Source: Rickettsiales bacterium
GTDB taxonomy: Bacteria > Pseudomonadota > Alphaproteobacteria > Rickettsiales > UBA1997
Length of the DNA: 64,000 nucleotides
Direction of reading: 5' to 3'
Assembly (NCBI GenBank): GCA_038123275.1
Contig: JAYORG010000003.1
Span: 4,956-68,955, forward strand
Shown here: positions 1-64,000 of the stretch, one piece after another
How positions within the stretch are numbered: position 1 is the first letter of the stretch
Layout: each line of letters starts with the position of its first letter
Program-made: the position numbers and the translations under genes
The notes under the pieces: generated by a model
What the model was told of the DNA's origin: nothing
What the model saw: the letters and a program-made list of their open reading frames with translations, nothing else
Database searches by the model: none

Positions 1-357
1 TTTTATAGAGGTAATTATTTTGATAATTATCAAAAAATTATTTACTTATTAACGAAGAAAGAAGGTGATTTGAATGTAATAAATTTTATTAATGATTTAT
101 TAAAAGAAGATAATGAATTGATGATTTTTGAAAGGTTAATTAATTTATTTCTAAGTAGACTCATAAGGAAATCAAAAAATAATTTAAAAGGTGAATTTTT
201 TGCTGGAGAAGAATTCTTGTTAAGTGAATATTTGCAGAGAAATAAAATTGATAATATTTTTAGGAAATATGATGAGATTAATAATATTTTCTTAAAAATT
301 AGCAGTTTAAATCTCGATAAAAAGCAAAGTTTAATAAATATTTTTAGTATTTTATGA
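1..357 (+). CDS. 3' end of a gene that starts upstream of the window; helical K/N/L-rich C-terminal domain, identity unknown
   Basis: Frame 1 has no stop from nt 1 to the TGA at 355-357, so the TTG listed at 70 is probably internal. The stop overlaps the anmK start (ATGA at 354-357). Confidence 0.4.
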   Translation, partial: FYRGNYFDNYQKIIYLLTKKEGDLNVINFINDLLKEDNELMIFERLINLFLSRLIRKSKNNLKGEFFAGEEFLLSEYLQRNKIDNIFRKYDEINNIFLKISSLNLDKKQSLINIFSIL

Positions 358-1472
358 AGGAAGATATAAAAGTTGCTATTGGCCTAATGAGTGGCACTTC
401 GATTGATGGAATTGATATTAGTTTAATTAAAAGTGATGGGCATAAAATTATTCAGGGTAGATTAAATGGTTATTACCCCTACTCTAGCGAAGATAAAAAG
501 ATTTTAAGAGCATTAATTAATAGTAAGATAAGATCTTTAGAAGAGATAAAAGATGCTGAGTTATTGGTTACCAAAAGACATATTGAGGTTGTTGGTGATT
601 TTATAAAAAAGAATAAATTAAAAATAAAAGATATTGATGTAATTGGTTTTCATGGTCATACAATTAAGCATGATCCAGAAAAATCTATTACTTGGCAAAT
701 TGGAGAGGGTCAAATGCTTGCCTCAAGTGTTGGGATTGATGTAGTATCTGACTTTAGAAAAAGAGATGTTATAAGTGGTGGTCAAGGGGCTCCTCTGGTT
801 CCTATTTATCACCATGCAATTTTTAAAAATCATCAAAAACCAGTAATTATTTTAAACATTGGGGGTGTGTCTAATATTACTTATCTAGAAGACGATAAAA
901 AAGAAAATATAGTGGCTTGTGATATTTGTTTTGGCAATGCTCCTATGGATGATTTGGTTCATCAATATAGAGGTCAAGATTATGACCATAATGGTGACAT
1001 TGCTAAAAATGGTGAGATAAATTATGAATTGGCAAAAACAATATTAATGCAAGACTATTTTAAGAAAGATCCTCCAAAGTCATTAGATAGAAATCATTTT
1101 AGCCAACTATTAAACCAGGAATTATTAACTCATTTTAATGATATTAAACTAGAGGATATTTTAAAGACTATTTGTTATATTATAGCTAAAAGTTTAAAAG
1201 ATATAATCAATAGCTTAAGTCAGCCAACTAGAGAAGTCATTGTTTGTGGAGGTGGAAGGCATAATGTTGCAATTATGCAAACCTTGCACGATATATGTAA
1301 TATTAAAGTTACTGATATTGATGATTGTGGCTTTGATGGTAGCGCAATTGAGGCTCAGGCATTTGCTTTTTTGGCAATTAGAAATTTAAAAAATTTACCT
1401 ATTACTTTTAGTAAAACTACAGGGATTAAGTCAGTGGTAGAATCTGTCGGAGGTGTTTTGCATAAAGCTTAA
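354..1472 (+). CDS. anmK: anhydro-N-acetylmuramic acid kinase
   Basis: N-terminal GLMSGTSIDGIDISL motif, GGQGAPLVP motif, ~370 aa length and C-terminal CGGGRHN are all typical of AnmK. Confidence 0.9.
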   Translation: MKEDIKVAIGLMSGTSIDGIDISLIKSDGHKIIQGRLNGYYPYSSEDKKILRALINSKIRSLEEIKDAELLVTKRHIEVVGDFIKKNKLKIKDIDVIGFHGHTIKHDPEKSITWQIGEGQMLASSVGIDVVSDFRKRDVISGGQGAPLVPIYHHAIFKNHQKPVIILNIGGVSNITYLEDDKKENIVACDICFGNAPMDDLVHQYRGQDYDHNGDIAKNGEINYELAKTILMQDYFKKDPPKSLDRNHFSQLLNQELLTHFNDIKLEDILKTICYIIAKSLKDIINSLSQPTREVIVCGGGRHNVAIMQTLHDICNIKVTDIDDCGFDGSAIEAQAFAFLAIRNLKNLPITFSKTTGIKSVVESVGGVLHKA

Positions 1473-1484
1473 TTATAGGTAGCA

Positions 1485-1501
1485 TTATAACTGGGTTATA
1501 A
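1485..1501. terminator. weak AT-rich hairpin between convergent anmK and hydrolase genes (possible bidirectional terminator)
   Basis: ttataac-tgg-gttataa forms a 7-bp perfect inverted repeat with a 3-nt loop in the 42-nt convergent spacer. The stem is almost all A/T. Confidence 0.25.
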
Positions 1502-1514
1502 CGTTTCTTAAAAT

Positions 1515-2273
1515 TTAAAAAGAAGAAAGTGGTTTTATTGGAGAAACGTAGCGCTCTGACTTTGGAGGAAGAGCATTTTTCTTTTTTCGTCTTCTTCTTC
1601 GATCACGTTTAACCTTTCTAACTTTTCCAGAGTCTTGGATTACTTTTTCTTTGATGTATTCATCGATGTTTGAGTTAAATTTATCCATATGCTCCCTGAA
1701 GAAGTGGCTAGCTTCTGGTATTACTTCGTAATCTATTTCTGCTTCGTCTCTTAAGGATAGCTTTTCAACCAATTTTGCTGTATCTGATTCTTGAGATATG
1801 TCATCTTTATCTCCTTGAATTATTAATCCAGAAGCTGGGCAAGGTACAGTAAAGTTAAAGTCATACTTTGAAGCTGGTGGAGCTGCTAAGATATAATTTT
1901 CAATGTCTGGTCTTCTCATCACTAATTGCAGTCCGATCCAAGCTCCAAAAGAGAATCCTGCAACCCAAAAAGTATGGGCATCCATATTTTGATTATGAAG
2001 CCAATTTAAAGCAACAGTAGCATCTTGTAATTCCCCTACCCCATCATCAAATTTGCCTTGTGATCTGCCAACACCTCTAAAATTAAAGCGCAGCACCGAG
2101 AAGCCATTATTAACAAAATTTCTATACATATTGTATACAACTTTATTGTTCATGGTTCCGCCATATAGCGGTTGAGGATGTAATATTAATGCAACAGGCG
2201 CTTTGGGGCTAGAACTTTGGTGATATCTACCCTCTATTCTACCTGCAGGACCGTTGATTATTACTTCTGGCAT
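1515..2273 (-). CDS. alpha/beta-fold hydrolase (COG2945-like) with a poly-basic C-terminal tail
   Basis: Motifs LILHPQPLYGGTMNNKVV, LRFNFRGVGRSQG and the nucleophile-elbow-like GFSFG. The C-terminal tail reads RKVKRDRRRRRKKK. Confidence 0.75.
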   Translation of the reverse strand: MPEVIINGPAGRIEGRYHQSSSPKAPVALILHPQPLYGGTMNNKVVYNMYRNFVNNGFSVLRFNFRGVGRSQGKFDDGVGELQDATVALNWLHNQNMDAHTFWVAGFSFGAWIGLQLVMRRPDIENYILAAPPASKYDFNFTVPCPASGLIIQGDKDDISQESDTAKLVEKLSLRDEAEIDYEVIPEASHFFREHMDKFNSNIDEYIKEKVIQDSGKVRKVKRDRRRRRKKKNALPPKSERYVSPIKPLSSF

Positions 2274-2310
2274 CTTATTAGCTTTTTATTTTGACTTAAA
2301 GATATATTGT

Positions 2311-2505
2311 CTAGAATTCAGCCCAAGGAACTGGTTTGCCACTTTCATCACAAACTATATTAGTGCTACCAGCATATTTTGCTGCAACATATTTGCCATG
2401 ACCGCTATGAATTCCATAATAAAGAATTGGTTCTAACTCTTTGCCGTCATGCTTTTTCTTTTCAGATGCTTTTGCTCTGTTTTTAGGGTTATTCTTTGTT
2501 CCCAT
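2311..2505 (-). CDS. small conserved-looking hypothetical protein (64 aa)
   Basis: Protein-like composition with a basic N-terminus and a globular C-terminus. It sits 37 nt upstream of the hydrolase on the same strand. I recognised no family. Confidence 0.4.
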   Translation of the reverse strand: MGTKNNPKNRAKASEKKKHDGKELEPILYYGIHSGHGKYVAAKYAGSTNIVCDESGKPVPWAEF

Positions 2506-2708
2506 GTTATAAATTCATTTTATTATTAACTATTTTCCTAGAAAAGGAGCGGTAATACTAGGTATTTTTATTAATAAATCAAGAAATATCTTTATGCTTG
2601 TTATAAAAAGCACATTAAATTTTAGTTGTGCAAAGGTCTTTAAAAAAGTAAATTAAAAAATAATATCTCTTAGCAATGTCAGTACTAGCTATAAATATAA
2701 AGTTTAAT

Positions 2709-3800
2709 TTATAAATTAGGAACTATATTGGAAGGTAGGAATATATAATAGCTTCCAAAGTTATTCATTTTAGAGGCTATTTTTTCATATTTTTGTCCAC
2801 TTCCAAAGAAAATATCTCCTCTAACAGGACCTTTTATTGCACTTCCTGTGTCTTGGGTTATTAGTAATTTATTATAAATATGTCTCTTTGATTTTGATTT
2901 AACTTCTAGCCAAATGGGATAACCATATGGCAAGATATTTTTGTCAATTGCCAAGGATCTTTCTGCTTTTAAAGGAACTCCTTGAGCGCCAATAACTTTA
3001 TTATCAAGAGAGGTTTTAAAAAAGATATATGACTCATTTAAGTTCATAATTTTTTGAGCTTTAATAGGATTATTTCTAAGCCAGGATTTTATTGAGTCAT
3101 AAGAGTAGTCACCATTCTTAATAACATTATTGGCAATCATATATTGGCCAATAGATTTATAAGGGTAATTATTTTTACCATTATATGATAATTTTACTAT
3201 GCTGCCATTTCTTAATTTTATTTTACCTGTTCCTTGGATATGCATAAAAAACAAGTTTACTTTGTCTTTAACATATAATAGTTCTAGGTTTTTATTTTTT
3301 AAGGCGCCATTTTCAATTTGTTTTCGGCTATATTTTTGATAATTATATGGTTTTGTATAAATTGGATATTGATATTTGTTAGTTTTTGTTAAACTTCCTT
3401 CTAATACTGGTTCAAAATATCCAGTAAATTTTCCGATATTGTTACCACTTCTGCTTGACACTTCAAAAGGCACAAACCAATTTTCAAAGAAATTTTTTAT
3501 TTGCCTAGAGTTTGTATGTTTTATTAAATTTCCAATGTGACATACATCGTTAAAGTCAGAAACTTTAATATTGCCAATTTTATTACCAATATTCTCATAT
3601 CCTTTCATTTTATTAAATCTTTTGCAGGAATTAAGGAATGATATTAAAGCCGCTTTGTGATTATCTTGTGACCAATTCCTTAGTTGTGAATATTCTACTC
3701 TTTTTAATGTTAAATTACCTTTCCCTTTTATGACATTATTTGTTGAGTAAGAACAAGAAGAGATAACAATAAATAAAATAAAATGTTTAATTAATTTCAT
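2709..3800 (-). CDS. mltA: membrane-bound lytic murein transglycosylase A (lipoprotein)
   Basis: Signal/lipobox-like N-terminus (VISSCSY), GYFEPVLEGS, and the C-terminal 3D-domain motif QDTGSAIKGPVRGDIFFGSG. Confidence 0.8.
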   Translation of the reverse strand: MKLIKHFILFIVISSCSYSTNNVIKGKGNLTLKRVEYSQLRNWSQDNHKAALISFLNSCKRFNKMKGYENIGNKIGNIKVSDFNDVCHIGNLIKHTNSRQIKNFFENWFVPFEVSSRSGNNIGKFTGYFEPVLEGSLTKTNKYQYPIYTKPYNYQKYSRKQIENGALKNKNLELLYVKDKVNLFFMHIQGTGKIKLRNGSIVKLSYNGKNNYPYKSIGQYMIANNVIKNGDYSYDSIKSWLRNNPIKAQKIMNLNESYIFFKTSLDNKVIGAQGVPLKAERSLAIDKNILPYGYPIWLEVKSKSKRHIYNKLLITQDTGSAIKGPVRGDIFFGSGQKYEKIASKMNNFGSYYIFLPSNIVPNL

Positions 3801-4293
3801 TATTTTTTATTTGTTCAATTAATATAAGAATAGCATTTTTTACTGATAAACTTCTAATTTCTTCTCTGTTTCCCTTAAATTCAAACTTTCTACTAAGTAA
3901 TTTATTATTGTTCTTATTAAAAGAAGAAATGAAAACTAATCCAACTTTTTTTGTACTTTTATCACTATTTGGTCCAGCTATACCAGTTATTGAAACGGTT
4001 AAATTAGCGTTAGATTTAGTCATGCTAATGGCCATAGCATTAGCAACTTCCTCACTTACTGCTCCAAATTTTTCTAATAATTCATTTGTTATGCCAAGGA
4101 GTTTATTTTTTGATTCATTAGAATAGGTAACTAGGCCACAATCAAAAACTTGTGAGGACCCAGAAATTGAAGTTATTAAAGATGCAGTTAGTCCTCCTGT
4201 GCATGACTCTATAGTGGAGATTTTAAGGTTTTTTCTTAGTGATAAGTTAATTAACTCTTTTGCTAAAATTAATAATTCTTCACTAAAGATCAT
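3787..4293 (-). CDS. CinA C-terminal domain protein / nicotinamide-nucleotide amidohydrolase (PncC-like)
   Basis: Motifs ESCTGGLTASLITSISGSS and SITGIAGP; ~165 aa stand-alone CinA_C architecture. Confidence 0.85.
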   Translation of the reverse strand: MIFSEELLILAKELINLSLRKNLKISTIESCTGGLTASLITSISGSSQVFDCGLVTYSNESKNKLLGITNELLEKFGAVSEEVANAMAISMTKSNANLTVSITGIAGPNSDKSTKKVGLVFISSFNKNNNKLLSRKFEFKGNREEIRSLSVKNAILILIEQIKNNEIN

Positions 4294-4304
4294 TTTATTA
4301 TATT

Positions 4305-4901
4305 TTAAAAGTTGCTACGAGATTTTAAAGCAATATCTAAGGTTCCTTCATCTAAATAATCTAACTCTCCACCAATTGGTATTCCATGAGCTAATTTAGA
4401 TATTTTTAAATTAAAATCCTTTAAAATCTCAAGTAAATAGTAAGTAGTAGTTTGCCCATCAATTGTTGGGTTTGTGGCTATAATTATTTCTTTAATTTTA
4501 TCATTATTTTTAATATTTAATAATAAAGAATTAATATTTAGATCATCTGGTCCTATGCCAGACATTGCTGAAAGAGTTCCTCCTAAGACATGATATTTTC
4601 CATTAAAAATTTGAGCTTTTTCAATCGCCCATAAATCAGAGACTTCTTCAACTAGGCAAATAATACTGTTATCCCTTTTGGAATCAGAGCATATCGCGCA
4701 AATTTGAGTGACATCAAGATTACCACAAGATTGGCAATTTTTAATATTTTGAATCACTAAATTTATTGACTCCATTAGTGGAATCATCACATTTTCTTTA
4801 TTATTAATAAGATAAAGAGCCATTCTTCTTGCTGACCTAGGGCCAAGGGAGGGAAGTTTTGAAAGAATTTTAATTAAATTATTAAGATCGTTTTCTTTCA
4901 T
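4305..4901 (-). CDS. recR: recombination protein RecR
   Basis: LPSLGPRSARRMALYL helix-hairpin-helix, C4 zinc finger CQSCGN...CAIC, and a Toprim region; 198 aa. Confidence 0.95.
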   Translation of the reverse strand: MKENDLNNLIKILSKLPSLGPRSARRMALYLINNKENVMIPLMESINLVIQNIKNCQSCGNLDVTQICAICSDSKRDNSIICLVEEVSDLWAIEKAQIFNGKYHVLGGTLSAMSGIGPDDLNINSLLLNIKNNDKIKEIIIATNPTIDGQTTTYYLLEILKDFNLKISKLAHGIPIGGELDYLDEGTLDIALKSRSNF

Positions 4902-4928
4902 TTATTAAATTAATTAGATAGATTCATA

Positions 4929-6695
4929 TTATTTTGCCTCTTCTTCAATTTCAAATTGCTTATGATATAAGTTAGCATAGGCACCATTTTTCTTTAATAA
5001 AGCTTTATGAGTTCCAGATTCAACAATTTTACCATTATTAACTACGCAAATCTTATCTGCATGCATGACAGTAGAAAGGCGATGTGCAATTACTATTGTA
5101 GTTCTTCCTTTCATTAATTTTTTTAAGGCATTTTTAACTAAATTTTCTGAAATTGGATCTAGTGCAGAAGTAGCTTCATCAAGAAGTAAAATTGGAGCAT
5201 CATAAAGAATAGCTCTAGCAATGGCAATTCTCTGTCTTTGTCCGCCTGATAGCCTAATTCCATTTTGTCCAATTTGGGTATCGTAGCCATTGGCTAGTTC
5301 TTTAATAAATTCATCCGCTTCTGCCATTTTGGCAGCCTTAATAATTTGTTCTTTGGTAGCATTTTCTTTGCCATATCGAATATTTTCAATTATAGTATCG
5401 TCAAAAAGCATAACTTCTTGATTAACGACAGACATAGAATTGCGCAAAGATTTTAGTGTTACATTTTTAATATCTTCTCCATCAATTGAGATTGAGCCTT
5501 TTGTTGGATCATAAAATCTTAAAAGCATACTCATGATAGTAGATTTCCCACCGCCAGAATGACCAACTAAAGCTATCATCTTTCCTCCATCTATTTTTAG
5601 GTTTATTCCATTTAAAGCAGTTTTATCCTTGATATAGTTAAAATTAATGTTTTTAAAGACAATATTGCCTTTGACTTTTTTTAACTCCTTGGCATTACTT
5701 TTGTCAACAATTTGTGGCTTTTCATCAAGTAAGGTATAAAATCTTTGTGTAGATCCAAGGCCAAGTTGAATTCCTGAATTCATGCTAGAGACCGATTTTA
5801 ATGGTTTATAAGCCATCATCATAGCAGTAAAAAATGAGAAAAATGCACCAGGTGTAGTTTCTCCAGTTAGAACTTGATGTCCTCCGTACCAAATAACTAA
5901 AGCAACGCCAATTCCTCCTAACATTTCAACCATTGGTGACGCTATTATAGAAAGACGAGCAATTTTTTTTCCTAAGTTAAATATTCCATCTATTACAGTA
6001 GACATCCTTTTGGTTTCAAAATTCTCGCAATTATAAGATTTTACTAATTTAGAATATTGCAAAGTGTCATCCATTTGAGATATAAATCTTTGTCCAGCTC
6101 CTATATCAGAAAAAGAAAGCTTGCGTAGTCTCTTTCCGATTCTGTATATTGGATAGGCAGCTAATGGAAATCCTATAAAACCTACTATTGCTAATTCTAA
6201 ACTTTGATAAAACATTACCCCTATCAAAAAAATCAAAGTAAATAATTGTTTTACAAAGCCATTTATAGTTGTGTTAATCATTCCATTTATTCTATCTACT
6301 TCCATCATGATTTTAGCAATCATTTCTCCAGAAGAACTTTTATGTAATGTTGATATATCTGAATAAATAAAATGGCTATATAGCCTTTTCCTCATCGATG
6401 CTACTATTTTTAAACTTATTAGGTTCATGGTAAAAAGTTGAAAATAAGTAGCAAATCCTCTAATTACAGTTACTCCAAGAATAACTAAAGGTATAATTGC
6501 TAGCATGGTGACATTTTTATTAACAAAAATTTCATCAAGAGCTGGTTTTACCAAGTAAGCTTGGAACGCAGTTGTAATTGCAATAATTATCATCAAAAAT
6601 ATTGATATTAGAAGAGTTTTTTTGTGAGGAAGTATATATTCTTTGCTCAATCTTTTGGCTAGGTAGCCATTTTTTGAATAATCTATTTCTGTCAT
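4929..6695 (-). CDS. msbA: ABC exporter with fused permease and ATPase, MsbA-like lipid/glycolipid flippase
   Basis: N-terminal six-TM domain, Walker A GHSGGGKST, signature LSGGQRQR and Walker B LLLDEATSALD. It borders the glycan island. Confidence 0.7.
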   Translation of the reverse strand: MTEIDYSKNGYLAKRLSKEYILPHKKTLLISIFLMIIIAITTAFQAYLVKPALDEIFVNKNVTMLAIIPLVILGVTVIRGFATYFQLFTMNLISLKIVASMRKRLYSHFIYSDISTLHKSSSGEMIAKIMMEVDRINGMINTTINGFVKQLFTLIFLIGVMFYQSLELAIVGFIGFPLAAYPIYRIGKRLRKLSFSDIGAGQRFISQMDDTLQYSKLVKSYNCENFETKRMSTVIDGIFNLGKKIARLSIIASPMVEMLGGIGVALVIWYGGHQVLTGETTPGAFFSFFTAMMMAYKPLKSVSSMNSGIQLGLGSTQRFYTLLDEKPQIVDKSNAKELKKVKGNIVFKNINFNYIKDKTALNGINLKIDGGKMIALVGHSGGGKSTIMSMLLRFYDPTKGSISIDGEDIKNVTLKSLRNSMSVVNQEVMLFDDTIIENIRYGKENATKEQIIKAAKMAEADEFIKELANGYDTQIGQNGIRLSGGQRQRIAIARAILYDAPILLLDEATSALDPISENLVKNALKKLMKGRTTIVIAHRLSTVMHADKICVVNNGKIVESGTHKALLKKNGAYANLYHKQFEIEEEAK

Positions 6696-6792
6696 TTATG
6701 CTAGGTAGATAATTTTATTAATAAGAGGTGGATATTTTAGACGTAAGAAGTTAAATTAACAGAAAATAATTTTAAATTTAACTAAATTATAA

Positions 6793-7785
6793 ATGAAAAG
6801 AATATTAGTAACAGGTGGTTGTGGATTTATAGGAAGCGCTTTTATTTTAAGTCAAATTAATCAAGGTAATTTGGTTGTCAACTTAGATAAATTGACTTAT
6901 GCAGCAAATTTAAATAATTTAAAAGAGGTTAATAATAATAAAAATTATATTTTCCAGAAAGGTGATATTGGTGATGCTAAATTAGTTAAAGATTTATTAA
7001 ATAAATATAAAATTGATTGGTTAGTAAACTTTGCTGCAGAATCTCATGTTGATAATTCCATTAAGTCACCAGGAGAATTTATTAAAACCAACATAAATGG
7101 TGTTTTTAATTTATTAAATGAGTCTTTAAGTTATTGGAATAATTTAGATTCCAAAAAGAAAAATGATTTTAAATTTCTTCATGTTTCAACAGATGAAGTT
7201 TATGGTTCTTTGTCTTTAAATGAGCCTGCATTTACTGAAGATAATCGTTATCAACCAAACTCACCCTACTCTGCTTCAAAAGCAGCTTCAGATCATTTGG
7301 TTAGAGCTTGGAATGAAACTTATGGATTGCCAACTATCACTACAAACTGTTCTAACAATTTTGGACCAAGACAACATCAAGAAAAATTAATTCCAACTAT
7401 TATTAATAGTTGCATTAAAAATAAAGAAATTCCAATTTATGGCAATGGCACAAATATTAGAGATTGGATTTATGTCCAAGATCATACAGATGGCATTGAG
7501 TTAGCTCTAAAAAAAGGAAAAACAGGTGAAACTTATTGTTTTGGCGGTAGAGCTGAGAAGCAAAATATTGAAGTGGTAAATACAATTTGTGAAATATTAG
7601 ATGATACAAAGCCAAGATTGGATAAAAAATCTTATAAAGAACAAATTACTTTTGTAAAAGATCGCTTAGGGCATGATAAAAGATATGCAATTAATGATGA
7701 TAAAGCTAGAAGTGAACTTGGTTTTGTGACTAACAAGTCTTTTGAAGAAAGAATTAAAGAGACTGTTGAGTGGTATTTATTTTAA
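6793..7785 (+). CDS. rfbB: dTDP-glucose 4,6-dehydratase
   Basis: Motifs VTGGCGFIGS, FAAESHVDNSI, STDEVYG and YSASKAASDHLVRAW; 330 aa. Confidence 0.9.
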   Translation: MKRILVTGGCGFIGSAFILSQINQGNLVVNLDKLTYAANLNNLKEVNNNKNYIFQKGDIGDAKLVKDLLNKYKIDWLVNFAAESHVDNSIKSPGEFIKTNINGVFNLLNESLSYWNNLDSKKKNDFKFLHVSTDEVYGSLSLNEPAFTEDNRYQPNSPYSASKAASDHLVRAWNETYGLPTITTNCSNNFGPRQHQEKLIPTIINSCIKNKEIPIYGNGTNIRDWIYVQDHTDGIELALKKGKTGETYCFGGRAEKQNIEVVNTICEILDDTKPRLDKKSYKEQITFVKDRLGHDKRYAINDDKARSELGFVTNKSFEERIKETVEWYLF

Positions 7786-7804
7786 GAGTTAAAGGTGGAT
7801 CTTA

Positions 7805-8350
7805 TTAAGACTTATTTACGTATTCTTTAAAACTTTGTAATTTTTGATCTTTATCAGAAATTATAGGGTTTTTGATTGGCCAGTTAATATTTAAATCTGG
7901 ATCATTATAAGCAATTCCACCCTCTCCTTCTTTTGAGTATAAAGCATCAACTTTATAGATTACATCGGCGGATGTATTGCCAATAACACAAAACCCATGG
8001 GCAAAGCCAGCTGGAATATAGAGTAATTTGGCATTATCACTAGAAAGTTCAATACTAAAATGTTTTCCAAAAGTTGAAGAATTTTTTCTTATATCAACTG
8101 CTATATCTAGTATTTTTCCACTGGTACATCCAACTAATTTTGCTTGATTAGGGTTATTTTGATAATGTAAACCTCTAATTACATTAGGCATGGATCTTGA
8201 AAAGTTATCTTGAATATAATCAATGGGTAAGTTTAATTCTTGAAATTTCTTTTTATTATATCTTTCAACAAAGAAGCCGCGATCATCTTTATATATGTCT
8301 AATTCTATTATTTTTAGACCTTTAATTGGGGCTTCGATTACTTTAACCAT
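7805..8350 (-). CDS. rfbC: dTDP-4-dehydrorhamnose 3,5-epimerase
   Basis: Motifs DDRGFFVE, VIRGLHYQ and PAGFAHGF; 181 aa cupin. Confidence 0.9.
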   Translation of the reverse strand: MVKVIEAPIKGLKIIELDIYKDDRGFFVERYNKKKFQELNLPIDYIQDNFSRSMPNVIRGLHYQNNPNQAKLVGCTSGKILDIAVDIRKNSSTFGKHFSIELSSDNAKLLYIPAGFAHGFCVIGNTSADVIYKVDALYSKEGEGGIAYNDPDLNINWPIKNPIISDKDQKLQSFKEYVNKS

Positions 8351-9446
8351 GATTAATTATAGATTTAATAATTTTATAAGATGATTTTCCATCTCCATAT
8401 GGATTTTTTATATTATGTTTTGCTATGTTATTTACTATAATTTTTTTAGATTCCTTAATTATTAAATCTTTATTGGTTCCCACTAATTTAGCAACTTTTG
8501 ATTCAATTCCTTCTTGGCGTTCAGTCTCATTCCTCATAACTAATAAAGGAGTTCCAAACGTTGGTGCCTCTTCTTGTATCCCTCCTGAATCAGTTAATAT
8601 TAGAGATGCTTTTGCAATAATGTTTACCATTGGTTGGTAATCTAGAGGTTCTATAAGGCTAATGTTATTTATATTGGATAATATTTCATTAACAGGTTTT
8701 CTAACATTAGGGTTTAAGTGTACTGGAAAAACAAAATGTATATCACTATATGTTAGTGCTAATTCTTTAATTGCTTCAAGTATATTTTTAAATTCAATTC
8801 CAAAGCTTTCTCTTCTGTGTGCAGTTACTAGGATTAGTTTTTTATCTTGTGGTATTGTGGATAATTTTGACTTGTTCCAATTAAAAGGTAATTTTTCAAT
8901 AATTTTTAGAGCATCAATGACGGTATTACCAACTACTAATATTTTTTCTTTATCTACTTTTTCTATGAGTAAGTTAGCTTTATTTCTTATTGTTGGGGCA
9001 AATAGTAAATCTGCTGTTATGTCAGCTATTCTTCGGTTTAATTCTTCTGGGTATGGATGATATAAATCTCCAGTTCTGAGTCCAGCTTCAATGTGAGCAA
9101 ATTTGATTTTGTGGTAATATGCAATTAAAGAAGAAACCATAACAGTCGTTGTGTCTCCTTGTGCTACAATCCATTCTGGTTGATATTTTGTTGTTATCTC
9201 ATCTAGTGATTTAAATAAATCTGCAGTTAAGGAGCTAAGGGTTTGATTTTCTTTCATTAAGTTTAGCTCTATATCTGGCTTAAGATTAAATAGATTTAAG
9301 ACTTGTTGTAGCATCTCTTTATGTTGGCCAGTGGAAACTATTATCGTTTCTATCTTGTCTTTATTTTTTAATGCCTCCATAATGACAGGTGCTACTTTTA
9401 TAGCTTCTGGCCTTGTTCCAATTATAAAAAATATTTTTTTCTTCAT
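8343..9446 (-). CDS. wecB: UDP-N-acetylglucosamine 2-epimerase
   Basis: Motifs IIGTRPEAIKVAPV, GDTTTV, HIEAGLRT and DSGGIQEEAP; 367 aa. Confidence 0.85.
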   Translation of the reverse strand: MKKKIFFIIGTRPEAIKVAPVIMEALKNKDKIETIIVSTGQHKEMLQQVLNLFNLKPDIELNLMKENQTLSSLTADLFKSLDEITTKYQPEWIVAQGDTTTVMVSSLIAYYHKIKFAHIEAGLRTGDLYHPYPEELNRRIADITADLLFAPTIRNKANLLIEKVDKEKILVVGNTVIDALKIIEKLPFNWNKSKLSTIPQDKKLILVTAHRRESFGIEFKNILEAIKELALTYSDIHFVFPVHLNPNVRKPVNEILSNINNISLIEPLDYQPMVNIIAKASLILTDSGGIQEEAPTFGTPLLVMRNETERQEGIESKVAKLVGTNKDLIIKESKKIIVNNIAKHNIKNPYGDGKSSYKIIKSIINHG

Positions 9447-9447
9447 A

Positions 9448-10176
9448 TTATTTAAACTTTAATCCAATTGAATCTATATTGTTGACCTTTAGGGCTAAAA
9501 CTTTTTTATCTTGTTTTATTACTCCATTCATTGCTGGACAAAGGAATAAATTATCATTATTGTTATATTCCTTAAAATTTTGCAAACTATCAGATACTGA
9601 GTTTAAAAATATACTTAAATTTTTAAAAAAATATACTCCCGCAGAGGCGTTGCCTTCTTTTTTACAGTTATCTTTATTGAAAATCCATCCTTTCTTTTCT
9701 TTTGTTTCTAAAACATAGTTATTTTTGATATCAGCATAGCTATAAGATAGATTATTAGATTTAAAATAAGGCAATATAGCACCAATATTATCATCTTTAA
9801 AGATTTTATCTATAGTTAGCTCTTCTTCAAAATCAAAAGCGATATCAATTAGGTCAACTATTATAGGGCTAGAAAAATCTTTTATTAATGAAGATGCAGC
9901 TAGAGAAGACATTAGAGCTCCTTTAGCATAGGATGATATTTTGACAATTTTACAATCAAGATATTTCTGTTTTAGATATTTCTCGCATTCATTGGATTCT
10001 TTTATATCTTTTAAAGTAAAGATAATATTCTTTGTTGGTATTTCATTATTTTTAATCCAACTTCTGGATTTAATGATTTTATCTATTAGAGTTGTTGAAC
10101 CTATTTTAAAAAGAGGCTTTATACCTAAATCTTTATTTATGAAGTCTGGTCCAGCTAGGGGAATTATTGTATACAT
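9448..10176 (-). CDS. GT-A-fold nucleotidyltransferase-like protein, function unknown
   Basis: The N-terminus IIPLAGPDF...KPLFKIG..TLIDKI resembles sugar-phosphate nucleotidyltransferases and the C-terminal domain of the 10518-11897 protein. Confidence 0.4.
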   Translation of the reverse strand: MYTIIPLAGPDFINKDLGIKPLFKIGSTTLIDKIIKSRSWIKNNEIPTKNIIFTLKDIKESNECEKYLKQKYLDCKIVKISSYAKGALMSSLAASSLIKDFSSPIIVDLIDIAFDFEEELTIDKIFKDDNIGAILPYFKSNNLSYSYADIKNNYVLETKEKKGWIFNKDNCKKEGNASAGVYFFKNLSIFLNSVSDSLQNFKEYNNNDNLFLCPAMNGVIKQDKKVLALKVNNIDSIGLKFK

Positions 10177-10177
10177 T

Positions 10178-10513
10178 TTAGTATAAATATGCTCTAAGTT
10201 CTTTAATTACACCTTTATTCCATTCAATTATATCAGTTCCTTTTAGCACTTTGTCGTCCAGTTTTAATGTAAACTCTATGATGCTAACTTGCTTTTTTGA
10301 ATCTATAAAAATATTACTTGCTGTGAATGCTAAGCTATTTGTATTATCAAAAAGATTCTTTATCATTGCTTTAACGTCATTAATGCCCAATATTCCATTT
10401 GGGTTTGCTGGATCAAAAAGAGTTATATTATTGTCTAGCATATTACATACTGTATTTAAATCTTTTGCATCAAATGCTTTAATGTATTCTGTTGTTTTAT
10501 CAATTATATCCAT
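10178..10513 (-). CDS. NTF2/SnoaL-like small protein
   Basis: 111 aa with an alpha+beta cone-like pattern typical of the SnoaL_2/ketosteroid-isomerase-like fold. The assignment is weak. Confidence 0.35.
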   Translation of the reverse strand: MDIIDKTTEYIKAFDAKDLNTVCNMLDNNITLFDPANPNGILGINDVKAMIKNLFDNTNSLAFTASNIFIDSKKQVSIIEFTLKLDDKVLKGTDIIEWNKGVIKELRAYLY

Positions 10514-10517
10514 AATT

Positions 10518-11897
10518 TTATTTATTATTTTTATTTAATAATTCTAAATATATTTCCAGATCTGCTGGAGTTCCTGTGCCATGCATTTGATCAAATTTTA
10601 TATCATAAAAGCCAATCTTTTTATTGTCTGCAATTATATAATTATAAACAGGACAAACATAAAATTCATTATTAACTCTATCATTTTCTACTATCATGTC
10701 AATTGAGCCATCAACAAAATATCTACCTTCTTTAAATAAATATATACCAACTGTAGCTCTATTGGATATAAGCTGCTTTTCTTTTACTTGGGTTACTAAG
10801 TTATTTTCATTAATTTTAGCAAAAGACCATTTTGGATTTCTTTCTTTATCAATAAAAGTTAAAATTGATCCATCTAGACTTCGATCAAGACAATCATTTA
10901 CAAAATTCTCAATTTTAATGTCTATTATTTGATCAGAGTTAGCGATCATTAATGGTATATCATTATTAATTAAGTTTCTTGCTTTTAGAACTGTGCAAAC
11001 TGCTCCTTCTGTTAGTTTGTCAACAGAAATGAATTCAACATTGTAATGTTTTTTTATTTGAGCTACAAATTCAACCCTTTGCTCAAAATGTTCTTTTCTG
11101 ACAATTAATATATATTTGGCATTTGGGTATCTTAAATTATCTAATACTCTTTCAATCATGCATTTTCCATTAACATCAATAAATGGTTTTGGATCTTTAT
11201 ATCCTGCTTCAACAAATCTACTTCCTGCCCCAGCCATTGGAACTACTATATTAATAGATGTATTTTTATCTATTTGATTAATTCTGTTTTTAATATTTCC
11301 ATAATCAACATCTAGTATTGAGTCAACTTTTAATACATTTGCTTTACTTGCTCTTGCTGCTTTTAGTCCATTAAAATTATCTTCTATTATTAAACATTCA
11401 TCAGGGTTTAAATTCATTTTCTTAATAGCTTCAATGTAAATATCAGGATGTGGTTTTTTGTTTTTTACATCTTCGTTTGATAAAAAGAAGTCCATATATT
11501 TTAGTAGGTCAGCTTTAGATAGGAATAAATCTACCGTTTTTCTGATTGAATTGGAGCATACAGCAAGTTTATATCCATCATTTTTTAGTTTTTCCATAGC
11601 TTTTATATGTAAAGCAATGGGTTTTATGTTTTTTAGGCCAATTTCCCAGGTGTATTTTTGTTTTAAATCATTAATTTTTTGATATAACTTTTTGTCTAAG
11701 CCTCTTTCTTTAGATAAAATATCAAGTTTTTGATTTGTAGATAGTCCATCAAACCTTGTTAAATGATCTTCTCTTGAAATTATTTCTATATTATGATCTG
11801 TTAAGGCTTTATTTAGAGCTTCATAATGCCAATCTTTAGCTTCTATAAGTACTCCATCCATATCAAATAATATGGCTTTTATTTTGTTATTTGTCAT
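10518..11897 (-). CDS. fusion protein: HAD-superfamily phosphatase/mutase (beta-PGM-like) plus a sugar-phosphate nucleotidyltransferase-like domain
   Basis: The HAD motif I ILFDMDGVL lies near the N-terminus and IIEDNFNGLKAA is motif IV-like. The C-terminal half has VVPMAGAGSRF...KPFIDVNGKCMIE. The start is placed at the ATG for MTNNKIKAILFDMDG; the 19-aa extension in the ORF track overlaps the upstream gene. Confidence 0.7.
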   Translation of the reverse strand: MTNNKIKAILFDMDGVLIEAKDWHYEALNKALTDHNIEIISREDHLTRFDGLSTNQKLDILSKERGLDKKLYQKINDLKQKYTWEIGLKNIKPIALHIKAMEKLKNDGYKLAVCSNSIRKTVDLFLSKADLLKYMDFFLSNEDVKNKKPHPDIYIEAIKKMNLNPDECLIIEDNFNGLKAARASKANVLKVDSILDVDYGNIKNRINQIDKNTSINIVVPMAGAGSRFVEAGYKDPKPFIDVNGKCMIERVLDNLRYPNAKYILIVRKEHFEQRVEFVAQIKKHYNVEFISVDKLTEGAVCTVLKARNLINNDIPLMIANSDQIIDIKIENFVNDCLDRSLDGSILTFIDKERNPKWSFAKINENNLVTQVKEKQLISNRATVGIYLFKEGRYFVDGSIDMIVENDRVNNEFYVCPVYNYIIADNKKIGFYDIKFDQMHGTGTPADLEIYLELLNKNNK

Positions 11898-12525
11898 AAA
11901 AAAAATTTTTTGCTTTATCGGGGTAATCAGTGCAAATAGCCAAAGATTCAACACAATTAAGTGTTTTATAAAACTTCCATCTTGTCAAGTAGTTATCCTT
12001 CTTGTGTAATTCAGGTGAAACAATAACAATTTCTTTTTTATTTTTTAAGTGGTCGTTTAAGATTTCTTTATTAATCCATTCCTTATTAAATTCATCCATC
12101 CAGACTCCTCTAGCAATATTATAAAAAGAAGGTAGGGTTTCATAATCGCTTTGCCTAGTATATAAATTGTTAAAATCATTCCTATGATAATTTATGGCAT
12201 CTGGCACGGACATATCAAATAAAAAATAGTTATCAATGTTATATTGATTTAATAGTTCTTTAATTTTTAGCTGCAAACCGTCAGATTTAATATTAATTGC
12301 TAGAGTTAGGTTGTTCTTGAAAGATTTATATAATTTTAATAATTCTGATAATAAAATTATGTTATTACTCTTTAAGGGAATGTCGTGAGATATAACAATA
12401 CTACCATCTAAATCCCTAACATCAAACTCAATGCCAAAATTATTTTTAAAGGAATTTGTAAAGGCTTCAATTGAATTTGGCTTTATATTATCATTCCAAA
12501 AGCCTCTGTGAGATATTATTTTCAT
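11887..12525 (-). CDS. glycerophosphodiester phosphodiesterase (GDPD)-family protein
   Basis: The N-terminal ISHRGFW...NSIEAF...GIEFDVRD..GSIVISHD pattern matches the GDPD catalytic core. Confidence 0.6.
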   Translation of the reverse strand: MKIISHRGFWNDNIKPNSIEAFTNSFKNNFGIEFDVRDLDGSIVISHDIPLKSNNIILLSELLKLYKSFKNNLTLAINIKSDGLQLKIKELLNQYNIDNYFLFDMSVPDAINYHRNDFNNLYTRQSDYETLPSFYNIARGVWMDEFNKEWINKEILNDHLKNKKEIVIVSPELHKKDNYLTRWKFYKTLNCVESLAICTDYPDKAKNFFYDK

Positions 12526-12588
12526 TTTAATTATAAATTCGTGCTTGTAAGATTATGCATAATATTAATATCAGTATATTAAGGTGCA

Positions 12589-13821
12589 ATGATACAAAAA
12601 TTCTACTCATTATTTCAATTAAAATCTAAAAAGATATCAAAAGCTATTAGCTTAATTAATAGTAAGTCATCTATTTTTATCTCACAATCTGATATATTCT
12701 CTCAAGTTGGTGGTGTAGAAAAATATATAATTAACGAGATTAATCAGGTTCAACAAAATGGCATGAATGGGGTGCATTTATATAGCTATAGAAAAAAGAA
12801 TAAAATATTTCGTTTTATTAATAATTGTTATTATGGGATAAATTTAAATGATAGATCTATATGCAAGAACTTAAGCTTTAATGAGTTAAAGGAATTTATT
12901 GAAGTTTTGTCAGAAAAAAATCTTATTTCTTCTATTAATATTCATCATTTACTTAGGTGGAGAAATAAAACTAGATTAGCAAATTTTTTAAAAAGGTACA
13001 GTATAAAAAAAATCCCTATTTTTATGTACCTTCATGATAATTATTTTATATGTGAAAGTATATTTCTTCTAAAAAATAAAAAGAAATATTGTGGTGCAGC
13101 TGAAGTTAGAACGTTTGATACTAAGGAGTGCAACAGTTGTAAATATGGCAATGATAGAATTAGAAGGCACAAAAAAATATTTAAACAATTTTTTGATATT
13201 AGTACTAAAATTATAGTACCATCAAGAGTAATTTTAGATAGTTTAAGTAGATATTATAATAAAGAATATAATGGCAAGACAATATTATTTGAATTTACTT
13301 CATTTAAATTTGTAAAAAATATAAAGAAGAAATCTTTTACTAAAAAAGCTAAAATTAAAGTAGCTTTTATAGGAAATAAACTATTTACCAAGGGTTTTTA
13401 TGATTTTTTGAATTTAATAGAAAACAAAAAATTACTAGATATGTATGAGTTTTATGTTATGGGCCCAGAAGAAAGAAATCAGAATATAACCAATATAAGA
13501 ATATCTCAAAGAGAAAACACTATAGAAAAAATAGTTAAAAATAATATTGATATTACTTTTTTGTGGTCTTTGGTTCCAGAATCTTATTGTTACGTGGCCT
13601 ATGAGTCTTTTGCTGCTTCAGTTCCTATTGTAACAAGTAACATTAGTGGTAATATTTGTAGAAAAATTAATTCAGGAGATTTTTATGGTAAAGTATTTAA
13701 TTCTATATCTAGTTTATCTCAATTTCTTGAGGATAAAAATTTAGTAATAAGTTTTTTGAATAAGAACCCAAATAGTTCTTTGTTGGCTTTAGAGCATAAA
13801 TCATTTTTAAAGCAAAAGTAA
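12589..13821 (+). CDS. GT-B (GT4-like) glycosyltransferase with an internal Cys cluster
   Basis: GGVEKYI near the N-terminus and the C-terminal E-x7-E motif PESYCYVAYESFAASVPIV. The Cys cluster is C-x11-C ... C-x2-C (CESIF..YCG ... CNSC). Confidence 0.5.
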   Translation: MIQKFYSLFQLKSKKISKAISLINSKSSIFISQSDIFSQVGGVEKYIINEINQVQQNGMNGVHLYSYRKKNKIFRFINNCYYGINLNDRSICKNLSFNELKEFIEVLSEKNLISSINIHHLLRWRNKTRLANFLKRYSIKKIPIFMYLHDNYFICESIFLLKNKKKYCGAAEVRTFDTKECNSCKYGNDRIRRHKKIFKQFFDISTKIIVPSRVILDSLSRYYNKEYNGKTILFEFTSFKFVKNIKKKSFTKKAKIKVAFIGNKLFTKGFYDFLNLIENKKLLDMYEFYVMGPEERNQNITNIRISQRENTIEKIVKNNIDITFLWSLVPESYCYVAYESFAASVPIVTSNISGNICRKINSGDFYGKVFNSISSLSQFLEDKNLVISFLNKNPNSSLLALEHKSFLKQK

Positions 13822-13889
13822 CTTGACTAAATTGCCTTTAAATAGTTTATTAGTTTTCTAAGTTTGTGATATAAATAATTTTTTTAAAA

Positions 13890-14768
13890 ATGATCAAAAT
13901 AATTTCTGACGTAAGTTATCCAAGTAGCAAAATGATATCAATGGTTAATTTATGTAAATTATTTAATAAAAAAGGGCATAAATGTAATTTATATTTCCCT
14001 GGGGGTGAATTTTATGCTAACTCAAAGAGTATTTTTGATTTTAAGCCAGAAAAAAATGACATTATTATTTCCAATGATATAGCAACAAGTTCTATTTCTG
14101 ATTTAAACAAAATAAAAAAGTATTTTTTAAAACAGAATCAAAAAATTAAAAGTTATAGAAAAATTATTAATTTCTTTAAGTTCTATCTAGATATTAAAAA
14201 ATCACCTTTTAAGAAATTTATTTTATCTATATTTGATGATAAATTTTTAATTGATAAAAGAAAAAAGACTAAATTATCTCTTTTTGATCATATTCATGTT
14301 TCTGGCAATAGTATGTTAGATCTGAATAAGGGAAATAAGGTTTTTTACCTTCCTCATCCAATAGAATCTTTGAAAGAATCAACAAAGAAGAACAAAAATA
14401 TTGCAGCTATATTGGATGAAATTAAAAAAAGTAATAAAATAGAAAAATCAATTAAAAGTGCATTAGACGATAAAATGAAGAAGGTTATAATATATAGTCA
14501 TATTCAAGATCCAGTTTATTTTTATAACAAAATAACTCCATTAATGGAAAAATATCCAAAGCAAGTTTTATTTGCAGGCTTTGTTAGTGATAGACAAGAG
14601 TTGTATGATTCAGTATCTGATGTTTATAGCAATTCGGATGATATATTTTTATTAGAATCTGAGTGCAAGGCAACTAATACCAAATTACATAGTAAAAAGA
14701 AATCATCAAAAACTTTAAGTAGTAATGATGAAATATATAAAATTTGGCAACAAAAACTAGGTTTATAA
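13890..14768 (+). CDS. hypothetical protein, possibly a glycosyltransferase
   Basis: Long ORF co-directional with and 1 nt overlapping the next gene. No confident motif. Confidence 0.3.
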   Translation: MIKIISDVSYPSSKMISMVNLCKLFNKKGHKCNLYFPGGEFYANSKSIFDFKPEKNDIIISNDIATSSISDLNKIKKYFLKQNQKIKSYRKIINFFKFYLDIKKSPFKKFILSIFDDKFLIDKRKKTKLSLFDHIHVSGNSMLDLNKGNKVFYLPHPIESLKESTKKNKNIAAILDEIKKSNKIEKSIKSALDDKMKKVIIYSHIQDPVYFYNKITPLMEKYPKQVLFAGFVSDRQELYDSVSDVYSNSDDIFLLESECKATNTKLHSKKKSSKTLSSNDEIYKIWQQKLGL

Positions 14769-15517
14769 TGAGTAGCGATATTACAGTCATATTAAATGGA
14801 TTTAGAAGGGGTAAAAACTTAAATCCGCAAATTAAGGCTTTAGAAAATCAAACTGTAAAGCCTAGTGATATTATGCTTTGGTATAATAATCCTGGAAATA
14901 TTTTTAGGTATAATTTATTAGCAATTAGAAAGACAAAGGCTGCTGTAAGTAATCATAATTTTGGTGTTTGGTCTAGGTTTTTTTATAGCCTTAATGCTAA
15001 AACAAAATATGTTTGTATTTTTGACGATGACACGATTCCTGGATCTAGATGGTTAGAGAATTGTTTAAATACCATCAAGAAAAAAAGAGGCTTACTTGGA
15101 ACAATAGGATTAATTTTTGATGATAAAAAGGATTATTATAAACATAAAAGATACGGTTGGGATAATCCCAATGAAAAAATAAAACAGGTTGATATAGTTG
15201 GTCACTCTTGGTTTTTTGAAAGAGAATTTTTAACAGCATTTTGCCGAGAAATGCCTTTGCTTGATGTTAATTTGTGTGGAGAGGATATCCATTTTTCTTA
15301 TACTTTGCAAAAATATTTTAATTTAAATACCTATGTTCCTCCTCATCCAAAAGATGACAAAAGTTTATGGGGAAGTATTGATGGATGGAGATTGGGGGTT
15401 GATAAAAATGCTATATCCAGAAAACACTTAAAATCAAATGACACAACATTTCTTTATGGGGTTAATGATTATTATAAGGAATGTTTAAAAAATAATTGGA
15501 AATTACAAAAATTTTAA
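14768..15517 (+). CDS. GT-A-like glycosyltransferase
   Basis: ITVILNGFRRGKNL, typical of a GT-A beta1 strand, and a DxD-like FDDDTIPG. The start ATG at 14768 overlaps the preceding TAA (TAATG). Confidence 0.5.
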   Translation: MSSDITVILNGFRRGKNLNPQIKALENQTVKPSDIMLWYNNPGNIFRYNLLAIRKTKAAVSNHNFGVWSRFFYSLNAKTKYVCIFDDDTIPGSRWLENCLNTIKKKRGLLGTIGLIFDDKKDYYKHKRYGWDNPNEKIKQVDIVGHSWFFEREFLTAFCREMPLLDVNLCGEDIHFSYTLQKYFNLNTYVPPHPKDDKSLWGSIDGWRLGVDKNAISRKHLKSNDTTFLYGVNDYYKECLKNNWKLQKF

Positions 15518-16296
15518 TGAAGGAATTTAAAAAAGATTTCAATAAATTACTAAATTTACTAAGAAGTAAAGAGCCGTTTGCATTTAATAGGTTTTCTGAT
15601 GGAGAATTATTTATTTTGCAAAATAAAGAGCTAATTCTTGATAAAAATTTAGTAAAAGTAGGCACTAATGTTAGTGGTGGACCTTATCAAAAGGAGGATT
15701 TTAAAAGATTTGATCCAGAAGAGCATGCATTTTTTAAGGATAAGTTGGTAGAATCTTTTAAGTTTAGTAAAAAGAATTACTTTAAAGGCCTTAGCTGTAG
15801 GTGCTGTGTTGGCCAAGAAGATTTTGACTGGCAATTAAATCTAATAAAAAATGATAAGAGAACTAGTAATTTTACTTGGGCTAATTTATTGGTAAATGCT
15901 AATTATCCAGATCTTATTCATGAAATGTATCCTTTATTTAATAAATATAAAACTGTTGTTATTTGCAATGAAAAGGCTGATTTATCATCTATGCCATTTG
16001 TGGTTAAAGATTTTAGGGTTGGTTATAATGCAATGGTTAATGACTATGATTTAATAGAGAAAATAAAAAAATGGATATCAAAAAATAATATTGAAGGATA
16101 TCTTTTTCTATTTTCTGCTTCTGCTTTTAGTAAGATGGCCATACATCAATTATATGAGTCTTGTGATCAAAATACTTATATGGATATAGGAACTACTCTA
16201 AATTCTTTTATTAAAATGAGATTAGATAGATCATATTTAAAGGAATTTTGGCTTGGAGCTAAAGGTTGTGATCTTAATAAAGTATGTATTTGGTAA
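15517..16296 (+). CDS. hypothetical protein, possibly a GT-D/DUF1792-like glycosyltransferase
   Basis: N-terminal FNRFSDGELF resembles the RFGDGE motif of DUF1792 as I remember it. The start ATG overlaps the preceding TAA. Confidence 0.3.
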   Translation: MKEFKKDFNKLLNLLRSKEPFAFNRFSDGELFILQNKELILDKNLVKVGTNVSGGPYQKEDFKRFDPEEHAFFKDKLVESFKFSKKNYFKGLSCRCCVGQEDFDWQLNLIKNDKRTSNFTWANLLVNANYPDLIHEMYPLFNKYKTVVICNEKADLSSMPFVVKDFRVGYNAMVNDYDLIEKIKKWISKNNIEGYLFLFSASAFSKMAIHQLYESCDQNTYMDIGTTLNSFIKMRLDRSYLKEFWLGAKGCDLNKVCIW

Positions 16297-16718
16297 TAAT
16301 GGTTTTTAAATTAGTTAAATGTCAAAAAGAATATTATGAATTTATAAGACTGCTTAGAACTGATCCAAGAATTAAATCTGCATTTATTTCTCAAAAGGAA
16401 ATAACAAAAGATGAACAGGAAAAATATATGAAAATATATCAAGATGATTATTATATTTGTTTAAATGAAGGGAATCCAGTAGGTTTTATAGGAATAGTTA
16501 GCAATGACATAAGGCTTGCTGTAAGTCCAGAATTTCAAAATAAGGGTATTGCTTCTTTTATGTTGAAAGAAATAAATCTTATGAGGGATGATTATGAAGT
16601 AAAAATTAAATCTGATAATATATCTAGTATTAATTTTTTTAAAAAAAATGGCTTTATTGAAAAAGAAAGACAATTTATAAATAATGACGAAGTAGTAATA
16701 ATGCAAAAAATAAAATGA
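16284..16718 (+). CDS. GNAT-family N-acetyltransferase
   Basis: Acetyl-CoA-binding motif-A-like QNKGIASFMLKE and ~140 aa length. An alternative ATG at 16299 would remove the overlap with the upstream gene. Confidence 0.65.
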   Translation: MYLVIMVFKLVKCQKEYYEFIRLLRTDPRIKSAFISQKEITKDEQEKYMKIYQDDYYICLNEGNPVGFIGIVSNDIRLAVSPEFQNKGIASFMLKEINLMRDDYEVKIKSDNISSINFFKKNGFIEKERQFINNDEVVIMQKIK

Positions 16719-17335
16719 CACTAAAGAGTATAAAACATAACCCATTTCAAGTTGTAAGAATGTTTGAAGAAGAAGTGGCTGAATATACAGGAGCTCCTTA
16801 TGCTATTGCTGTTGATTCTTGTACTAATGCTATATTTTTAGCATGCAAATATTTACAAGTTAAAAATGTTGAGGTTCCTAAAAAAACTTATTTATCAGTT
16901 CCTCAATCTGTACAGCATGCTGGAGGAAAGGTTATTTTCAAAGATATTGATTGGTCAGGAATATATCAATTAAAGCCCTACCCTATATATGATGCAGCAA
17001 AAAGATTTACCTCTGATATGTATATTAAAGATTCTTTTATGTGTCTTAGTTTTCATATTAAAAAATTACTACCAATTGGGAAGGGTGGTGTAATTTTAAC
17101 TGATAATAAAGAGGCTGTAGATTGGTTTAGAAAAGCAAGGTATGAAGGAAGGTCTGAAAAGAATTATATGCAAGATAATATTAAATTTTCTGGATGGAAT
17201 ATGTATATGTCACCAGAGCAAGCTGCAAGAGGATTGTTCTTGATGTTAAACTATCCTAAAGATATGCCAGATTTAATAGAAAATGAAGGTCGTGGTTATA
17301 AAGATCTTACTGAGTTTGATTTATATAAAGATTAA
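16715..17335 (+). CDS. short DegT/DnrJ/EryC1-like PLP-enzyme homologue (206 aa, roughly half normal length)
   Basis: FEEEVAEYTGAPYAIAVDSCTNAIFLA and LSFHIKKLLPIGKGGVILT match the N-terminal and Lys-containing segments of sugar aminotransferases. The usual C-terminal domain is absent. Confidence 0.5.
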   Translation: MTLKSIKHNPFQVVRMFEEEVAEYTGAPYAIAVDSCTNAIFLACKYLQVKNVEVPKKTYLSVPQSVQHAGGKVIFKDIDWSGIYQLKPYPIYDAAKRFTSDMYIKDSFMCLSFHIKKLLPIGKGGVILTDNKEAVDWFRKARYEGRSEKNYMQDNIKFSGWNMYMSPEQAARGLFLMLNYPKDMPDLIENEGRGYKDLTEFDLYKD

Positions 17336-17417
17336 TTAATCTTGTTGATTTATTTTTAATTATATTAAATACTAACTACCTCGCAATAGAGTTTTATGAA
17401 CTAATAATAATAATTTT

Positions 17418-18083
17418 ATGGATATCAAATTAGCTGAGTGGTCTGGAGCAGTTTCAACGCCAGAATTTATTTTATCACTTTTTCTAACCTTTATTTTTGG
17501 GTTTATTCTGAAAATGCATTTTGTGCATTATGGAGGAGTGATAGGTAACAGGTATGGGTTTTCTAGAATTCTGCCTACAATAGCATTAACGACCCTATTT
17601 GTGATTACTATTGTAAAGTCTTCACTTGCTTTATCTCTTGGTTTAGTTGGGGCATTGTCAATTGTACGTTTTAGGACTCCAATAAAAGAACCAGAAGAAT
17701 TGGCTTATATTTTTACTGCTATTGCTATTGGTTTAGGTTTTGGTGCCGGTCATATGTTAATAACATCTATTGCTACTACATTTATTTTGATAGTTACGAC
17801 TAGATTGAAGCGTTTTAATAAGCAAAAGAATAAGAGTATGTATCTGTTTTTAGAAATAGAAAATGAAAAAGTAAATCATAACGATATTAATGATATTATT
17901 TTTAAAACCATTGATTCTGCTGATTTAAGAAGATATGACACTTCTAAAGAAATATCAATATTGCATTATATATTAAATATTAGAAATAATAGTGATTTAG
18001 ATAAAATTATCTCTTCTTTAAAGAAAAAATATAAGAATGCATCAATATCATTCTTTGATAGCAATGATGCTCCTAAAATATAA
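17418..18083 (+). CDS. DUF4956-like polytopic membrane protein
   Basis: At least 4 hydrophobic segments and the motif LSIVRFRTPIKEPEELAYIFTAIAIGLGFG, followed by a soluble ~90-aa C-terminal domain. Confidence 0.65.
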   Translation: MDIKLAEWSGAVSTPEFILSLFLTFIFGFILKMHFVHYGGVIGNRYGFSRILPTIALTTLFVITIVKSSLALSLGLVGALSIVRFRTPIKEPEELAYIFTAIAIGLGFGAGHMLITSIATTFILIVTTRLKRFNKQKNKSMYLFLEIENEKVNHNDINDIIFKTIDSADLRRYDTSKEISILHYILNIRNNSDLDKIISSLKKKYKNASISFFDSNDAPKI

Positions 18084-18099
18084 TTTTTTGCTTTGATGT

Positions 18100-20895
18100 A
18101 TGCTTTTTAAAAAGGAAGATGTTGAGCAAAATTTTATTTCTAAACTTTTATTTTTTATAAAATCTACTTATAATAGGTTTAAATTTTTAATTATAACAAT
18201 CTCCATAGCTGTTAGTTTGATTATAGCAATGAAATATGGTCAAGAGTCTGTAGGGGTTAGGCATACTAAAGATGTGCCTATGGCTATAATCAAAAGTACT
18301 CCCAATTTTTTAGAGTACATTAAAGAAAATATTAAATATCCAATTTCAAAGAAATTACCATTAGTAGAGTTTGACATAAAATTTAAACATTTTATGAAAA
18401 TAGCTTTATTAAGAAATAAGACCTTAGAAAATGATAATGGTCTTATTTCTATTAAGGGTGCTAATAGTTGGTTTCCAGCAAAGTTAAAATATAATAATAA
18501 GGAATATGATATTAGAGTTAGATTAAAAGGTGATTTAAAAGATCATAGGGATCATCCATATAAATGGTCATTTAAAGTAAAAATAAAAGATGGATCAATA
18601 TTTCAAATGAGATCCTTTTCAGTTCAGCATCCAAAAACAAGAAATTATTTGGCAGAACCATTAATTCTATCTTTAGCCAGGAATTCTGGCTTGCTAGCTC
18701 CAAGAAGCTTTTTTGTTAGGGCAAAGGTAAATGGAAAAGATATTGGCGTTATGAATTTAGAAGAAGGGTTTGCTAAGGAATTAGTTGAACACCAAGACAG
18801 AAGGTATTCAATGATTCTTAAACATAAGGAAGATGAAATATTTTTATTTCATTTGTCACCTGAGCATATGAATACAGAGCGCATGAGATATATAGCAGAT
18901 TATTCCCAGTTATCTTTCTTTCCGACCTCAAATAAAATTTATGAAGATAGCACACAAAAAAAAATATACCAAGACCTTGTTGGAAAATATAGATCTTTTA
19001 TTGATAATAAATTAAATGCATCAGATATATTTGATTATAAAGCTATGGCAAGATTTTTTGCTTTTCATCAAGTAATGCTTTATAATGAACATGGTATATC
19101 TCCTACAAGTACTAGAATGCAATATAACTCCATAATAGGTAAAATGGAGCCTATATTTTATGATAATAATTATACAATCTTAAAAGATGATATTGATATT
19201 AAAGAAAATATAAAAAAAGAAGAAGAGTATCGCATGATGGTAAAAATACTTTCCGATAGAAAAATATATAATGAATATCTAAATCAAATACAAATTATTG
19301 CAAATGATGTTATTAGTGGAAAGTATGATAATATTATAGATGATTATATTAAAAATAATGTTTCTCACTTAAGAAGAGAATTTATAATTCCAGATATAAG
19401 AGAGTATAATTTCAAAAGTATATTGAAAAATAGATCTAAGAATATTGCAAATTTATTTTCAGGTGAGGAGAAGGAATATAAGAATGTTATTAAGAAATTT
19501 AAAGAAGTAACAGAAAATAATACAAATTTAGATCCAAATATATATAGGGAATATGCAATAAATGACATTCCCAAATATTACTCCCATGATAAGAAATTGC
19601 TGATTATTCAAGCATTTGAAGTGCAAAAAGATAAAAAAGATTTTCTTGAAATTAGGAATATAATGCCTCACGAAACATATATTAAAAAAATAGTAGTTCG
19701 CAATAAAGCAGGAGCAAAAGAAGATAATAAGGTTATTGAGTATAATTATCCAATAAGACTAGAAAGATCTTTTGCTTATTCTGTTCCTAAGTCAATTTTT
19801 ATTCCTTTTAATAAACCAGATATAGATTATGAGATTATTGTTTATGCATATCCACCTAAATTAAAAAATAAAATTTATAAACATGTTGCTATTAAGCATT
19901 ATGCCTTGCCATCAAATAAATATAGTGGAATACCAAGAGATGATTCTAGTTTTATTAATAAGAATAATAATTTCATCAAGATATTAGGAAAAAATATTTA
20001 TATAAATGAGGGGAATTATAACGTAAATGAACCAATTATTATCCCTTCTGGATATAAGTTAACAATAAATCCTGGTGTAGTTTTAAATTTTAGCAAAAAG
20101 TCATTTTTGATATCCTATAGTCCAGTAAAAATTAATGGCACAAAAAAGAGTCCAATAATATTACAAGCAATGGGTAATGATAGTTGGGGTGGAATTTTAG
20201 TTGTGGAGTCTAGTAGTAAATCTTATATAAATAATACAGAAGTAAAGAATGTGTCTGGAGTTGCGAAAGATCTTTGGAAAACGGGTTCTTCTGTTGGATT
20301 TTATAAATCTGATGTAGATATAAATAACTTAAGAATAATTAATAATTATGCAGAAGATGCTTTAAATATTATTAGTTCTAAGTTTAAAATTAATAATTTA
20401 TTTATCAAAAATACAGTTTCTGATGGCTTTGATTGTGATTTTTGTGAAGGAGAGATTAGAGATAGTCAATTTTATAATATTGGTAAAATAGGAGGTGATG
20501 CTGTAGATGTTTCTGGTAGCAATGTTATGCTTGATAATATTATGTTTGATAGAGTGTCAGATAAGGCTATTTCTGCTGGAGAACAAAGTAATGTTAAGGT
20601 CAGTAATGTTAAAATTAATAATTCTTTAGTAGCATTTGCATCAAAAGATTTATCAGTACTTAATGTTAAAAATAGTAAAGCTGAAAATATAAATCTTGCA
20701 TGTGCAATGTCATATAAGAAAAAAGATGACTTTGGAGGAGCTTCGCTTTCTATTACTGATAGTATTTGTAAGTCTAATGCTAGAGATTATGTTTCTCAGG
20801 ATGGTAGTATTTTGAAGGTGAACAATAAAATCATTGCAAATGAGAATTTAAATATAGATGATTTATATCAAAGTTTAATGAAAAAACATAGGTAG
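18100..20895 (+). CDS. membrane-anchored CotH-like (atypical kinase fold) protein fused to a C-terminal right-handed beta-helix (PbH1-type repeats)
   Basis: One N-terminal TM (FLIITISIAVSLIIAM). CotH-like segments RVRLKGDLKDHRDHPYKWSFKVKIK, FSVQHPKTRNYLAEPL and KVNGKDIGVMNLEE. The C-terminal ~300 aa carry repeated N/I/V-ladder units (NNLRIINN.., NNLFIKNT.., VMLDNIMFD.., VKVSNVKINN..). Confidence 0.65.
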   Translation: MLFKKEDVEQNFISKLLFFIKSTYNRFKFLIITISIAVSLIIAMKYGQESVGVRHTKDVPMAIIKSTPNFLEYIKENIKYPISKKLPLVEFDIKFKHFMKIALLRNKTLENDNGLISIKGANSWFPAKLKYNNKEYDIRVRLKGDLKDHRDHPYKWSFKVKIKDGSIFQMRSFSVQHPKTRNYLAEPLILSLARNSGLLAPRSFFVRAKVNGKDIGVMNLEEGFAKELVEHQDRRYSMILKHKEDEIFLFHLSPEHMNTERMRYIADYSQLSFFPTSNKIYEDSTQKKIYQDLVGKYRSFIDNKLNASDIFDYKAMARFFAFHQVMLYNEHGISPTSTRMQYNSIIGKMEPIFYDNNYTILKDDIDIKENIKKEEEYRMMVKILSDRKIYNEYLNQIQIIANDVISGKYDNIIDDYIKNNVSHLRREFIIPDIREYNFKSILKNRSKNIANLFSGEEKEYKNVIKKFKEVTENNTNLDPNIYREYAINDIPKYYSHDKKLLIIQAFEVQKDKKDFLEIRNIMPHETYIKKIVVRNKAGAKEDNKVIEYNYPIRLERSFAYSVPKSIFIPFNKPDIDYEIIVYAYPPKLKNKIYKHVAIKHYALPSNKYSGIPRDDSSFINKNNNFIKILGKNIYINEGNYNVNEPIIIPSGYKLTINPGVVLNFSKKSFLISYSPVKINGTKKSPIILQAMGNDSWGGILVVESSSKSYINNTEVKNVSGVAKDLWKTGSSVGFYKSDVDINNLRIINNYAEDALNIISSKFKINNLFIKNTVSDGFDCDFCEGEIRDSQFYNIGKIGGDAVDVSGSNVMLDNIMFDRVSDKAISAGEQSNVKVSNVKINNSLVAFASKDLSVLNVKNSKAENINLACAMSYKKKDDFGGASLSITDSICKSNARDYVSQDGSILKVNNKIIANENLNIDDLYQSLMKKHR

Positions 20896-20911
20896 AAAAT
20901 TAAATATAATA

Positions 20912-21580
20912 ATGAGACATGAATTAAAATTTGTTACAGAATCCACTAATATCGACACTATTTATAAGTGGTTACATGATTCTAGGTTTTTATTTTATAA
21001 AAAATTTGAAGATAGAACGGTAAATAATGTTTATTTTGATAATAATGAATTTTCTTCTTATAAAGAAAATGTAATTGGTGTTTCAAGAAGGCAAAAATTA
21101 AGATATAGATGGTATGGAAAAAGCTCTGTACCAATGGCTGGAACCTTAGAGGTTAAGAATAAAAGCAATAGTGTTAATTGGAAAGAAAATTTTTCTATTA
21201 AAAAATCTCCATATAAACAAGGTGATACGTGGCGTGATATTATAACTAATATTAAGGACTATTCTAATAATAATAAAACCCATTTATTGTTTCAAGAATA
21301 TAGTATACCAGTTGTAATTAATCGTTATGATAGACAATATTATGAATCTAAAACAGATAATGTTCGTATCACTATAGATCAAAATCTTTCTGCTTATCAG
21401 CAACATTCTTTAATTAAGCCAAATTTCTTAAATAAATCTTATATGGATGATTTTATAGTTATTGAGTGTAAAATACCTCAAGATCAATATAATAATGCTA
21501 AATTATTGTTAAAAACTTTTCCTGTAACTAGAACAAAAATGTCAAAATATGTTTATTGTGGATTTTGTAATTTTAATTAA
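20912..21580 (+). CDS. VTC-domain / CYTH-like triphosphate tunnel metalloenzyme (polyphosphate-polymerase-domain protein)
   Basis: N-terminal RHELKF (ExK), plus NNVYFDN, RRQKLRYRWYG, VRITIDQNL and VIECKIP. These alternating basic/acidic beta-strands are typical of the VTC/CYTH tunnel. Confidence 0.65.
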   Translation: MRHELKFVTESTNIDTIYKWLHDSRFLFYKKFEDRTVNNVYFDNNEFSSYKENVIGVSRRQKLRYRWYGKSSVPMAGTLEVKNKSNSVNWKENFSIKKSPYKQGDTWRDIITNIKDYSNNNKTHLLFQEYSIPVVINRYDRQYYESKTDNVRITIDQNLSAYQQHSLIKPNFLNKSYMDDFIVIECKIPQDQYNNAKLLLKTFPVTRTKMSKYVYCGFCNFN

Positions 21581-21587
21581 GAGTTGC

Positions 21588-22193
21588 ATGAAAAAGATAT
21601 TATTTATTCCATTGCTATTTCTTTCTTCCTTTTGCAAGAGTAGTTCCCATTTTGTTCATGATTATAGTGCAAATTTAGAAGATAATTTAGTTAATGTGGT
21701 AGTTGAAATCCCTGCTGGAACTCATGAAAAATGGGAAGTAAATAAATCTAATGGTAAAATAGAATTAGAGTATAAAAAGAATAAGCCTAGAATAATTAAA
21801 TATTTACCCTACCCCTTTAATTATGGCATGATTGCTAGAACTTTAGGGGGAGATGGAGATCCTCTTGATGCTATAATTATTGGTGATACTATTAAGAGAG
21901 GCAGTATTCCTAGAGTAAAAATTATAGGTATATTAAAGATGAAAGATAAAGGCGAGCAAGACGATAAAATTATTACAATATCAAGTAATAGTAAGTTATA
22001 TAATATTAACAGTATAGATGAATTAAAGACTAAGTTTCCTGGTGTAGACTTGATAATTAGAACTTGGTTTAAAAATTATAAAGGAAAGAAAAAAGGTAGA
22101 AGTAAAGTTATGATTGAGGGGTTTGGCAATAAGGATGAAGCAAATGATATTATTATTAGGGCTATTGATAATTATAAATTTAAAGAAAAATAA
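21588..22193 (+). CDS. ppa: family I inorganic pyrophosphatase with an N-terminal signal peptide
   Basis: PPase signature DGDPLDA, plus VVEIPAGTHEKWEV and YPFNYGMI. The N-terminus MKKILFIPLLFLSSFCKSS is signal-peptide-like. The start is placed at ATG 21588, just after the upstream stop. Confidence 0.8.
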   Translation: MKKILFIPLLFLSSFCKSSSHFVHDYSANLEDNLVNVVVEIPAGTHEKWEVNKSNGKIELEYKKNKPRIIKYLPYPFNYGMIARTLGGDGDPLDAIIIGDTIKRGSIPRVKIIGILKMKDKGEQDDKIITISSNSKLYNINSIDELKTKFPGVDLIIRTWFKNYKGKKKGRSKVMIEGFGNKDEANDIIIRAIDNYKFKEK

Positions 22194-22943
22194 ATGTTTA
22201 ATTTAAAAAAAAATAAAGATGATACTTTATATAATATAGTTTATTCTCATTCTGATTATTCTGATATATGGCCTTTATATTTTGGACAAACCAAGAAATA
22301 TTTTAATAATGAATTTCCTAAAATAATTTTTTCTAATCAAAACTCCAATAAGATTTCTAAAGATTATAAATTAATTACTTATAAAGATGCTCAGACTTAC
22401 CCAGAAAGACTTATAGAGTGCTTTGGAAAGCTCAATGCTAAATATTGTATTTTTTCTCACGAGGATATGTTTTTATATGATTATCCAAAAAATGATATTT
22501 TGGATAAATATATTAAAGCTATGCAAGAAAATAGATTTGATTTTATAAGGCTTATTAAGGGAGGAGATTGTGTTTACAAGGAAAGTGATATTGATAAAAC
22601 TTTATTTGAGTTAGATGGTAAAAAATCAAAATGGATATTTTCTATACAGCCAATAATATGGAAAATAGATTCTCTTGTTAAAATATTAAAAAAACATAAA
22701 AAGGATAATATTTGGGAATTAGAAGAAAAAGCTCAAAAAACCTGTAAAAAGTTAAAAATAAAAGGTGCCTTTTCTTTTGGAGAAGGAAAAAAAAGAGGAA
22801 TTCATCATTTTGATAATAACGTATATCCATATATTGCAACGGCAATTGTTAAGGGGAAATGGAATATTTCAGAATATAGTGACATACTTCCCAAGTTATT
22901 GGAGGAATATAACATTGATTATAAAATTAGAGGAAAATTTTAG
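22194..22943 (+). CDS. hypothetical protein (capsule/LPS-locus type, possibly a transferase)
   Basis: Long ORF that starts immediately after the ppa stop. No confident motif. Confidence 0.3.
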   Translation: MFNLKKNKDDTLYNIVYSHSDYSDIWPLYFGQTKKYFNNEFPKIIFSNQNSNKISKDYKLITYKDAQTYPERLIECFGKLNAKYCIFSHEDMFLYDYPKNDILDKYIKAMQENRFDFIRLIKGGDCVYKESDIDKTLFELDGKKSKWIFSIQPIIWKIDSLVKILKKHKKDNIWELEEKAQKTCKKLKIKGAFSFGEGKKRGIHHFDNNVYPYIATAIVKGKWNISEYSDILPKLLEEYNIDYKIRGKF

Positions 22944-22978
22944 TTAGTATAAATATTGATAAAAAGCTAAATCAAAAA

Positions 22979-23914
22979 TTGGTCATGACTCTTCTTGCCC
23001 GCAATGAAGATGATATAATAGAAGAATGTATTAAGTTTCATTTAAGTCATGGCGTCGATTTTATCATTGCAACTGATAATGGGTCTATTGACAAAACTAG
23101 AGATATATTTCTTAAATATCAAAAACAAGGAGTTTTGCATTTAATAGATGAACCTGAACATAATTATAATCAGGATAAATGGGTTCATAATATGATAATA
23201 CTTGCTAAAAAGAAATATAAAGCAGATTGGGTTATAAATGTTGATGCAGATGAATTTTGGTTTTGTAATTATGGAAATATTAAATTAGCTTTGCCAGACC
23301 CTAGAAAGTCTAATGTTTTATTTGTTGGGGCAATACAAGTTGATCCAGTAGATAGCGAAAAAAATGGTATTTTTCAAATTCCCAAATCAGTCTCTGGTTT
23401 AGTTTCTGGTATTTTTAAATGCATGCATACATCGAAGGGTTATAAAAAAAATGTAATGGGAAATCATGATGTAAAAATGTAGCCTTTATGTAGAAGAGCT
23501 ACAGCCACATTGGATATAGTAATTTTTCACTTTTCTATAAGGTCATATAAGCATTATGAGCGTAAAATAATAAATGGAATTAAGGCTTTGGACAATAATC
23601 CAAGATTTAGAAATAATAGTGCTGGTAACCATATTAGAATTTCATATGAAATATATAAAAAAGGAAAATTAAAGGATGAGTATAAAGAGTTAAGGTCAAG
23701 GTATTCTGATGATGTTAACTATATAAAAGAAGATTCAAGACTATATGACTATTTAAATAATAATTATCAATCTATTGATAGTTTATCATTTAATTCTTAT
23801 AAAATTTATAATAATAAGGCAATTAAAGATTCCTTAAAAGATTCTTTTAGGAAATTTTTTATTAAAGTCAGTAAAAGAATTTCTAGAATAACTAAGGTGT
23901 TATTGGTTAGATAG
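22979..23914 (+). pseudogene. GT-A (family 2-like) glycosyltransferase interrupted by one in-frame TAG at 23480-23482
   Basis: ORFs 22979-23482 and 23510-23914 share a frame and are separated only by a TAG. Motifs ARNEDDIIEECIKFHLSHGVDFIIATDNGSIDKT and NVDADEFW lie upstream, and the family continues (HFSIRSYKHYERK) downstream. Confidence 0.6.
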
Positions 23915-24003
23915 AAGATAAAATTTATTTCTATTGATTATTCATCTTAGTATTTTTACAATATGCTACTTATTTTTTTATTACTCTATTTGTAGATATT
24001 AAA

Positions 24004-25305
24004 ATGCAAGACTCTCATTTAAAAAAAGAAATTTTTTCTGCAATTAATAATTATTGCAATAAAAATCATAACTTTAATTTTGATCCTAAAAATCCTATTG
24101 TAAGACTTCATGAGCCAACATTTGGTAGTGAAGAAATAAATGCTGCAATTGAGCCTATGCTTAGTACTTATGTTACAATGGGCAAGGAAGTTAAAAAATT
24201 TGAAAATCAATATGCTAAAGAGTTTGGGCATGAATATTGTGTAATGAATAACTCTGGGTCATCAGCAAATTTACTTGCAATAGCAGCTTTATCAAGTCCT
24301 TTAACTAAGGATAGATTAAATGCTGGGGATGAGGTAATAGTTCCATGTCTATCTTGGTCAACTACTGTTTGGCCATTGATTCAACATAATTTAGTTCCGG
24401 TTTTAGTTGATTGCGACCCAAAGAGTTTTAATTTTGATTTAAACAAGTTAGAAGACGCTATAACTCCTAAAACTAGAGCAATTATGTTAGTTCATGTCTA
24501 TGGTAATCCTTGTGATATGGATGCTATAATGTCGTTAGCAAATAAATATAATTTACAAGTAATTGAGGATTCTTGTGAGTCTATGGGTGCTTATTATAAA
24601 GACAAAGCTGTTGGTAGCTTTGGTAGGGTTGGAACATTTAGTCTTTATTTTTCTCATCATATTACAACCTTAGAAGGTGGTATTTGTGTAACTGATGACT
24701 TTGAACTAACAGAAACTATGAGAATTAATCGAGCTCATGGCTGGACAAGGGAAGCTGATGAGCATCAAAAATATGTTGATAAATATCCTGAAATAGACCC
24801 AAGATTTATTTTTGTTGATTTAGGATATAATCTTAGGCCAACAGAGTGTCAGGCAAAAATGGGACAAGTGCAAATACCAAAATTAGCTGGATTTGTTAAA
24901 CAAAGGCGTAGTAATATTGATTATTACAGAAGTAAGCTTGACAAATATAAAGATATCTTTGATTTCCAAGAAGAAACTAAAGATGGTTATTCTAGTTGGT
25001 TTGGTTTAGCAGTAGTTTTAAAAGATGGTTGTCCATTTAATGTTAATGAAATTACGTCTTTTCTAAAGAGTAAAAATATTGAGAACCGCCCTGTTATAGC
25101 AGGAAATATTGCCAATCATCCAGTTATGAAGAGTCATGTTCATAAAGTTTCTGGAACTACTGAAGCAGCGGATAATATTATGAAAAATGCTTTTGCACTT
25201 GGTTGTCATCAGCATTTAAATAAAGCTGCTATTGATTACGTGGTTGAAAATATAGAAAACTTTATTCAGAGTGCTAAAAATGGTCTCAAAATCCAAACAG
25301 CATAA
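24004..25305 (+). CDS. PLP/PMP-dependent NDP-4-keto-6-deoxyhexose 3-dehydratase (ColD / E1 RfbH-DdhC type, DegT superfamily)
   Basis: DegT-family layout, but the Schiff-base Lys position reads FSLYFSHHITTLEGG (His instead of Lys), the hallmark of 3-dehydratases. The 433-aa length is like RfbH. Confidence 0.7.
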   Translation: MQDSHLKKEIFSAINNYCNKNHNFNFDPKNPIVRLHEPTFGSEEINAAIEPMLSTYVTMGKEVKKFENQYAKEFGHEYCVMNNSGSSANLLAIAALSSPLTKDRLNAGDEVIVPCLSWSTTVWPLIQHNLVPVLVDCDPKSFNFDLNKLEDAITPKTRAIMLVHVYGNPCDMDAIMSLANKYNLQVIEDSCESMGAYYKDKAVGSFGRVGTFSLYFSHHITTLEGGICVTDDFELTETMRINRAHGWTREADEHQKYVDKYPEIDPRFIFVDLGYNLRPTECQAKMGQVQIPKLAGFVKQRRSNIDYYRSKLDKYKDIFDFQEETKDGYSSWFGLAVVLKDGCPFNVNEITSFLKSKNIENRPVIAGNIANHPVMKSHVHKVSGTTEAADNIMKNAFALGCHQHLNKAAIDYVVENIENFIQSAKNGLKIQTA

Positions 25306-25324
25306 AAGTTAATTAGGAATAATT

Positions 25325-26323
25325 ATGAAAAAGAAATTATTAATTTGTGGGGCTACTGGTTTTATTGGTAGAAATATGGTGGAGTATTTTGCCAAGAAAA
25401 ATGAATTTGAAGTTCATGCAATAAGGTTTAATCGTGAAGAATATGATATAGCTGGAGTTGTGTGGCATAGAATTGATTTAAGAATCCCTGAAGAGATAGA
25501 AAAGGTTATATCGGGAGTTGATACAATTATACAAGCTGCTGCAACTACTTCTGGTGCAAAAGATATAGTAACTAAACCCTATATTCATGTTACTGATAAT
25601 GCGGTTATGAATTCTTATTTATTTAGACTAGCATTTGAGCATAAAGTAAAAAATGTTATATTCTTTTCTTGTACGGTTATGTATCAATCAAATGAAGATC
25701 CATTAAAAGAAAGTGATTTTGATGCCAACACAGAACTACACCCCAGATATTTTGGCGTTGGCAATACAAAACTTTATATTGAGAAGATGTGTGATTTTTA
25801 TTCTCGCATAGGAGATACTAAATATACAGCTATTAGACATTCTAACATATATGGGTCTTATGATAAATATGATTTAGAAAGAAGTCATTTTTTTGGGGCT
25901 AATGTAACTAAGGTTATGACGGCTAAAGATAAGATTAGTGTTTGGGGTACTGGAGAGGAAGAGCGAGATATATTGCATATTGATGATTTAACTAAGTTTG
26001 TAGACTTGGCTATTAAAAATCAAAAAGATAAATATCGTTTATATAATTGTGGAGCTGGTAAGTCTGAGGCAGTAATAGATATTATAAAAAAAATAGTTAA
26101 TGCTTCTGGTAAAAACTTAGAAATAGAGCATGACTTGTCAATGCCAACAATTAAAACTAGCTTATGTCTAGATTGTTCTTTAGCCAAAAAAGAACTTGGA
26201 TGGCAACCGGAAATTAGTCTTGATAGTGGAATTAAAAAAACTATCAAATGGTGGCAGGAAAATATTGATCCTAAAACTTTAAAATTAAGAAATACACAGT
26301 CAAAAATTGCTAATGTAGCATAA
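25325..26323 (+). CDS. NAD(P)-dependent sugar-nucleotide epimerase/reductase (extended SDR); paralogue of 34706-35647
   Basis: Motifs ICGATGFIGRN and a Y-x3-K-like NTKLYIEK; 332 aa. Confidence 0.75.
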   Translation: MKKKLLICGATGFIGRNMVEYFAKKNEFEVHAIRFNREEYDIAGVVWHRIDLRIPEEIEKVISGVDTIIQAAATTSGAKDIVTKPYIHVTDNAVMNSYLFRLAFEHKVKNVIFFSCTVMYQSNEDPLKESDFDANTELHPRYFGVGNTKLYIEKMCDFYSRIGDTKYTAIRHSNIYGSYDKYDLERSHFFGANVTKVMTAKDKISVWGTGEEERDILHIDDLTKFVDLAIKNQKDKYRLYNCGAGKSEAVIDIIKKIVNASGKNLEIEHDLSMPTIKTSLCLDCSLAKKELGWQPEISLDSGIKKTIKWWQENIDPKTLKLRNTQSKIANVA

Positions 26324-26347
26324 ATATTAATAAATTTATAATTTAAA

Positions 26348-27352
26348 ATGAGTTTTTTCAAAGGTAAAAAAGTTTTAGTTACTGGTGGCACTGGGTTAAT
26401 TGGTCGCCCATTAGTTGATATGCTTATAGAGCAAGAGGCTGATGTTACGGTGGCTTCCTTAGATGACCCATCTCGTGCTCCTGATGGGGTTAAGTTTCAA
26501 AGGTTAGATTTAAGAGAATTTTCTTCTTGTATGAAGGTTTGTGAAGGACAGGAAATAGTATTTCAATTAGCTGGGGTTAAAGGATCTCCAGCCATGACGG
26601 CTAAAAAACCTGCAAGCTTTTTAGTTCCTACTGTAACCTTTAGTTTTAATATGATGGAAGCTGCTAGAAGAAGTGGAGTAGAAAGGTTTTTATTTACGTC
26701 TTCGGTTGGAGTTTATCAGCCGGCTGAAGTTTTTTATGAAGATAGCGTGTGGACAACCTTCCCCTCCCCTAATGATAGATTTGCTGGATGGGCAAAAAGG
26801 TTGTGTGAATTACAGGCTGAAAGTTATAAAATAGAACATAATTGGGATAAAATATCGATTGTAAGGCCAGCTAATGTTTATGGTCCTTTTGATAATTTTG
26901 ATCCTGAAAATGCTATGGTAATTCCATCTTTAATTCATAGAGTTTTGAGTGGAGAAAATCCTCTTACTGTATGGGGAGATGGTGCACCAATTAGAGATTT
27001 TATTCATGCAAAAGATGTTGCTCGTGGTATGTTATTAGCCGTAGAAAAAGGAATTAATGAGCCAATTAACCTTGGTAGCGGTAAAGGAATAACGATTAAG
27101 GAAGTTGCTCAAGCTGTGGCTAATAATGTTCCTGATGGACCAATTTCAATAACATGGGATACTTCTAAACCTAAAGGAGATGCTAAGAGATTAATGGATA
27201 TGAGTAGAGCAAAATCTTATGGCTTTGAATGTGAAATTTCTATTGAGCAAGGTATAAAGGAGACTATTGATTGGTATCTTAACAATAAAGATCAATTAAC
27301 AAATCGATATAATTCTTTTACTGAGGAAATAAAGATTGTTAAAAATAACTAA
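26348..27352 (+). CDS. NAD(P)-dependent sugar-nucleotide epimerase/dehydratase (extended SDR); paralogue of 36285-37244
   Basis: Motifs VTGGTGLIGRPLV, FAGWAKRLCE and RPANVYGPFDNF; 334 aa. Confidence 0.75.
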   Translation: MSFFKGKKVLVTGGTGLIGRPLVDMLIEQEADVTVASLDDPSRAPDGVKFQRLDLREFSSCMKVCEGQEIVFQLAGVKGSPAMTAKKPASFLVPTVTFSFNMMEAARRSGVERFLFTSSVGVYQPAEVFYEDSVWTTFPSPNDRFAGWAKRLCELQAESYKIEHNWDKISIVRPANVYGPFDNFDPENAMVIPSLIHRVLSGENPLTVWGDGAPIRDFIHAKDVARGMLLAVEKGINEPINLGSGKGITIKEVAQAVANNVPDGPISITWDTSKPKGDAKRLMDMSRAKSYGFECEISIEQGIKETIDWYLNNKDQLTNRYNSFTEEIKIVKNN

Positions 27353-27397
27353 TAAAGTTGTTTAAACAGCTATAAATAATAATAACTATTATAATTT

Positions 27398-28006
27398 ATG
27401 AAAAGTGAAGTATCTTATTACAATGAAAATGGTTATGTTATATTAGATAATTTTTTACCAGAAGATACAGCTATTGAGTTAAATAAAATATTTAAATCTC
27501 AAGAAAAATGGGAAAAAATTGATCAAGTAAGAGATGGTCATTATAATCATGTTTTTTCAACAAAATCACCTTTTTTGCCAAAAGGAGATGAATCTTATAT
27601 GGCAAAATTTGCTAGAGCTCAAGAATTAGAAAAACAAGAAAGAGTTAATAAAATATATGATCAATATTTTAAACCAAAGTTAAAGGAATTTTCGGGGGTA
27701 GATCTGCAAGAATTTGATGTTAGATGCTATAAGTTACAACAAGGTGATTTTTATAGAACTCATATTGACGATTATGCTGGTTCTATTGGTTGTGTATACT
27801 ATATTAATCAAAAATGGGTTTTTGATTGGGGCGGATTGCTTCACATTGCATTTGATAATAATATAGATCATGTAGAAACAGTTTTTCCTAAATTTAATAG
27901 AGCTATATTCTTGGATCATAAAAAATTTAAATTTCCTCATTTTGTCAGTGCTATTAGTCAATTTGCAAAAGAGTCTAGGTATTCTATTGTGTCTTTTAAT
28001 GGATAA
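27398..28006 (+). CDS. Fe(II)/2-oxoglutarate oxygenase-like protein; paralogue of 33242-33892
   Basis: A candidate HxD...H triad (RTHIDD ... FPHFV) in a ~200-aa double-stranded beta-helix-sized protein. Confidence 0.5.
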   Translation: MKSEVSYYNENGYVILDNFLPEDTAIELNKIFKSQEKWEKIDQVRDGHYNHVFSTKSPFLPKGDESYMAKFARAQELEKQERVNKIYDQYFKPKLKEFSGVDLQEFDVRCYKLQQGDFYRTHIDDYAGSIGCVYYINQKWVFDWGGLLHIAFDNNIDHVETVFPKFNRAIFLDHKKFKFPHFVSAISQFAKESRYSIVSFNG

Positions 28007-28016
28007 GTAATAAGTT

Positions 28017-28910
28017 ATGAAAACAAATAAAGAAGTTATAAAACAAAATATAAATGACCTTTTAGAAGAAGATAAGGTCGTGTTTATGAAAAATGAATTT
28101 GAAAAAGAATCTTTTTTTGAAAAGTTATATGGCAATCAGTCACAAGTGAAATTGCAATGTAATGAGTTTTATAAAAGATTTCATGAAAAAATTAAGGATT
28201 TGCTAGTTGCAAAAGGCATAGTTAGCAAGGTGGATTTTCCTCTAGAAGAGTTGCATTTAAATATTCCTAGTGAGTTGAGGGAATATAATTTTAATGACGG
28301 GGTTAATAAGATTAGTACTTTTTTCTATGAAAATGATCAAGATTTTCAAGATATATATTTAGATTTTGTTAAGAATTTTTTAAAGAAGGAGTTTGATTTT
28401 CCATTTTATTTTCAAAAAACTCCCACTATAAGGCTTCATTGTCCAAATGCTAAGAATTCCAGTCATTATCCCAGGTACCATACTGATATTGGTTATGGAC
28501 ACCCTCCTCAGGAAATAAATTTTTGGTTTTCTTTAACAAAGCCAGTTGGAAATCAAGAGCATGGTTTTAGGTTGGCAAATATAAAAGATTCTTTGGCAAT
28601 TTACAGAAAATATGATTATAATTTTAATAATCTCATAAGAGATGCTATAAATGATGATAGCTTTACCAAAAATTGTAATAATATCTCTCCTCAATCTGAT
28701 ACTAAGGAGGGAGAAATACTAGTTTTTGATTCTAGATGCATACATACAGGAGAGCCAATGGTAGAGCACACTAGAATATCAATGGATATTCGTATTATTT
28801 CAGTTGAGGAATATAATAAAATACCTATAATTTATCAAGGAGCTGGTAGGAGAAAAATTTTATTTGCTCCTGGCGATTGCTATCATGAATTAAATTCTAA
28901 TCAATTATAA
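28017..28910 (+). CDS. Fe(II)/2-oxoglutarate oxygenase-like protein (PhyH-like)
   Basis: A candidate triad YHTD ... CIHTG, followed by R-x-S (HTRISMD). Confidence 0.45.
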   Translation: MKTNKEVIKQNINDLLEEDKVVFMKNEFEKESFFEKLYGNQSQVKLQCNEFYKRFHEKIKDLLVAKGIVSKVDFPLEELHLNIPSELREYNFNDGVNKISTFFYENDQDFQDIYLDFVKNFLKKEFDFPFYFQKTPTIRLHCPNAKNSSHYPRYHTDIGYGHPPQEINFWFSLTKPVGNQEHGFRLANIKDSLAIYRKYDYNFNNLIRDAINDDSFTKNCNNISPQSDTKEGEILVFDSRCIHTGEPMVEHTRISMDIRIISVEEYNKIPIIYQGAGRRKILFAPGDCYHELNSNQL

Positions 28911-28912
28911 TA

Positions 28913-29749
28913 ATGTCATACAAGAATATATTAAGTACTATTTCATCAAATGAGCCGATTTTTAATGTTGAATATGCAATATTAAGTGCTCCTGTAAGAC
29001 ACTGTTTTATTATTGGTACAATTTGGTATTTAAAGAAAAATAATGCAAAATTAAAGGATATTAATATCCTAGAAATAGGCTCTTGGTTTGGAGCTTCTAC
29101 CCTTTCTTTTGCTCAAGGTTTAGAAACACATAATAATGCAAATGGAAGTATTACATGTGTTGATGCTTGGGAGCCTTTTTTTGATGAATCAAAAAATACA
29201 AATGATGTTCATAAAAATATGCAGGCCATGTTAGGGGCTGATATTGCTTATAATGTTTTTCTTCACAATGTTAATACAATTAAAAACTCAATATTATGCC
29301 AACATTTAAAAGGCAAAAGTGACAATATAATGCCAATGTTAAAAAAGGATCAATTTGATGTTATATTTATTGATGCAGATCATACATATCAGCCGGTAAA
29401 AAGGGATATATTAAATGCAATTCCATTAATTAAAGATGGAGGTATAATATGTGGAGATGATCTAAATTTACAGATGTTTGAATGTGATCAAAATTTAGCA
29501 AAAGAATCTGCTGATAAAGATTTTATAAAAGATATTAAAACAGGAAAGAACTTTCACCCTGGTGTTACTTTGGCGGTTGATGAAATTTTCGGCAAAGTTT
29601 CATCTTGGGGTGGATTTTGGGCTATACAAAAACAAGGAGATAATTGGATAGCTCCATCTTATAAAGATATGCCAATATCTTACCCAAATCATTTTCCAGA
29701 AAATAAAATTGCAGAAGCAAAAGATCATATGAATGATATAAATATTTAA
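28913..29749 (+). CDS. class I SAM-dependent methyltransferase
   Basis: Motif I ILEIGSWFGAST and FIDADHTYQPVKRDI...DGGIICGDD, typical of O-methyltransferase/Methyltransf_24-type proteins. Confidence 0.6.
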   Translation: MSYKNILSTISSNEPIFNVEYAILSAPVRHCFIIGTIWYLKKNNAKLKDINILEIGSWFGASTLSFAQGLETHNNANGSITCVDAWEPFFDESKNTNDVHKNMQAMLGADIAYNVFLHNVNTIKNSILCQHLKGKSDNIMPMLKKDQFDVIFIDADHTYQPVKRDILNAIPLIKDGGIICGDDLNLQMFECDQNLAKESADKDFIKDIKTGKNFHPGVTLAVDEIFGKVSSWGGFWAIQKQGDNWIAPSYKDMPISYPNHFPENKIAEAKDHMNDINI

Positions 29750-29751
29750 CT

Positions 29752-30978
29752 ATGCTTTGTTCAATACATCTTAATAGTAACAGACCTAAAGCTATAAGAG
29801 ATTTTATTAAAAATATTGAAGATACATCATCAAAGCCATCAGATATAGAGGTTATAATTAACATTGATACAGCAGATAGCGCTTGCAAGAAAGTTATAGA
29901 GGGTTTACAAAGTAAAACAAAAGTTAATTTAAAGTATATTCAAACTGATATAATTAAATGCTATAAAGATTTATGGAAACCTCTTAATGAAATATTAAAA
30001 CTTACAAATTCAAAAGCATATTTTGTAACAAATTTTAGTGATGAATTTCGCTTTGAAACTGTGGGCTGGGATAATATTTTAAGGAAATATATTAATTATT
30101 ATGATGATGATATATTTAGAATTAGATTATCAAAATATAGATATTATAATTATAGAGATTATTGGGAGTGTATTTTTGCTCCTGATAGTTTGGCATTTTA
30201 TACTAAAAGATGGATGGATATAGTTGGACAGTGGTGTCCATGTCTTGGGCCAGATAGTTGGCATCAATCTGTGTCTTATTATTTAATAACAGCAAAAAAA
30301 TTTAATCATACACAATATAACAGAGATATAATTGATCCTTTTATAAAATTTAGTGGAGAAGGAGCAAGTTTAGGATTAAAAGGAGATGCTTTAAAGAAAA
30401 GAATTAGAGATAATATTAGCTTATGGTTTGATACGGTATCTCATGAGATGCAAGAAAAAGCTAGTTATGCTGCAGCAAAGTTACAGGCTAATATAATATT
30501 ACACAATTTAAAGGATAAACAAAAAATAAGTAATGGCTTTTCATCTACATCTAAACCATTAATATTTAATAATAAAGATTTTAATAAAATTTCTTATGAA
30601 AATAATAAACAAAAAAAGAGGATAGAATTTTATTATCAGAATGAACTAATTTATAAAATAGACTATAAATTAAATAAATTAAAATTATTTTTTTTAAATA
30701 ATATCAGGAAGTTAGATTATTTTTACTATGCTGGAGGTGAAGATAGTAATCTTATTGTAAAAAGGATTATAAAAAATTTTGTTAAGTATTTAAGATTAAG
30801 ATATAATATTCTATCAGTCGTAATACCTAAGAAGCCAGAATTTTTAAAACGAAATATTCTTAGTATGTTATGGCCCATTGCAAAGATTATGCTAATATTT
30901 ATAAATATTAGTATTACTACAGTAAGAGGTTCTTTATGTGAATTTTTAAAATTTGTTAGAATATTTAGGAAATTATAA
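29752..30978 (+). CDS. GT-A-like putative glycosyltransferase with a hydrophobic C-terminus; paralogue of 32136-33239
   Basis: The N-terminal SIHLNSNRP...IEVIINID pattern is GT2-like. The conserved block FRIRLSKYRYYNYRDYWECIFAP is shared with the paralogue. Confidence 0.35.
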   Translation: MLCSIHLNSNRPKAIRDFIKNIEDTSSKPSDIEVIINIDTADSACKKVIEGLQSKTKVNLKYIQTDIIKCYKDLWKPLNEILKLTNSKAYFVTNFSDEFRFETVGWDNILRKYINYYDDDIFRIRLSKYRYYNYRDYWECIFAPDSLAFYTKRWMDIVGQWCPCLGPDSWHQSVSYYLITAKKFNHTQYNRDIIDPFIKFSGEGASLGLKGDALKKRIRDNISLWFDTVSHEMQEKASYAAAKLQANIILHNLKDKQKISNGFSSTSKPLIFNNKDFNKISYENNKQKKRIEFYYQNELIYKIDYKLNKLKLFFLNNIRKLDYFYYAGGEDSNLIVKRIIKNFVKYLRLRYNILSVVIPKKPEFLKRNILSMLWPIAKIMLIFINISITTVRGSLCEFLKFVRIFRKL

Positions 30979-31050
30979 ATCCTGATTTTTATCAAAATTA
31001 TTAAGTTATCTCTTTATACTCTGATGTGTCAGTCTTTTTCAGACAGTTAC

Positions 31051-31079
31051 TTTAAGGAAATATTAAAGATTTCTTTAAA
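31051..31079 (+). terminator. candidate intrinsic terminator for the + strand gene block
   Basis: tttaaggaaat / atttctttaaa form an 11-bp stem (one G-U) with a 7-nt loop, followed by the T-rich tatttgttttcttctt. It lies in the 216-nt convergent spacer. The stem is AU-rich, so the call is weak. Confidence 0.25.
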
Positions 31080-31194
31080 TATTTGTTTTCTTCTTAAAAT
31101 TTGACCATTTCTCTATCTTTCTTTTTAAGATTATTTTGGCACCCTTTTTTACTTATTTCAATAACTTTTTTATAGGTTTAAATAATTAAATCAA

Positions 31195-32127
31195 TTAGAT
31201 ATCACTACCAGTTGACTTATCTGGCATTGAAAATAATATATCTTTTTCCAATAAATATCCAAATTGCATAAATTTGTCTTTGATTTTTTTAATATCCATT
31301 TCATCAAAACTATTTTTGTTGTAACTGGATCCATTATTCCTTATATGTGAAGTATTATTTGTCTTTTGATCATTTGCCAAGGATCTTCCAAGTTTTTTCT
31401 CAAGTATCTTAACTTGATCTGGTGAGCAGCTTTTTACTGCATCTTTAATTATATTTTTAACATTTTTATTTTTATAGCCTTCTATTTTAAGGAAAGATAT
31501 AATATTGTAAAAATTTTTTTCTGGATCTTTAATTAGGTCCTCGTAGCTTATAAATAATACTTGTTTTGAGTATAGATCACCTATATATCTAAAACTATGA
31601 AAATGCTTTATGTATGAATCTAAGGCTGAAACATTAAATACATACTCTTTAAAATTGCGAACTTTCAATCTATGATTTTTGTCTTTGTGATTTTTGCAAT
31701 GATTAAATGCTGATATAAATTGATCTAATGGAGTTCTATAAACATAAACTATTTTTGCTTTATGACAAGTGGATGGATTAAGTCTGTCAAGATAGTCGGA
31801 TAAATAATTCTCCATCCAATTAAAGCCAAAGTTCCAAAAACTTAACTTATCCCATTTTTGTTTCAAAGGATCATCTATTATGTCTTTATAGCCAGGACAT
31901 GCTGTATGACCAACAAATAATATTAAATTTTTAAAGTTGTATTTATTTTTATCATTTTGCAATTGTAAGCCTTCAATATTGGCATTTCCTTTAGGGTTTT
32001 TTAAAATCTGACCATAGGTATATAGAAAATTTTGTATGTACCAAGTACCAGATTTTGGAATTGTTGATATAAGTCCACATCTTTTTTTAAAAAGATTTTT
32101 TAGCCTTTTAGGATAATTGTTTAACAT
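31195..32127 (-). CDS. PAPS-dependent sulfotransferase
   Basis: A 5'-PSB-like motif IPKSGTWY and a 3'-PB-like motif VYRTPLDQFISAF; 310 aa. Confidence 0.7.
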   Translation of the reverse strand: MLNNYPKRLKNLFKKRCGLISTIPKSGTWYIQNFLYTYGQILKNPKGNANIEGLQLQNDKNKYNFKNLILFVGHTACPGYKDIIDDPLKQKWDKLSFWNFGFNWMENYLSDYLDRLNPSTCHKAKIVYVYRTPLDQFISAFNHCKNHKDKNHRLKVRNFKEYVFNVSALDSYIKHFHSFRYIGDLYSKQVLFISYEDLIKDPEKNFYNIISFLKIEGYKNKNVKNIIKDAVKSCSPDQVKILEKKLGRSLANDQKTNNTSHIRNNGSSYNKNSFDEMDIKKIKDKFMQFGYLLEKDILFSMPDKSTGSDI

Positions 32128-32135
32128 TATATATA

Positions 32136-33239
32136 TTAATTGTTGAGTGTATTGTTTTTTTTAAAAAGATACTCTTTTGATATTTCTAAAATAGCAAAAA
32201 ATAAGCCTTGTTTGTTGTAATAATCATTAATGTTTTTTAATCTTTTATAACGATGAGATAGATAGTGTGTGATATTAAAGAATGTTTTATGAGAGTTATA
32301 TCCAAAACCTCCTCCAGTATAGTTTAAATAATTAAATTTTCTATAGAAATTTGTCCAAAATATTTTAAAGGAATTAATTTTGTATGAGATATTATATGTC
32401 TTATTTTTTTTATTTTTTATTAGGAGTATATTAGATCTATTATAAGTTACTTTACTAAAGATTTCTGGATTTTTATTCATAATAATATGAGCTACAAGTA
32501 GCATAGCTCTTCTTTTAGATTCTTTTTGCATTTTTGATGAAGTTAATACATTCCAAGCAAAAATTTGACCTCTAATTCTCTTATATTGTTCTTCTTTATT
32601 TTTTCTTTCTGGAGAATCACCTGAGAATAATATGCTATCTATAGCTATATCTCTATTAAATTGATGTGCATTAAAACTATTATAAGTAAATAAATAATAT
32701 GCTATACATTGCTGAAATGCATCGTGAGAAAAGCAAGGACTCCAATTTCCAGTAATTTTTAACCACTTTGTGCTTACAAAAAAGATATTTGCTGGAGCAA
32801 AACAACACTCCCAATAATCTATATAGTTTCTATATTTAAACTCTGAGAATTTTATTCTAAAAATGTTATCAGGAAACATTCCTATATAATTTTTTAGAAT
32901 TTTATCCCAATACTTAGTTTTTATCAAAACTCTATCTCCAAAGGCAGCAGCAAAATAAGCATTTTTATCTATTACTTCTAACATACTATTATTTCCTTTA
33001 TGTCCATCAAAGTATCCACCTTTATACTTCTTGATATATTTTAGTTGGAATTTTCTTAACTTTTGTTCTTTTTTAATTATTTTTTCTAATTTATTTTCAT
33101 TATGATCAATGTTTACAATTATCTCAAAAGAACTTGGATCGTAGGCATTTTTTTCATATGAATCAAAAAATCTAAGCAAATTTTCTGATCTATTAGAATT
33201 AACTTGTATTGAAATTAATACTTTTGATTTTTTAATCAT
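32136..33239 (-). CDS. GT-A-like putative glycosyltransferase; paralogue of 29752-30978
   Basis: ISIQVNSNRS...FEIIVNID and the shared block FRIKFSEFKYRNYIDYWECCFAP. Confidence 0.35.
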   Translation of the reverse strand: MIKKSKVLISIQVNSNRSENLLRFFDSYEKNAYDPSSFEIIVNIDHNENKLEKIIKKEQKLRKFQLKYIKKYKGGYFDGHKGNNSMLEVIDKNAYFAAAFGDRVLIKTKYWDKILKNYIGMFPDNIFRIKFSEFKYRNYIDYWECCFAPANIFFVSTKWLKITGNWSPCFSHDAFQQCIAYYLFTYNSFNAHQFNRDIAIDSILFSGDSPERKNKEEQYKRIRGQIFAWNVLTSSKMQKESKRRAMLLVAHIIMNKNPEIFSKVTYNRSNILLIKNKKNKTYNISYKINSFKIFWTNFYRKFNYLNYTGGGFGYNSHKTFFNITHYLSHRYKRLKNINDYYNKQGLFFAILEISKEYLFKKNNTLNN

Positions 33240-33241
33240 AA

Positions 33242-33892
33242 TTATCTCAAATCACTATTTATCATTTTTCTATCACAGCTCAAAAATGAGGCTACACAAT
33301 ATCTCTCATTTTTTGCAAATTTCAATACAGGGGTTACGCTATGAGGACATCTTTTTTGATGATTCAATAAAATTAAACGATTATGTTTTGGTAATATGGC
33401 TTTCATTTCTTCTGATTCAGTAGTTTTACCTATAAGCAATAATCCTCCCCAGTCCCATACCCATCTGTCACAAAGATAATATAAAATGCCAATGTCCACT
33501 CTATTGACCTCACCCCTTAGATCATCAGTGTGTGTACGAGAAAAATCACCCTCTTTATATTTTAGGATGTAAGTAGTATCTTTTAGGACTTTAGAGTTAA
33601 ATTCCTTTTCAATCTTTGATAGAAATATTGATTTATAAATATTTCTCCATTCTTCATTTTTTTCTAAAATATCAGCTCTTTTTGTTTTTTGGTAATAGAT
33701 TTCATCTTCATTTGGCAAAAAATCTGAAGTAGAATAAAAAGGACCATCTTTTCCGTAGTGACGCCTTTCTTGATCTACTTGTCTCCAAATTTTTTGATTT
33801 TTAAATTTATTAAAAATTGATTGAGCAGTGTCTTTTGGTAAGAAATTATCTATAATACAATAGCCTTTTGTGTGAAAATCATTAATATTCAT
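33242..33892 (-). CDS. Fe(II)/2-oxoglutarate oxygenase-like protein; paralogue of 27398-28006
   Basis: A candidate triad RTHTDD ... CPHSV. The start is placed at the ATG (MNINDFHTKGY) that overlaps the upstream TAA by 1 nt; the longer ORF-track version overlaps 82 nt of the upstream gene. Confidence 0.5.
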   Translation of the reverse strand: MNINDFHTKGYCIIDNFLPKDTAQSIFNKFKNQKIWRQVDQERRHYGKDGPFYSTSDFLPNEDEIYYQKTKRADILEKNEEWRNIYKSIFLSKIEKEFNSKVLKDTTYILKYKEGDFSRTHTDDLRGEVNRVDIGILYYLCDRWVWDWGGLLLIGKTTESEEMKAILPKHNRLILLNHQKRCPHSVTPVLKFAKNERYCVASFLSCDRKMINSDLR

Positions 33893-34665
33893 TATATTTT
33901 TATCTCTTGACGTTTTGCATTTTTTCCTACAATAAAATCTTCTCCCTTTGATATATAGCAACATGAAAACCAAGGTCTAGACCTATCAGAGTTATTGGAA
34001 TATGATCCATGTATACAATTGCCATTTAAGAACACTACAGAACTTTTTGGAATTATAATATCTGTTTTTTTATCTATAAATTCTTTTGGTATTTTACATT
34101 CACTACCTGGATTAGTTCCAGCTTTCTCTCGAAAACTAACATTATCTTGAGCTGGAAGCAATCCTAGTTTATGTGTTCCAGGGTAGCAATATATGGTGCC
34201 ATTTTCTACATCAGCATCTCTTAGAAACCAATTCATGGTTATGTATTTTCCATTTTTATTTTGTGGATAGTAATTATCTTGATGAGGCCTCCATGCTTGA
34301 GAGCAATAAGAGGAATATGCTTCTTTAAAAATAAATTGTGAGCTTAATCCTACAACGTTTTCATTTTGTAATGTTTTTAATATATGGGATACTTTGGGAT
34401 TTTTTAAAATATTTAATGCAAAAGTTGAAGTTTCTCTAATTTCTTCTTTTGTAATATTAGATTTAGGTCTTTCATCCTGATTTTCAAGTTCATCATATCT
34501 ATCAGGATTAACAATTGCAGCAAAATCTTTATTTGCATGTCTTCTTATATATCCATTAAATAAGTCAGCTTCTTCATGGGAAAAAACTTCTGGAATGACA
34601 ACATAACCATCATTATTATATTTATCTATATATTCTTGTTTTAAGTTAAAAGGTTTGATATTCAT
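33892..34665 (-). CDS. phytanoyl-CoA dioxygenase (PhyH)-family Fe(II)/2OG oxygenase
   Basis: WRPHQDNYY (HxD) ... NGNCIHGSYSN (distal His) ... RSR; 257 aa. Confidence 0.6.
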   Translation of the reverse strand: MNIKPFNLKQEYIDKYNNDGYVVIPEVFSHEEADLFNGYIRRHANKDFAAIVNPDRYDELENQDERPKSNITKEEIRETSTFALNILKNPKVSHILKTLQNENVVGLSSQFIFKEAYSSYCSQAWRPHQDNYYPQNKNGKYITMNWFLRDADVENGTIYCYPGTHKLGLLPAQDNVSFREKAGTNPGSECKIPKEFIDKKTDIIIPKSSVVFLNGNCIHGSYSNNSDRSRPWFSCCYISKGEDFIVGKNAKRQEIKI

Positions 34666-34706
34666 ACTTATTCTTGTTTTAAGTTAAAAGGTTTAATATT
34701 CACACT
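34631..34706. repeat. 38-bp tandem direct repeat (2 copies, 36/38 identical) spanning the start of the PhyH-like gene and the whole upstream spacer
   Basis: Copy 1 (34631-34668) is tattcttgttttaagttaaaaggtttgatattcatact. Copy 2 (34669-34706) is tattcttgttttaagttaaaaggtttaatattcacact. Confidence 0.95.
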
Positions 34707-35647
34707 TATTTTATCTTTTTTTTATACCAATTAATCGTTTTGCTTATACCCTCTTCTAAACTTACCTTTGGACTCCAATTAAACTTATTTGAGGCTTGAC
34801 CACTATCAATTTTAACACTAACCTTCCTTGTTGGCTTAGTTAGGTCATAGTTAATTTTTAAATTTTTTCCAGAAATTTTAATTATGTTTTTAACTAGATC
34901 TTTAATTGATGTAGATGATGAGCTTCCCAGATTGATTAATTCAAAAGGAGTATTTTGTTTATTGAGTACATTTTCAATAAAATTAGTTAAATCTTTGATA
35001 TATAAGAAATCTTTAGTTTCAGAACCATCTCCCCAGACTGAAATTTCATTGTTAGCTTGCATGACTTTTGTTATAGTAGCAGCAAATACATGGCTTTTTT
35101 CTAGTTGAAACTTATCGTAAGGTCCATAGATATTAGATTGTCTAATTACTGTAAATTTTGTATTGCCAATTTTTGAGTAGAATCTACACATATTTTCATT
35201 AAAAACTTTCATATTTCCTCCCCCATAATATGTAGAGTTTTCATCTATTGTGCCTGCAAAATCTTCTTCTTTAAGTAGCTTTTTAGATGGTTGATACATT
35301 ACCGTGCAGCTAGGAAATATAAAATGTTTAACTTTTTGTTCAAAGGCTTCTCTCATTAAAAGAGCATTCATTACAACATTATCAGTTACATGTAAATAAG
35401 GTTTTTCTATAGCATCCTTAATTCCGGTTGAAACAGCAGCATATTGTAATATTGCGTCTACTCCCTTTACAATATCTTTGACAAATTCTTTATTTGTAAG
35501 GTCTCCTTGGATATATTCAATATTTTTATTATTTTTTGTATCTTCTATTTTTAGATCCACAGCTCTAACATCAAAGCTTTTAGAGAAATGTTCTACCAAG
35601 TTTTTTCCAATGAAGCCACTTGCTCCACAAATTAATATTTTTTTCAT
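34706..35647 (-). CDS. NAD(P)-dependent sugar-nucleotide epimerase/reductase (extended SDR); paralogue of 25325-26323
   Basis: ICGASGFIGKN; aligns by eye along its full length with the 25325 protein at roughly half identity. Confidence 0.75.
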   Translation of the reverse strand: MKKILICGASGFIGKNLVEHFSKSFDVRAVDLKIEDTKNNKNIEYIQGDLTNKEFVKDIVKGVDAILQYAAVSTGIKDAIEKPYLHVTDNVVMNALLMREAFEQKVKHFIFPSCTVMYQPSKKLLKEEDFAGTIDENSTYYGGGNMKVFNENMCRFYSKIGNTKFTVIRQSNIYGPYDKFQLEKSHVFAATITKVMQANNEISVWGDGSETKDFLYIKDLTNFIENVLNKQNTPFELINLGSSSSTSIKDLVKNIIKISGKNLKINYDLTKPTRKVSVKIDSGQASNKFNWSPKVSLEEGISKTINWYKKKIK

Positions 35648-35653
35648 AATTAT

Positions 35654-36298
35654 TTATTTTGGTCTGCCATCTAAAATTAATTCTAATTCATTATTTTGAT
35701 AAGCATCATAAATTTTATTTAATACAAAGTCAATTTCCATAGCATTTTCTCTTTCTGCCCAAGTTTTTATTGTGGTTGGATATACATCTAATATGTTGAC
35801 ATTATCTAACTCTAATTTTAAGCTATTAGAGAAGCCTCTTAATCCCCACTTTGAAGCTGAATATAAAGTTCTTGATTTTTTTACTTCTAAGCCAACCATT
35901 GAGTTAATATTTATAATATTATTTAGTTCTTTTGATAGAGATTTTATTAAAATGATTGGAGCTTTTAAATTAGTGTCAATCATTTGATTAATTTGATCTA
36001 TTTCTATATCTTCCAATCTCTTAGAAGGACAAATCATTCCGGCATTATTAATTAATATTTTTATATGCCTATCTGTGCAAAATTTTGCTAGATTAGATAA
36101 TTCGTTTTGAGAACATAGTTCACATATGTAATGTTCAACTTTAACATCTAGCTTACTAATTTCTTTTTCAATTTCTTGCAATCTTTCTTTATTGCGACCA
36201 TGCAAAATGATGTCGTGACCCTTTTTGGCAAAGTGTAATGCTAAATATTTTCCAAGACCATTATTGGATCCTGTAATTAGAACTTTATCCAAAGACAT
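35654..36298 (-). CDS. classical short-chain dehydrogenase/reductase
   Basis: Motifs ITGSNNGLGKYLA, NNAG and YSASKWGLRG; 214 aa. Confidence 0.8.
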   Translation of the reverse strand: MSLDKVLITGSNNGLGKYLALHFAKKGHDIILHGRNKERLQEIEKEISKLDVKVEHYICELCSQNELSNLAKFCTDRHIKILINNAGMICPSKRLEDIEIDQINQMIDTNLKAPIILIKSLSKELNNIININSMVGLEVKKSRTLYSASKWGLRGFSNSLKLELDNVNILDVYPTTIKTWAERENAMEIDFVLNKIYDAYQNNELELILDGRPK

Positions 36299-37244
36299 TA
36301 TATCTTTTATCTATTATAGTTTTATTTTGAATGAACCAATCTATGGATTCTTTAATGCCATTTTCTAGTGATACTGTGGTTTTAAAGCCATAAGACTTTG
36401 CTCTTGTCATGTCAAAAACTCTTCTAGGGTCACCTTGAGGTTTATCGGTTAGCCACTTTATTTCCCTGTTAAATTCTTTGGATATTATATCAACTATTTC
36501 TTTAATTTTAATACCAGTTCCACTTCCTAAGTTTACTGGATCGGTAATTTTATTCTTAACAACGTGCAACATTCCAAGGGCTACATCTTTGGCATGAATA
36601 AAATCTCTAACCGAAGAACCATCTCCCCAAACTTCTAAAAAATCATTATCAAATGCCTTTCTTATTAAAGAAGGAATAACCATGGCATTTTCAGGGTTAA
36701 AATTATCATAAGGGCCATAAACATTTGCCGGCCTTACTATAGAACATTTTCCTTTGCCATATTGTTTCTCATAAGCTTGACATTGCAATTCTCCCATTCT
36801 TTTTGCCCATCCACCAAACCAATCATTTTTTGAAGGTTGAGTTTTCCATACATCGTCTTCATAAAGAACTTCAGCTGGTTCATACACTCCAACCGTGCTA
36901 GTATATAGATACCAACTTACATTTGCTTGCATTGCAGCTTCTAGCATATTGGTATTAAATTGCATCATGGGACCCATAATATCAGCTGGTCTTTCTAAAC
37001 ATATTTTAGGAGAACACTTAATTCCAACTAAATTAAATACATAATCCATATCTTTACAAACTTCTTTGCAGTTAGAAAAATCTTTTAGATCAACCTTGTT
37101 AAAGATTGTTTTAGAAGACATATTTACTGGTTCATTTAGGTCTGCTACATGGACTAAAGCTTCTTCTCTTAAAAGAAGATCTACTAGTTGTCTGCCTATC
37201 ATGCCACTACCACCAGTGACTAGTACTTTTTTGTTTTTAAACAT
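36285..37244 (-). CDS. NAD(P)-dependent sugar-nucleotide epimerase/dehydratase (extended SDR); paralogue of 26348-27352
   Basis: Motifs VTGGSGMIGRQLV, FGGWAKRMGE and RPANVYGPYDNF. Confidence 0.75.
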   Translation of the reverse strand: MFKNKKVLVTGGSGMIGRQLVDLLLREEALVHVADLNEPVNMSSKTIFNKVDLKDFSNCKEVCKDMDYVFNLVGIKCSPKICLERPADIMGPMMQFNTNMLEAAMQANVSWYLYTSTVGVYEPAEVLYEDDVWKTQPSKNDWFGGWAKRMGELQCQAYEKQYGKGKCSIVRPANVYGPYDNFNPENAMVIPSLIRKAFDNDFLEVWGDGSSVRDFIHAKDVALGMLHVVKNKITDPVNLGSGTGIKIKEIVDIISKEFNREIKWLTDKPQGDPRRVFDMTRAKSYGFKTTVSLENGIKESIDWFIQNKTIIDKRYNVFG

Positions 37245-37246
37245 AT

Positions 37247-38155
37247 TTATAAATTAGTTATTTTTTTTACTTTATTTACAATCTTATCTGGAGATGGCGG
37301 CAAGTTGTCAACATCAGGATGAAATCCTGCTGTTTTATGATCCAACCCTAAGGTATGTACTTTTTTATTGGAATTAACCATCATTTCATGGGCAATACTG
37401 CTGGCTACACCCTCTTCATAATCATCATCTAAAACTAAGCCACCATATTTTGAGTTATTGAGGCATTTTTTCCATTCTTCTTTAAACGTAAATGGTTTAA
37501 TCCATAATTGATGAATTATACTAACTTTTAAACCTTCTTTTTCTAGTATTTTCTTTGCTTCTATAGCATCAAACCTGGTAATTGAGATTGGAAATAATAC
37601 TATGTCGGACTTATCCAGTATTAAATCTTCAAATTCTTCTGTATTATCATAGCTTCGTCTATGTTCTGAAATATAATAGACATCATCATCTTTCATAAAT
37701 TGATCATAAGAATATTGATATTCTTTTGGGGTCATTGGTGATATTATTTTTGTACCTGGCATTCTTTGATATAAGGAGTGATGTGAAGATCCAGCAACTG
37801 GCCCCATTCCCCCTTCCATAGCAATGCTTCTTATAAAAATAGGGCAAGGTATTTGCCATATTTCTTTACTTTTTGATGCATAATTTATAATAATTGGAGA
37901 ATTATACCATTGAAATCCTTGATATCTAACAACATATATTGGCCTAACGCCTTTCAAAGCTGCTCCAACAACAAAACCACCATTAGCCACATCAGCAGTT
38001 GTGACTTCAACCATACCATCTTTTTCATATAACTCAGGCAAGGTTCCTCCAACCCAGCCCACTGCTGTTAAGCATTGGCCAAAGCACAAGCTTTTTTCTT
38101 CTTTTAAGTGTTTGTAGACTATTTCCTTTATTGTTTCTCTAACTGTTTTTGCCAT
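37247..38155 (-). CDS. thiamine-diphosphate-dependent E1 component, beta subunit-like (transketolase Pyr + C-terminal domains)
   Basis: 302 aa. The N-terminal pyrimidine-binding-domain pattern (TADVANGGFVVGAALKGVRP) and C-terminal domain match E1-beta. It overlaps the alpha-like gene by 28 nt. Confidence 0.7.
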   Translation of the reverse strand: MAKTVRETIKEIVYKHLKEEKSLCFGQCLTAVGWVGGTLPELYEKDGMVEVTTADVANGGFVVGAALKGVRPIYVVRYQGFQWYNSPIIINYASKSKEIWQIPCPIFIRSIAMEGGMGPVAGSSHHSLYQRMPGTKIISPMTPKEYQYSYDQFMKDDDVYYISEHRRSYDNTEEFEDLILDKSDIVLFPISITRFDAIEAKKILEKEGLKVSIIHQLWIKPFTFKEEWKKCLNNSKYGGLVLDDDYEEGVASSIAHEMMVNSNKKVHTLGLDHKTAGFHPDVDNLPPSPDKIVNKVKKITNL

Positions 38156-38958
38156 ATATTTGTTACAAGTTTTTTATTTTTGATGTCTATATCTATAGCT
38201 TCCTTACCTAGTTCTGATAATTCTTTTTCATATCTATCAAAATTATCTCCATCAATTCCTGCGCCAGCATGCCAATATTTTCTGACTGTATTAATGTTAA
38301 GTAATAAAGGTGTTTTAAATACATCTTTTATATGTTTTTTAATATCTATAGGATCATCTGAAATATTATATCCTTGTACCTTAAAGCCTTTAGCAATATC
38401 ATGCATGTGCCAATTTCTTCTAACTTTTTTTTCAGTTAAAATTGATAGGTTATTATCTTCAACAACAAATAAAATTGGTAAATTTTTAGTTGATGCCCAG
38501 CCAATTGAGCTTAATACGTAATCTTCTTCTGCGGATGAGTCCCCAACAAAAACTATTGTTGGTTTTTTGCTAGCATAGCAAGAACCTACGGCAATTGGAA
38601 CTTGATTGCCCATTAGGCCATCGTGACCATAAATATTTTTTTCTTTACATTGAATAGAAGCTGACCCTCCCATACCATGAGCACAGCCAGTTTTTCTTCC
38701 TAACATTTCGTCAACTAGCTTTTCTATATCTCCGCCAAATGCTAAGTAAGTTGAATGACCTCTATGCTGGATATATATATCTGGAGTAATATTATTTTGC
38801 TGGATTATATGGGCAATAGTTGCTGCAATATACTCTTGACCAGCAGATAAATATACAGGAAATTTGATGGTTTTTTCTTGAATCTTTTTAAATGTTTCAT
38901 TTTCAAAATGACGGCATAATGACGCTTTTTTAAATACTTCTAATCTAAAATTTTTCAT
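38128..38958 (-). CDS. thiamine-diphosphate-dependent E1 component, alpha subunit-like
   Basis: LSAGQEYIAATIA, GMGGSASI and the TPP-binding VGDSSAEED...VEDNNLS (GDG-x-N-type motif). Confidence 0.7.
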   Translation of the reverse strand: MKNFRLEVFKKASLCRHFENETFKKIQEKTIKFPVYLSAGQEYIAATIAHIIQQNNITPDIYIQHRGHSTYLAFGGDIEKLVDEMLGRKTGCAHGMGGSASIQCKEKNIYGHDGLMGNQVPIAVGSCYASKKPTIVFVGDSSAEEDYVLSSIGWASTKNLPILFVVEDNNLSILTEKKVRRNWHMHDIAKGFKVQGYNISDDPIDIKKHIKDVFKTPLLLNINTVRKYWHAGAGIDGDNFDRYEKELSELGKEAIDIDIKNKKLVTNIWQKQLEKQ

Positions 38959-38968
38959 AAATTTAAAC

Positions 38969-39667
38969 TTAACTCATTAAAGACTGCTTTTCACTAGAAG
39001 TGGCACTATTTTTTATGGTCATTATAACAGTGTCATTGGATATATTTTTAAATGTTTTTAGAAGCCTTTTTATTGTTTTAGCGACAATAACATCTCCTGG
39101 TTGTGCGACTTTATTATCCCCATGTAGTATTCCACCTTTTAAGAAAATAATATGCTCAGAGTCTTCCTTTGAATGAAAATCATCAATATTATTAGTATTT
39201 TGAACAGTGATTTTACAATTTGCAAAATCATAATGGTCAATTTTATTTGATAGAGGATTATTAAACCATATGCAATCTTCTTTTTTGGGCATTTCAAAAT
39301 TTTTACCTTCATAAGGCTCCGTTTCTCTGCCATATTTATCTTCTAATCTAATGATGTCATGTTTGTTTTTTGGAGTTTCTATTTCAAAAATAAATGCCCC
39401 TTCTTTAGATAAAGCTTTTGTTGCATGAAATAGGCCTTTTCTAATCATTATTTTACGACCTGGTTTTAACTTGAAGGTATTATCAATAAAAGAAACGTCA
39501 GCTTCTCCATCTAAAACTATTAGACCAGTAGTTTTTTTTGGATGGCAATGTAAGGAGGTTTGGTGATTTTGCTTTATATGCAAAAACCACAAACCTACCT
39601 CATCATTTTCATAGGCTAAATATTCATAGCCCCAAGGTTTTTTAACTACGATTTTGTCGTAACTCAT
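38969..39667 (-). CDS. cupin protein, mannose-6-phosphate isomerase type II C-terminal-domain-like
   Basis: KPWGYEYL..., QTSLHCHPKKTTGLIVLDGEA and EIETPKNKHDIIRLEDKYGRE. Confidence 0.6.
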   Translation of the reverse strand: MSYDKIVVKKPWGYEYLAYENDEVGLWFLHIKQNHQTSLHCHPKKTTGLIVLDGEADVSFIDNTFKLKPGRKIMIRKGLFHATKALSKEGAFIFEIETPKNKHDIIRLEDKYGRETEPYEGKNFEMPKKEDCIWFNNPLSNKIDHYDFANCKITVQNTNNIDDFHSKEDSEHIIFLKGGILHGDNKVAQPGDVIVAKTIKRLLKTFKNISNDTVIMTIKNSATSSEKQSLMS

Positions 39668-40217
39668 TTTGATCTAAATTTTTAGATTCATAAACTTCAA
39701 GAGATGCTTTCATCCAGTCACCTAACCATTTATAATGTGGAGATGTAATTAGGTTGTCAGAAATTACAGCTGGAGCATCAACATAATTTGCGCCAGAATT
39801 TATAACATCATCTTTAATACTATAATATGCTGAAACATCCCTATCTTTTGTAACTTTTGCAGAAATTAAAAGTTGAGCACCATGACAAATACAAGCAATT
39901 ACCTTATTCTTTTCATTCCATTCATTAATGAATTTTAAAACATTTTTTTCTTGTCTTAGTTTTTCAAGAGACTTAACTCCTCCTGGAATAATCAATAAGT
40001 CATATTCATTCATGTATTGATCATATTTAGCTTTATCATTAAAATCAAAAACTAGCTTGGTGCATTCTACATGAACTCCTAATATGCCATGTATTCTTCC
40101 AAGTTCATTTGCAAATACATCAACTTCAAATCCAGCTTCTTGTACTCTATAATAAGGGTATACCATTTCGTGGTCTTGAAATTGATCCCACGCTAAAATA
40201 AGTGCTTTTTTAGACAT
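39642..40217 (-). CDS. DJ-1/PfpI-family protein
   Basis: The nucleophile-elbow motif ACICHGAQLLISA and IPGGVKSLE; 191 aa. Confidence 0.8.
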   Translation of the reverse strand: MSKKALILAWDQFQDHEMVYPYYRVQEAGFEVDVFANELGRIHGILGVHVECTKLVFDFNDKAKYDQYMNEYDLLIIPGGVKSLEKLRQEKNVLKFINEWNEKNKVIACICHGAQLLISAKVTKDRDVSAYYSIKDDVINSGANYVDAPAVISDNLITSPHYKWLGDWMKASLEVYESKNLDQNELRQNRS

Positions 40218-40367
40218 TTTTTATATTTTATTAGTTGTTAACATAAACCTAAAGCAGGTTAACATGTGTTTATCAAAAACTCAAACTTTAATTAACTTTT
40301 TAGATATCTTATAAATTAGCTTAATTTATAGGCTTTATAAATCAATTTATTTGATTTATATATGTCT

Positions 40368-42437
40368 TTAAAATGGACCTTTAAATTCTTCTAATTCATT
40401 ATTTTCAATTGTAATGTTTTTCCATATTATTAAATCCAAACCAAGCATTTGACAAATTCTATCAGCAATTGTTTTGCTATTTGGATAAAATAAATCTTCT
40501 AATGTTTTAGTAGTTGGGCATGTTGTAGGTGCAAAGCCCATTCTGGAAATTTGTATTGGCTTACCATTTAGTCCATTTGGAAATAGTTCACTAATTTTGG
40601 CAGAAATTTCAGCGGATATGCCAAATTCTATCCAACCATTATCGATAATTAATAATTTACCTGTTTTTTGAATGGAATTTTTAATTAACTCTATATCAAG
40701 TGGATTAATCCATATTGGATCTATTACTTCAGCATTAATACCAATTGTTTCTAGATGTTTAGCAGCTCTTATAGATTCTATAGTCATATGAGAAATTGCT
40801 ACAATAGTAATATCATTACCTTTTTTTATTATCCTGCCTTTTCCTATTTCTATTTCATATGACTTCTCTGGGACATAACTTTTTGTATTGCAAAGTAAAC
40901 GGTGTTCCATAAAAATAACCGGATTATTATCTCTAATGGCAGCAATCATAGACCCTTTGGCATCATAAGCATTAGATGGCGCTACAATTCTTAGGCCTGG
41001 AATATGTGCAAATAATGAATGTAAAGCTTGAGAATGTTGAGCCCCCTGCCCCCATGACCTACCAATCATTGTGCGAATTACTAGTGGAACTTTTATATTA
41101 CCGTTATACATATAATGAGCTTTTGCACCCATATTAATTAATTGATTCATACATAGCGTTAGGAAATCCATTCTAATATGAACATGAATTGGTCTTAGGC
41201 CATACATAGCAGAGCCAATAGCAACTCCAGTCATAGCATCTTCTGATAGAGGTGTGCCAAAAATTCTATTAGATCCAAATTCTTTTAATATTCCAGCAGT
41301 TGAGCCCTGAATCTCTTTATGATCATCTACATCAAGACCAAAGACAAAAACCTTATCATCTCTTCTCATTTCTTCTTTGCAAGCATCAGAAATTGCGTCT
41401 ACGTATCTTATTAATTTTTGTTCTTGGGATTTAAGACTGCTATCTTTTATGGTTTCTTTTGGGGCATAAATATTTTCCATTAACTCTTTTTGCCCAGGAA
41501 ACTTTGATTTTTCAGAAAACTCTATTGACTGATTAATTAAACCATCAACCTCTTTGGCTATTTTTTCTTCCTCTTTATTGCTAATTAATTTTGACAATAC
41601 TTTTATCTGATCATTTTCTAGCCACCATTTATACTCTTCTAAGTCACGATATTCTTCATTTAAATCCTCTTCTGGACCAACATGCTCTTTGTGTCTATAA
41701 GTAAAACATTCAATAAATATTGGCCCTGAATTTGGATTGTTTTTAATTTCTTCAATGGCAGATTTTGCTATATCTCTTATTTTAAAAATATCACCATCCT
41801 TAATACGATGTGTCTTAATTCCATAACTTTCTACTCTTTCACAAATTTTATTTGTTGGCCAGCGTTTTTCTATTGGGTTGTGAATGGCAAGTTTATTGTT
41901 TTCGCATAAAAATATTATTGGCAATTTATGTAAAGCTGCAAAATTAATTGATTCACTAAAACAACCCTCTTCTGTGGCACCGTCACCAAAAAAAGAAACT
42001 ATAACTCTTTGTTTTTTAGTTTTTTGGAATTCTTTTTTTAAAGCTAAGGCATAGCCAGTGGCAACAGGAATTGTAGTGCCAACCACAGCAGAAGCACCCA
42101 TAATACCGTGATTCATGTCAATTAAATGCATTGATCCAGCCTTTCCTCCAGCACAACCATCTTTTTTGCCGTAAAGCTCTGCCATCATTTTGTTTAAATC
42201 TCCACCTTTAGCAATATGAGTGGCATGACACCTATAGGTATTAGAAATTATGTCATCTTTATTTAAAACATCACAAACCGCAACCGCAACCGCTTCTTGA
42301 CCAATTGATAAATGTATGGGACTTTTTATAACATCAGTATGATAAATTTGAGCTATCTTTTCTTCAAACCTTCTAATTAATAAAGTTTTTTTGTATAAGC
42401 GTAAAACTAAATCTTGATCAATATCTACTTTTTTCAC
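40368..42437 (-). CDS. thiamine-diphosphate-dependent E1 dehydrogenase, fused alpha-beta polypeptide
   Basis: The N-terminal half is E1-alpha-like (SIGQEAVAVAV, FFGDGATEEG, LCENNKLAI). The C-terminal half is E1-beta-like (FGTPLSEDAMTGVAIGSA, RIVAPSNAYDAKG). 689 aa. Confidence 0.8.
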   Translation of the reverse strand: MKKVDIDQDLVLRLYKKTLLIRRFEEKIAQIYHTDVIKSPIHLSIGQEAVAVAVCDVLNKDDIISNTYRCHATHIAKGGDLNKMMAELYGKKDGCAGGKAGSMHLIDMNHGIMGASAVVGTTIPVATGYALALKKEFQKTKKQRVIVSFFGDGATEEGCFSESINFAALHKLPIIFLCENNKLAIHNPIEKRWPTNKICERVESYGIKTHRIKDGDIFKIRDIAKSAIEEIKNNPNSGPIFIECFTYRHKEHVGPEEDLNEEYRDLEEYKWWLENDQIKVLSKLISNKEEEKIAKEVDGLINQSIEFSEKSKFPGQKELMENIYAPKETIKDSSLKSQEQKLIRYVDAISDACKEEMRRDDKVFVFGLDVDDHKEIQGSTAGILKEFGSNRIFGTPLSEDAMTGVAIGSAMYGLRPIHVHIRMDFLTLCMNQLINMGAKAHYMYNGNIKVPLVIRTMIGRSWGQGAQHSQALHSLFAHIPGLRIVAPSNAYDAKGSMIAAIRDNNPVIFMEHRLLCNTKSYVPEKSYEIEIGKGRIIKKGNDITIVAISHMTIESIRAAKHLETIGINAEVIDPIWINPLDIELIKNSIQKTGKLLIIDNGWIEFGISAEISAKISELFPNGLNGKPIQISRMGFAPTTCPTTKTLEDLFYPNSKTIADRICQMLGLDLIIWKNITIENNELEEFKGPF

Positions 42438-42510
42438 TGTCTTATTGATTTTTTTAATTAGGTTAATATAGTTGGACGCTTAAATCTATTAAGTATTACT
42501 TTATAAATCA

Positions 42511-43446
42511 ATGGAAAAGCATCAAAAAATACTTATTACAGGAGCGACTGGAATGGTTGGATCTTCTCTTGTAAGAATACTTAAAAAGAAGGGTTTTAAA
42601 AACTTGATTACAATTGGAAGCAAAGATATTGATTTAAGAAACCAAATTGATGTAGAGAATTTTTTTAAAAAAGAAAAGCCAGAATATGTTTTTCATTTAG
42701 CAGCAATTGTAGGTGGAATACATGCTAATAACACTTATCCAGCAAAATTTATTTATGATAATACACAAATGCATTTAAATGTTATTCATTTTGCTGATAA
42801 ATATAAATCTAGAAAAGTTCTATTTCCTGGATCAGCTTGTACCTATCCAAAACTAGCTAAGCAGCCCATTGAAGAAAAATCATTTCTTTGTGGATCTATT
42901 GAGCCAACTAATATAGCATATGCAAGTGCTAAAATTAATGGTATAGTGGCAGCGCAAAGCTATCAAAAAGAATTTGGTTTAAATGTATCTATACCTATGC
43001 CAACTAATTCTTACGGTATTGGAGATAATTTTGATCCTGATAACTCTCATGTTATTCCAGCTTTAATTAGAAGATTTCATAATGCAAAAATAAATAATAT
43101 TTCATCTGTTACTATATGGGGAAGTGGTAATGTTTTGCGTGAGTTTATTTATGTTGATGACTTTGCTGATGGCTTGATATTTTTAATACAAAATTATGAT
43201 GATTCTAACATTATAAACCTTAGCACCATGGATGAAATATCTATAAAAGACTTATCTTGTAAAATATCTAATATAATTGGATATAAGGGTAATATAGAAT
43301 TTGATTCCTCAAAGCCAGATGGAGCCCCTAGAAAATGCCTTGATGCTTCTAAAATTAAATCTTTAGGATGGAAATCAAAAATAAGCCTGGAAGAAGGTTT
43401 AGAAAGAACTTACAAATATTATTTAAGTCATATTCATGAAGACTAA
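42511..43446 (+). CDS. fcl: GDP-L-fucose synthase-type 3,5-epimerase/4-reductase
   Basis: Motifs ITGATGMVGSSL, VFHLAAIVGGIHANNTYPAKFIYDN, YASAKINGI and HVIPALIRRFH; 311 aa. Confidence 0.8.
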   Translation: MEKHQKILITGATGMVGSSLVRILKKKGFKNLITIGSKDIDLRNQIDVENFFKKEKPEYVFHLAAIVGGIHANNTYPAKFIYDNTQMHLNVIHFADKYKSRKVLFPGSACTYPKLAKQPIEEKSFLCGSIEPTNIAYASAKINGIVAAQSYQKEFGLNVSIPMPTNSYGIGDNFDPDNSHVIPALIRRFHNAKINNISSVTIWGSGNVLREFIYVDDFADGLIFLIQNYDDSNIINLSTMDEISIKDLSCKISNIIGYKGNIEFDSSKPDGAPRKCLDASKIKSLGWKSKISLEEGLERTYKYYLSHIHED

Positions 43447-44386
43447 AGAAAATTGGCCAAAAATTAGCATAATTACCCCAGTTAAAAATGCTGTACATAC
43501 TTTAGAAAAGGCTATAAAAAGCTTAATTGATCAAAATTATCCAAATTTAGAATATATAATAATGGATGGAGGTTCAACGGATGGTACGTTGGAAATTATT
43601 AAAAAATATAAAAAATATATATCTTATTGGCAAAGTTTAGAAGATGAAAATGGTATTGAGGCTCAAAATAATGGCATTAAAAAAGCTAGTGGAGAAATAG
43701 TATCTTTTTTAAATGCTGATGATTTTTATGAATCAAAAACTTTAGAAAAAATTGCTAAAACTTTTAATGAGGATAAAACTCTAGATATAGTATCTACATG
43801 TTGTAAAGCTATTAAATTTAATGCATCTAAAAATGATTATGAGATAATTGAGAATTATAATTCAAACAATATGAGACTTGATAAAAATAGAATTATTCAA
43901 TCTTATAATCCAAATTCTAGGTTTTTTAAAAGAGAATTATTCTTTAAATATGGCTTTCCTATAATAAAAGATGATGAAGGTGGTGTATTTTATAGTAATG
44001 ATCAAGAATATTTAATAAGATTTCTTTTTAAAGGAATAAAAAGTAAAGTTATTAGCTATATTGGCTATAATTATTTAATTCACGAAGGTTCTTTTACTTT
44101 TTCTAATAATAAAAGTATAGAACAGAGATTATATAAGGATAAAATCTATATTTCAAAAATATTTTTAAATTCAAATGAAATTAATGTACCTGATATATGG
44201 GGCAAAACTTTCAAAAAATGGATAAAAAAATATCGTGCCATTTTAGTAAAAAATTATCTGGAAAGAAGAGAATGGAAGAACTTTAAGGCAAATTTTATTT
44301 TAGGAATTCAAGATAATGGTTTATTTAACTTTGGATTCTATTTTATAAAAACAATTATCAGACAAACAAAAAGAAGAGAATGGTAA
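43436..44386 (+). CDS. family 2 glycosyltransferase
   Basis: ISIITPVKNAVHTLEKAIKSLIDQNYPNLEYIIMDGGSTDGT and NADDF (DxD). Confidence 0.8.
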   Translation: MKTKENWPKISIITPVKNAVHTLEKAIKSLIDQNYPNLEYIIMDGGSTDGTLEIIKKYKKYISYWQSLEDENGIEAQNNGIKKASGEIVSFLNADDFYESKTLEKIAKTFNEDKTLDIVSTCCKAIKFNASKNDYEIIENYNSNNMRLDKNRIIQSYNPNSRFFKRELFFKYGFPIIKDDEGGVFYSNDQEYLIRFLFKGIKSKVISYIGYNYLIHEGSFTFSNNKSIEQRLYKDKIYISKIFLNSNEINVPDIWGKTFKKWIKKYRAILVKNYLERREWKNFKANFILGIQDNGLFNFGFYFIKTIIRQTKRREW

Positions 44387-44393
44387 ACTTAAT

Positions 44394-44891
44394 TTAAATG
44401 ACCACTTCTCTTAAAGAGTCTTTTTTGTGATTGAATAAGATACGCTTACTTATTTTTGCTAATTTAGCAGCTTTAATATCGCTTTCTTTATCGCCAATCA
44501 TTATTGATTGACTTGGATCTATGTCAAATTCTTTAATTGCCTTTAATAACATTCCTGGATTTGGTTTTCTATCAAAAGAATCTTTTCTATATTTTTCTAT
44601 AACCGCCTCTGTATGATGTGGACAGTAATAAGTTTTGGAAATTTTAATATTTCTTTTAAGAAATTTATCTTCTATCCATTTAGTTAATTTTAGAAAATCC
44701 TCTTCTTTATAGTAGCTCTTGGCAATTCCAGCCTGATTTGTAATAACTATAATTAAGTATCCTGATTGTTGAGCCTTTAAACATAAATCAAAAATTCCAT
44801 CTATAAAATGAAAATCTTTTATTTGGTAAACATGTCCATAATCAATATTTATGACTCCATCTCTGTCTAAAAATAAAGCTTTATTTTCCAT
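44394..44891 (-). CDS. gmhB: D-glycero-D-manno-heptose 1,7-bisphosphate 7-phosphatase (HAD)
   Basis: Motifs LFLDRDGVIN, TNQAGIAK, RKPNPGM and GDKESD; 165 aa. Confidence 0.8.
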   Translation of the reverse strand: MENKALFLDRDGVINIDYGHVYQIKDFHFIDGIFDLCLKAQQSGYLIIVITNQAGIAKSYYKEEDFLKLTKWIEDKFLKRNIKISKTYYCPHHTEAVIEKYRKDSFDRKPNPGMLLKAIKEFDIDPSQSIMIGDKESDIKAAKLAKISKRILFNHKKDSLREVVI

Positions 44892-44892
44892 G

Positions 44893-45600
44893 TTATAATG
44901 TAAGTAATTTTGGAAGTTCTATGCCTGCTCTCTCATAGTCTTTAGGTACACCAATATCTATAAAATAATCATTACTTACAAAGCCATGTGCTTTAATTGT
45001 ATTGATATTTTTATTTAAAAATTCAGTTTCAAAAGAAAAAGATTTATTGAACTTAAATTTATCTAACAACTTTGGATTAAATATATATATTCCAGCATTT
45101 ATATATCCAGAACCGGATGAGTTTGTTTTTTCTTGAAAGCTTTCAATAATACAATCTTCATTTATAATAACTTTACCATATCTAGAGCAGTCATCCATAT
45201 TTTTTAAGACCATGACAAAATCACTATCTTTTTCTTCAAAGAATTTTAATAAAGAACTATAATTAATGTTTAGAAAGGTGTCACCATTTAATGTTAAGAC
45301 TGGCCTATTCTTGTCAATTTTCTTCAAAGAGTTTATAATTGCCCCACCAGTTCCAAGAGGAGCCTCTTCGCTAGCATACTCAATGCTAAGAAAAGAATAT
45401 GAATTTTTAAAATATTTAATTATTTTCTCTTTAAGATATCCTACAGAAATAACAATATCAGATACTTTATTCTTTGCTAAGAAGCTTAATAAATAAGATA
45501 AAAAGGGTTTGCCATTAACATCAGCCATTGGCTTTGGGGTGTCTTTAACAACTTTTTGCAATCTTGTTCCAAATCCGCCAGCTAGAATTATTGCTTGCAT
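44893..45600 (-). CDS. hddC: sugar-1-phosphate nucleotidyltransferase, probably D-glycero-alpha-D-manno-heptose-1-phosphate guanylyltransferase
   Basis: ILAGGFGTRL...PKPMADVNGKPFL. The specificity is assigned from context between gmhB and gmhA/hddA. Confidence 0.7.
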   Translation of the reverse strand: MQAIILAGGFGTRLQKVVKDTPKPMADVNGKPFLSYLLSFLAKNKVSDIVISVGYLKEKIIKYFKNSYSFLSIEYASEEAPLGTGGAIINSLKKIDKNRPVLTLNGDTFLNINYSSLLKFFEEKDSDFVMVLKNMDDCSRYGKVIINEDCIIESFQEKTNSSGSGYINAGIYIFNPKLLDKFKFNKSFSFETEFLNKNINTIKAHGFVSNDYFIDIGVPKDYERAGIELPKLLTL

Positions 45601-45603
45601 TTT

Positions 45604-46242
45604 TTATTTAGATTTATGAGTTTTTCCAAAAAAATAATCTTCAATTATAGCGCATATTATGTGACCTGTAGCAATATGTCCTTCTTGTATTTTTGGGGTT
45701 TCTAAGGATGGAATATTAACTTGGTAATCTACTAACTCTCCTACATCTTTACCATTTTCACCTAAAAAACCAACTGTAATGATTTTCTTTTTGTTAGCAG
45801 ATTTTATTGCCTGTACAATGTTTCTGCTTGTTCCGGAGGTGGAAATTCCAATTAACACATCCCCTTCATTAACAATAGCTTCAATTTGTCTTGAAAAAGA
45901 ATAATCATAGCCATAATCATTGCCAATGGCTGTTAAGGCTGAAGTATCAACTGTTAGTGCCATGGCAGCCAAAGCTGGCCTGTTATAAGATAATTTACTA
46001 ACTAACTCTGCTGCCAAATGTTGAGAATCAGCTGCCGATCCTCCATTGCCACAAAATACAATTTTCTTGTTATTATTTATAGCTGTAATACAAACATTAG
46101 CTATTTCATATATGTTATCTATCAAGTTTTGATTTGATAAGATCTTACCAAATAACTCATGAGTTTTTTTAAATTCTAAAATTGCAATATCATTTTTAAA
46201 GCCATTAGCATTTAACTTTGGTAGTATAATATTATTATTCAT
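45604..46242 (-). CDS. gmhA: phosphoheptose (sedoheptulose-7-phosphate) isomerase
   Basis: SIS domain with CGNGGSAADSQHLAAELV and GISTSGTSRN. Confidence 0.85.
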   Translation of the reverse strand: MNNNIILPKLNANGFKNDIAILEFKKTHELFGKILSNQNLIDNIYEIANVCITAINNNKKIVFCGNGGSAADSQHLAAELVSKLSYNRPALAAMALTVDTSALTAIGNDYGYDYSFSRQIEAIVNEGDVLIGISTSGTSRNIVQAIKSANKKKIITVGFLGENGKDVGELVDYQVNIPSLETPKIQEGHIATGHIICAIIEDYFFGKTHKSK

Positions 46243-46258
46243 TGTTATTTATAAATTA

Positions 46259-47305
46259 TTATCGATAAACACGCCAACTTTGACTGCCGTCATCAACAAA
46301 ATGACATGGCATAACTCTTCCTATTGTTTCTTTTTCTAATAGTTTTAAAATTCCTATCCTTTTTGATGGAGGAACCAGAAACATTAAAAATCCACCACCA
46401 CCAGCACCAGAAATTTTTCCAGAAATTGCCCCTTTATCCATTACTGATCTATAGATACGATCAATATTATTGTTTGATATTTTATAAGAAGAAGATTTTT
46501 TTGCTTCCCAGCCTCTTTTCATTGATTGTGCTAATAATTTTATATCTCCTTTTAATAAAGCCTCCTTCATAATATATGCTTCTTCTTTTATTTTTAACAT
46601 TGACTCTATGGTTTTTTGAGAGTTATTTTCAATTTGTTTGCTTTGTTCATTAATGATTATCTCTGATTGCCTTGAAACACCAGTATAAAATAAAACAATT
46701 GATTGTTCTAGCTCTGATATTATCCATCTTCTAACGCGCAAAGGATTAATTATTGTATGATCTTTCTTATAAAATTCCATAAAATTAATACCTCCAAATG
46801 TTGCTGCATATTGATCTTGCTTACCTCCCTTCATTAGCATATCTTTTCTTTCAATATCATATGCCAATTTAGCTATATCATAATCTCCAAATGGTAAAGA
46901 AAGCAACTCACCAAATGCTTTAATAATTGAAACAACAAGAGTTGAAGAGGATCCAAGGCCTGATCCAGGTGGACAATCACAATAAGTTTCCATTTTAAAG
47001 GCGCCAAATGGTTTTCCTTTATTATAATCTTTAATAATTCTATTATATATAGCTTTAAATAAAGCTAATTCACCTTCTGGTTGGATATAATCAGTAACTT
47101 CACAACTAAATTTTTTATTTAAATCTGTTGCAATAAATCTAATTTTATTATCTTGTTTTGGCTTAATTGTGCAGCAAGCATATAAATCTATTGTAGCATT
47201 TAAAACATAGCCACCATATTTATTGTAAAATGATTCCATATCAGTACCTCCACCTGCTAAGCCTAGTCTTAATGGAGATCTTGATCTAACTAAATATTCT
47301 GACAT
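46259..47305 (-). CDS. hddA: GHMP kinase, probably D-glycero-alpha-D-manno-heptose-7-phosphate kinase
   Basis: GHMP motif PPGSGLGSSSTLVVS and GAGGGGF; 348 aa. Specificity assigned from heptose-pathway context. Confidence 0.7.
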   Translation of the reverse strand: MSEYLVRSRSPLRLGLAGGGTDMESFYNKYGGYVLNATIDLYACCTIKPKQDNKIRFIATDLNKKFSCEVTDYIQPEGELALFKAIYNRIIKDYNKGKPFGAFKMETYCDCPPGSGLGSSSTLVVSIIKAFGELLSLPFGDYDIAKLAYDIERKDMLMKGGKQDQYAATFGGINFMEFYKKDHTIINPLRVRRWIISELEQSIVLFYTGVSRQSEIIINEQSKQIENNSQKTIESMLKIKEEAYIMKEALLKGDIKLLAQSMKRGWEAKKSSSYKISNNNIDRIYRSVMDKGAISGKISGAGGGGFLMFLVPPSKRIGILKLLEKETIGRVMPCHFVDDGSQSWRVYR

Positions 47306-47312
47306 GTTATTA

Positions 47313-48326
47313 TTATCTTGTTAAAAAAGATTGCCCCCTAGATACCCTATCACGCCAATAATCAAGCAAGTCTTTCATGGTATCTTCAAAGCTAATTTGA
47401 GCCTTCCAACCAGTATGATTAGAAAATTTTGTCATATCTGGAACCTGCAAGTCAGCATCAATTGGCCTTAAACGCTCTTTATCAGTAACAACCTTTATTT
47501 TATCTTTTGCTGTAGATATAGATATTAAATAATCTAACATCTCTTTAATTGTACAAGTGTAGGTTCCACCAATATTATAATATTCTCCAGCAACAGGATT
47601 AACCGTAACAAGTGTATAATAAGCTTTAACAGCATCCCTTACATCAGCAAATGTTCTTAAAGAGTCTAAATTACCTGTTTTTACCACTGGATCAATTAAC
47701 CCCTTTTCAATCATAGCAATTTGTTTAGCAAACGTACTTTCAGCAAAAACATCTCCTCTTCTAGGGCCTGTATGAGTAAACATTCTAGTTGTCATGACAG
47801 TCATACCATAAGCTTCTGCATAATAGCGCCCAACTAAATCTGTACCTACTTTTGATATGGCATAAGGGGAAGCTGGGTGAAATGTGCATTCTTCATTAAT
47901 TGGAAGTTTTTCTTTTGGAACACGTCCAAAAACTTCACTAGAAGCACAAACATGTATAATAGACTTTAAATTTGACTTTCTAACTGCTTCTAAGACTCTA
48001 GCAGTGCCTTGAATATTTGTTTCAAAAGTATCTAGAGGTGAATCGAAACTAGTTTTTGGATAGCTTTGTGCTGCTAAGTGAAAAACATAATCAGGCTGAG
48101 ATTTTTCTATTACATCCTGAATTGATATATAGTCTCTTAAATCTCCATATAAAATATGGAGCCTATTTTTTTCATTAATCCTGTCAACTAGATGCTCAAT
48201 ATTGTCCATTGGACTTCTCCAACGACACATGCCATAAATTTCCCAATTAGTATTTTCAAGAAGAAAGTCAGCCAAATGAGAACCAACCATCCCTGTTATT
48301 CCTGTTATTAAAGCTTTTTTTGTCAT
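47313..48326 (-). CDS. GDP-sugar 4,6-dehydratase-type extended SDR (Gmd/DmhA-like)
   Basis: ITGITGMVGSHLADFLL, HLAAQSYP and YAISKVGTDLV. The start is placed at MTKKALITG; the 12-aa extension in the ORF track overlaps cysC. Confidence 0.7.
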   Translation of the reverse strand: MTKKALITGITGMVGSHLADFLLENTNWEIYGMCRWRSPMDNIEHLVDRINEKNRLHILYGDLRDYISIQDVIEKSQPDYVFHLAAQSYPKTSFDSPLDTFETNIQGTARVLEAVRKSNLKSIIHVCASSEVFGRVPKEKLPINEECTFHPASPYAISKVGTDLVGRYYAEAYGMTVMTTRMFTHTGPRRGDVFAESTFAKQIAMIEKGLIDPVVKTGNLDSLRTFADVRDAVKAYYTLVTVNPVAGEYYNIGGTYTCTIKEMLDYLISISTAKDKIKVVTDKERLRPIDADLQVPDMTKFSNHTGWKAQISFEDTMKDLLDYWRDRVSRGQSFLTR

Positions 48327-48330
48327 TATA

Positions 48331-48936
48331 TTAAAAATTACGTAATAAATTTGTATAATCAAATAATAATTTTACATTAAATGATATGTTATTGTTGTTA
48401 CTATCTATTATTAAATTAGCATTTTTAGGCTCTTCATAGATGTCAGTAATTCCGGTAAAATTTTTTATTTTATTTGTTAAAGCCTTTTTATATAAACCTT
48501 TTGGATCTCTTGTTTTACAAACACTTAGAGGAGAATTAATATAAATTTCGTGGTAAAAATCTCCAATAATTTTTTTAGCATTTTCTCTATCTTTAGCGTA
48601 AGGAGAAATAAAAGATGTAATAACAATGAAACCAGCATCAGCAAAAAGCTTTGCTGTTTGTGCAACTCTTCTAATGTTTTCTGAACGATCTTTACTCTCA
48701 AAGCCAAGATCTTTGTTTAAACCTTTTCTTATATTATCTCCATCTAGTACATATGTTTGTATTCCAGAGTTAAATAATTTTAATTGAAGTTCCTGTGCTA
48801 AAGATGATTTTCCAGATCCAGAAAGGCCAGTAAACCATAACACACCACCTTTATGTCCATTAACTTTTGCGCGATCTATAGCCGATACCTTGCTTAATTC
48901 TGTACTTAAATTTTGTGACTTTATATTATCTTTCAT
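48331..48936 (-). CDS. cysC: adenylylsulfate (APS) kinase
   Basis: Motifs WFTGLSGSGKSSLA, LDGDNIRKGLNKDLGF and SFISPY; 201 aa. Confidence 0.9.
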   Translation of the reverse strand: MKDNIKSQNLSTELSKVSAIDRAKVNGHKGGVLWFTGLSGSGKSSLAQELQLKLFNSGIQTYVLDGDNIRKGLNKDLGFESKDRSENIRRVAQTAKLFADAGFIVITSFISPYAKDRENAKKIIGDFYHEIYINSPLSVCKTRDPKGLYKKALTNKIKNFTGITDIYEEPKNANLIIDSNNNNISFNVKLLFDYTNLLRNF

Positions 48937-49724
48937 TACGTAACTTGAAAAAATGGAACTGTAAAATTATCAATAACATTATATAATATTTCATTTTTAT
49001 TTAAATCAAGAACTGATCCTCCTGATGCATTAACTATAGCATGACCTGCTGCAATATCCCAAGATTTTATAGAAGCTCTTCTTGGATATAAATCAGCTAT
49101 TCCTTCTGCAATAAGACAAAACTTATAAGAACTAGAAACAGACATTAACTGTTTTACTTTAATATTTTTCTTATTTAAATCATCTATAATTTCTGATTTT
49201 TCAGGCTCTCTTTGGGTGCAAATAACCACTAAATTATCCTTATTATTAGTATTTTTTATCTTAATAAGATTATTGGAATTTTTTGAAAAATCATTAATTT
49301 TATAGGCATTGTTGTTAATGTCTGTAAAATATAAAACATCTTTCACTGGTAAATAAATTACTCCAAAAACTGATCTGCCATTATCTATTAAAGCTATATT
49401 AACTGTAAATTCATCTGATTTTTTTATAAAACTACTAGTTCCATCAAGTGGGTCAATTAAAAAATATTTATCTTGTTTTGCCGCATTAACATTGGATAAC
49501 TTGCTATTTTCTTCTGAGACTATTGCTATGTTAGGAAATATTTTGTTTAGCTGTGTAACAATAAAATTATTTGCAGCTAAATCAGCCTTTGTCACTGGGG
49601 ACCCATCGGATTTATCAGTGATTGATAGATCTTTATAGTTATCATAATAATTCATGATAATTTTACCAGCCTTACCGGCTATATCACAAATAGTATCTAT
49701 TTCTTTTTTAGAAAAATATATCAC
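48936..49724 (-). CDS. cysQ: 3'(2'),5'-bisphosphate nucleotidase (inositol monophosphatase family)
   Basis: Motifs VSEE, IDPLDGTSSF and WDIAAGHAIV. It has a 1-nt overlap with cysC. Confidence 0.8.
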   Translation of the reverse strand: MIYFSKKEIDTICDIAGKAGKIIMNYYDNYKDLSITDKSDGSPVTKADLAANNFIVTQLNKIFPNIAIVSEENSKLSNVNAAKQDKYFLIDPLDGTSSFIKKSDEFTVNIALIDNGRSVFGVIYLPVKDVLYFTDINNNAYKINDFSKNSNNLIKIKNTNNKDNLVVICTQREPEKSEIIDDLNKKNIKVKQLMSVSSSYKFCLIAEGIADLYPRRASIKSWDIAAGHAIVNASGGSVLDLNKNEILYNVIDNFTVPFFQVT

Positions 49725-49738
49725 TTTTTAAGTAAAAG

Positions 49739-50584
49739 TTAATTTTTGGACATAAACTTTAATAAATTACTTCTATCCAATCTAGAATTCAATGGTCTTT
49801 TAGCTACAGTTTTATAATCAGAAGTTTTTATAGGGTTAATCTTTTTAACTAATAATTTTTCATTATTATCCTTTAAGTTCTTAACTATTTTAAGAGCAAA
49901 ATCATACCAAGACATATATTGCTCCTCTACCAAGTGATATATTGTTTTTGGTGAGTTTTTAATTTTAAAAATTCTATTTATAATTTTAATAGTATTGCTA
50001 GCTATGTAATAAGCACTTGTTGGAGAACCTATTTGATCATCAATAACATTTATCTCTTCTCTTTCCTTGGCTAATTTTCTTATTGTATTTACAAAGTTTT
50101 TTCCATGATCATTCCAAACCCATGAGGTTCTTAATATTATATAATTACATCCAGAATTAATAATAGCAATTTCCCCATCTAGTTTTGTCCTTCCATAGTA
50201 GTTAAGAGGATTTAAGTTCTTTTTATTATCTTCTTTAAAGGGCTTATTGCCAGATCCATCAAATACATAGTCAGTTGAATAATGAATTAAAGAAACATTA
50301 TTTTTAGCACAATAATTAGCCAAAATTTCTACTGCTTTATGATTTATTATATTGGCCAAATTTCTTTCCTCTTCAGCTTTGTTAACATTAGTATATGCTG
50401 CTGCATTAATAATAAAATTTGTGGTAGTTAAATTATTAAGAAAGTTATCTAAGGAATCTAAATCTGAAAAATCTACATCCTGACTAGAAAAAGATCTAAT
50501 ATTAAAATTGTTATATTTTTTAAATTGGTCACAAAGAGCTGAACCAACCTGTCCATTTTTACCAAAAATTACAATATTTATCAT
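49739..50584 (-). CDS. rfbD: dTDP-4-dehydrorhamnose reductase
   Basis: Motifs IFGKNGQVGSAL, HYSTDYVFDG, YGRTKLDGE and DQIGSPT; 281 aa. Confidence 0.85.
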   Translation of the reverse strand: MINIVIFGKNGQVGSALCDQFKKYNNFNIRSFSSQDVDFSDLDSLDNFLNNLTTTNFIINAAAYTNVNKAEEERNLANIINHKAVEILANYCAKNNVSLIHYSTDYVFDGSGNKPFKEDNKKNLNPLNYYGRTKLDGEIAIINSGCNYIILRTSWVWNDHGKNFVNTIRKLAKEREEINVIDDQIGSPTSAYYIASNTIKIINRIFKIKNSPKTIYHLVEEQYMSWYDFALKIVKNLKDNNEKLLVKKINPIKTSDYKTVAKRPLNSRLDRSNLLKFMSKN

Positions 50585-51465
50585 CCTCTAGCTTCACCGT
50601 TTTTTTTAAAAGGCTTAAGATTAAATAGAAAACAAAAAATTCCAGAAATAAAACCAAGATTCTTAGCCAGCTTTTGATGATTAAATAATAAATTAAACAA
50701 ACCTAAAATAATATTTAGAATCATTAATCTAAGTGAGGACTTTAAAGCGGTAAGATATCCAACTCTCTTTCTCTTCCAGCGTAGCTTTGATAGGTACATA
50801 TGAAGATTTCTTTTGTATATATTACGAAATGTCTTATTGGATGAGCCTCCACCAATATGAAATCCATAGTTATTACTAAAAATAATACATTTATAGTTAT
50901 TCTTAACTACCCTATAACATATCTCATCATCCTCATAAAACATAAAAGTATCATTATCATAAAAACCTATTTTATTAAAAATAGACATCTTGAGAAATAC
51001 GATTGCTCCTATTACATATTTTACGGAATAGTTTTTGTCTATTTTGGTAATTAAATTTTTTAAAACTATTTCTTTTTGTCTTTTTATATCTACATCTTGT
51101 TTTGGATAATTTTCTAGCAATAAAGGTGCCCCAAGGGCATAATCATCATTTTTATCCATTGATTTAATTATTACATCAATATCTTGTTCAAAGATAAAGG
51201 CATCTGGGTTAAGTATTAAAGCATAATCTGTTTTAACTTTTTGTAATGCAGCATTATTAGCTCTTCCATAGCCAATATTTTGATTTAGTTTAATTAGGTT
51301 AACTTTAGGAAAATTATCTTGAATTATTTTTGTGGTTTCATCTTGACTATTATTATCAACAACAAAGACATTATATTTTTTAAAATTAATCTTTTCTAAA
51401 CAGGATCTTATGACAGCAGAGCTTTCAAAAGTAACTATTATTATAGATAATTTACTATCTTTCAT
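50581..51465 (-). CDS. family 2 glycosyltransferase (rhamnosyltransferase-like), tandem copy 2
   Basis: LSIIIVTFESSAVIRSCLEKI...VVDNNSQDET...NIGYGRANN and YEDDE. Confidence 0.8.
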   Translation of the reverse strand: MKDSKLSIIIVTFESSAVIRSCLEKINFKKYNVFVVDNNSQDETTKIIQDNFPKVNLIKLNQNIGYGRANNAALQKVKTDYALILNPDAFIFEQDIDVIIKSMDKNDDYALGAPLLLENYPKQDVDIKRQKEIVLKNLITKIDKNYSVKYVIGAIVFLKMSIFNKIGFYDNDTFMFYEDDEICYRVVKNNYKCIIFSNNYGFHIGGGSSNKTFRNIYKRNLHMYLSKLRWKRKRVGYLTALKSSLRLMILNIILGLFNLLFNHQKLAKNLGFISGIFCFLFNLKPFKKNGEARG

Positions 51466-52344
51466 TTATCCTCTAGCTTTACCATCTTTATTAAAAGCTT
51501 TTAAGCCAATAAAATGAGCTAAACATCCCATAGCAAAAGCAAATTTAGAAACTACTTTCTCTATATTAAACTTAAATATATTAAAAATTGATTCCAGTAA
51601 ATATATTAAAATTAATCTTAAAGTGGCTCTTTTAACATTAATCCAGCTCTTTCTTCTTCTTTTCCAATAAGATTTAGACCATCCTAAATGCCAAAACCTA
51701 CGATAAATTGTTCTTAGAGTTTTTTTACTAGAGCCAGCACCTAGGTGATAGGCAATTGAATTATTAATCACAACATTCTTATATCCATTATCTAAAGATC
51801 TTTGTGATATTTCATTATCCTCAGAAAACATAAAAATATTTTCATCAAAAAAACCTATTTTTCTAAAAATATTCATATTAATAAACATTACACCTCCAAT
51901 AATAAAATTTGAAATTGTGTATCTGTCCTTTCCTGTTAGTTTATTGACTTTTTTCCTTTCTTTATCTAAGTCATTTAAATATCTATTATGAAATGTATTA
52001 GGACTAGCAATGGCAAAATTTTGATTTTCATCCATAACCTTAATTGCATTTTCTAAATCTTTTTCAAACATAAAAGCATCAGGATTAATGATTAAAGCAT
52101 AATCTGTGTTAGCTTGTCTTAATGCAATATTATTAGCTCTACCGTAGCCAATATTCTGATTTAATTTAATTAAATTAACTTTTGGAAAATCTTCTTTGAT
52201 TATTGAGGTGGTGTCATCTTGACTATTATTATCAACAACAAAAACATCATATTTCTTAAAATTAATTTTTTCTAAACAAGTCCTAATAACCAAAGAACTT
52301 TCAAATGTAACTATTATTATAGATAATTTATTGTGTTTTTTCAT
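51466..52344 (-). CDS. family 2 glycosyltransferase (rhamnosyltransferase-like), tandem copy 1
   Basis: LSIIIVTFESSLVIRTCLEKI...VVDNNSQDDT...NIGYGRANN and SEDNE. Both copies end in ..ARG. Confidence 0.8.
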   Translation of the reverse strand: MKKHNKLSIIIVTFESSLVIRTCLEKINFKKYDVFVVDNNSQDDTTSIIKEDFPKVNLIKLNQNIGYGRANNIALRQANTDYALIINPDAFMFEKDLENAIKVMDENQNFAIASPNTFHNRYLNDLDKERKKVNKLTGKDRYTISNFIIGGVMFINMNIFRKIGFFDENIFMFSEDNEISQRSLDNGYKNVVINNSIAYHLGAGSSKKTLRTIYRRFWHLGWSKSYWKRRRKSWINVKRATLRLILIYLLESIFNIFKFNIEKVVSKFAFAMGCLAHFIGLKAFNKDGKARG

Positions 52345-52373
52345 TCTATGGATAATTTATTTTATTTTTTTAT

Positions 52374-53186
52374 TTACCAATCACAATTAAAACAAGTGCC
52401 AACAAATCTCTTTCCTTTATATTTGTTTTTTACGTAGCTTAGGTTATTATAAAAACTTTGATCTAAAGTACCTGACCCTCTATGAAAGCAGTTAAATTGT
52501 ATTACTTTAGTTAAAATTTTATGATTAAAACGAGCGTTAAAACTAAAATCTTCTGAGTAAAGGTGAAAATCTAAGTTTTCATCAAATTTTAAATTAAAAT
52601 TTTTAATCAGGCTTGAATGAACAATTAGACAACAGCAATCTAAGCTATCCACCTCCATCTCTTTTTTTGGTCTTAATTGCTTTCTTGAAGTAAAAAATAA
52701 TTCATCTCCAACCCTTAGCAACTCTTCTCTTGCCCAAGAAAATTGCACAGAATTATTATCTTTAAAATAAGATTCATGATTAAGAGTAAAATAGTTACTA
52801 GAGCGGAAACCCTGTTTTATAGCTCCAATAGAAGTTCTTTTATATTTAATTGGCAAGAATCTTTCTCTTTTTCTAAAATCAATTCTAAATCTTTTTTTTA
52901 CTCCTGTTGGTCCGTAAATAGAATTTGTATTTAAATTTTTTAATTTTTCTAAAGTATCTTCTAAAAAAGCAAAGTCTTGATGACAAAAGACAATCCAAGA
53001 ATCTTTAATTTTGTTACTTAAAATTTGATCATTAATAAATGAATTATAACGCTTAGAGATTCCAATATTTTCTTTTTTGTTATCAAAAATAGTAATATCA
53101 TATTTATTCATGAATTTGTTATTTGCAATAGTTCTATCAAAACAATCAAAATTATTAACAACTGTTACTATTTTTAAATTATTCAT
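52374..53186 (-). CDS. hypothetical protein, GT-A-like
   Basis: KIVTVVNNFDCFDRTI... and WIVFCHQDFAFLED resemble small GT-A proteins found in LPS loci. The assignment is weak. Confidence 0.35.
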   Translation of the reverse strand: MNNLKIVTVVNNFDCFDRTIANNKFMNKYDITIFDNKKENIGISKRYNSFINDQILSNKIKDSWIVFCHQDFAFLEDTLEKLKNLNTNSIYGPTGVKKRFRIDFRKRERFLPIKYKRTSIGAIKQGFRSSNYFTLNHESYFKDNNSVQFSWAREELLRVGDELFFTSRKQLRPKKEMEVDSLDCCCLIVHSSLIKNFNLKFDENLDFHLYSEDFSFNARFNHKILTKVIQFNCFHRGSGTLDQSFYNNLSYVKNKYKGKRFVGTCFNCDW

Positions 53187-53192
53187 GATAAA

Positions 53193-54086
53193 CTACTTTG
53201 AAATGCTTTCTAAATAATTACGATAAGGAGAACCTTTTTTATAGCTTTTAATAAGATTTAAGAACTGTTCTTTATCAATTAAATTTTTAAGATATACCAA
53301 TTCTTCTATGCAGGCAATCTTTAGACCTTGCCTTTTTTCAATTGTTTGAATAAATCCAGCTGAATCAATTAGCGAATCTGGTGTTCCGGCATCAAGCCAA
53401 GCAAAACCTCTTCTAAACTTAACAACCCCTAGTTGATTTTTCTCTAAATATTTTTTATTAACATCAGTAATCTCCAATTCACCACGAGGTGATGGCTTTA
53501 GATTTTTGGAGATTTGAATTACTTCATTATTATAAAGATAAATTCCTGTGACTGCTAAATTAGATTTTGGATTTTGCGGTTTTTCTTCTAAAGAGATTGC
53601 TTTTTCTTCATTTTCATCAAGCTCAACTACGCCATATCTTTCTGGATCAGAAACATTATAAGCAAATATATAAGCCCCCAACTCTCCATTGTTAATTTTT
53701 TCAAAATTTTCCTGTAGAGCACTTTTTTTAATACTACTAATTTCAGAGCCATAAAATATATTATCTCCTAGAATTAAACAAACTGGATCGTTCTTTATAA
53801 ATTTTTCACCAATAATAAAAGCTTCAGCAATGCCTTTTGGATTATTCTGTATGGCATATTCTAATTTAATGCCAAATTTAGACCCATCTCCTAAGAATTT
53901 TTTAATATGAGGTGTGTCATATGGAGTGCTTATAATTAATATTTCAGTAATGTTAATATTAATTAAAGTTGCAAGTGGATAGTAAATCATTGGTTTGTCG
54001 TAAACTGGTAAAAGCTGTTTACTAATGACATGAGTAAGAGGTGCTAATCTAGTTCCAGAACCTCCAGCGAGAATTATTCCCTTCAT
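53193..54086 (-). CDS. rfbA: glucose-1-phosphate thymidylyltransferase
   Basis: Motifs KGIILAGGSGTRLAPLT, KQLLPVYDKPMIYYPL, LGDNIFYG and AWLDAGTPDSL; 297 aa. Confidence 0.92.
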   Translation of the reverse strand: MKGIILAGGSGTRLAPLTHVISKQLLPVYDKPMIYYPLATLININITEILIISTPYDTPHIKKFLGDGSKFGIKLEYAIQNNPKGIAEAFIIGEKFIKNDPVCLILGDNIFYGSEISSIKKSALQENFEKINNGELGAYIFAYNVSDPERYGVVELDENEEKAISLEEKPQNPKSNLAVTGIYLYNNEVIQISKNLKPSPRGELEITDVNKKYLEKNQLGVVKFRRGFAWLDAGTPDSLIDSAGFIQTIEKRQGLKIACIEELVYLKNLIDKEQFLNLIKSYKKGSPYRNYLESISK

Positions 54087-54180
54087 TACTAAATTTTAAT
54101 TATTGACAAAATAAATTACTAGAAAGATCTTAATAAAGTAATTTTAAAATTCTATAACTAATCAATAACCTCATAGTTTA

Positions 54181-64000: not shown

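Follow-up and report, generated by a model that had tools for sequence, protein, structure and literature searches.

Four adjacent genes, coding for a DUF4956 membrane protein, a CotH-like/beta-helix protein, a VTC triphosphate-tunnel protein and a family I pyrophosphatase (PPase), raise the question of what such a set does together in the cell envelope. They lie in a 64,000-nt stretch of DNA (the window) from an uncultured, low-GC alphaproteobacterium (Table 1). Glycan genes surround the module; no pel genes were found in its neighborhood. The sequence-only reading had described four co-directional ORFs behind an 82-nt spacer and separated by 16, 16 and 7 nt. All are present, the last spacer being counted from the Met codon at 21588, as are the motifs that had been quoted (SIVRFRTPIKEPEELAYIF, RHELKF, RRQKLRYRWYG, RITIDQNL, VIECKIP and DGDPLDA). 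The 82-nt spacer is the sole sizeable gap near the module; a promoter scan of it gave fewer sites than shuffled sequence, and no promoter was assigned. The genes are not isolated as a separate unit in the window: they are part of a longer co-directional array (~12.6-31 kb) that runs on past both ends, the next ORF beginning at the base that directly follows the PPase stop codon.

Table 1. Features of the four-gene module (positions in the window).
Feature	Position	Strand	Basis
AT-rich 82-nt spacer 5' of the module	17336-17417		sequence read
DUF4956 gene	17418-18083	+	221 aa ORF
CotH-like/beta-helix gene	18100-20895	+	931 aa ORF
Lone TM anchor, residues 27-45	18178-18234	+	hydropathy; model helix 13-49
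CotH-like kinase-fold domain, ~residues 84-430	18349-19389	+	HMMER, hhalign, Foldseek
Right-handed beta-helix, ~residues 626-907	19975-20820	+	model, Foldseek, Pfam, invariance
VTC gene	20912-21580	+	222 aa ORF
PPase gene	21549/21588-22193	+	201 aa from Met at 21588

Three family assignments made earlier are confirmed by Pfam: DUF4956 (PF16316, 1.1e-15), VTC (PF09359, 5.1e-28) and Pyrophosphatase (PF00719, family I, 1.4e-38). The topology proposed at the same time also held, with a polytopic DUF4956 protein, a single N-terminal transmembrane (TM) segment in the largest protein, a soluble VTC protein and a signal peptide on the PPase.

The VTC protein is predicted to be soluble, cytoplasmic and stand-alone, and its family profile matches the structures of Vtc2, Vtc3 and Vtc4. 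Vtc4 residues K200, R264, R266, K281, Y359, R361 and E426 correspond to K6, R64, R66, K82, Y139, R141 and E185 of the window protein, and S457 and K458 to S211 and K212. The mapped positions are all either invariant or conserved to at least 90%. The roles of these residues in polyphosphate (polyP) synthesis are known from mutagenesis, and all those required are kept, including the Lys separating active Vtc4 from the inactive Vtc2 and Vtc3. The tunnel residues are, hence, conserved as the earlier assignment implied, and the protein is a predicted polyphosphate polymerase that, judging from its sequence, looks active.

The yeast VTC complex couples polyP synthesis to translocation. The window shares with this vacuolar system the triphosphate-tunnel catalytic domain with all its polyP-synthesis residues, the pairing of a small polytopic membrane protein with a soluble polymerase at its cytoplasmic face, and phosphohydrolases across the membrane from the polymerase. 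On the contrary, the catalytic domain of the window is a separate 222-aa protein, lacking the SPX sensor and the fused DUF202-type TM domain. Its membrane partner is a DUF4956 protein (five TM helices and an ACT-like domain), for which no relation to Vtc1 was detected in sequence or fold, and yeast has nothing that corresponds to the third obligatory partner, the CotH/beta-helix protein.

For the DUF4956 protein, five TM helices are predicted (residues 14-38, 45-65, 69-86, 92-109 and 113-134), and its start codon is supported by homologues of 225-233 aa, which span 97-100% of the ORF. Between helices 3 and 4, the loop RFRTPIKEPEE is invariant among homologues and probably lies on the cytoplasmic side. 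Residues 139-214 form an ACT/PII-like cytoplasmic domain, the C-terminal fold matching ACT/SbtB in a structure model with a pLDDT of 82. A PDB relative of the TM part was not found by fold comparison, and no similarity to the yeast VTC channel subunits was detected by Pfam, sequence or fold. MgtC, a weak relative of the membrane domain, is a regulator, not a transporter. We propose the DUF4956 protein as a candidate conduit or docking subunit; the missing likeness to the yeast channel and the regulatory nature of MgtC speak against the former role.

The 931-aa protein begins with a Lys/Arg-rich cytoplasmic stub preceding an N-terminal TM anchor, followed by a CotH-like kinase fold; a linker of helical/beta-sandwich type then leads to the right-handed beta-helix at the C-terminus. 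The protein is predicted to be membrane-anchored and extracytoplasmic. No Pfam match was obtained with the full-length protein, and its N-terminal half alone reached 20.5 bits for CotH, under the cutoff of 23.8 bits. Among 38 full-length homologues, CotH is matched in 28 and Beta_helix in 18. The family profile (HMMER) matches Bacillus cereus CotH (5JD9) at 2e-11, with an hhalign probability of 96.8, and the AlphaFold model (pLDDT 82) matches 5JDA in Foldseek with a TM score of 0.71. The CotH-like and beta-helix character claimed earlier thus stands by family profile and predicted fold only.

The claimed kinase is another matter. Like the Bacillus spore-coat kinase, the domain has the atypical kinase fold and a counterpart of the metal-binding Asp (D355). 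However, H331 (nt 19090-19092) sits where CotH has its catalytic Asp (D228 in B. subtilis, where D228Q is inactive), and S337 stands in for the catalytic-loop Asn. Across 97 family members, the three columns hold His in 88, Asn in 88 and Asp in 94. The window protein also differs from Bacillus CotH in being extracytoplasmic, membrane-anchored and fused to a beta-helix, with no sporulation context. Because His replaces the catalytic Asp and, here, the catalytic-loop Asn is absent too, kinase activity is not established, and the CotH-like domain may be without any phosphate transfer.

The best-conserved part of the protein is the beta-helix, above the kinase-like domain: a row of residues (D753, D775, D778, D800, D803, K822, S825 and E828) is invariant in all 97 members, and the region is kept in short and fused variants of the family. 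Its Foldseek matches are the AlgG/AlgE epimerases, GH87 and PL3 lyases, and an acidic site of this kind is typical for glycan lyases and epimerases. The module might, hence, encode a glycan-modifying enzyme with cytoplasmic regulators, a reading that we judge unlikely. Catalysis would then reside in the beta-helix, as an epimerase, lyase or hydrolase acting on an envelope polysaccharide, and the CotH-like domain would be a pseudokinase or a binding module. The DUF4956 protein, MgtC-like with an ACT domain, and the tunnel protein would act in sensing or signaling the status of nucleotides or phosphate, with no polymer export, and the PPase would serve another PPi-releasing periplasmic reaction. 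The invariant row, the epimerase- and pectate lyase-like fold and the missing catalytic Asp fit such an enzyme, and the sensing of small ligands is typical of an ACT/PII-like domain.

The distribution of the genes bears on this. At least 515 relatives were found, in many bacterial phyla. The gene immediately upstream of the CotH/beta-helix gene is DUF4956 in 58 of 70 loci, and the one immediately downstream is VTC in 62 of 75. Of the 55 well-flanked loci, which come from many phyla, 51 contain the two partners, and the stop and start codons of the trio commonly overlap by 4 nt. DUF4956, CotH/beta-helix and VTC form one tightly coupled operon conserved across many phyla. The glycan-enzyme reading leaves unexplained why a complete Vtc4-type active site is translationally coupled to an exported protein at nearly every locus. 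It equally fails to account for the recurrence of exported PPases or metallophosphoesterases, even fused to the 931-aa-type protein.

In Gram-positive bacteria, the trio itself has already been noted among the accessory genes of pel loci (cotH, polyphosphate polymerase and DUF4956; Whitfield et al. 2020; Streptococcus intermedius SIR_1592-1594, mBio 2025), in which the same three families are contiguous beside an exopolysaccharide locus. There, the CotH protein is secreted and carries FN3, and the DUF4956 protein is said to combine an MgtC-like TM domain with ACT. The window comes from a Gram-negative alphaproteobacterium. Its CotH-like domain has the conserved beta-helix as fusion partner, the order is DUF4956, CotH, VTC, pel genes are missing nearby and an exported PPase is added. 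The glycan setting, earlier thought undescribed, is real in the window but published for the pel loci, and glycan genes accompany the trio in only 19 of 40 loci, about half having none within 8 kb. The authors of the pel-locus work reported that the trio was not found outside pel loci; on the contrary, hundreds of species in our scan have it, in many cases away from any glycan genes. In S. intermedius, mutants of the DUF4956 and CotH genes altered the Pel level and aggregation, and no phenotype was reported for deletion of the polyP-polymerase gene (mBio 2025). These mutants, and the enrichment by glycan genes and at pel loci, favor a glycan-modifying enzyme, whereas the many loci lacking glycan genes within 8 kb do not.

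In Photobacterium, Moritella, Shewanella, Pseudoalteromonas and Prochlorococcus, the trio occurs without glycan genes, as expected if extracytoplasmic polyP were the end product itself: a periplasmic or surface store of phosphorus or cations, or an anionic layer. Metal bridges to its acidic row would let the CotH/beta-helix protein anchor or organize this polyP, and the PPase or metallophosphoesterase would mobilize it to Pi on demand. The evidence on polymerase, membrane protein and topology supports this reading just as it does the preferred one, and the exported hydrolases find a parallel in the lumenal polyphosphatases of the yeast vacuole and in the acidocalcisomal PPase, which is among the PDB matches. 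Some PPases of the window's exported subfamily that lie away from the trio neighbor phosphate/pyrophosphate-type porins, which also speaks for a store of this kind. Nevertheless, it gives no clear role to a conserved kinase fold with His and a metal-binding Asp, and hydrolases accompany only a minority of loci; we consider it rather improbable.

The PPase start at 21588 is preceded by a Shine-Dalgarno-like AAGAG motif, and the protein carries a signal peptide (MKKILFIPLLFLSSFC) in which Cys16 occupies, in the alignment, the position of the lipobox Cys found in trio-linked relatives. Its profile matches PDB family I PPases at 1e-27. The catalytic set is complete (EIP, KxE, R, YxxY, DxDxxD, DxxxxDxK and YK), as in Escherichia coli Ppa, yeast IPP1 and acidocalcisomal VSP1, and these motifs and Cys16 are invariant across the alignment of relatives. 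The window enzyme differs from those three by its signal peptide and lipobox-position Cys, hence its predicted export, by a yeast-type K-x-G-K-x-R insertion, and by the linkage, sometimes fusion, of its subfamily to the CotH/beta-helix protein. Trio-adjacent PPases from four unrelated lineages, 42-51% identical to the window protein, all have a signal peptide and the aligned Cys.

The linkage of all four families, suggested earlier, is very strong for the trio; that of the PPase is real but restricted to five of the 55 well-flanked loci (~10%). An exported metallophosphoesterase adjoins the trio in 12 loci as a parallel accessory, and any exported phosphohydrolase is found in roughly a quarter. 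The exported PPase subfamily lies mostly apart from the trio. This, the low PPase count and the array extending on both sides in the window would suit an independent periplasmic phosphorus scavenger that is a chance neighbor in a variable glycan island, with no four-gene unit. Yet 20 of the 80 closest metagenomic relatives adjoin the trio, far ahead of any other neighbor family (at most six loci), and the link recurs in at least six independent arrangements, at loci with 23-55% GC. Moreover, six assemblies encode a CotH/beta-helix protein with the PPase fused to its C-terminus; as these fusions share only 47-66% identity with each other, the architecture is stable. Chance adjacency is essentially refuted by the fusions, and we hold this explanation to be very improbable. 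No description of an exported bacterial PPase of such kind was found in the literature; likewise, the form with a beta-helix in Gram-negatives, the association with phosphohydrolases and the PPase fusion appear undescribed.

We tentatively prefer an envelope system of four parts for a phosphate polymer, with the conserved three-gene operon as its base, in which polyP is made in the cytoplasm, exported, put to use beyond the inner membrane and cleared; its chances seem to us slightly short of even. As the best-supported step, the cytoplasmic VTC protein would polymerize polyP from ATP, like yeast Vtc4. The DUF4956 protein would dock the polymerase via its invariant basic loop and ACT/PII-like domain, and the nascent chain would pass the inner membrane through it. 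The periplasm lacks ATP. In the least certain step, the anchored CotH-like/beta-helix protein may receive polyP there and use it as phosphoryl donor, or attach it, the acceptor being an envelope polymer on the beta-helix, here probably the glycan from the surrounding genes. The exported PPase, counted into the system because of the trio linkage, the recurring arrangements and the fusions, would hydrolyze PPi or short-chain remnants beside this protein, pulling the reaction forward and giving back Pi; elsewhere, the exported metallophosphoesterase would take this role.

The predicted topology fits, the polymerase being cytoplasmic, the DUF4956 protein polytopic, and the large protein and PPase extracytoplasmic. 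The changed Pel level and aggregation of the S. intermedius DUF4956 and CotH mutants count in favor of this model as well. Against this model count the His and Ser at the CotH-like site, the lyase/epimerase-like acidic row as the best-conserved part, the rarity of the PPase, the half of loci lacking glycan genes and the S. intermedius polymerase deletion, for which no phenotype was reported. Moreover, family I PPases are generally poor at hydrolyzing long-chain polyP. The sequence-only reading is, overall, partly supported: from the outcomes on family, topology, linkage and tunnel residues, its bacterial VTC analogue feeding an envelope CotH protein survives the in silico tests as something we infer, although the DUF4956 protein is not detectably related to the yeast channel. 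If true, the system would be a bacterial route to make and use polyP in the cell envelope.

The unit of this module is a trio, formed by the genes for a DUF4956 membrane protein, a large protein combining a CotH-like region with a beta-helix, and a VTC protein. Relatives of the large protein were searched in one genome per species with a 10-sequence alignment as query, and at least 515 were found. The matches listed include Nitrospinota, Gamma- and Alphaproteobacteria, Myxococcota, Planctomycetota, Chloroflexota, Bacteroidota and others, as well as a Prochlorococcus single-cell genome, and among them, identity with the protein of the window is only ~30% at best. Linkage was counted in 82 non-redundant loci with locally built profiles. 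In 58 of 70 loci, the gene immediately upstream of the large gene, on its strand, encodes DUF4956; in 62 of 75, the gene immediately after it encodes VTC, very often with the stop and start sharing 4 nt. Of the 55 loci flanked by 2.5 kb or more at both ends, 51 contain both partners. For these three families, the linkage that the sequence-only reading had proposed to examine is very strong.

In the window, the trio is followed by a gene for an exported family I pyrophosphatase (PPase). The four genes lie at the positions claimed for them, and the spacers (82, 16, 16 and 7 nt) as well as all quoted motifs were found in the sequence. Public gene calls differ on two starts, giving 160 or 221 aa for the DUF4956 protein and 201 or 214 aa for the PPase. 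The longer form of the former is favored, as homologues of 225–233 aa cover 97–100% of the ORF; for the PPase, the start at Met-14, from which the 7-nt spacer is counted, is favored by a preceding AAGAG motif and by how the relatives align.

Features of the window and of related loci, with their coordinates
Feature	Sequence	Coordinates	Strand	Description
DUF4956 gene	window	17418-18083	+	221-aa ORF
CotH-like/beta-helix gene	window	18100-20895	+	931-aa ORF
VTC gene	window	20912-21580	+	222-aa ORF
PPase gene	window	ORF open from 21549, Met-14 at 21588, end 22193	+	201 aa from Met-14
ORF following the PPase gene	window	22194-22943	+	249 aa
Phosphatase/nucleotidyltransferase fusion	window	10518-11954	-	478 aa; HAD-type phosphatase/beta-phosphoglucomutase-like (25-210), sugar-1-phosphate nucleotidyltransferase (237-466)
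Pyruvate dehydrogenase E1	window	40368-42437	-	689 aa; alpha (10-325), beta (343-664)
ORF with weak ankyrin-type match	window	55214-56890	-	558 aa
Split large gene	L091, metagenome locus	9437-12378		CotH-like ORF 9437-10915, beta-helix ORF 10912-12378
Trio between two phosphohydrolases	L012, Methylomarinum MAG	1177-7468		PPase 1177-1911 (upstream), metallophosphoesterase 6476-7468 (downstream)
Prochlorococcus trio	L081, single-cell genome AG-347-M15	9040-13120		amid helicase and sugar-kinase genes
Diguanylate cyclase gene adjoining trio	L059, Photobacterium	7644-8531		PAS-GGDEF
Diguanylate cyclase gene adjoining trio	L076, Pseudoalteromonas	14557-19282		PAS-GGDEF
Non-trio PPase near porin	L164	7805-9214		~1.6 kb from Porin_O_P

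The module is not isolated, being embedded in a co-directional array that extends from ~12.6 to 31 kb. The ORF that begins on the base right after the PPase stop codon has no match in Pfam or PADLOC; since it abuts this stop codon, the transcription unit probably runs on into the downstream glycosyltransferase genes. Within 6 kb of the module, glycosyltransferases (GT1, GT2 and GT92-like), an acetyltransferase, DegT aminotransferases and epimerases are encoded, so that the name glycan island, given to this region in the sequence-only reading, is correct; no pelDEA(DA)FG-type set was found among these neighbors. The scan for promoters and terminators was uninformative in this AT-rich DNA. Neither Rfam models nor the tRNA scan detected anything in the window, the PADLOC defence models gave no hit, and a search with the VTC protein against plasmids gave no match.

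The window also encodes MsbA, MltA, AnmK, LigA and a heptose kinase, which indicates a Gram-negative host. A SAR11 host was considered and rejected, as the best named relatives belong to MAGs labelled Rickettsiales, Pelagibacterales and Alphaproteobacteria and are only 48–65% identical; to call the host an ocean bacterium of SAR11 type would be an assumption. Elsewhere in the window, the pyruvate dehydrogenase E1 alpha and beta subunits, normally encoded by two genes, are joined in one ORF, and a HAD-type phosphatase is fused to a nucleotidyltransferase. Another ORF weakly matches the model of the AnkH/LegA3 ankyrin-repeat Dot/Icm effector with E = 1e-11, far below its cutoff; if this match is real, such a protein would be of interest for a Rickettsiales-like lineage.

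A glycan-related setting is not obligatory for the trio. Glycan-type genes (GT2, GT4, epimerase, DegT) occur within 8 kb in 19 of 40 well-flanked loci, for example, in a Nitrospina locus and, together with NeuB, Wzx and Wzy, in a capsule-like locus of Ulvibacterium. Unrelated genes surround the trio in Photobacterium, Moritella, Shewanella, Pseudoalteromonas and Prochlorococcus. The Prochlorococcus trio, together with a full-length homologue of the large protein labelled as stemming from a Heimdallarchaeota MAG (P0010), points to horizontal spread or binning contamination. Two diverged large genes on separate contigs were found in each of three MAGs, of Rhodospirillaceae (L008 and L015), Nitrospinaceae (L028 and L032) and Latescibacterota (L010 and L086), which suggests paralogous trios in one genome. 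The diguanylate cyclase genes adjoining the trio in Photobacterium and Pseudoalteromonas echo the DGC/PDE gene found with the trio at the pel loci of Bifidobacterium.

No Pfam model matched the large protein at full length, and with the N-terminal half alone, CotH (PF08757) scored 20.5 bits, under the cutoff of 23.8 bits. Its family consists of proteins of 850–1000 aa, with CotH matched by 28 of 38 members and Beta_helix by 18 of 38. The family profile aligns with nearly the whole chain of the Bacillus cereus CotH structure 5JD9 (E = 2e-11, HMMER), and the comparison of CotH with the family reaches an hhalign probability of 96.8. Furthermore, the AlphaFold model of the window protein, a confident one (pLDDT 82, pTM 0.83), matches 5JDA with E = 1.4e-11 and a TM score of 0.71 in Foldseek. 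The C-terminal half of this model resembles the right-handed beta-helices found in enzymes that act on polysaccharides (AlgG/AlgE epimerases, GH87, PL3 lyases and tailspikes). The CotH-like segments and the PbH1-type beta-helix read from the sequence are therefore recovered in the family profile and in the fold, although the single sequence stays under the Pfam cutoff for CotH. The single N-terminal anchor was found as well, a TM helix being predicted at residues 27–45; it is preceded by a basic stub, and most of the polypeptide is therefore placed beyond the inner membrane.

In Bacillus subtilis CotH, the catalytic Asp is D228, and the D228Q mutant is inactive (PMC7821199). The catalytic residues described there were transferred with the help of 5JD9, whose chain has the same 23-residue spacing. 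By two independent aligners (HMMER and hhalign), H331 of the window protein sits where CotH has the catalytic Asp, and among 97 family members, this position is His in 88 and Asp in two. The metal-binding D251 of B. subtilis aligns with D355, kept in 94 of the 97; the catalytic-loop Asn is present in 88, and the window protein carries a rare Ser337. Given the fold and profile matches and the replacement by H331, the large protein is CotH-like in fold, yet it fails one defining feature of the CotH kinases. Its earlier description as an atypical kinase of the CotH type is thus kept for the fold and lost for the catalytic Asp. Constraint on the protein is highest along a row of beta-helix residues (D753, D775, D778, D800, D803, K822, S825 and E828), which are invariant in all 97 members. 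This row still scores high in short or fused variants whose kinase-like part is weakly recognizable. In one metagenome locus (L091), the large gene is split into a CotH-like and a beta-helix ORF, which reflects either a frameshift or the ability of the two halves to act as separate polypeptides.

The VTC protein was placed in its family well above the curated cutoff by the profile search proposed earlier (PF09359, 98.7 vs. 23 bits, profile positions 2–228 of 235). The family profile matches the structures of Vtc2, Vtc3 and Vtc4 at 1e-9 to 1e-7. The triphosphate-tunnel strand pattern of alternating basic and acidic residues, noticed in the window, is seen across 40 trio-linked sequences, with the tunnel residues kept in the alignment. 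Residues were mapped onto the yeast Vtc4 structures 3G3Q and 8I6V: K200 corresponds to K6 of the window protein, R264 to R64, R266 to R66, K281 to K82, K294 to K91, Y359 to Y139, R361 to R141, R373 to R152, E426 to E185, K428 to K187 and S457/K458 to S211/K212. Every mapped residue is invariant or at least 90% conserved in the 40 sequences, and so is, at 90% or more, the SKY motif (S211-K212-Y213) aligned with "FSKF" of Vtc4. In yeast, the mutation of these residues lowers polyphosphate (polyP), R264A/R266A/E426N being the standard dead mutant, and of these residues, only K458 is changed in Vtc2 and Vtc3, the inactive paralogues. The 222-aa protein consists of the VTC domain only: neither an SPX sensor nor a fused C-terminal TM domain (DUF202), nor any other TM segment, was found in it. 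Based on these residues, a polyP-polymerase activity is the best-supported of the functions predicted for the module.

The assignment of the membrane protein to DUF4956 was likewise upheld (PF16316, 58.2 vs. 30.6 bits), and its core SIVRFRTPIKEPEELAY is unchanged in 42 sequences. The structure model (pLDDT 82) shows five TM helices, followed at the C-terminus by a domain of beta-alpha-beta-beta-alpha-beta order, which Foldseek matches to the ACT and PII-like (SbtB) ligand-binding folds. The invariant core comprises helix 3, the RFRTPIKEPEE loop and helix 4; from the positive-inside charge distribution, we infer that this loop faces the cytoplasm. For the membrane part, Foldseek found no solved relative in the PDB, among whose entries are the VTC cryo-EM structures. 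The idea that DUF4956 is a homologue of the yeast VTC channel was rejected on the lack of both a Vtc1-like Pfam hit and a fold match. Membership in MgtC (PF02308) was also rejected (18 vs. 31.4 bits in Pfam, 15.5 vs. 214 in NCBIfam), and the resemblance to MgtC is distant at best.

The last protein of the module matches the family I pyrophosphatases with 132.6 bits vs. a cutoff of 23.5 bits (PF00719) and PDB PPases at 3e-27, and its catalytic Asp/Glu/Lys/Tyr/Arg motifs are invariant in the alignment of its relatives. The N-terminal signal peptide, read earlier together with the family, was predicted again, and Cys16 aligns with the lipobox Cys of the relatives. Family I PPases are usually cytoplasmic; this one, on the contrary, is predicted to be exported. 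A PPase is found in five of 55 trio loci, each time directly adjacent. Those outside the window (one in a Methylomarinum MAG, one in a MAG of the Myxococcota and two in further Gammaproteobacteria) are 42–51% identical to that of the window and have signal peptides and canonical lipoboxes, with the Cys at the position of Cys16.

The subfamily was also searched in metagenomes, starting from the PPase, and nearly all members have signal peptides. Trio genes abut 20 of the 80 closest relatives, and eight of the 29 whose flanks measure 3 kb or more in both directions. In the 60 non-trio loci, no neighbor family occurs in more than six, and a phosphate-selective porin is nearby in three (L164 and two other cluster-5 loci); a general periplasmic role in the hydrolysis of PPi or short polyP fits such a neighborhood. 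The link to the trio takes at least six arrangements, in loci with 23–55% GC: the PPase gene is divergent and upstream of DUF4956 in five loci, co-directional and upstream of it in four, downstream of VTC in three including the window, between the large gene and VTC in three, after a permuted trio in two, and fused to the large gene in six. In the fusion protein of ~1000 aa, a signal peptide, a CotH-like region and the beta-helix core are joined to an entire PPase domain at the C-terminus, and in the six assemblies, DUF4956 and VTC flank the fused gene. As the fusions are only 47–66% identical to one another, this is a stable architecture rather than an artefact. It places the PPase and the large protein in the same compartment and argues for a coupled function. 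A chance adjacency to the trio, which the 60 loci lacking it might evoke, is hardly credible in view of the fusions, the six arrangements and the trio as the top neighbor; the PPase linkage that had been suspected thus extends well beyond the window.

A second exported hydrolase, a calcineurin-like metallophosphoesterase, adjoins the trio in 12 loci. Of nine members tested, eight match Pfam Metallophos; the motifs GD and GNH show no variation, and all have an N-terminal signal peptide or anchor. One locus, in a Methylomarinum MAG, has both enzymes, which enclose the trio. From both counts, roughly a quarter of the trio loci carry an exported phosphohydrolase.

In the proposed mechanism, the VTC protein would make polyP in the cytoplasm, and the DUF4956 protein would move it through the membrane, an idea modelled on yeast VTC. 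The exported CotH-like/beta-helix protein would use or hold polyP where ATP is unavailable, and the PPase or metallophosphoesterase would clear PPi or short chains. This complete scheme is tentative, with a probability slightly below even. Against it stand the missing kinase Asp, the lack of detectable homology between DUF4956 and the yeast channel, and the hydrolases being present only in a minority of loci. The beta-helix site, moreover, is like those of glycan enzymes; that the large protein is a glycan enzyme, with the other proteins as its cytoplasmic regulators, is rather unlikely, set beside the conserved polymerase residues of the VTC protein. The tunnel residues would also suit polyP as the end product, a reading that is likewise rather unlikely. 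The polyP-envelope scheme has a broader version, a second, PPK-independent polyP pathway with a VTC-homologous core, export by DUF4956 and polyP as the phosphoryl or energy currency of the extracytoplasmic space, which lacks ATP; the His-type CotH-like/beta-helix enzyme would modify envelope polymers with polyP, and the exported PPases and metallophosphoesterases would recycle the remnants. This version is doubtful.

Part of this organization is known. Gram-positive pel operons have been reported to adjoin a set of accessory genes made up of cotH, a polyP polymerase gene and a DUF4956 gene (Whitfield et al. 2020); these are the same three contiguous families, whereas the window module lacks the pelDEA(DA)FG operon. 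In Streptococcus intermedius (SIR_1592-1594; mBio 2025), deletion of the DUF4956 gene raised Pel and deletion of the CotH gene lowered it, both cutting aggregation; for the polymerase gene, no effect of its deletion was reported, which also counts against the complete scheme. The same authors state that they were unable to find this arrangement anywhere but at pel loci. An older Clostridium perfringens paper places VTC-domain and CotH genes beside a chitin-synthase-like gene. Hence, of the novelty claimed for the window, the trio in a glycan locus had already been published for Gram-positive pel, and the linked PPase was not found in the literature; neither a functional bacterial VTC polymerase nor an exported bacterial family I PPase was found there. 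What appears to be new is the widespread Gram-negative form with CotH joined to a beta-helix in a near-obligatory operon structure, the His-for-Asp change in the active site with the invariant beta-helix site, and the exported PPase and metallophosphoesterase partners, including the PPase fusion.

Independently of any model, a tightly coupled operon is described from at least 515 species-level genomes, cultured strains of Photobacterium, Moritella, Shewanella and Pseudoalteromonas among them, with residue-level predictions open to mutagenesis; gene fusion ties to it a class of exported family I PPases not described before. Bacterial polyP synthesis is currently credited to PPK1 and PPK2. If the scheme is true, bacteria would gain a VTC-type polyP synthase and exporter beyond these two enzymes, it would show how a secreted kinase-fold protein works without ATP, and it would reveal a new modification of the envelope or exopolysaccharide relevant to biofilm (Pel) biology.
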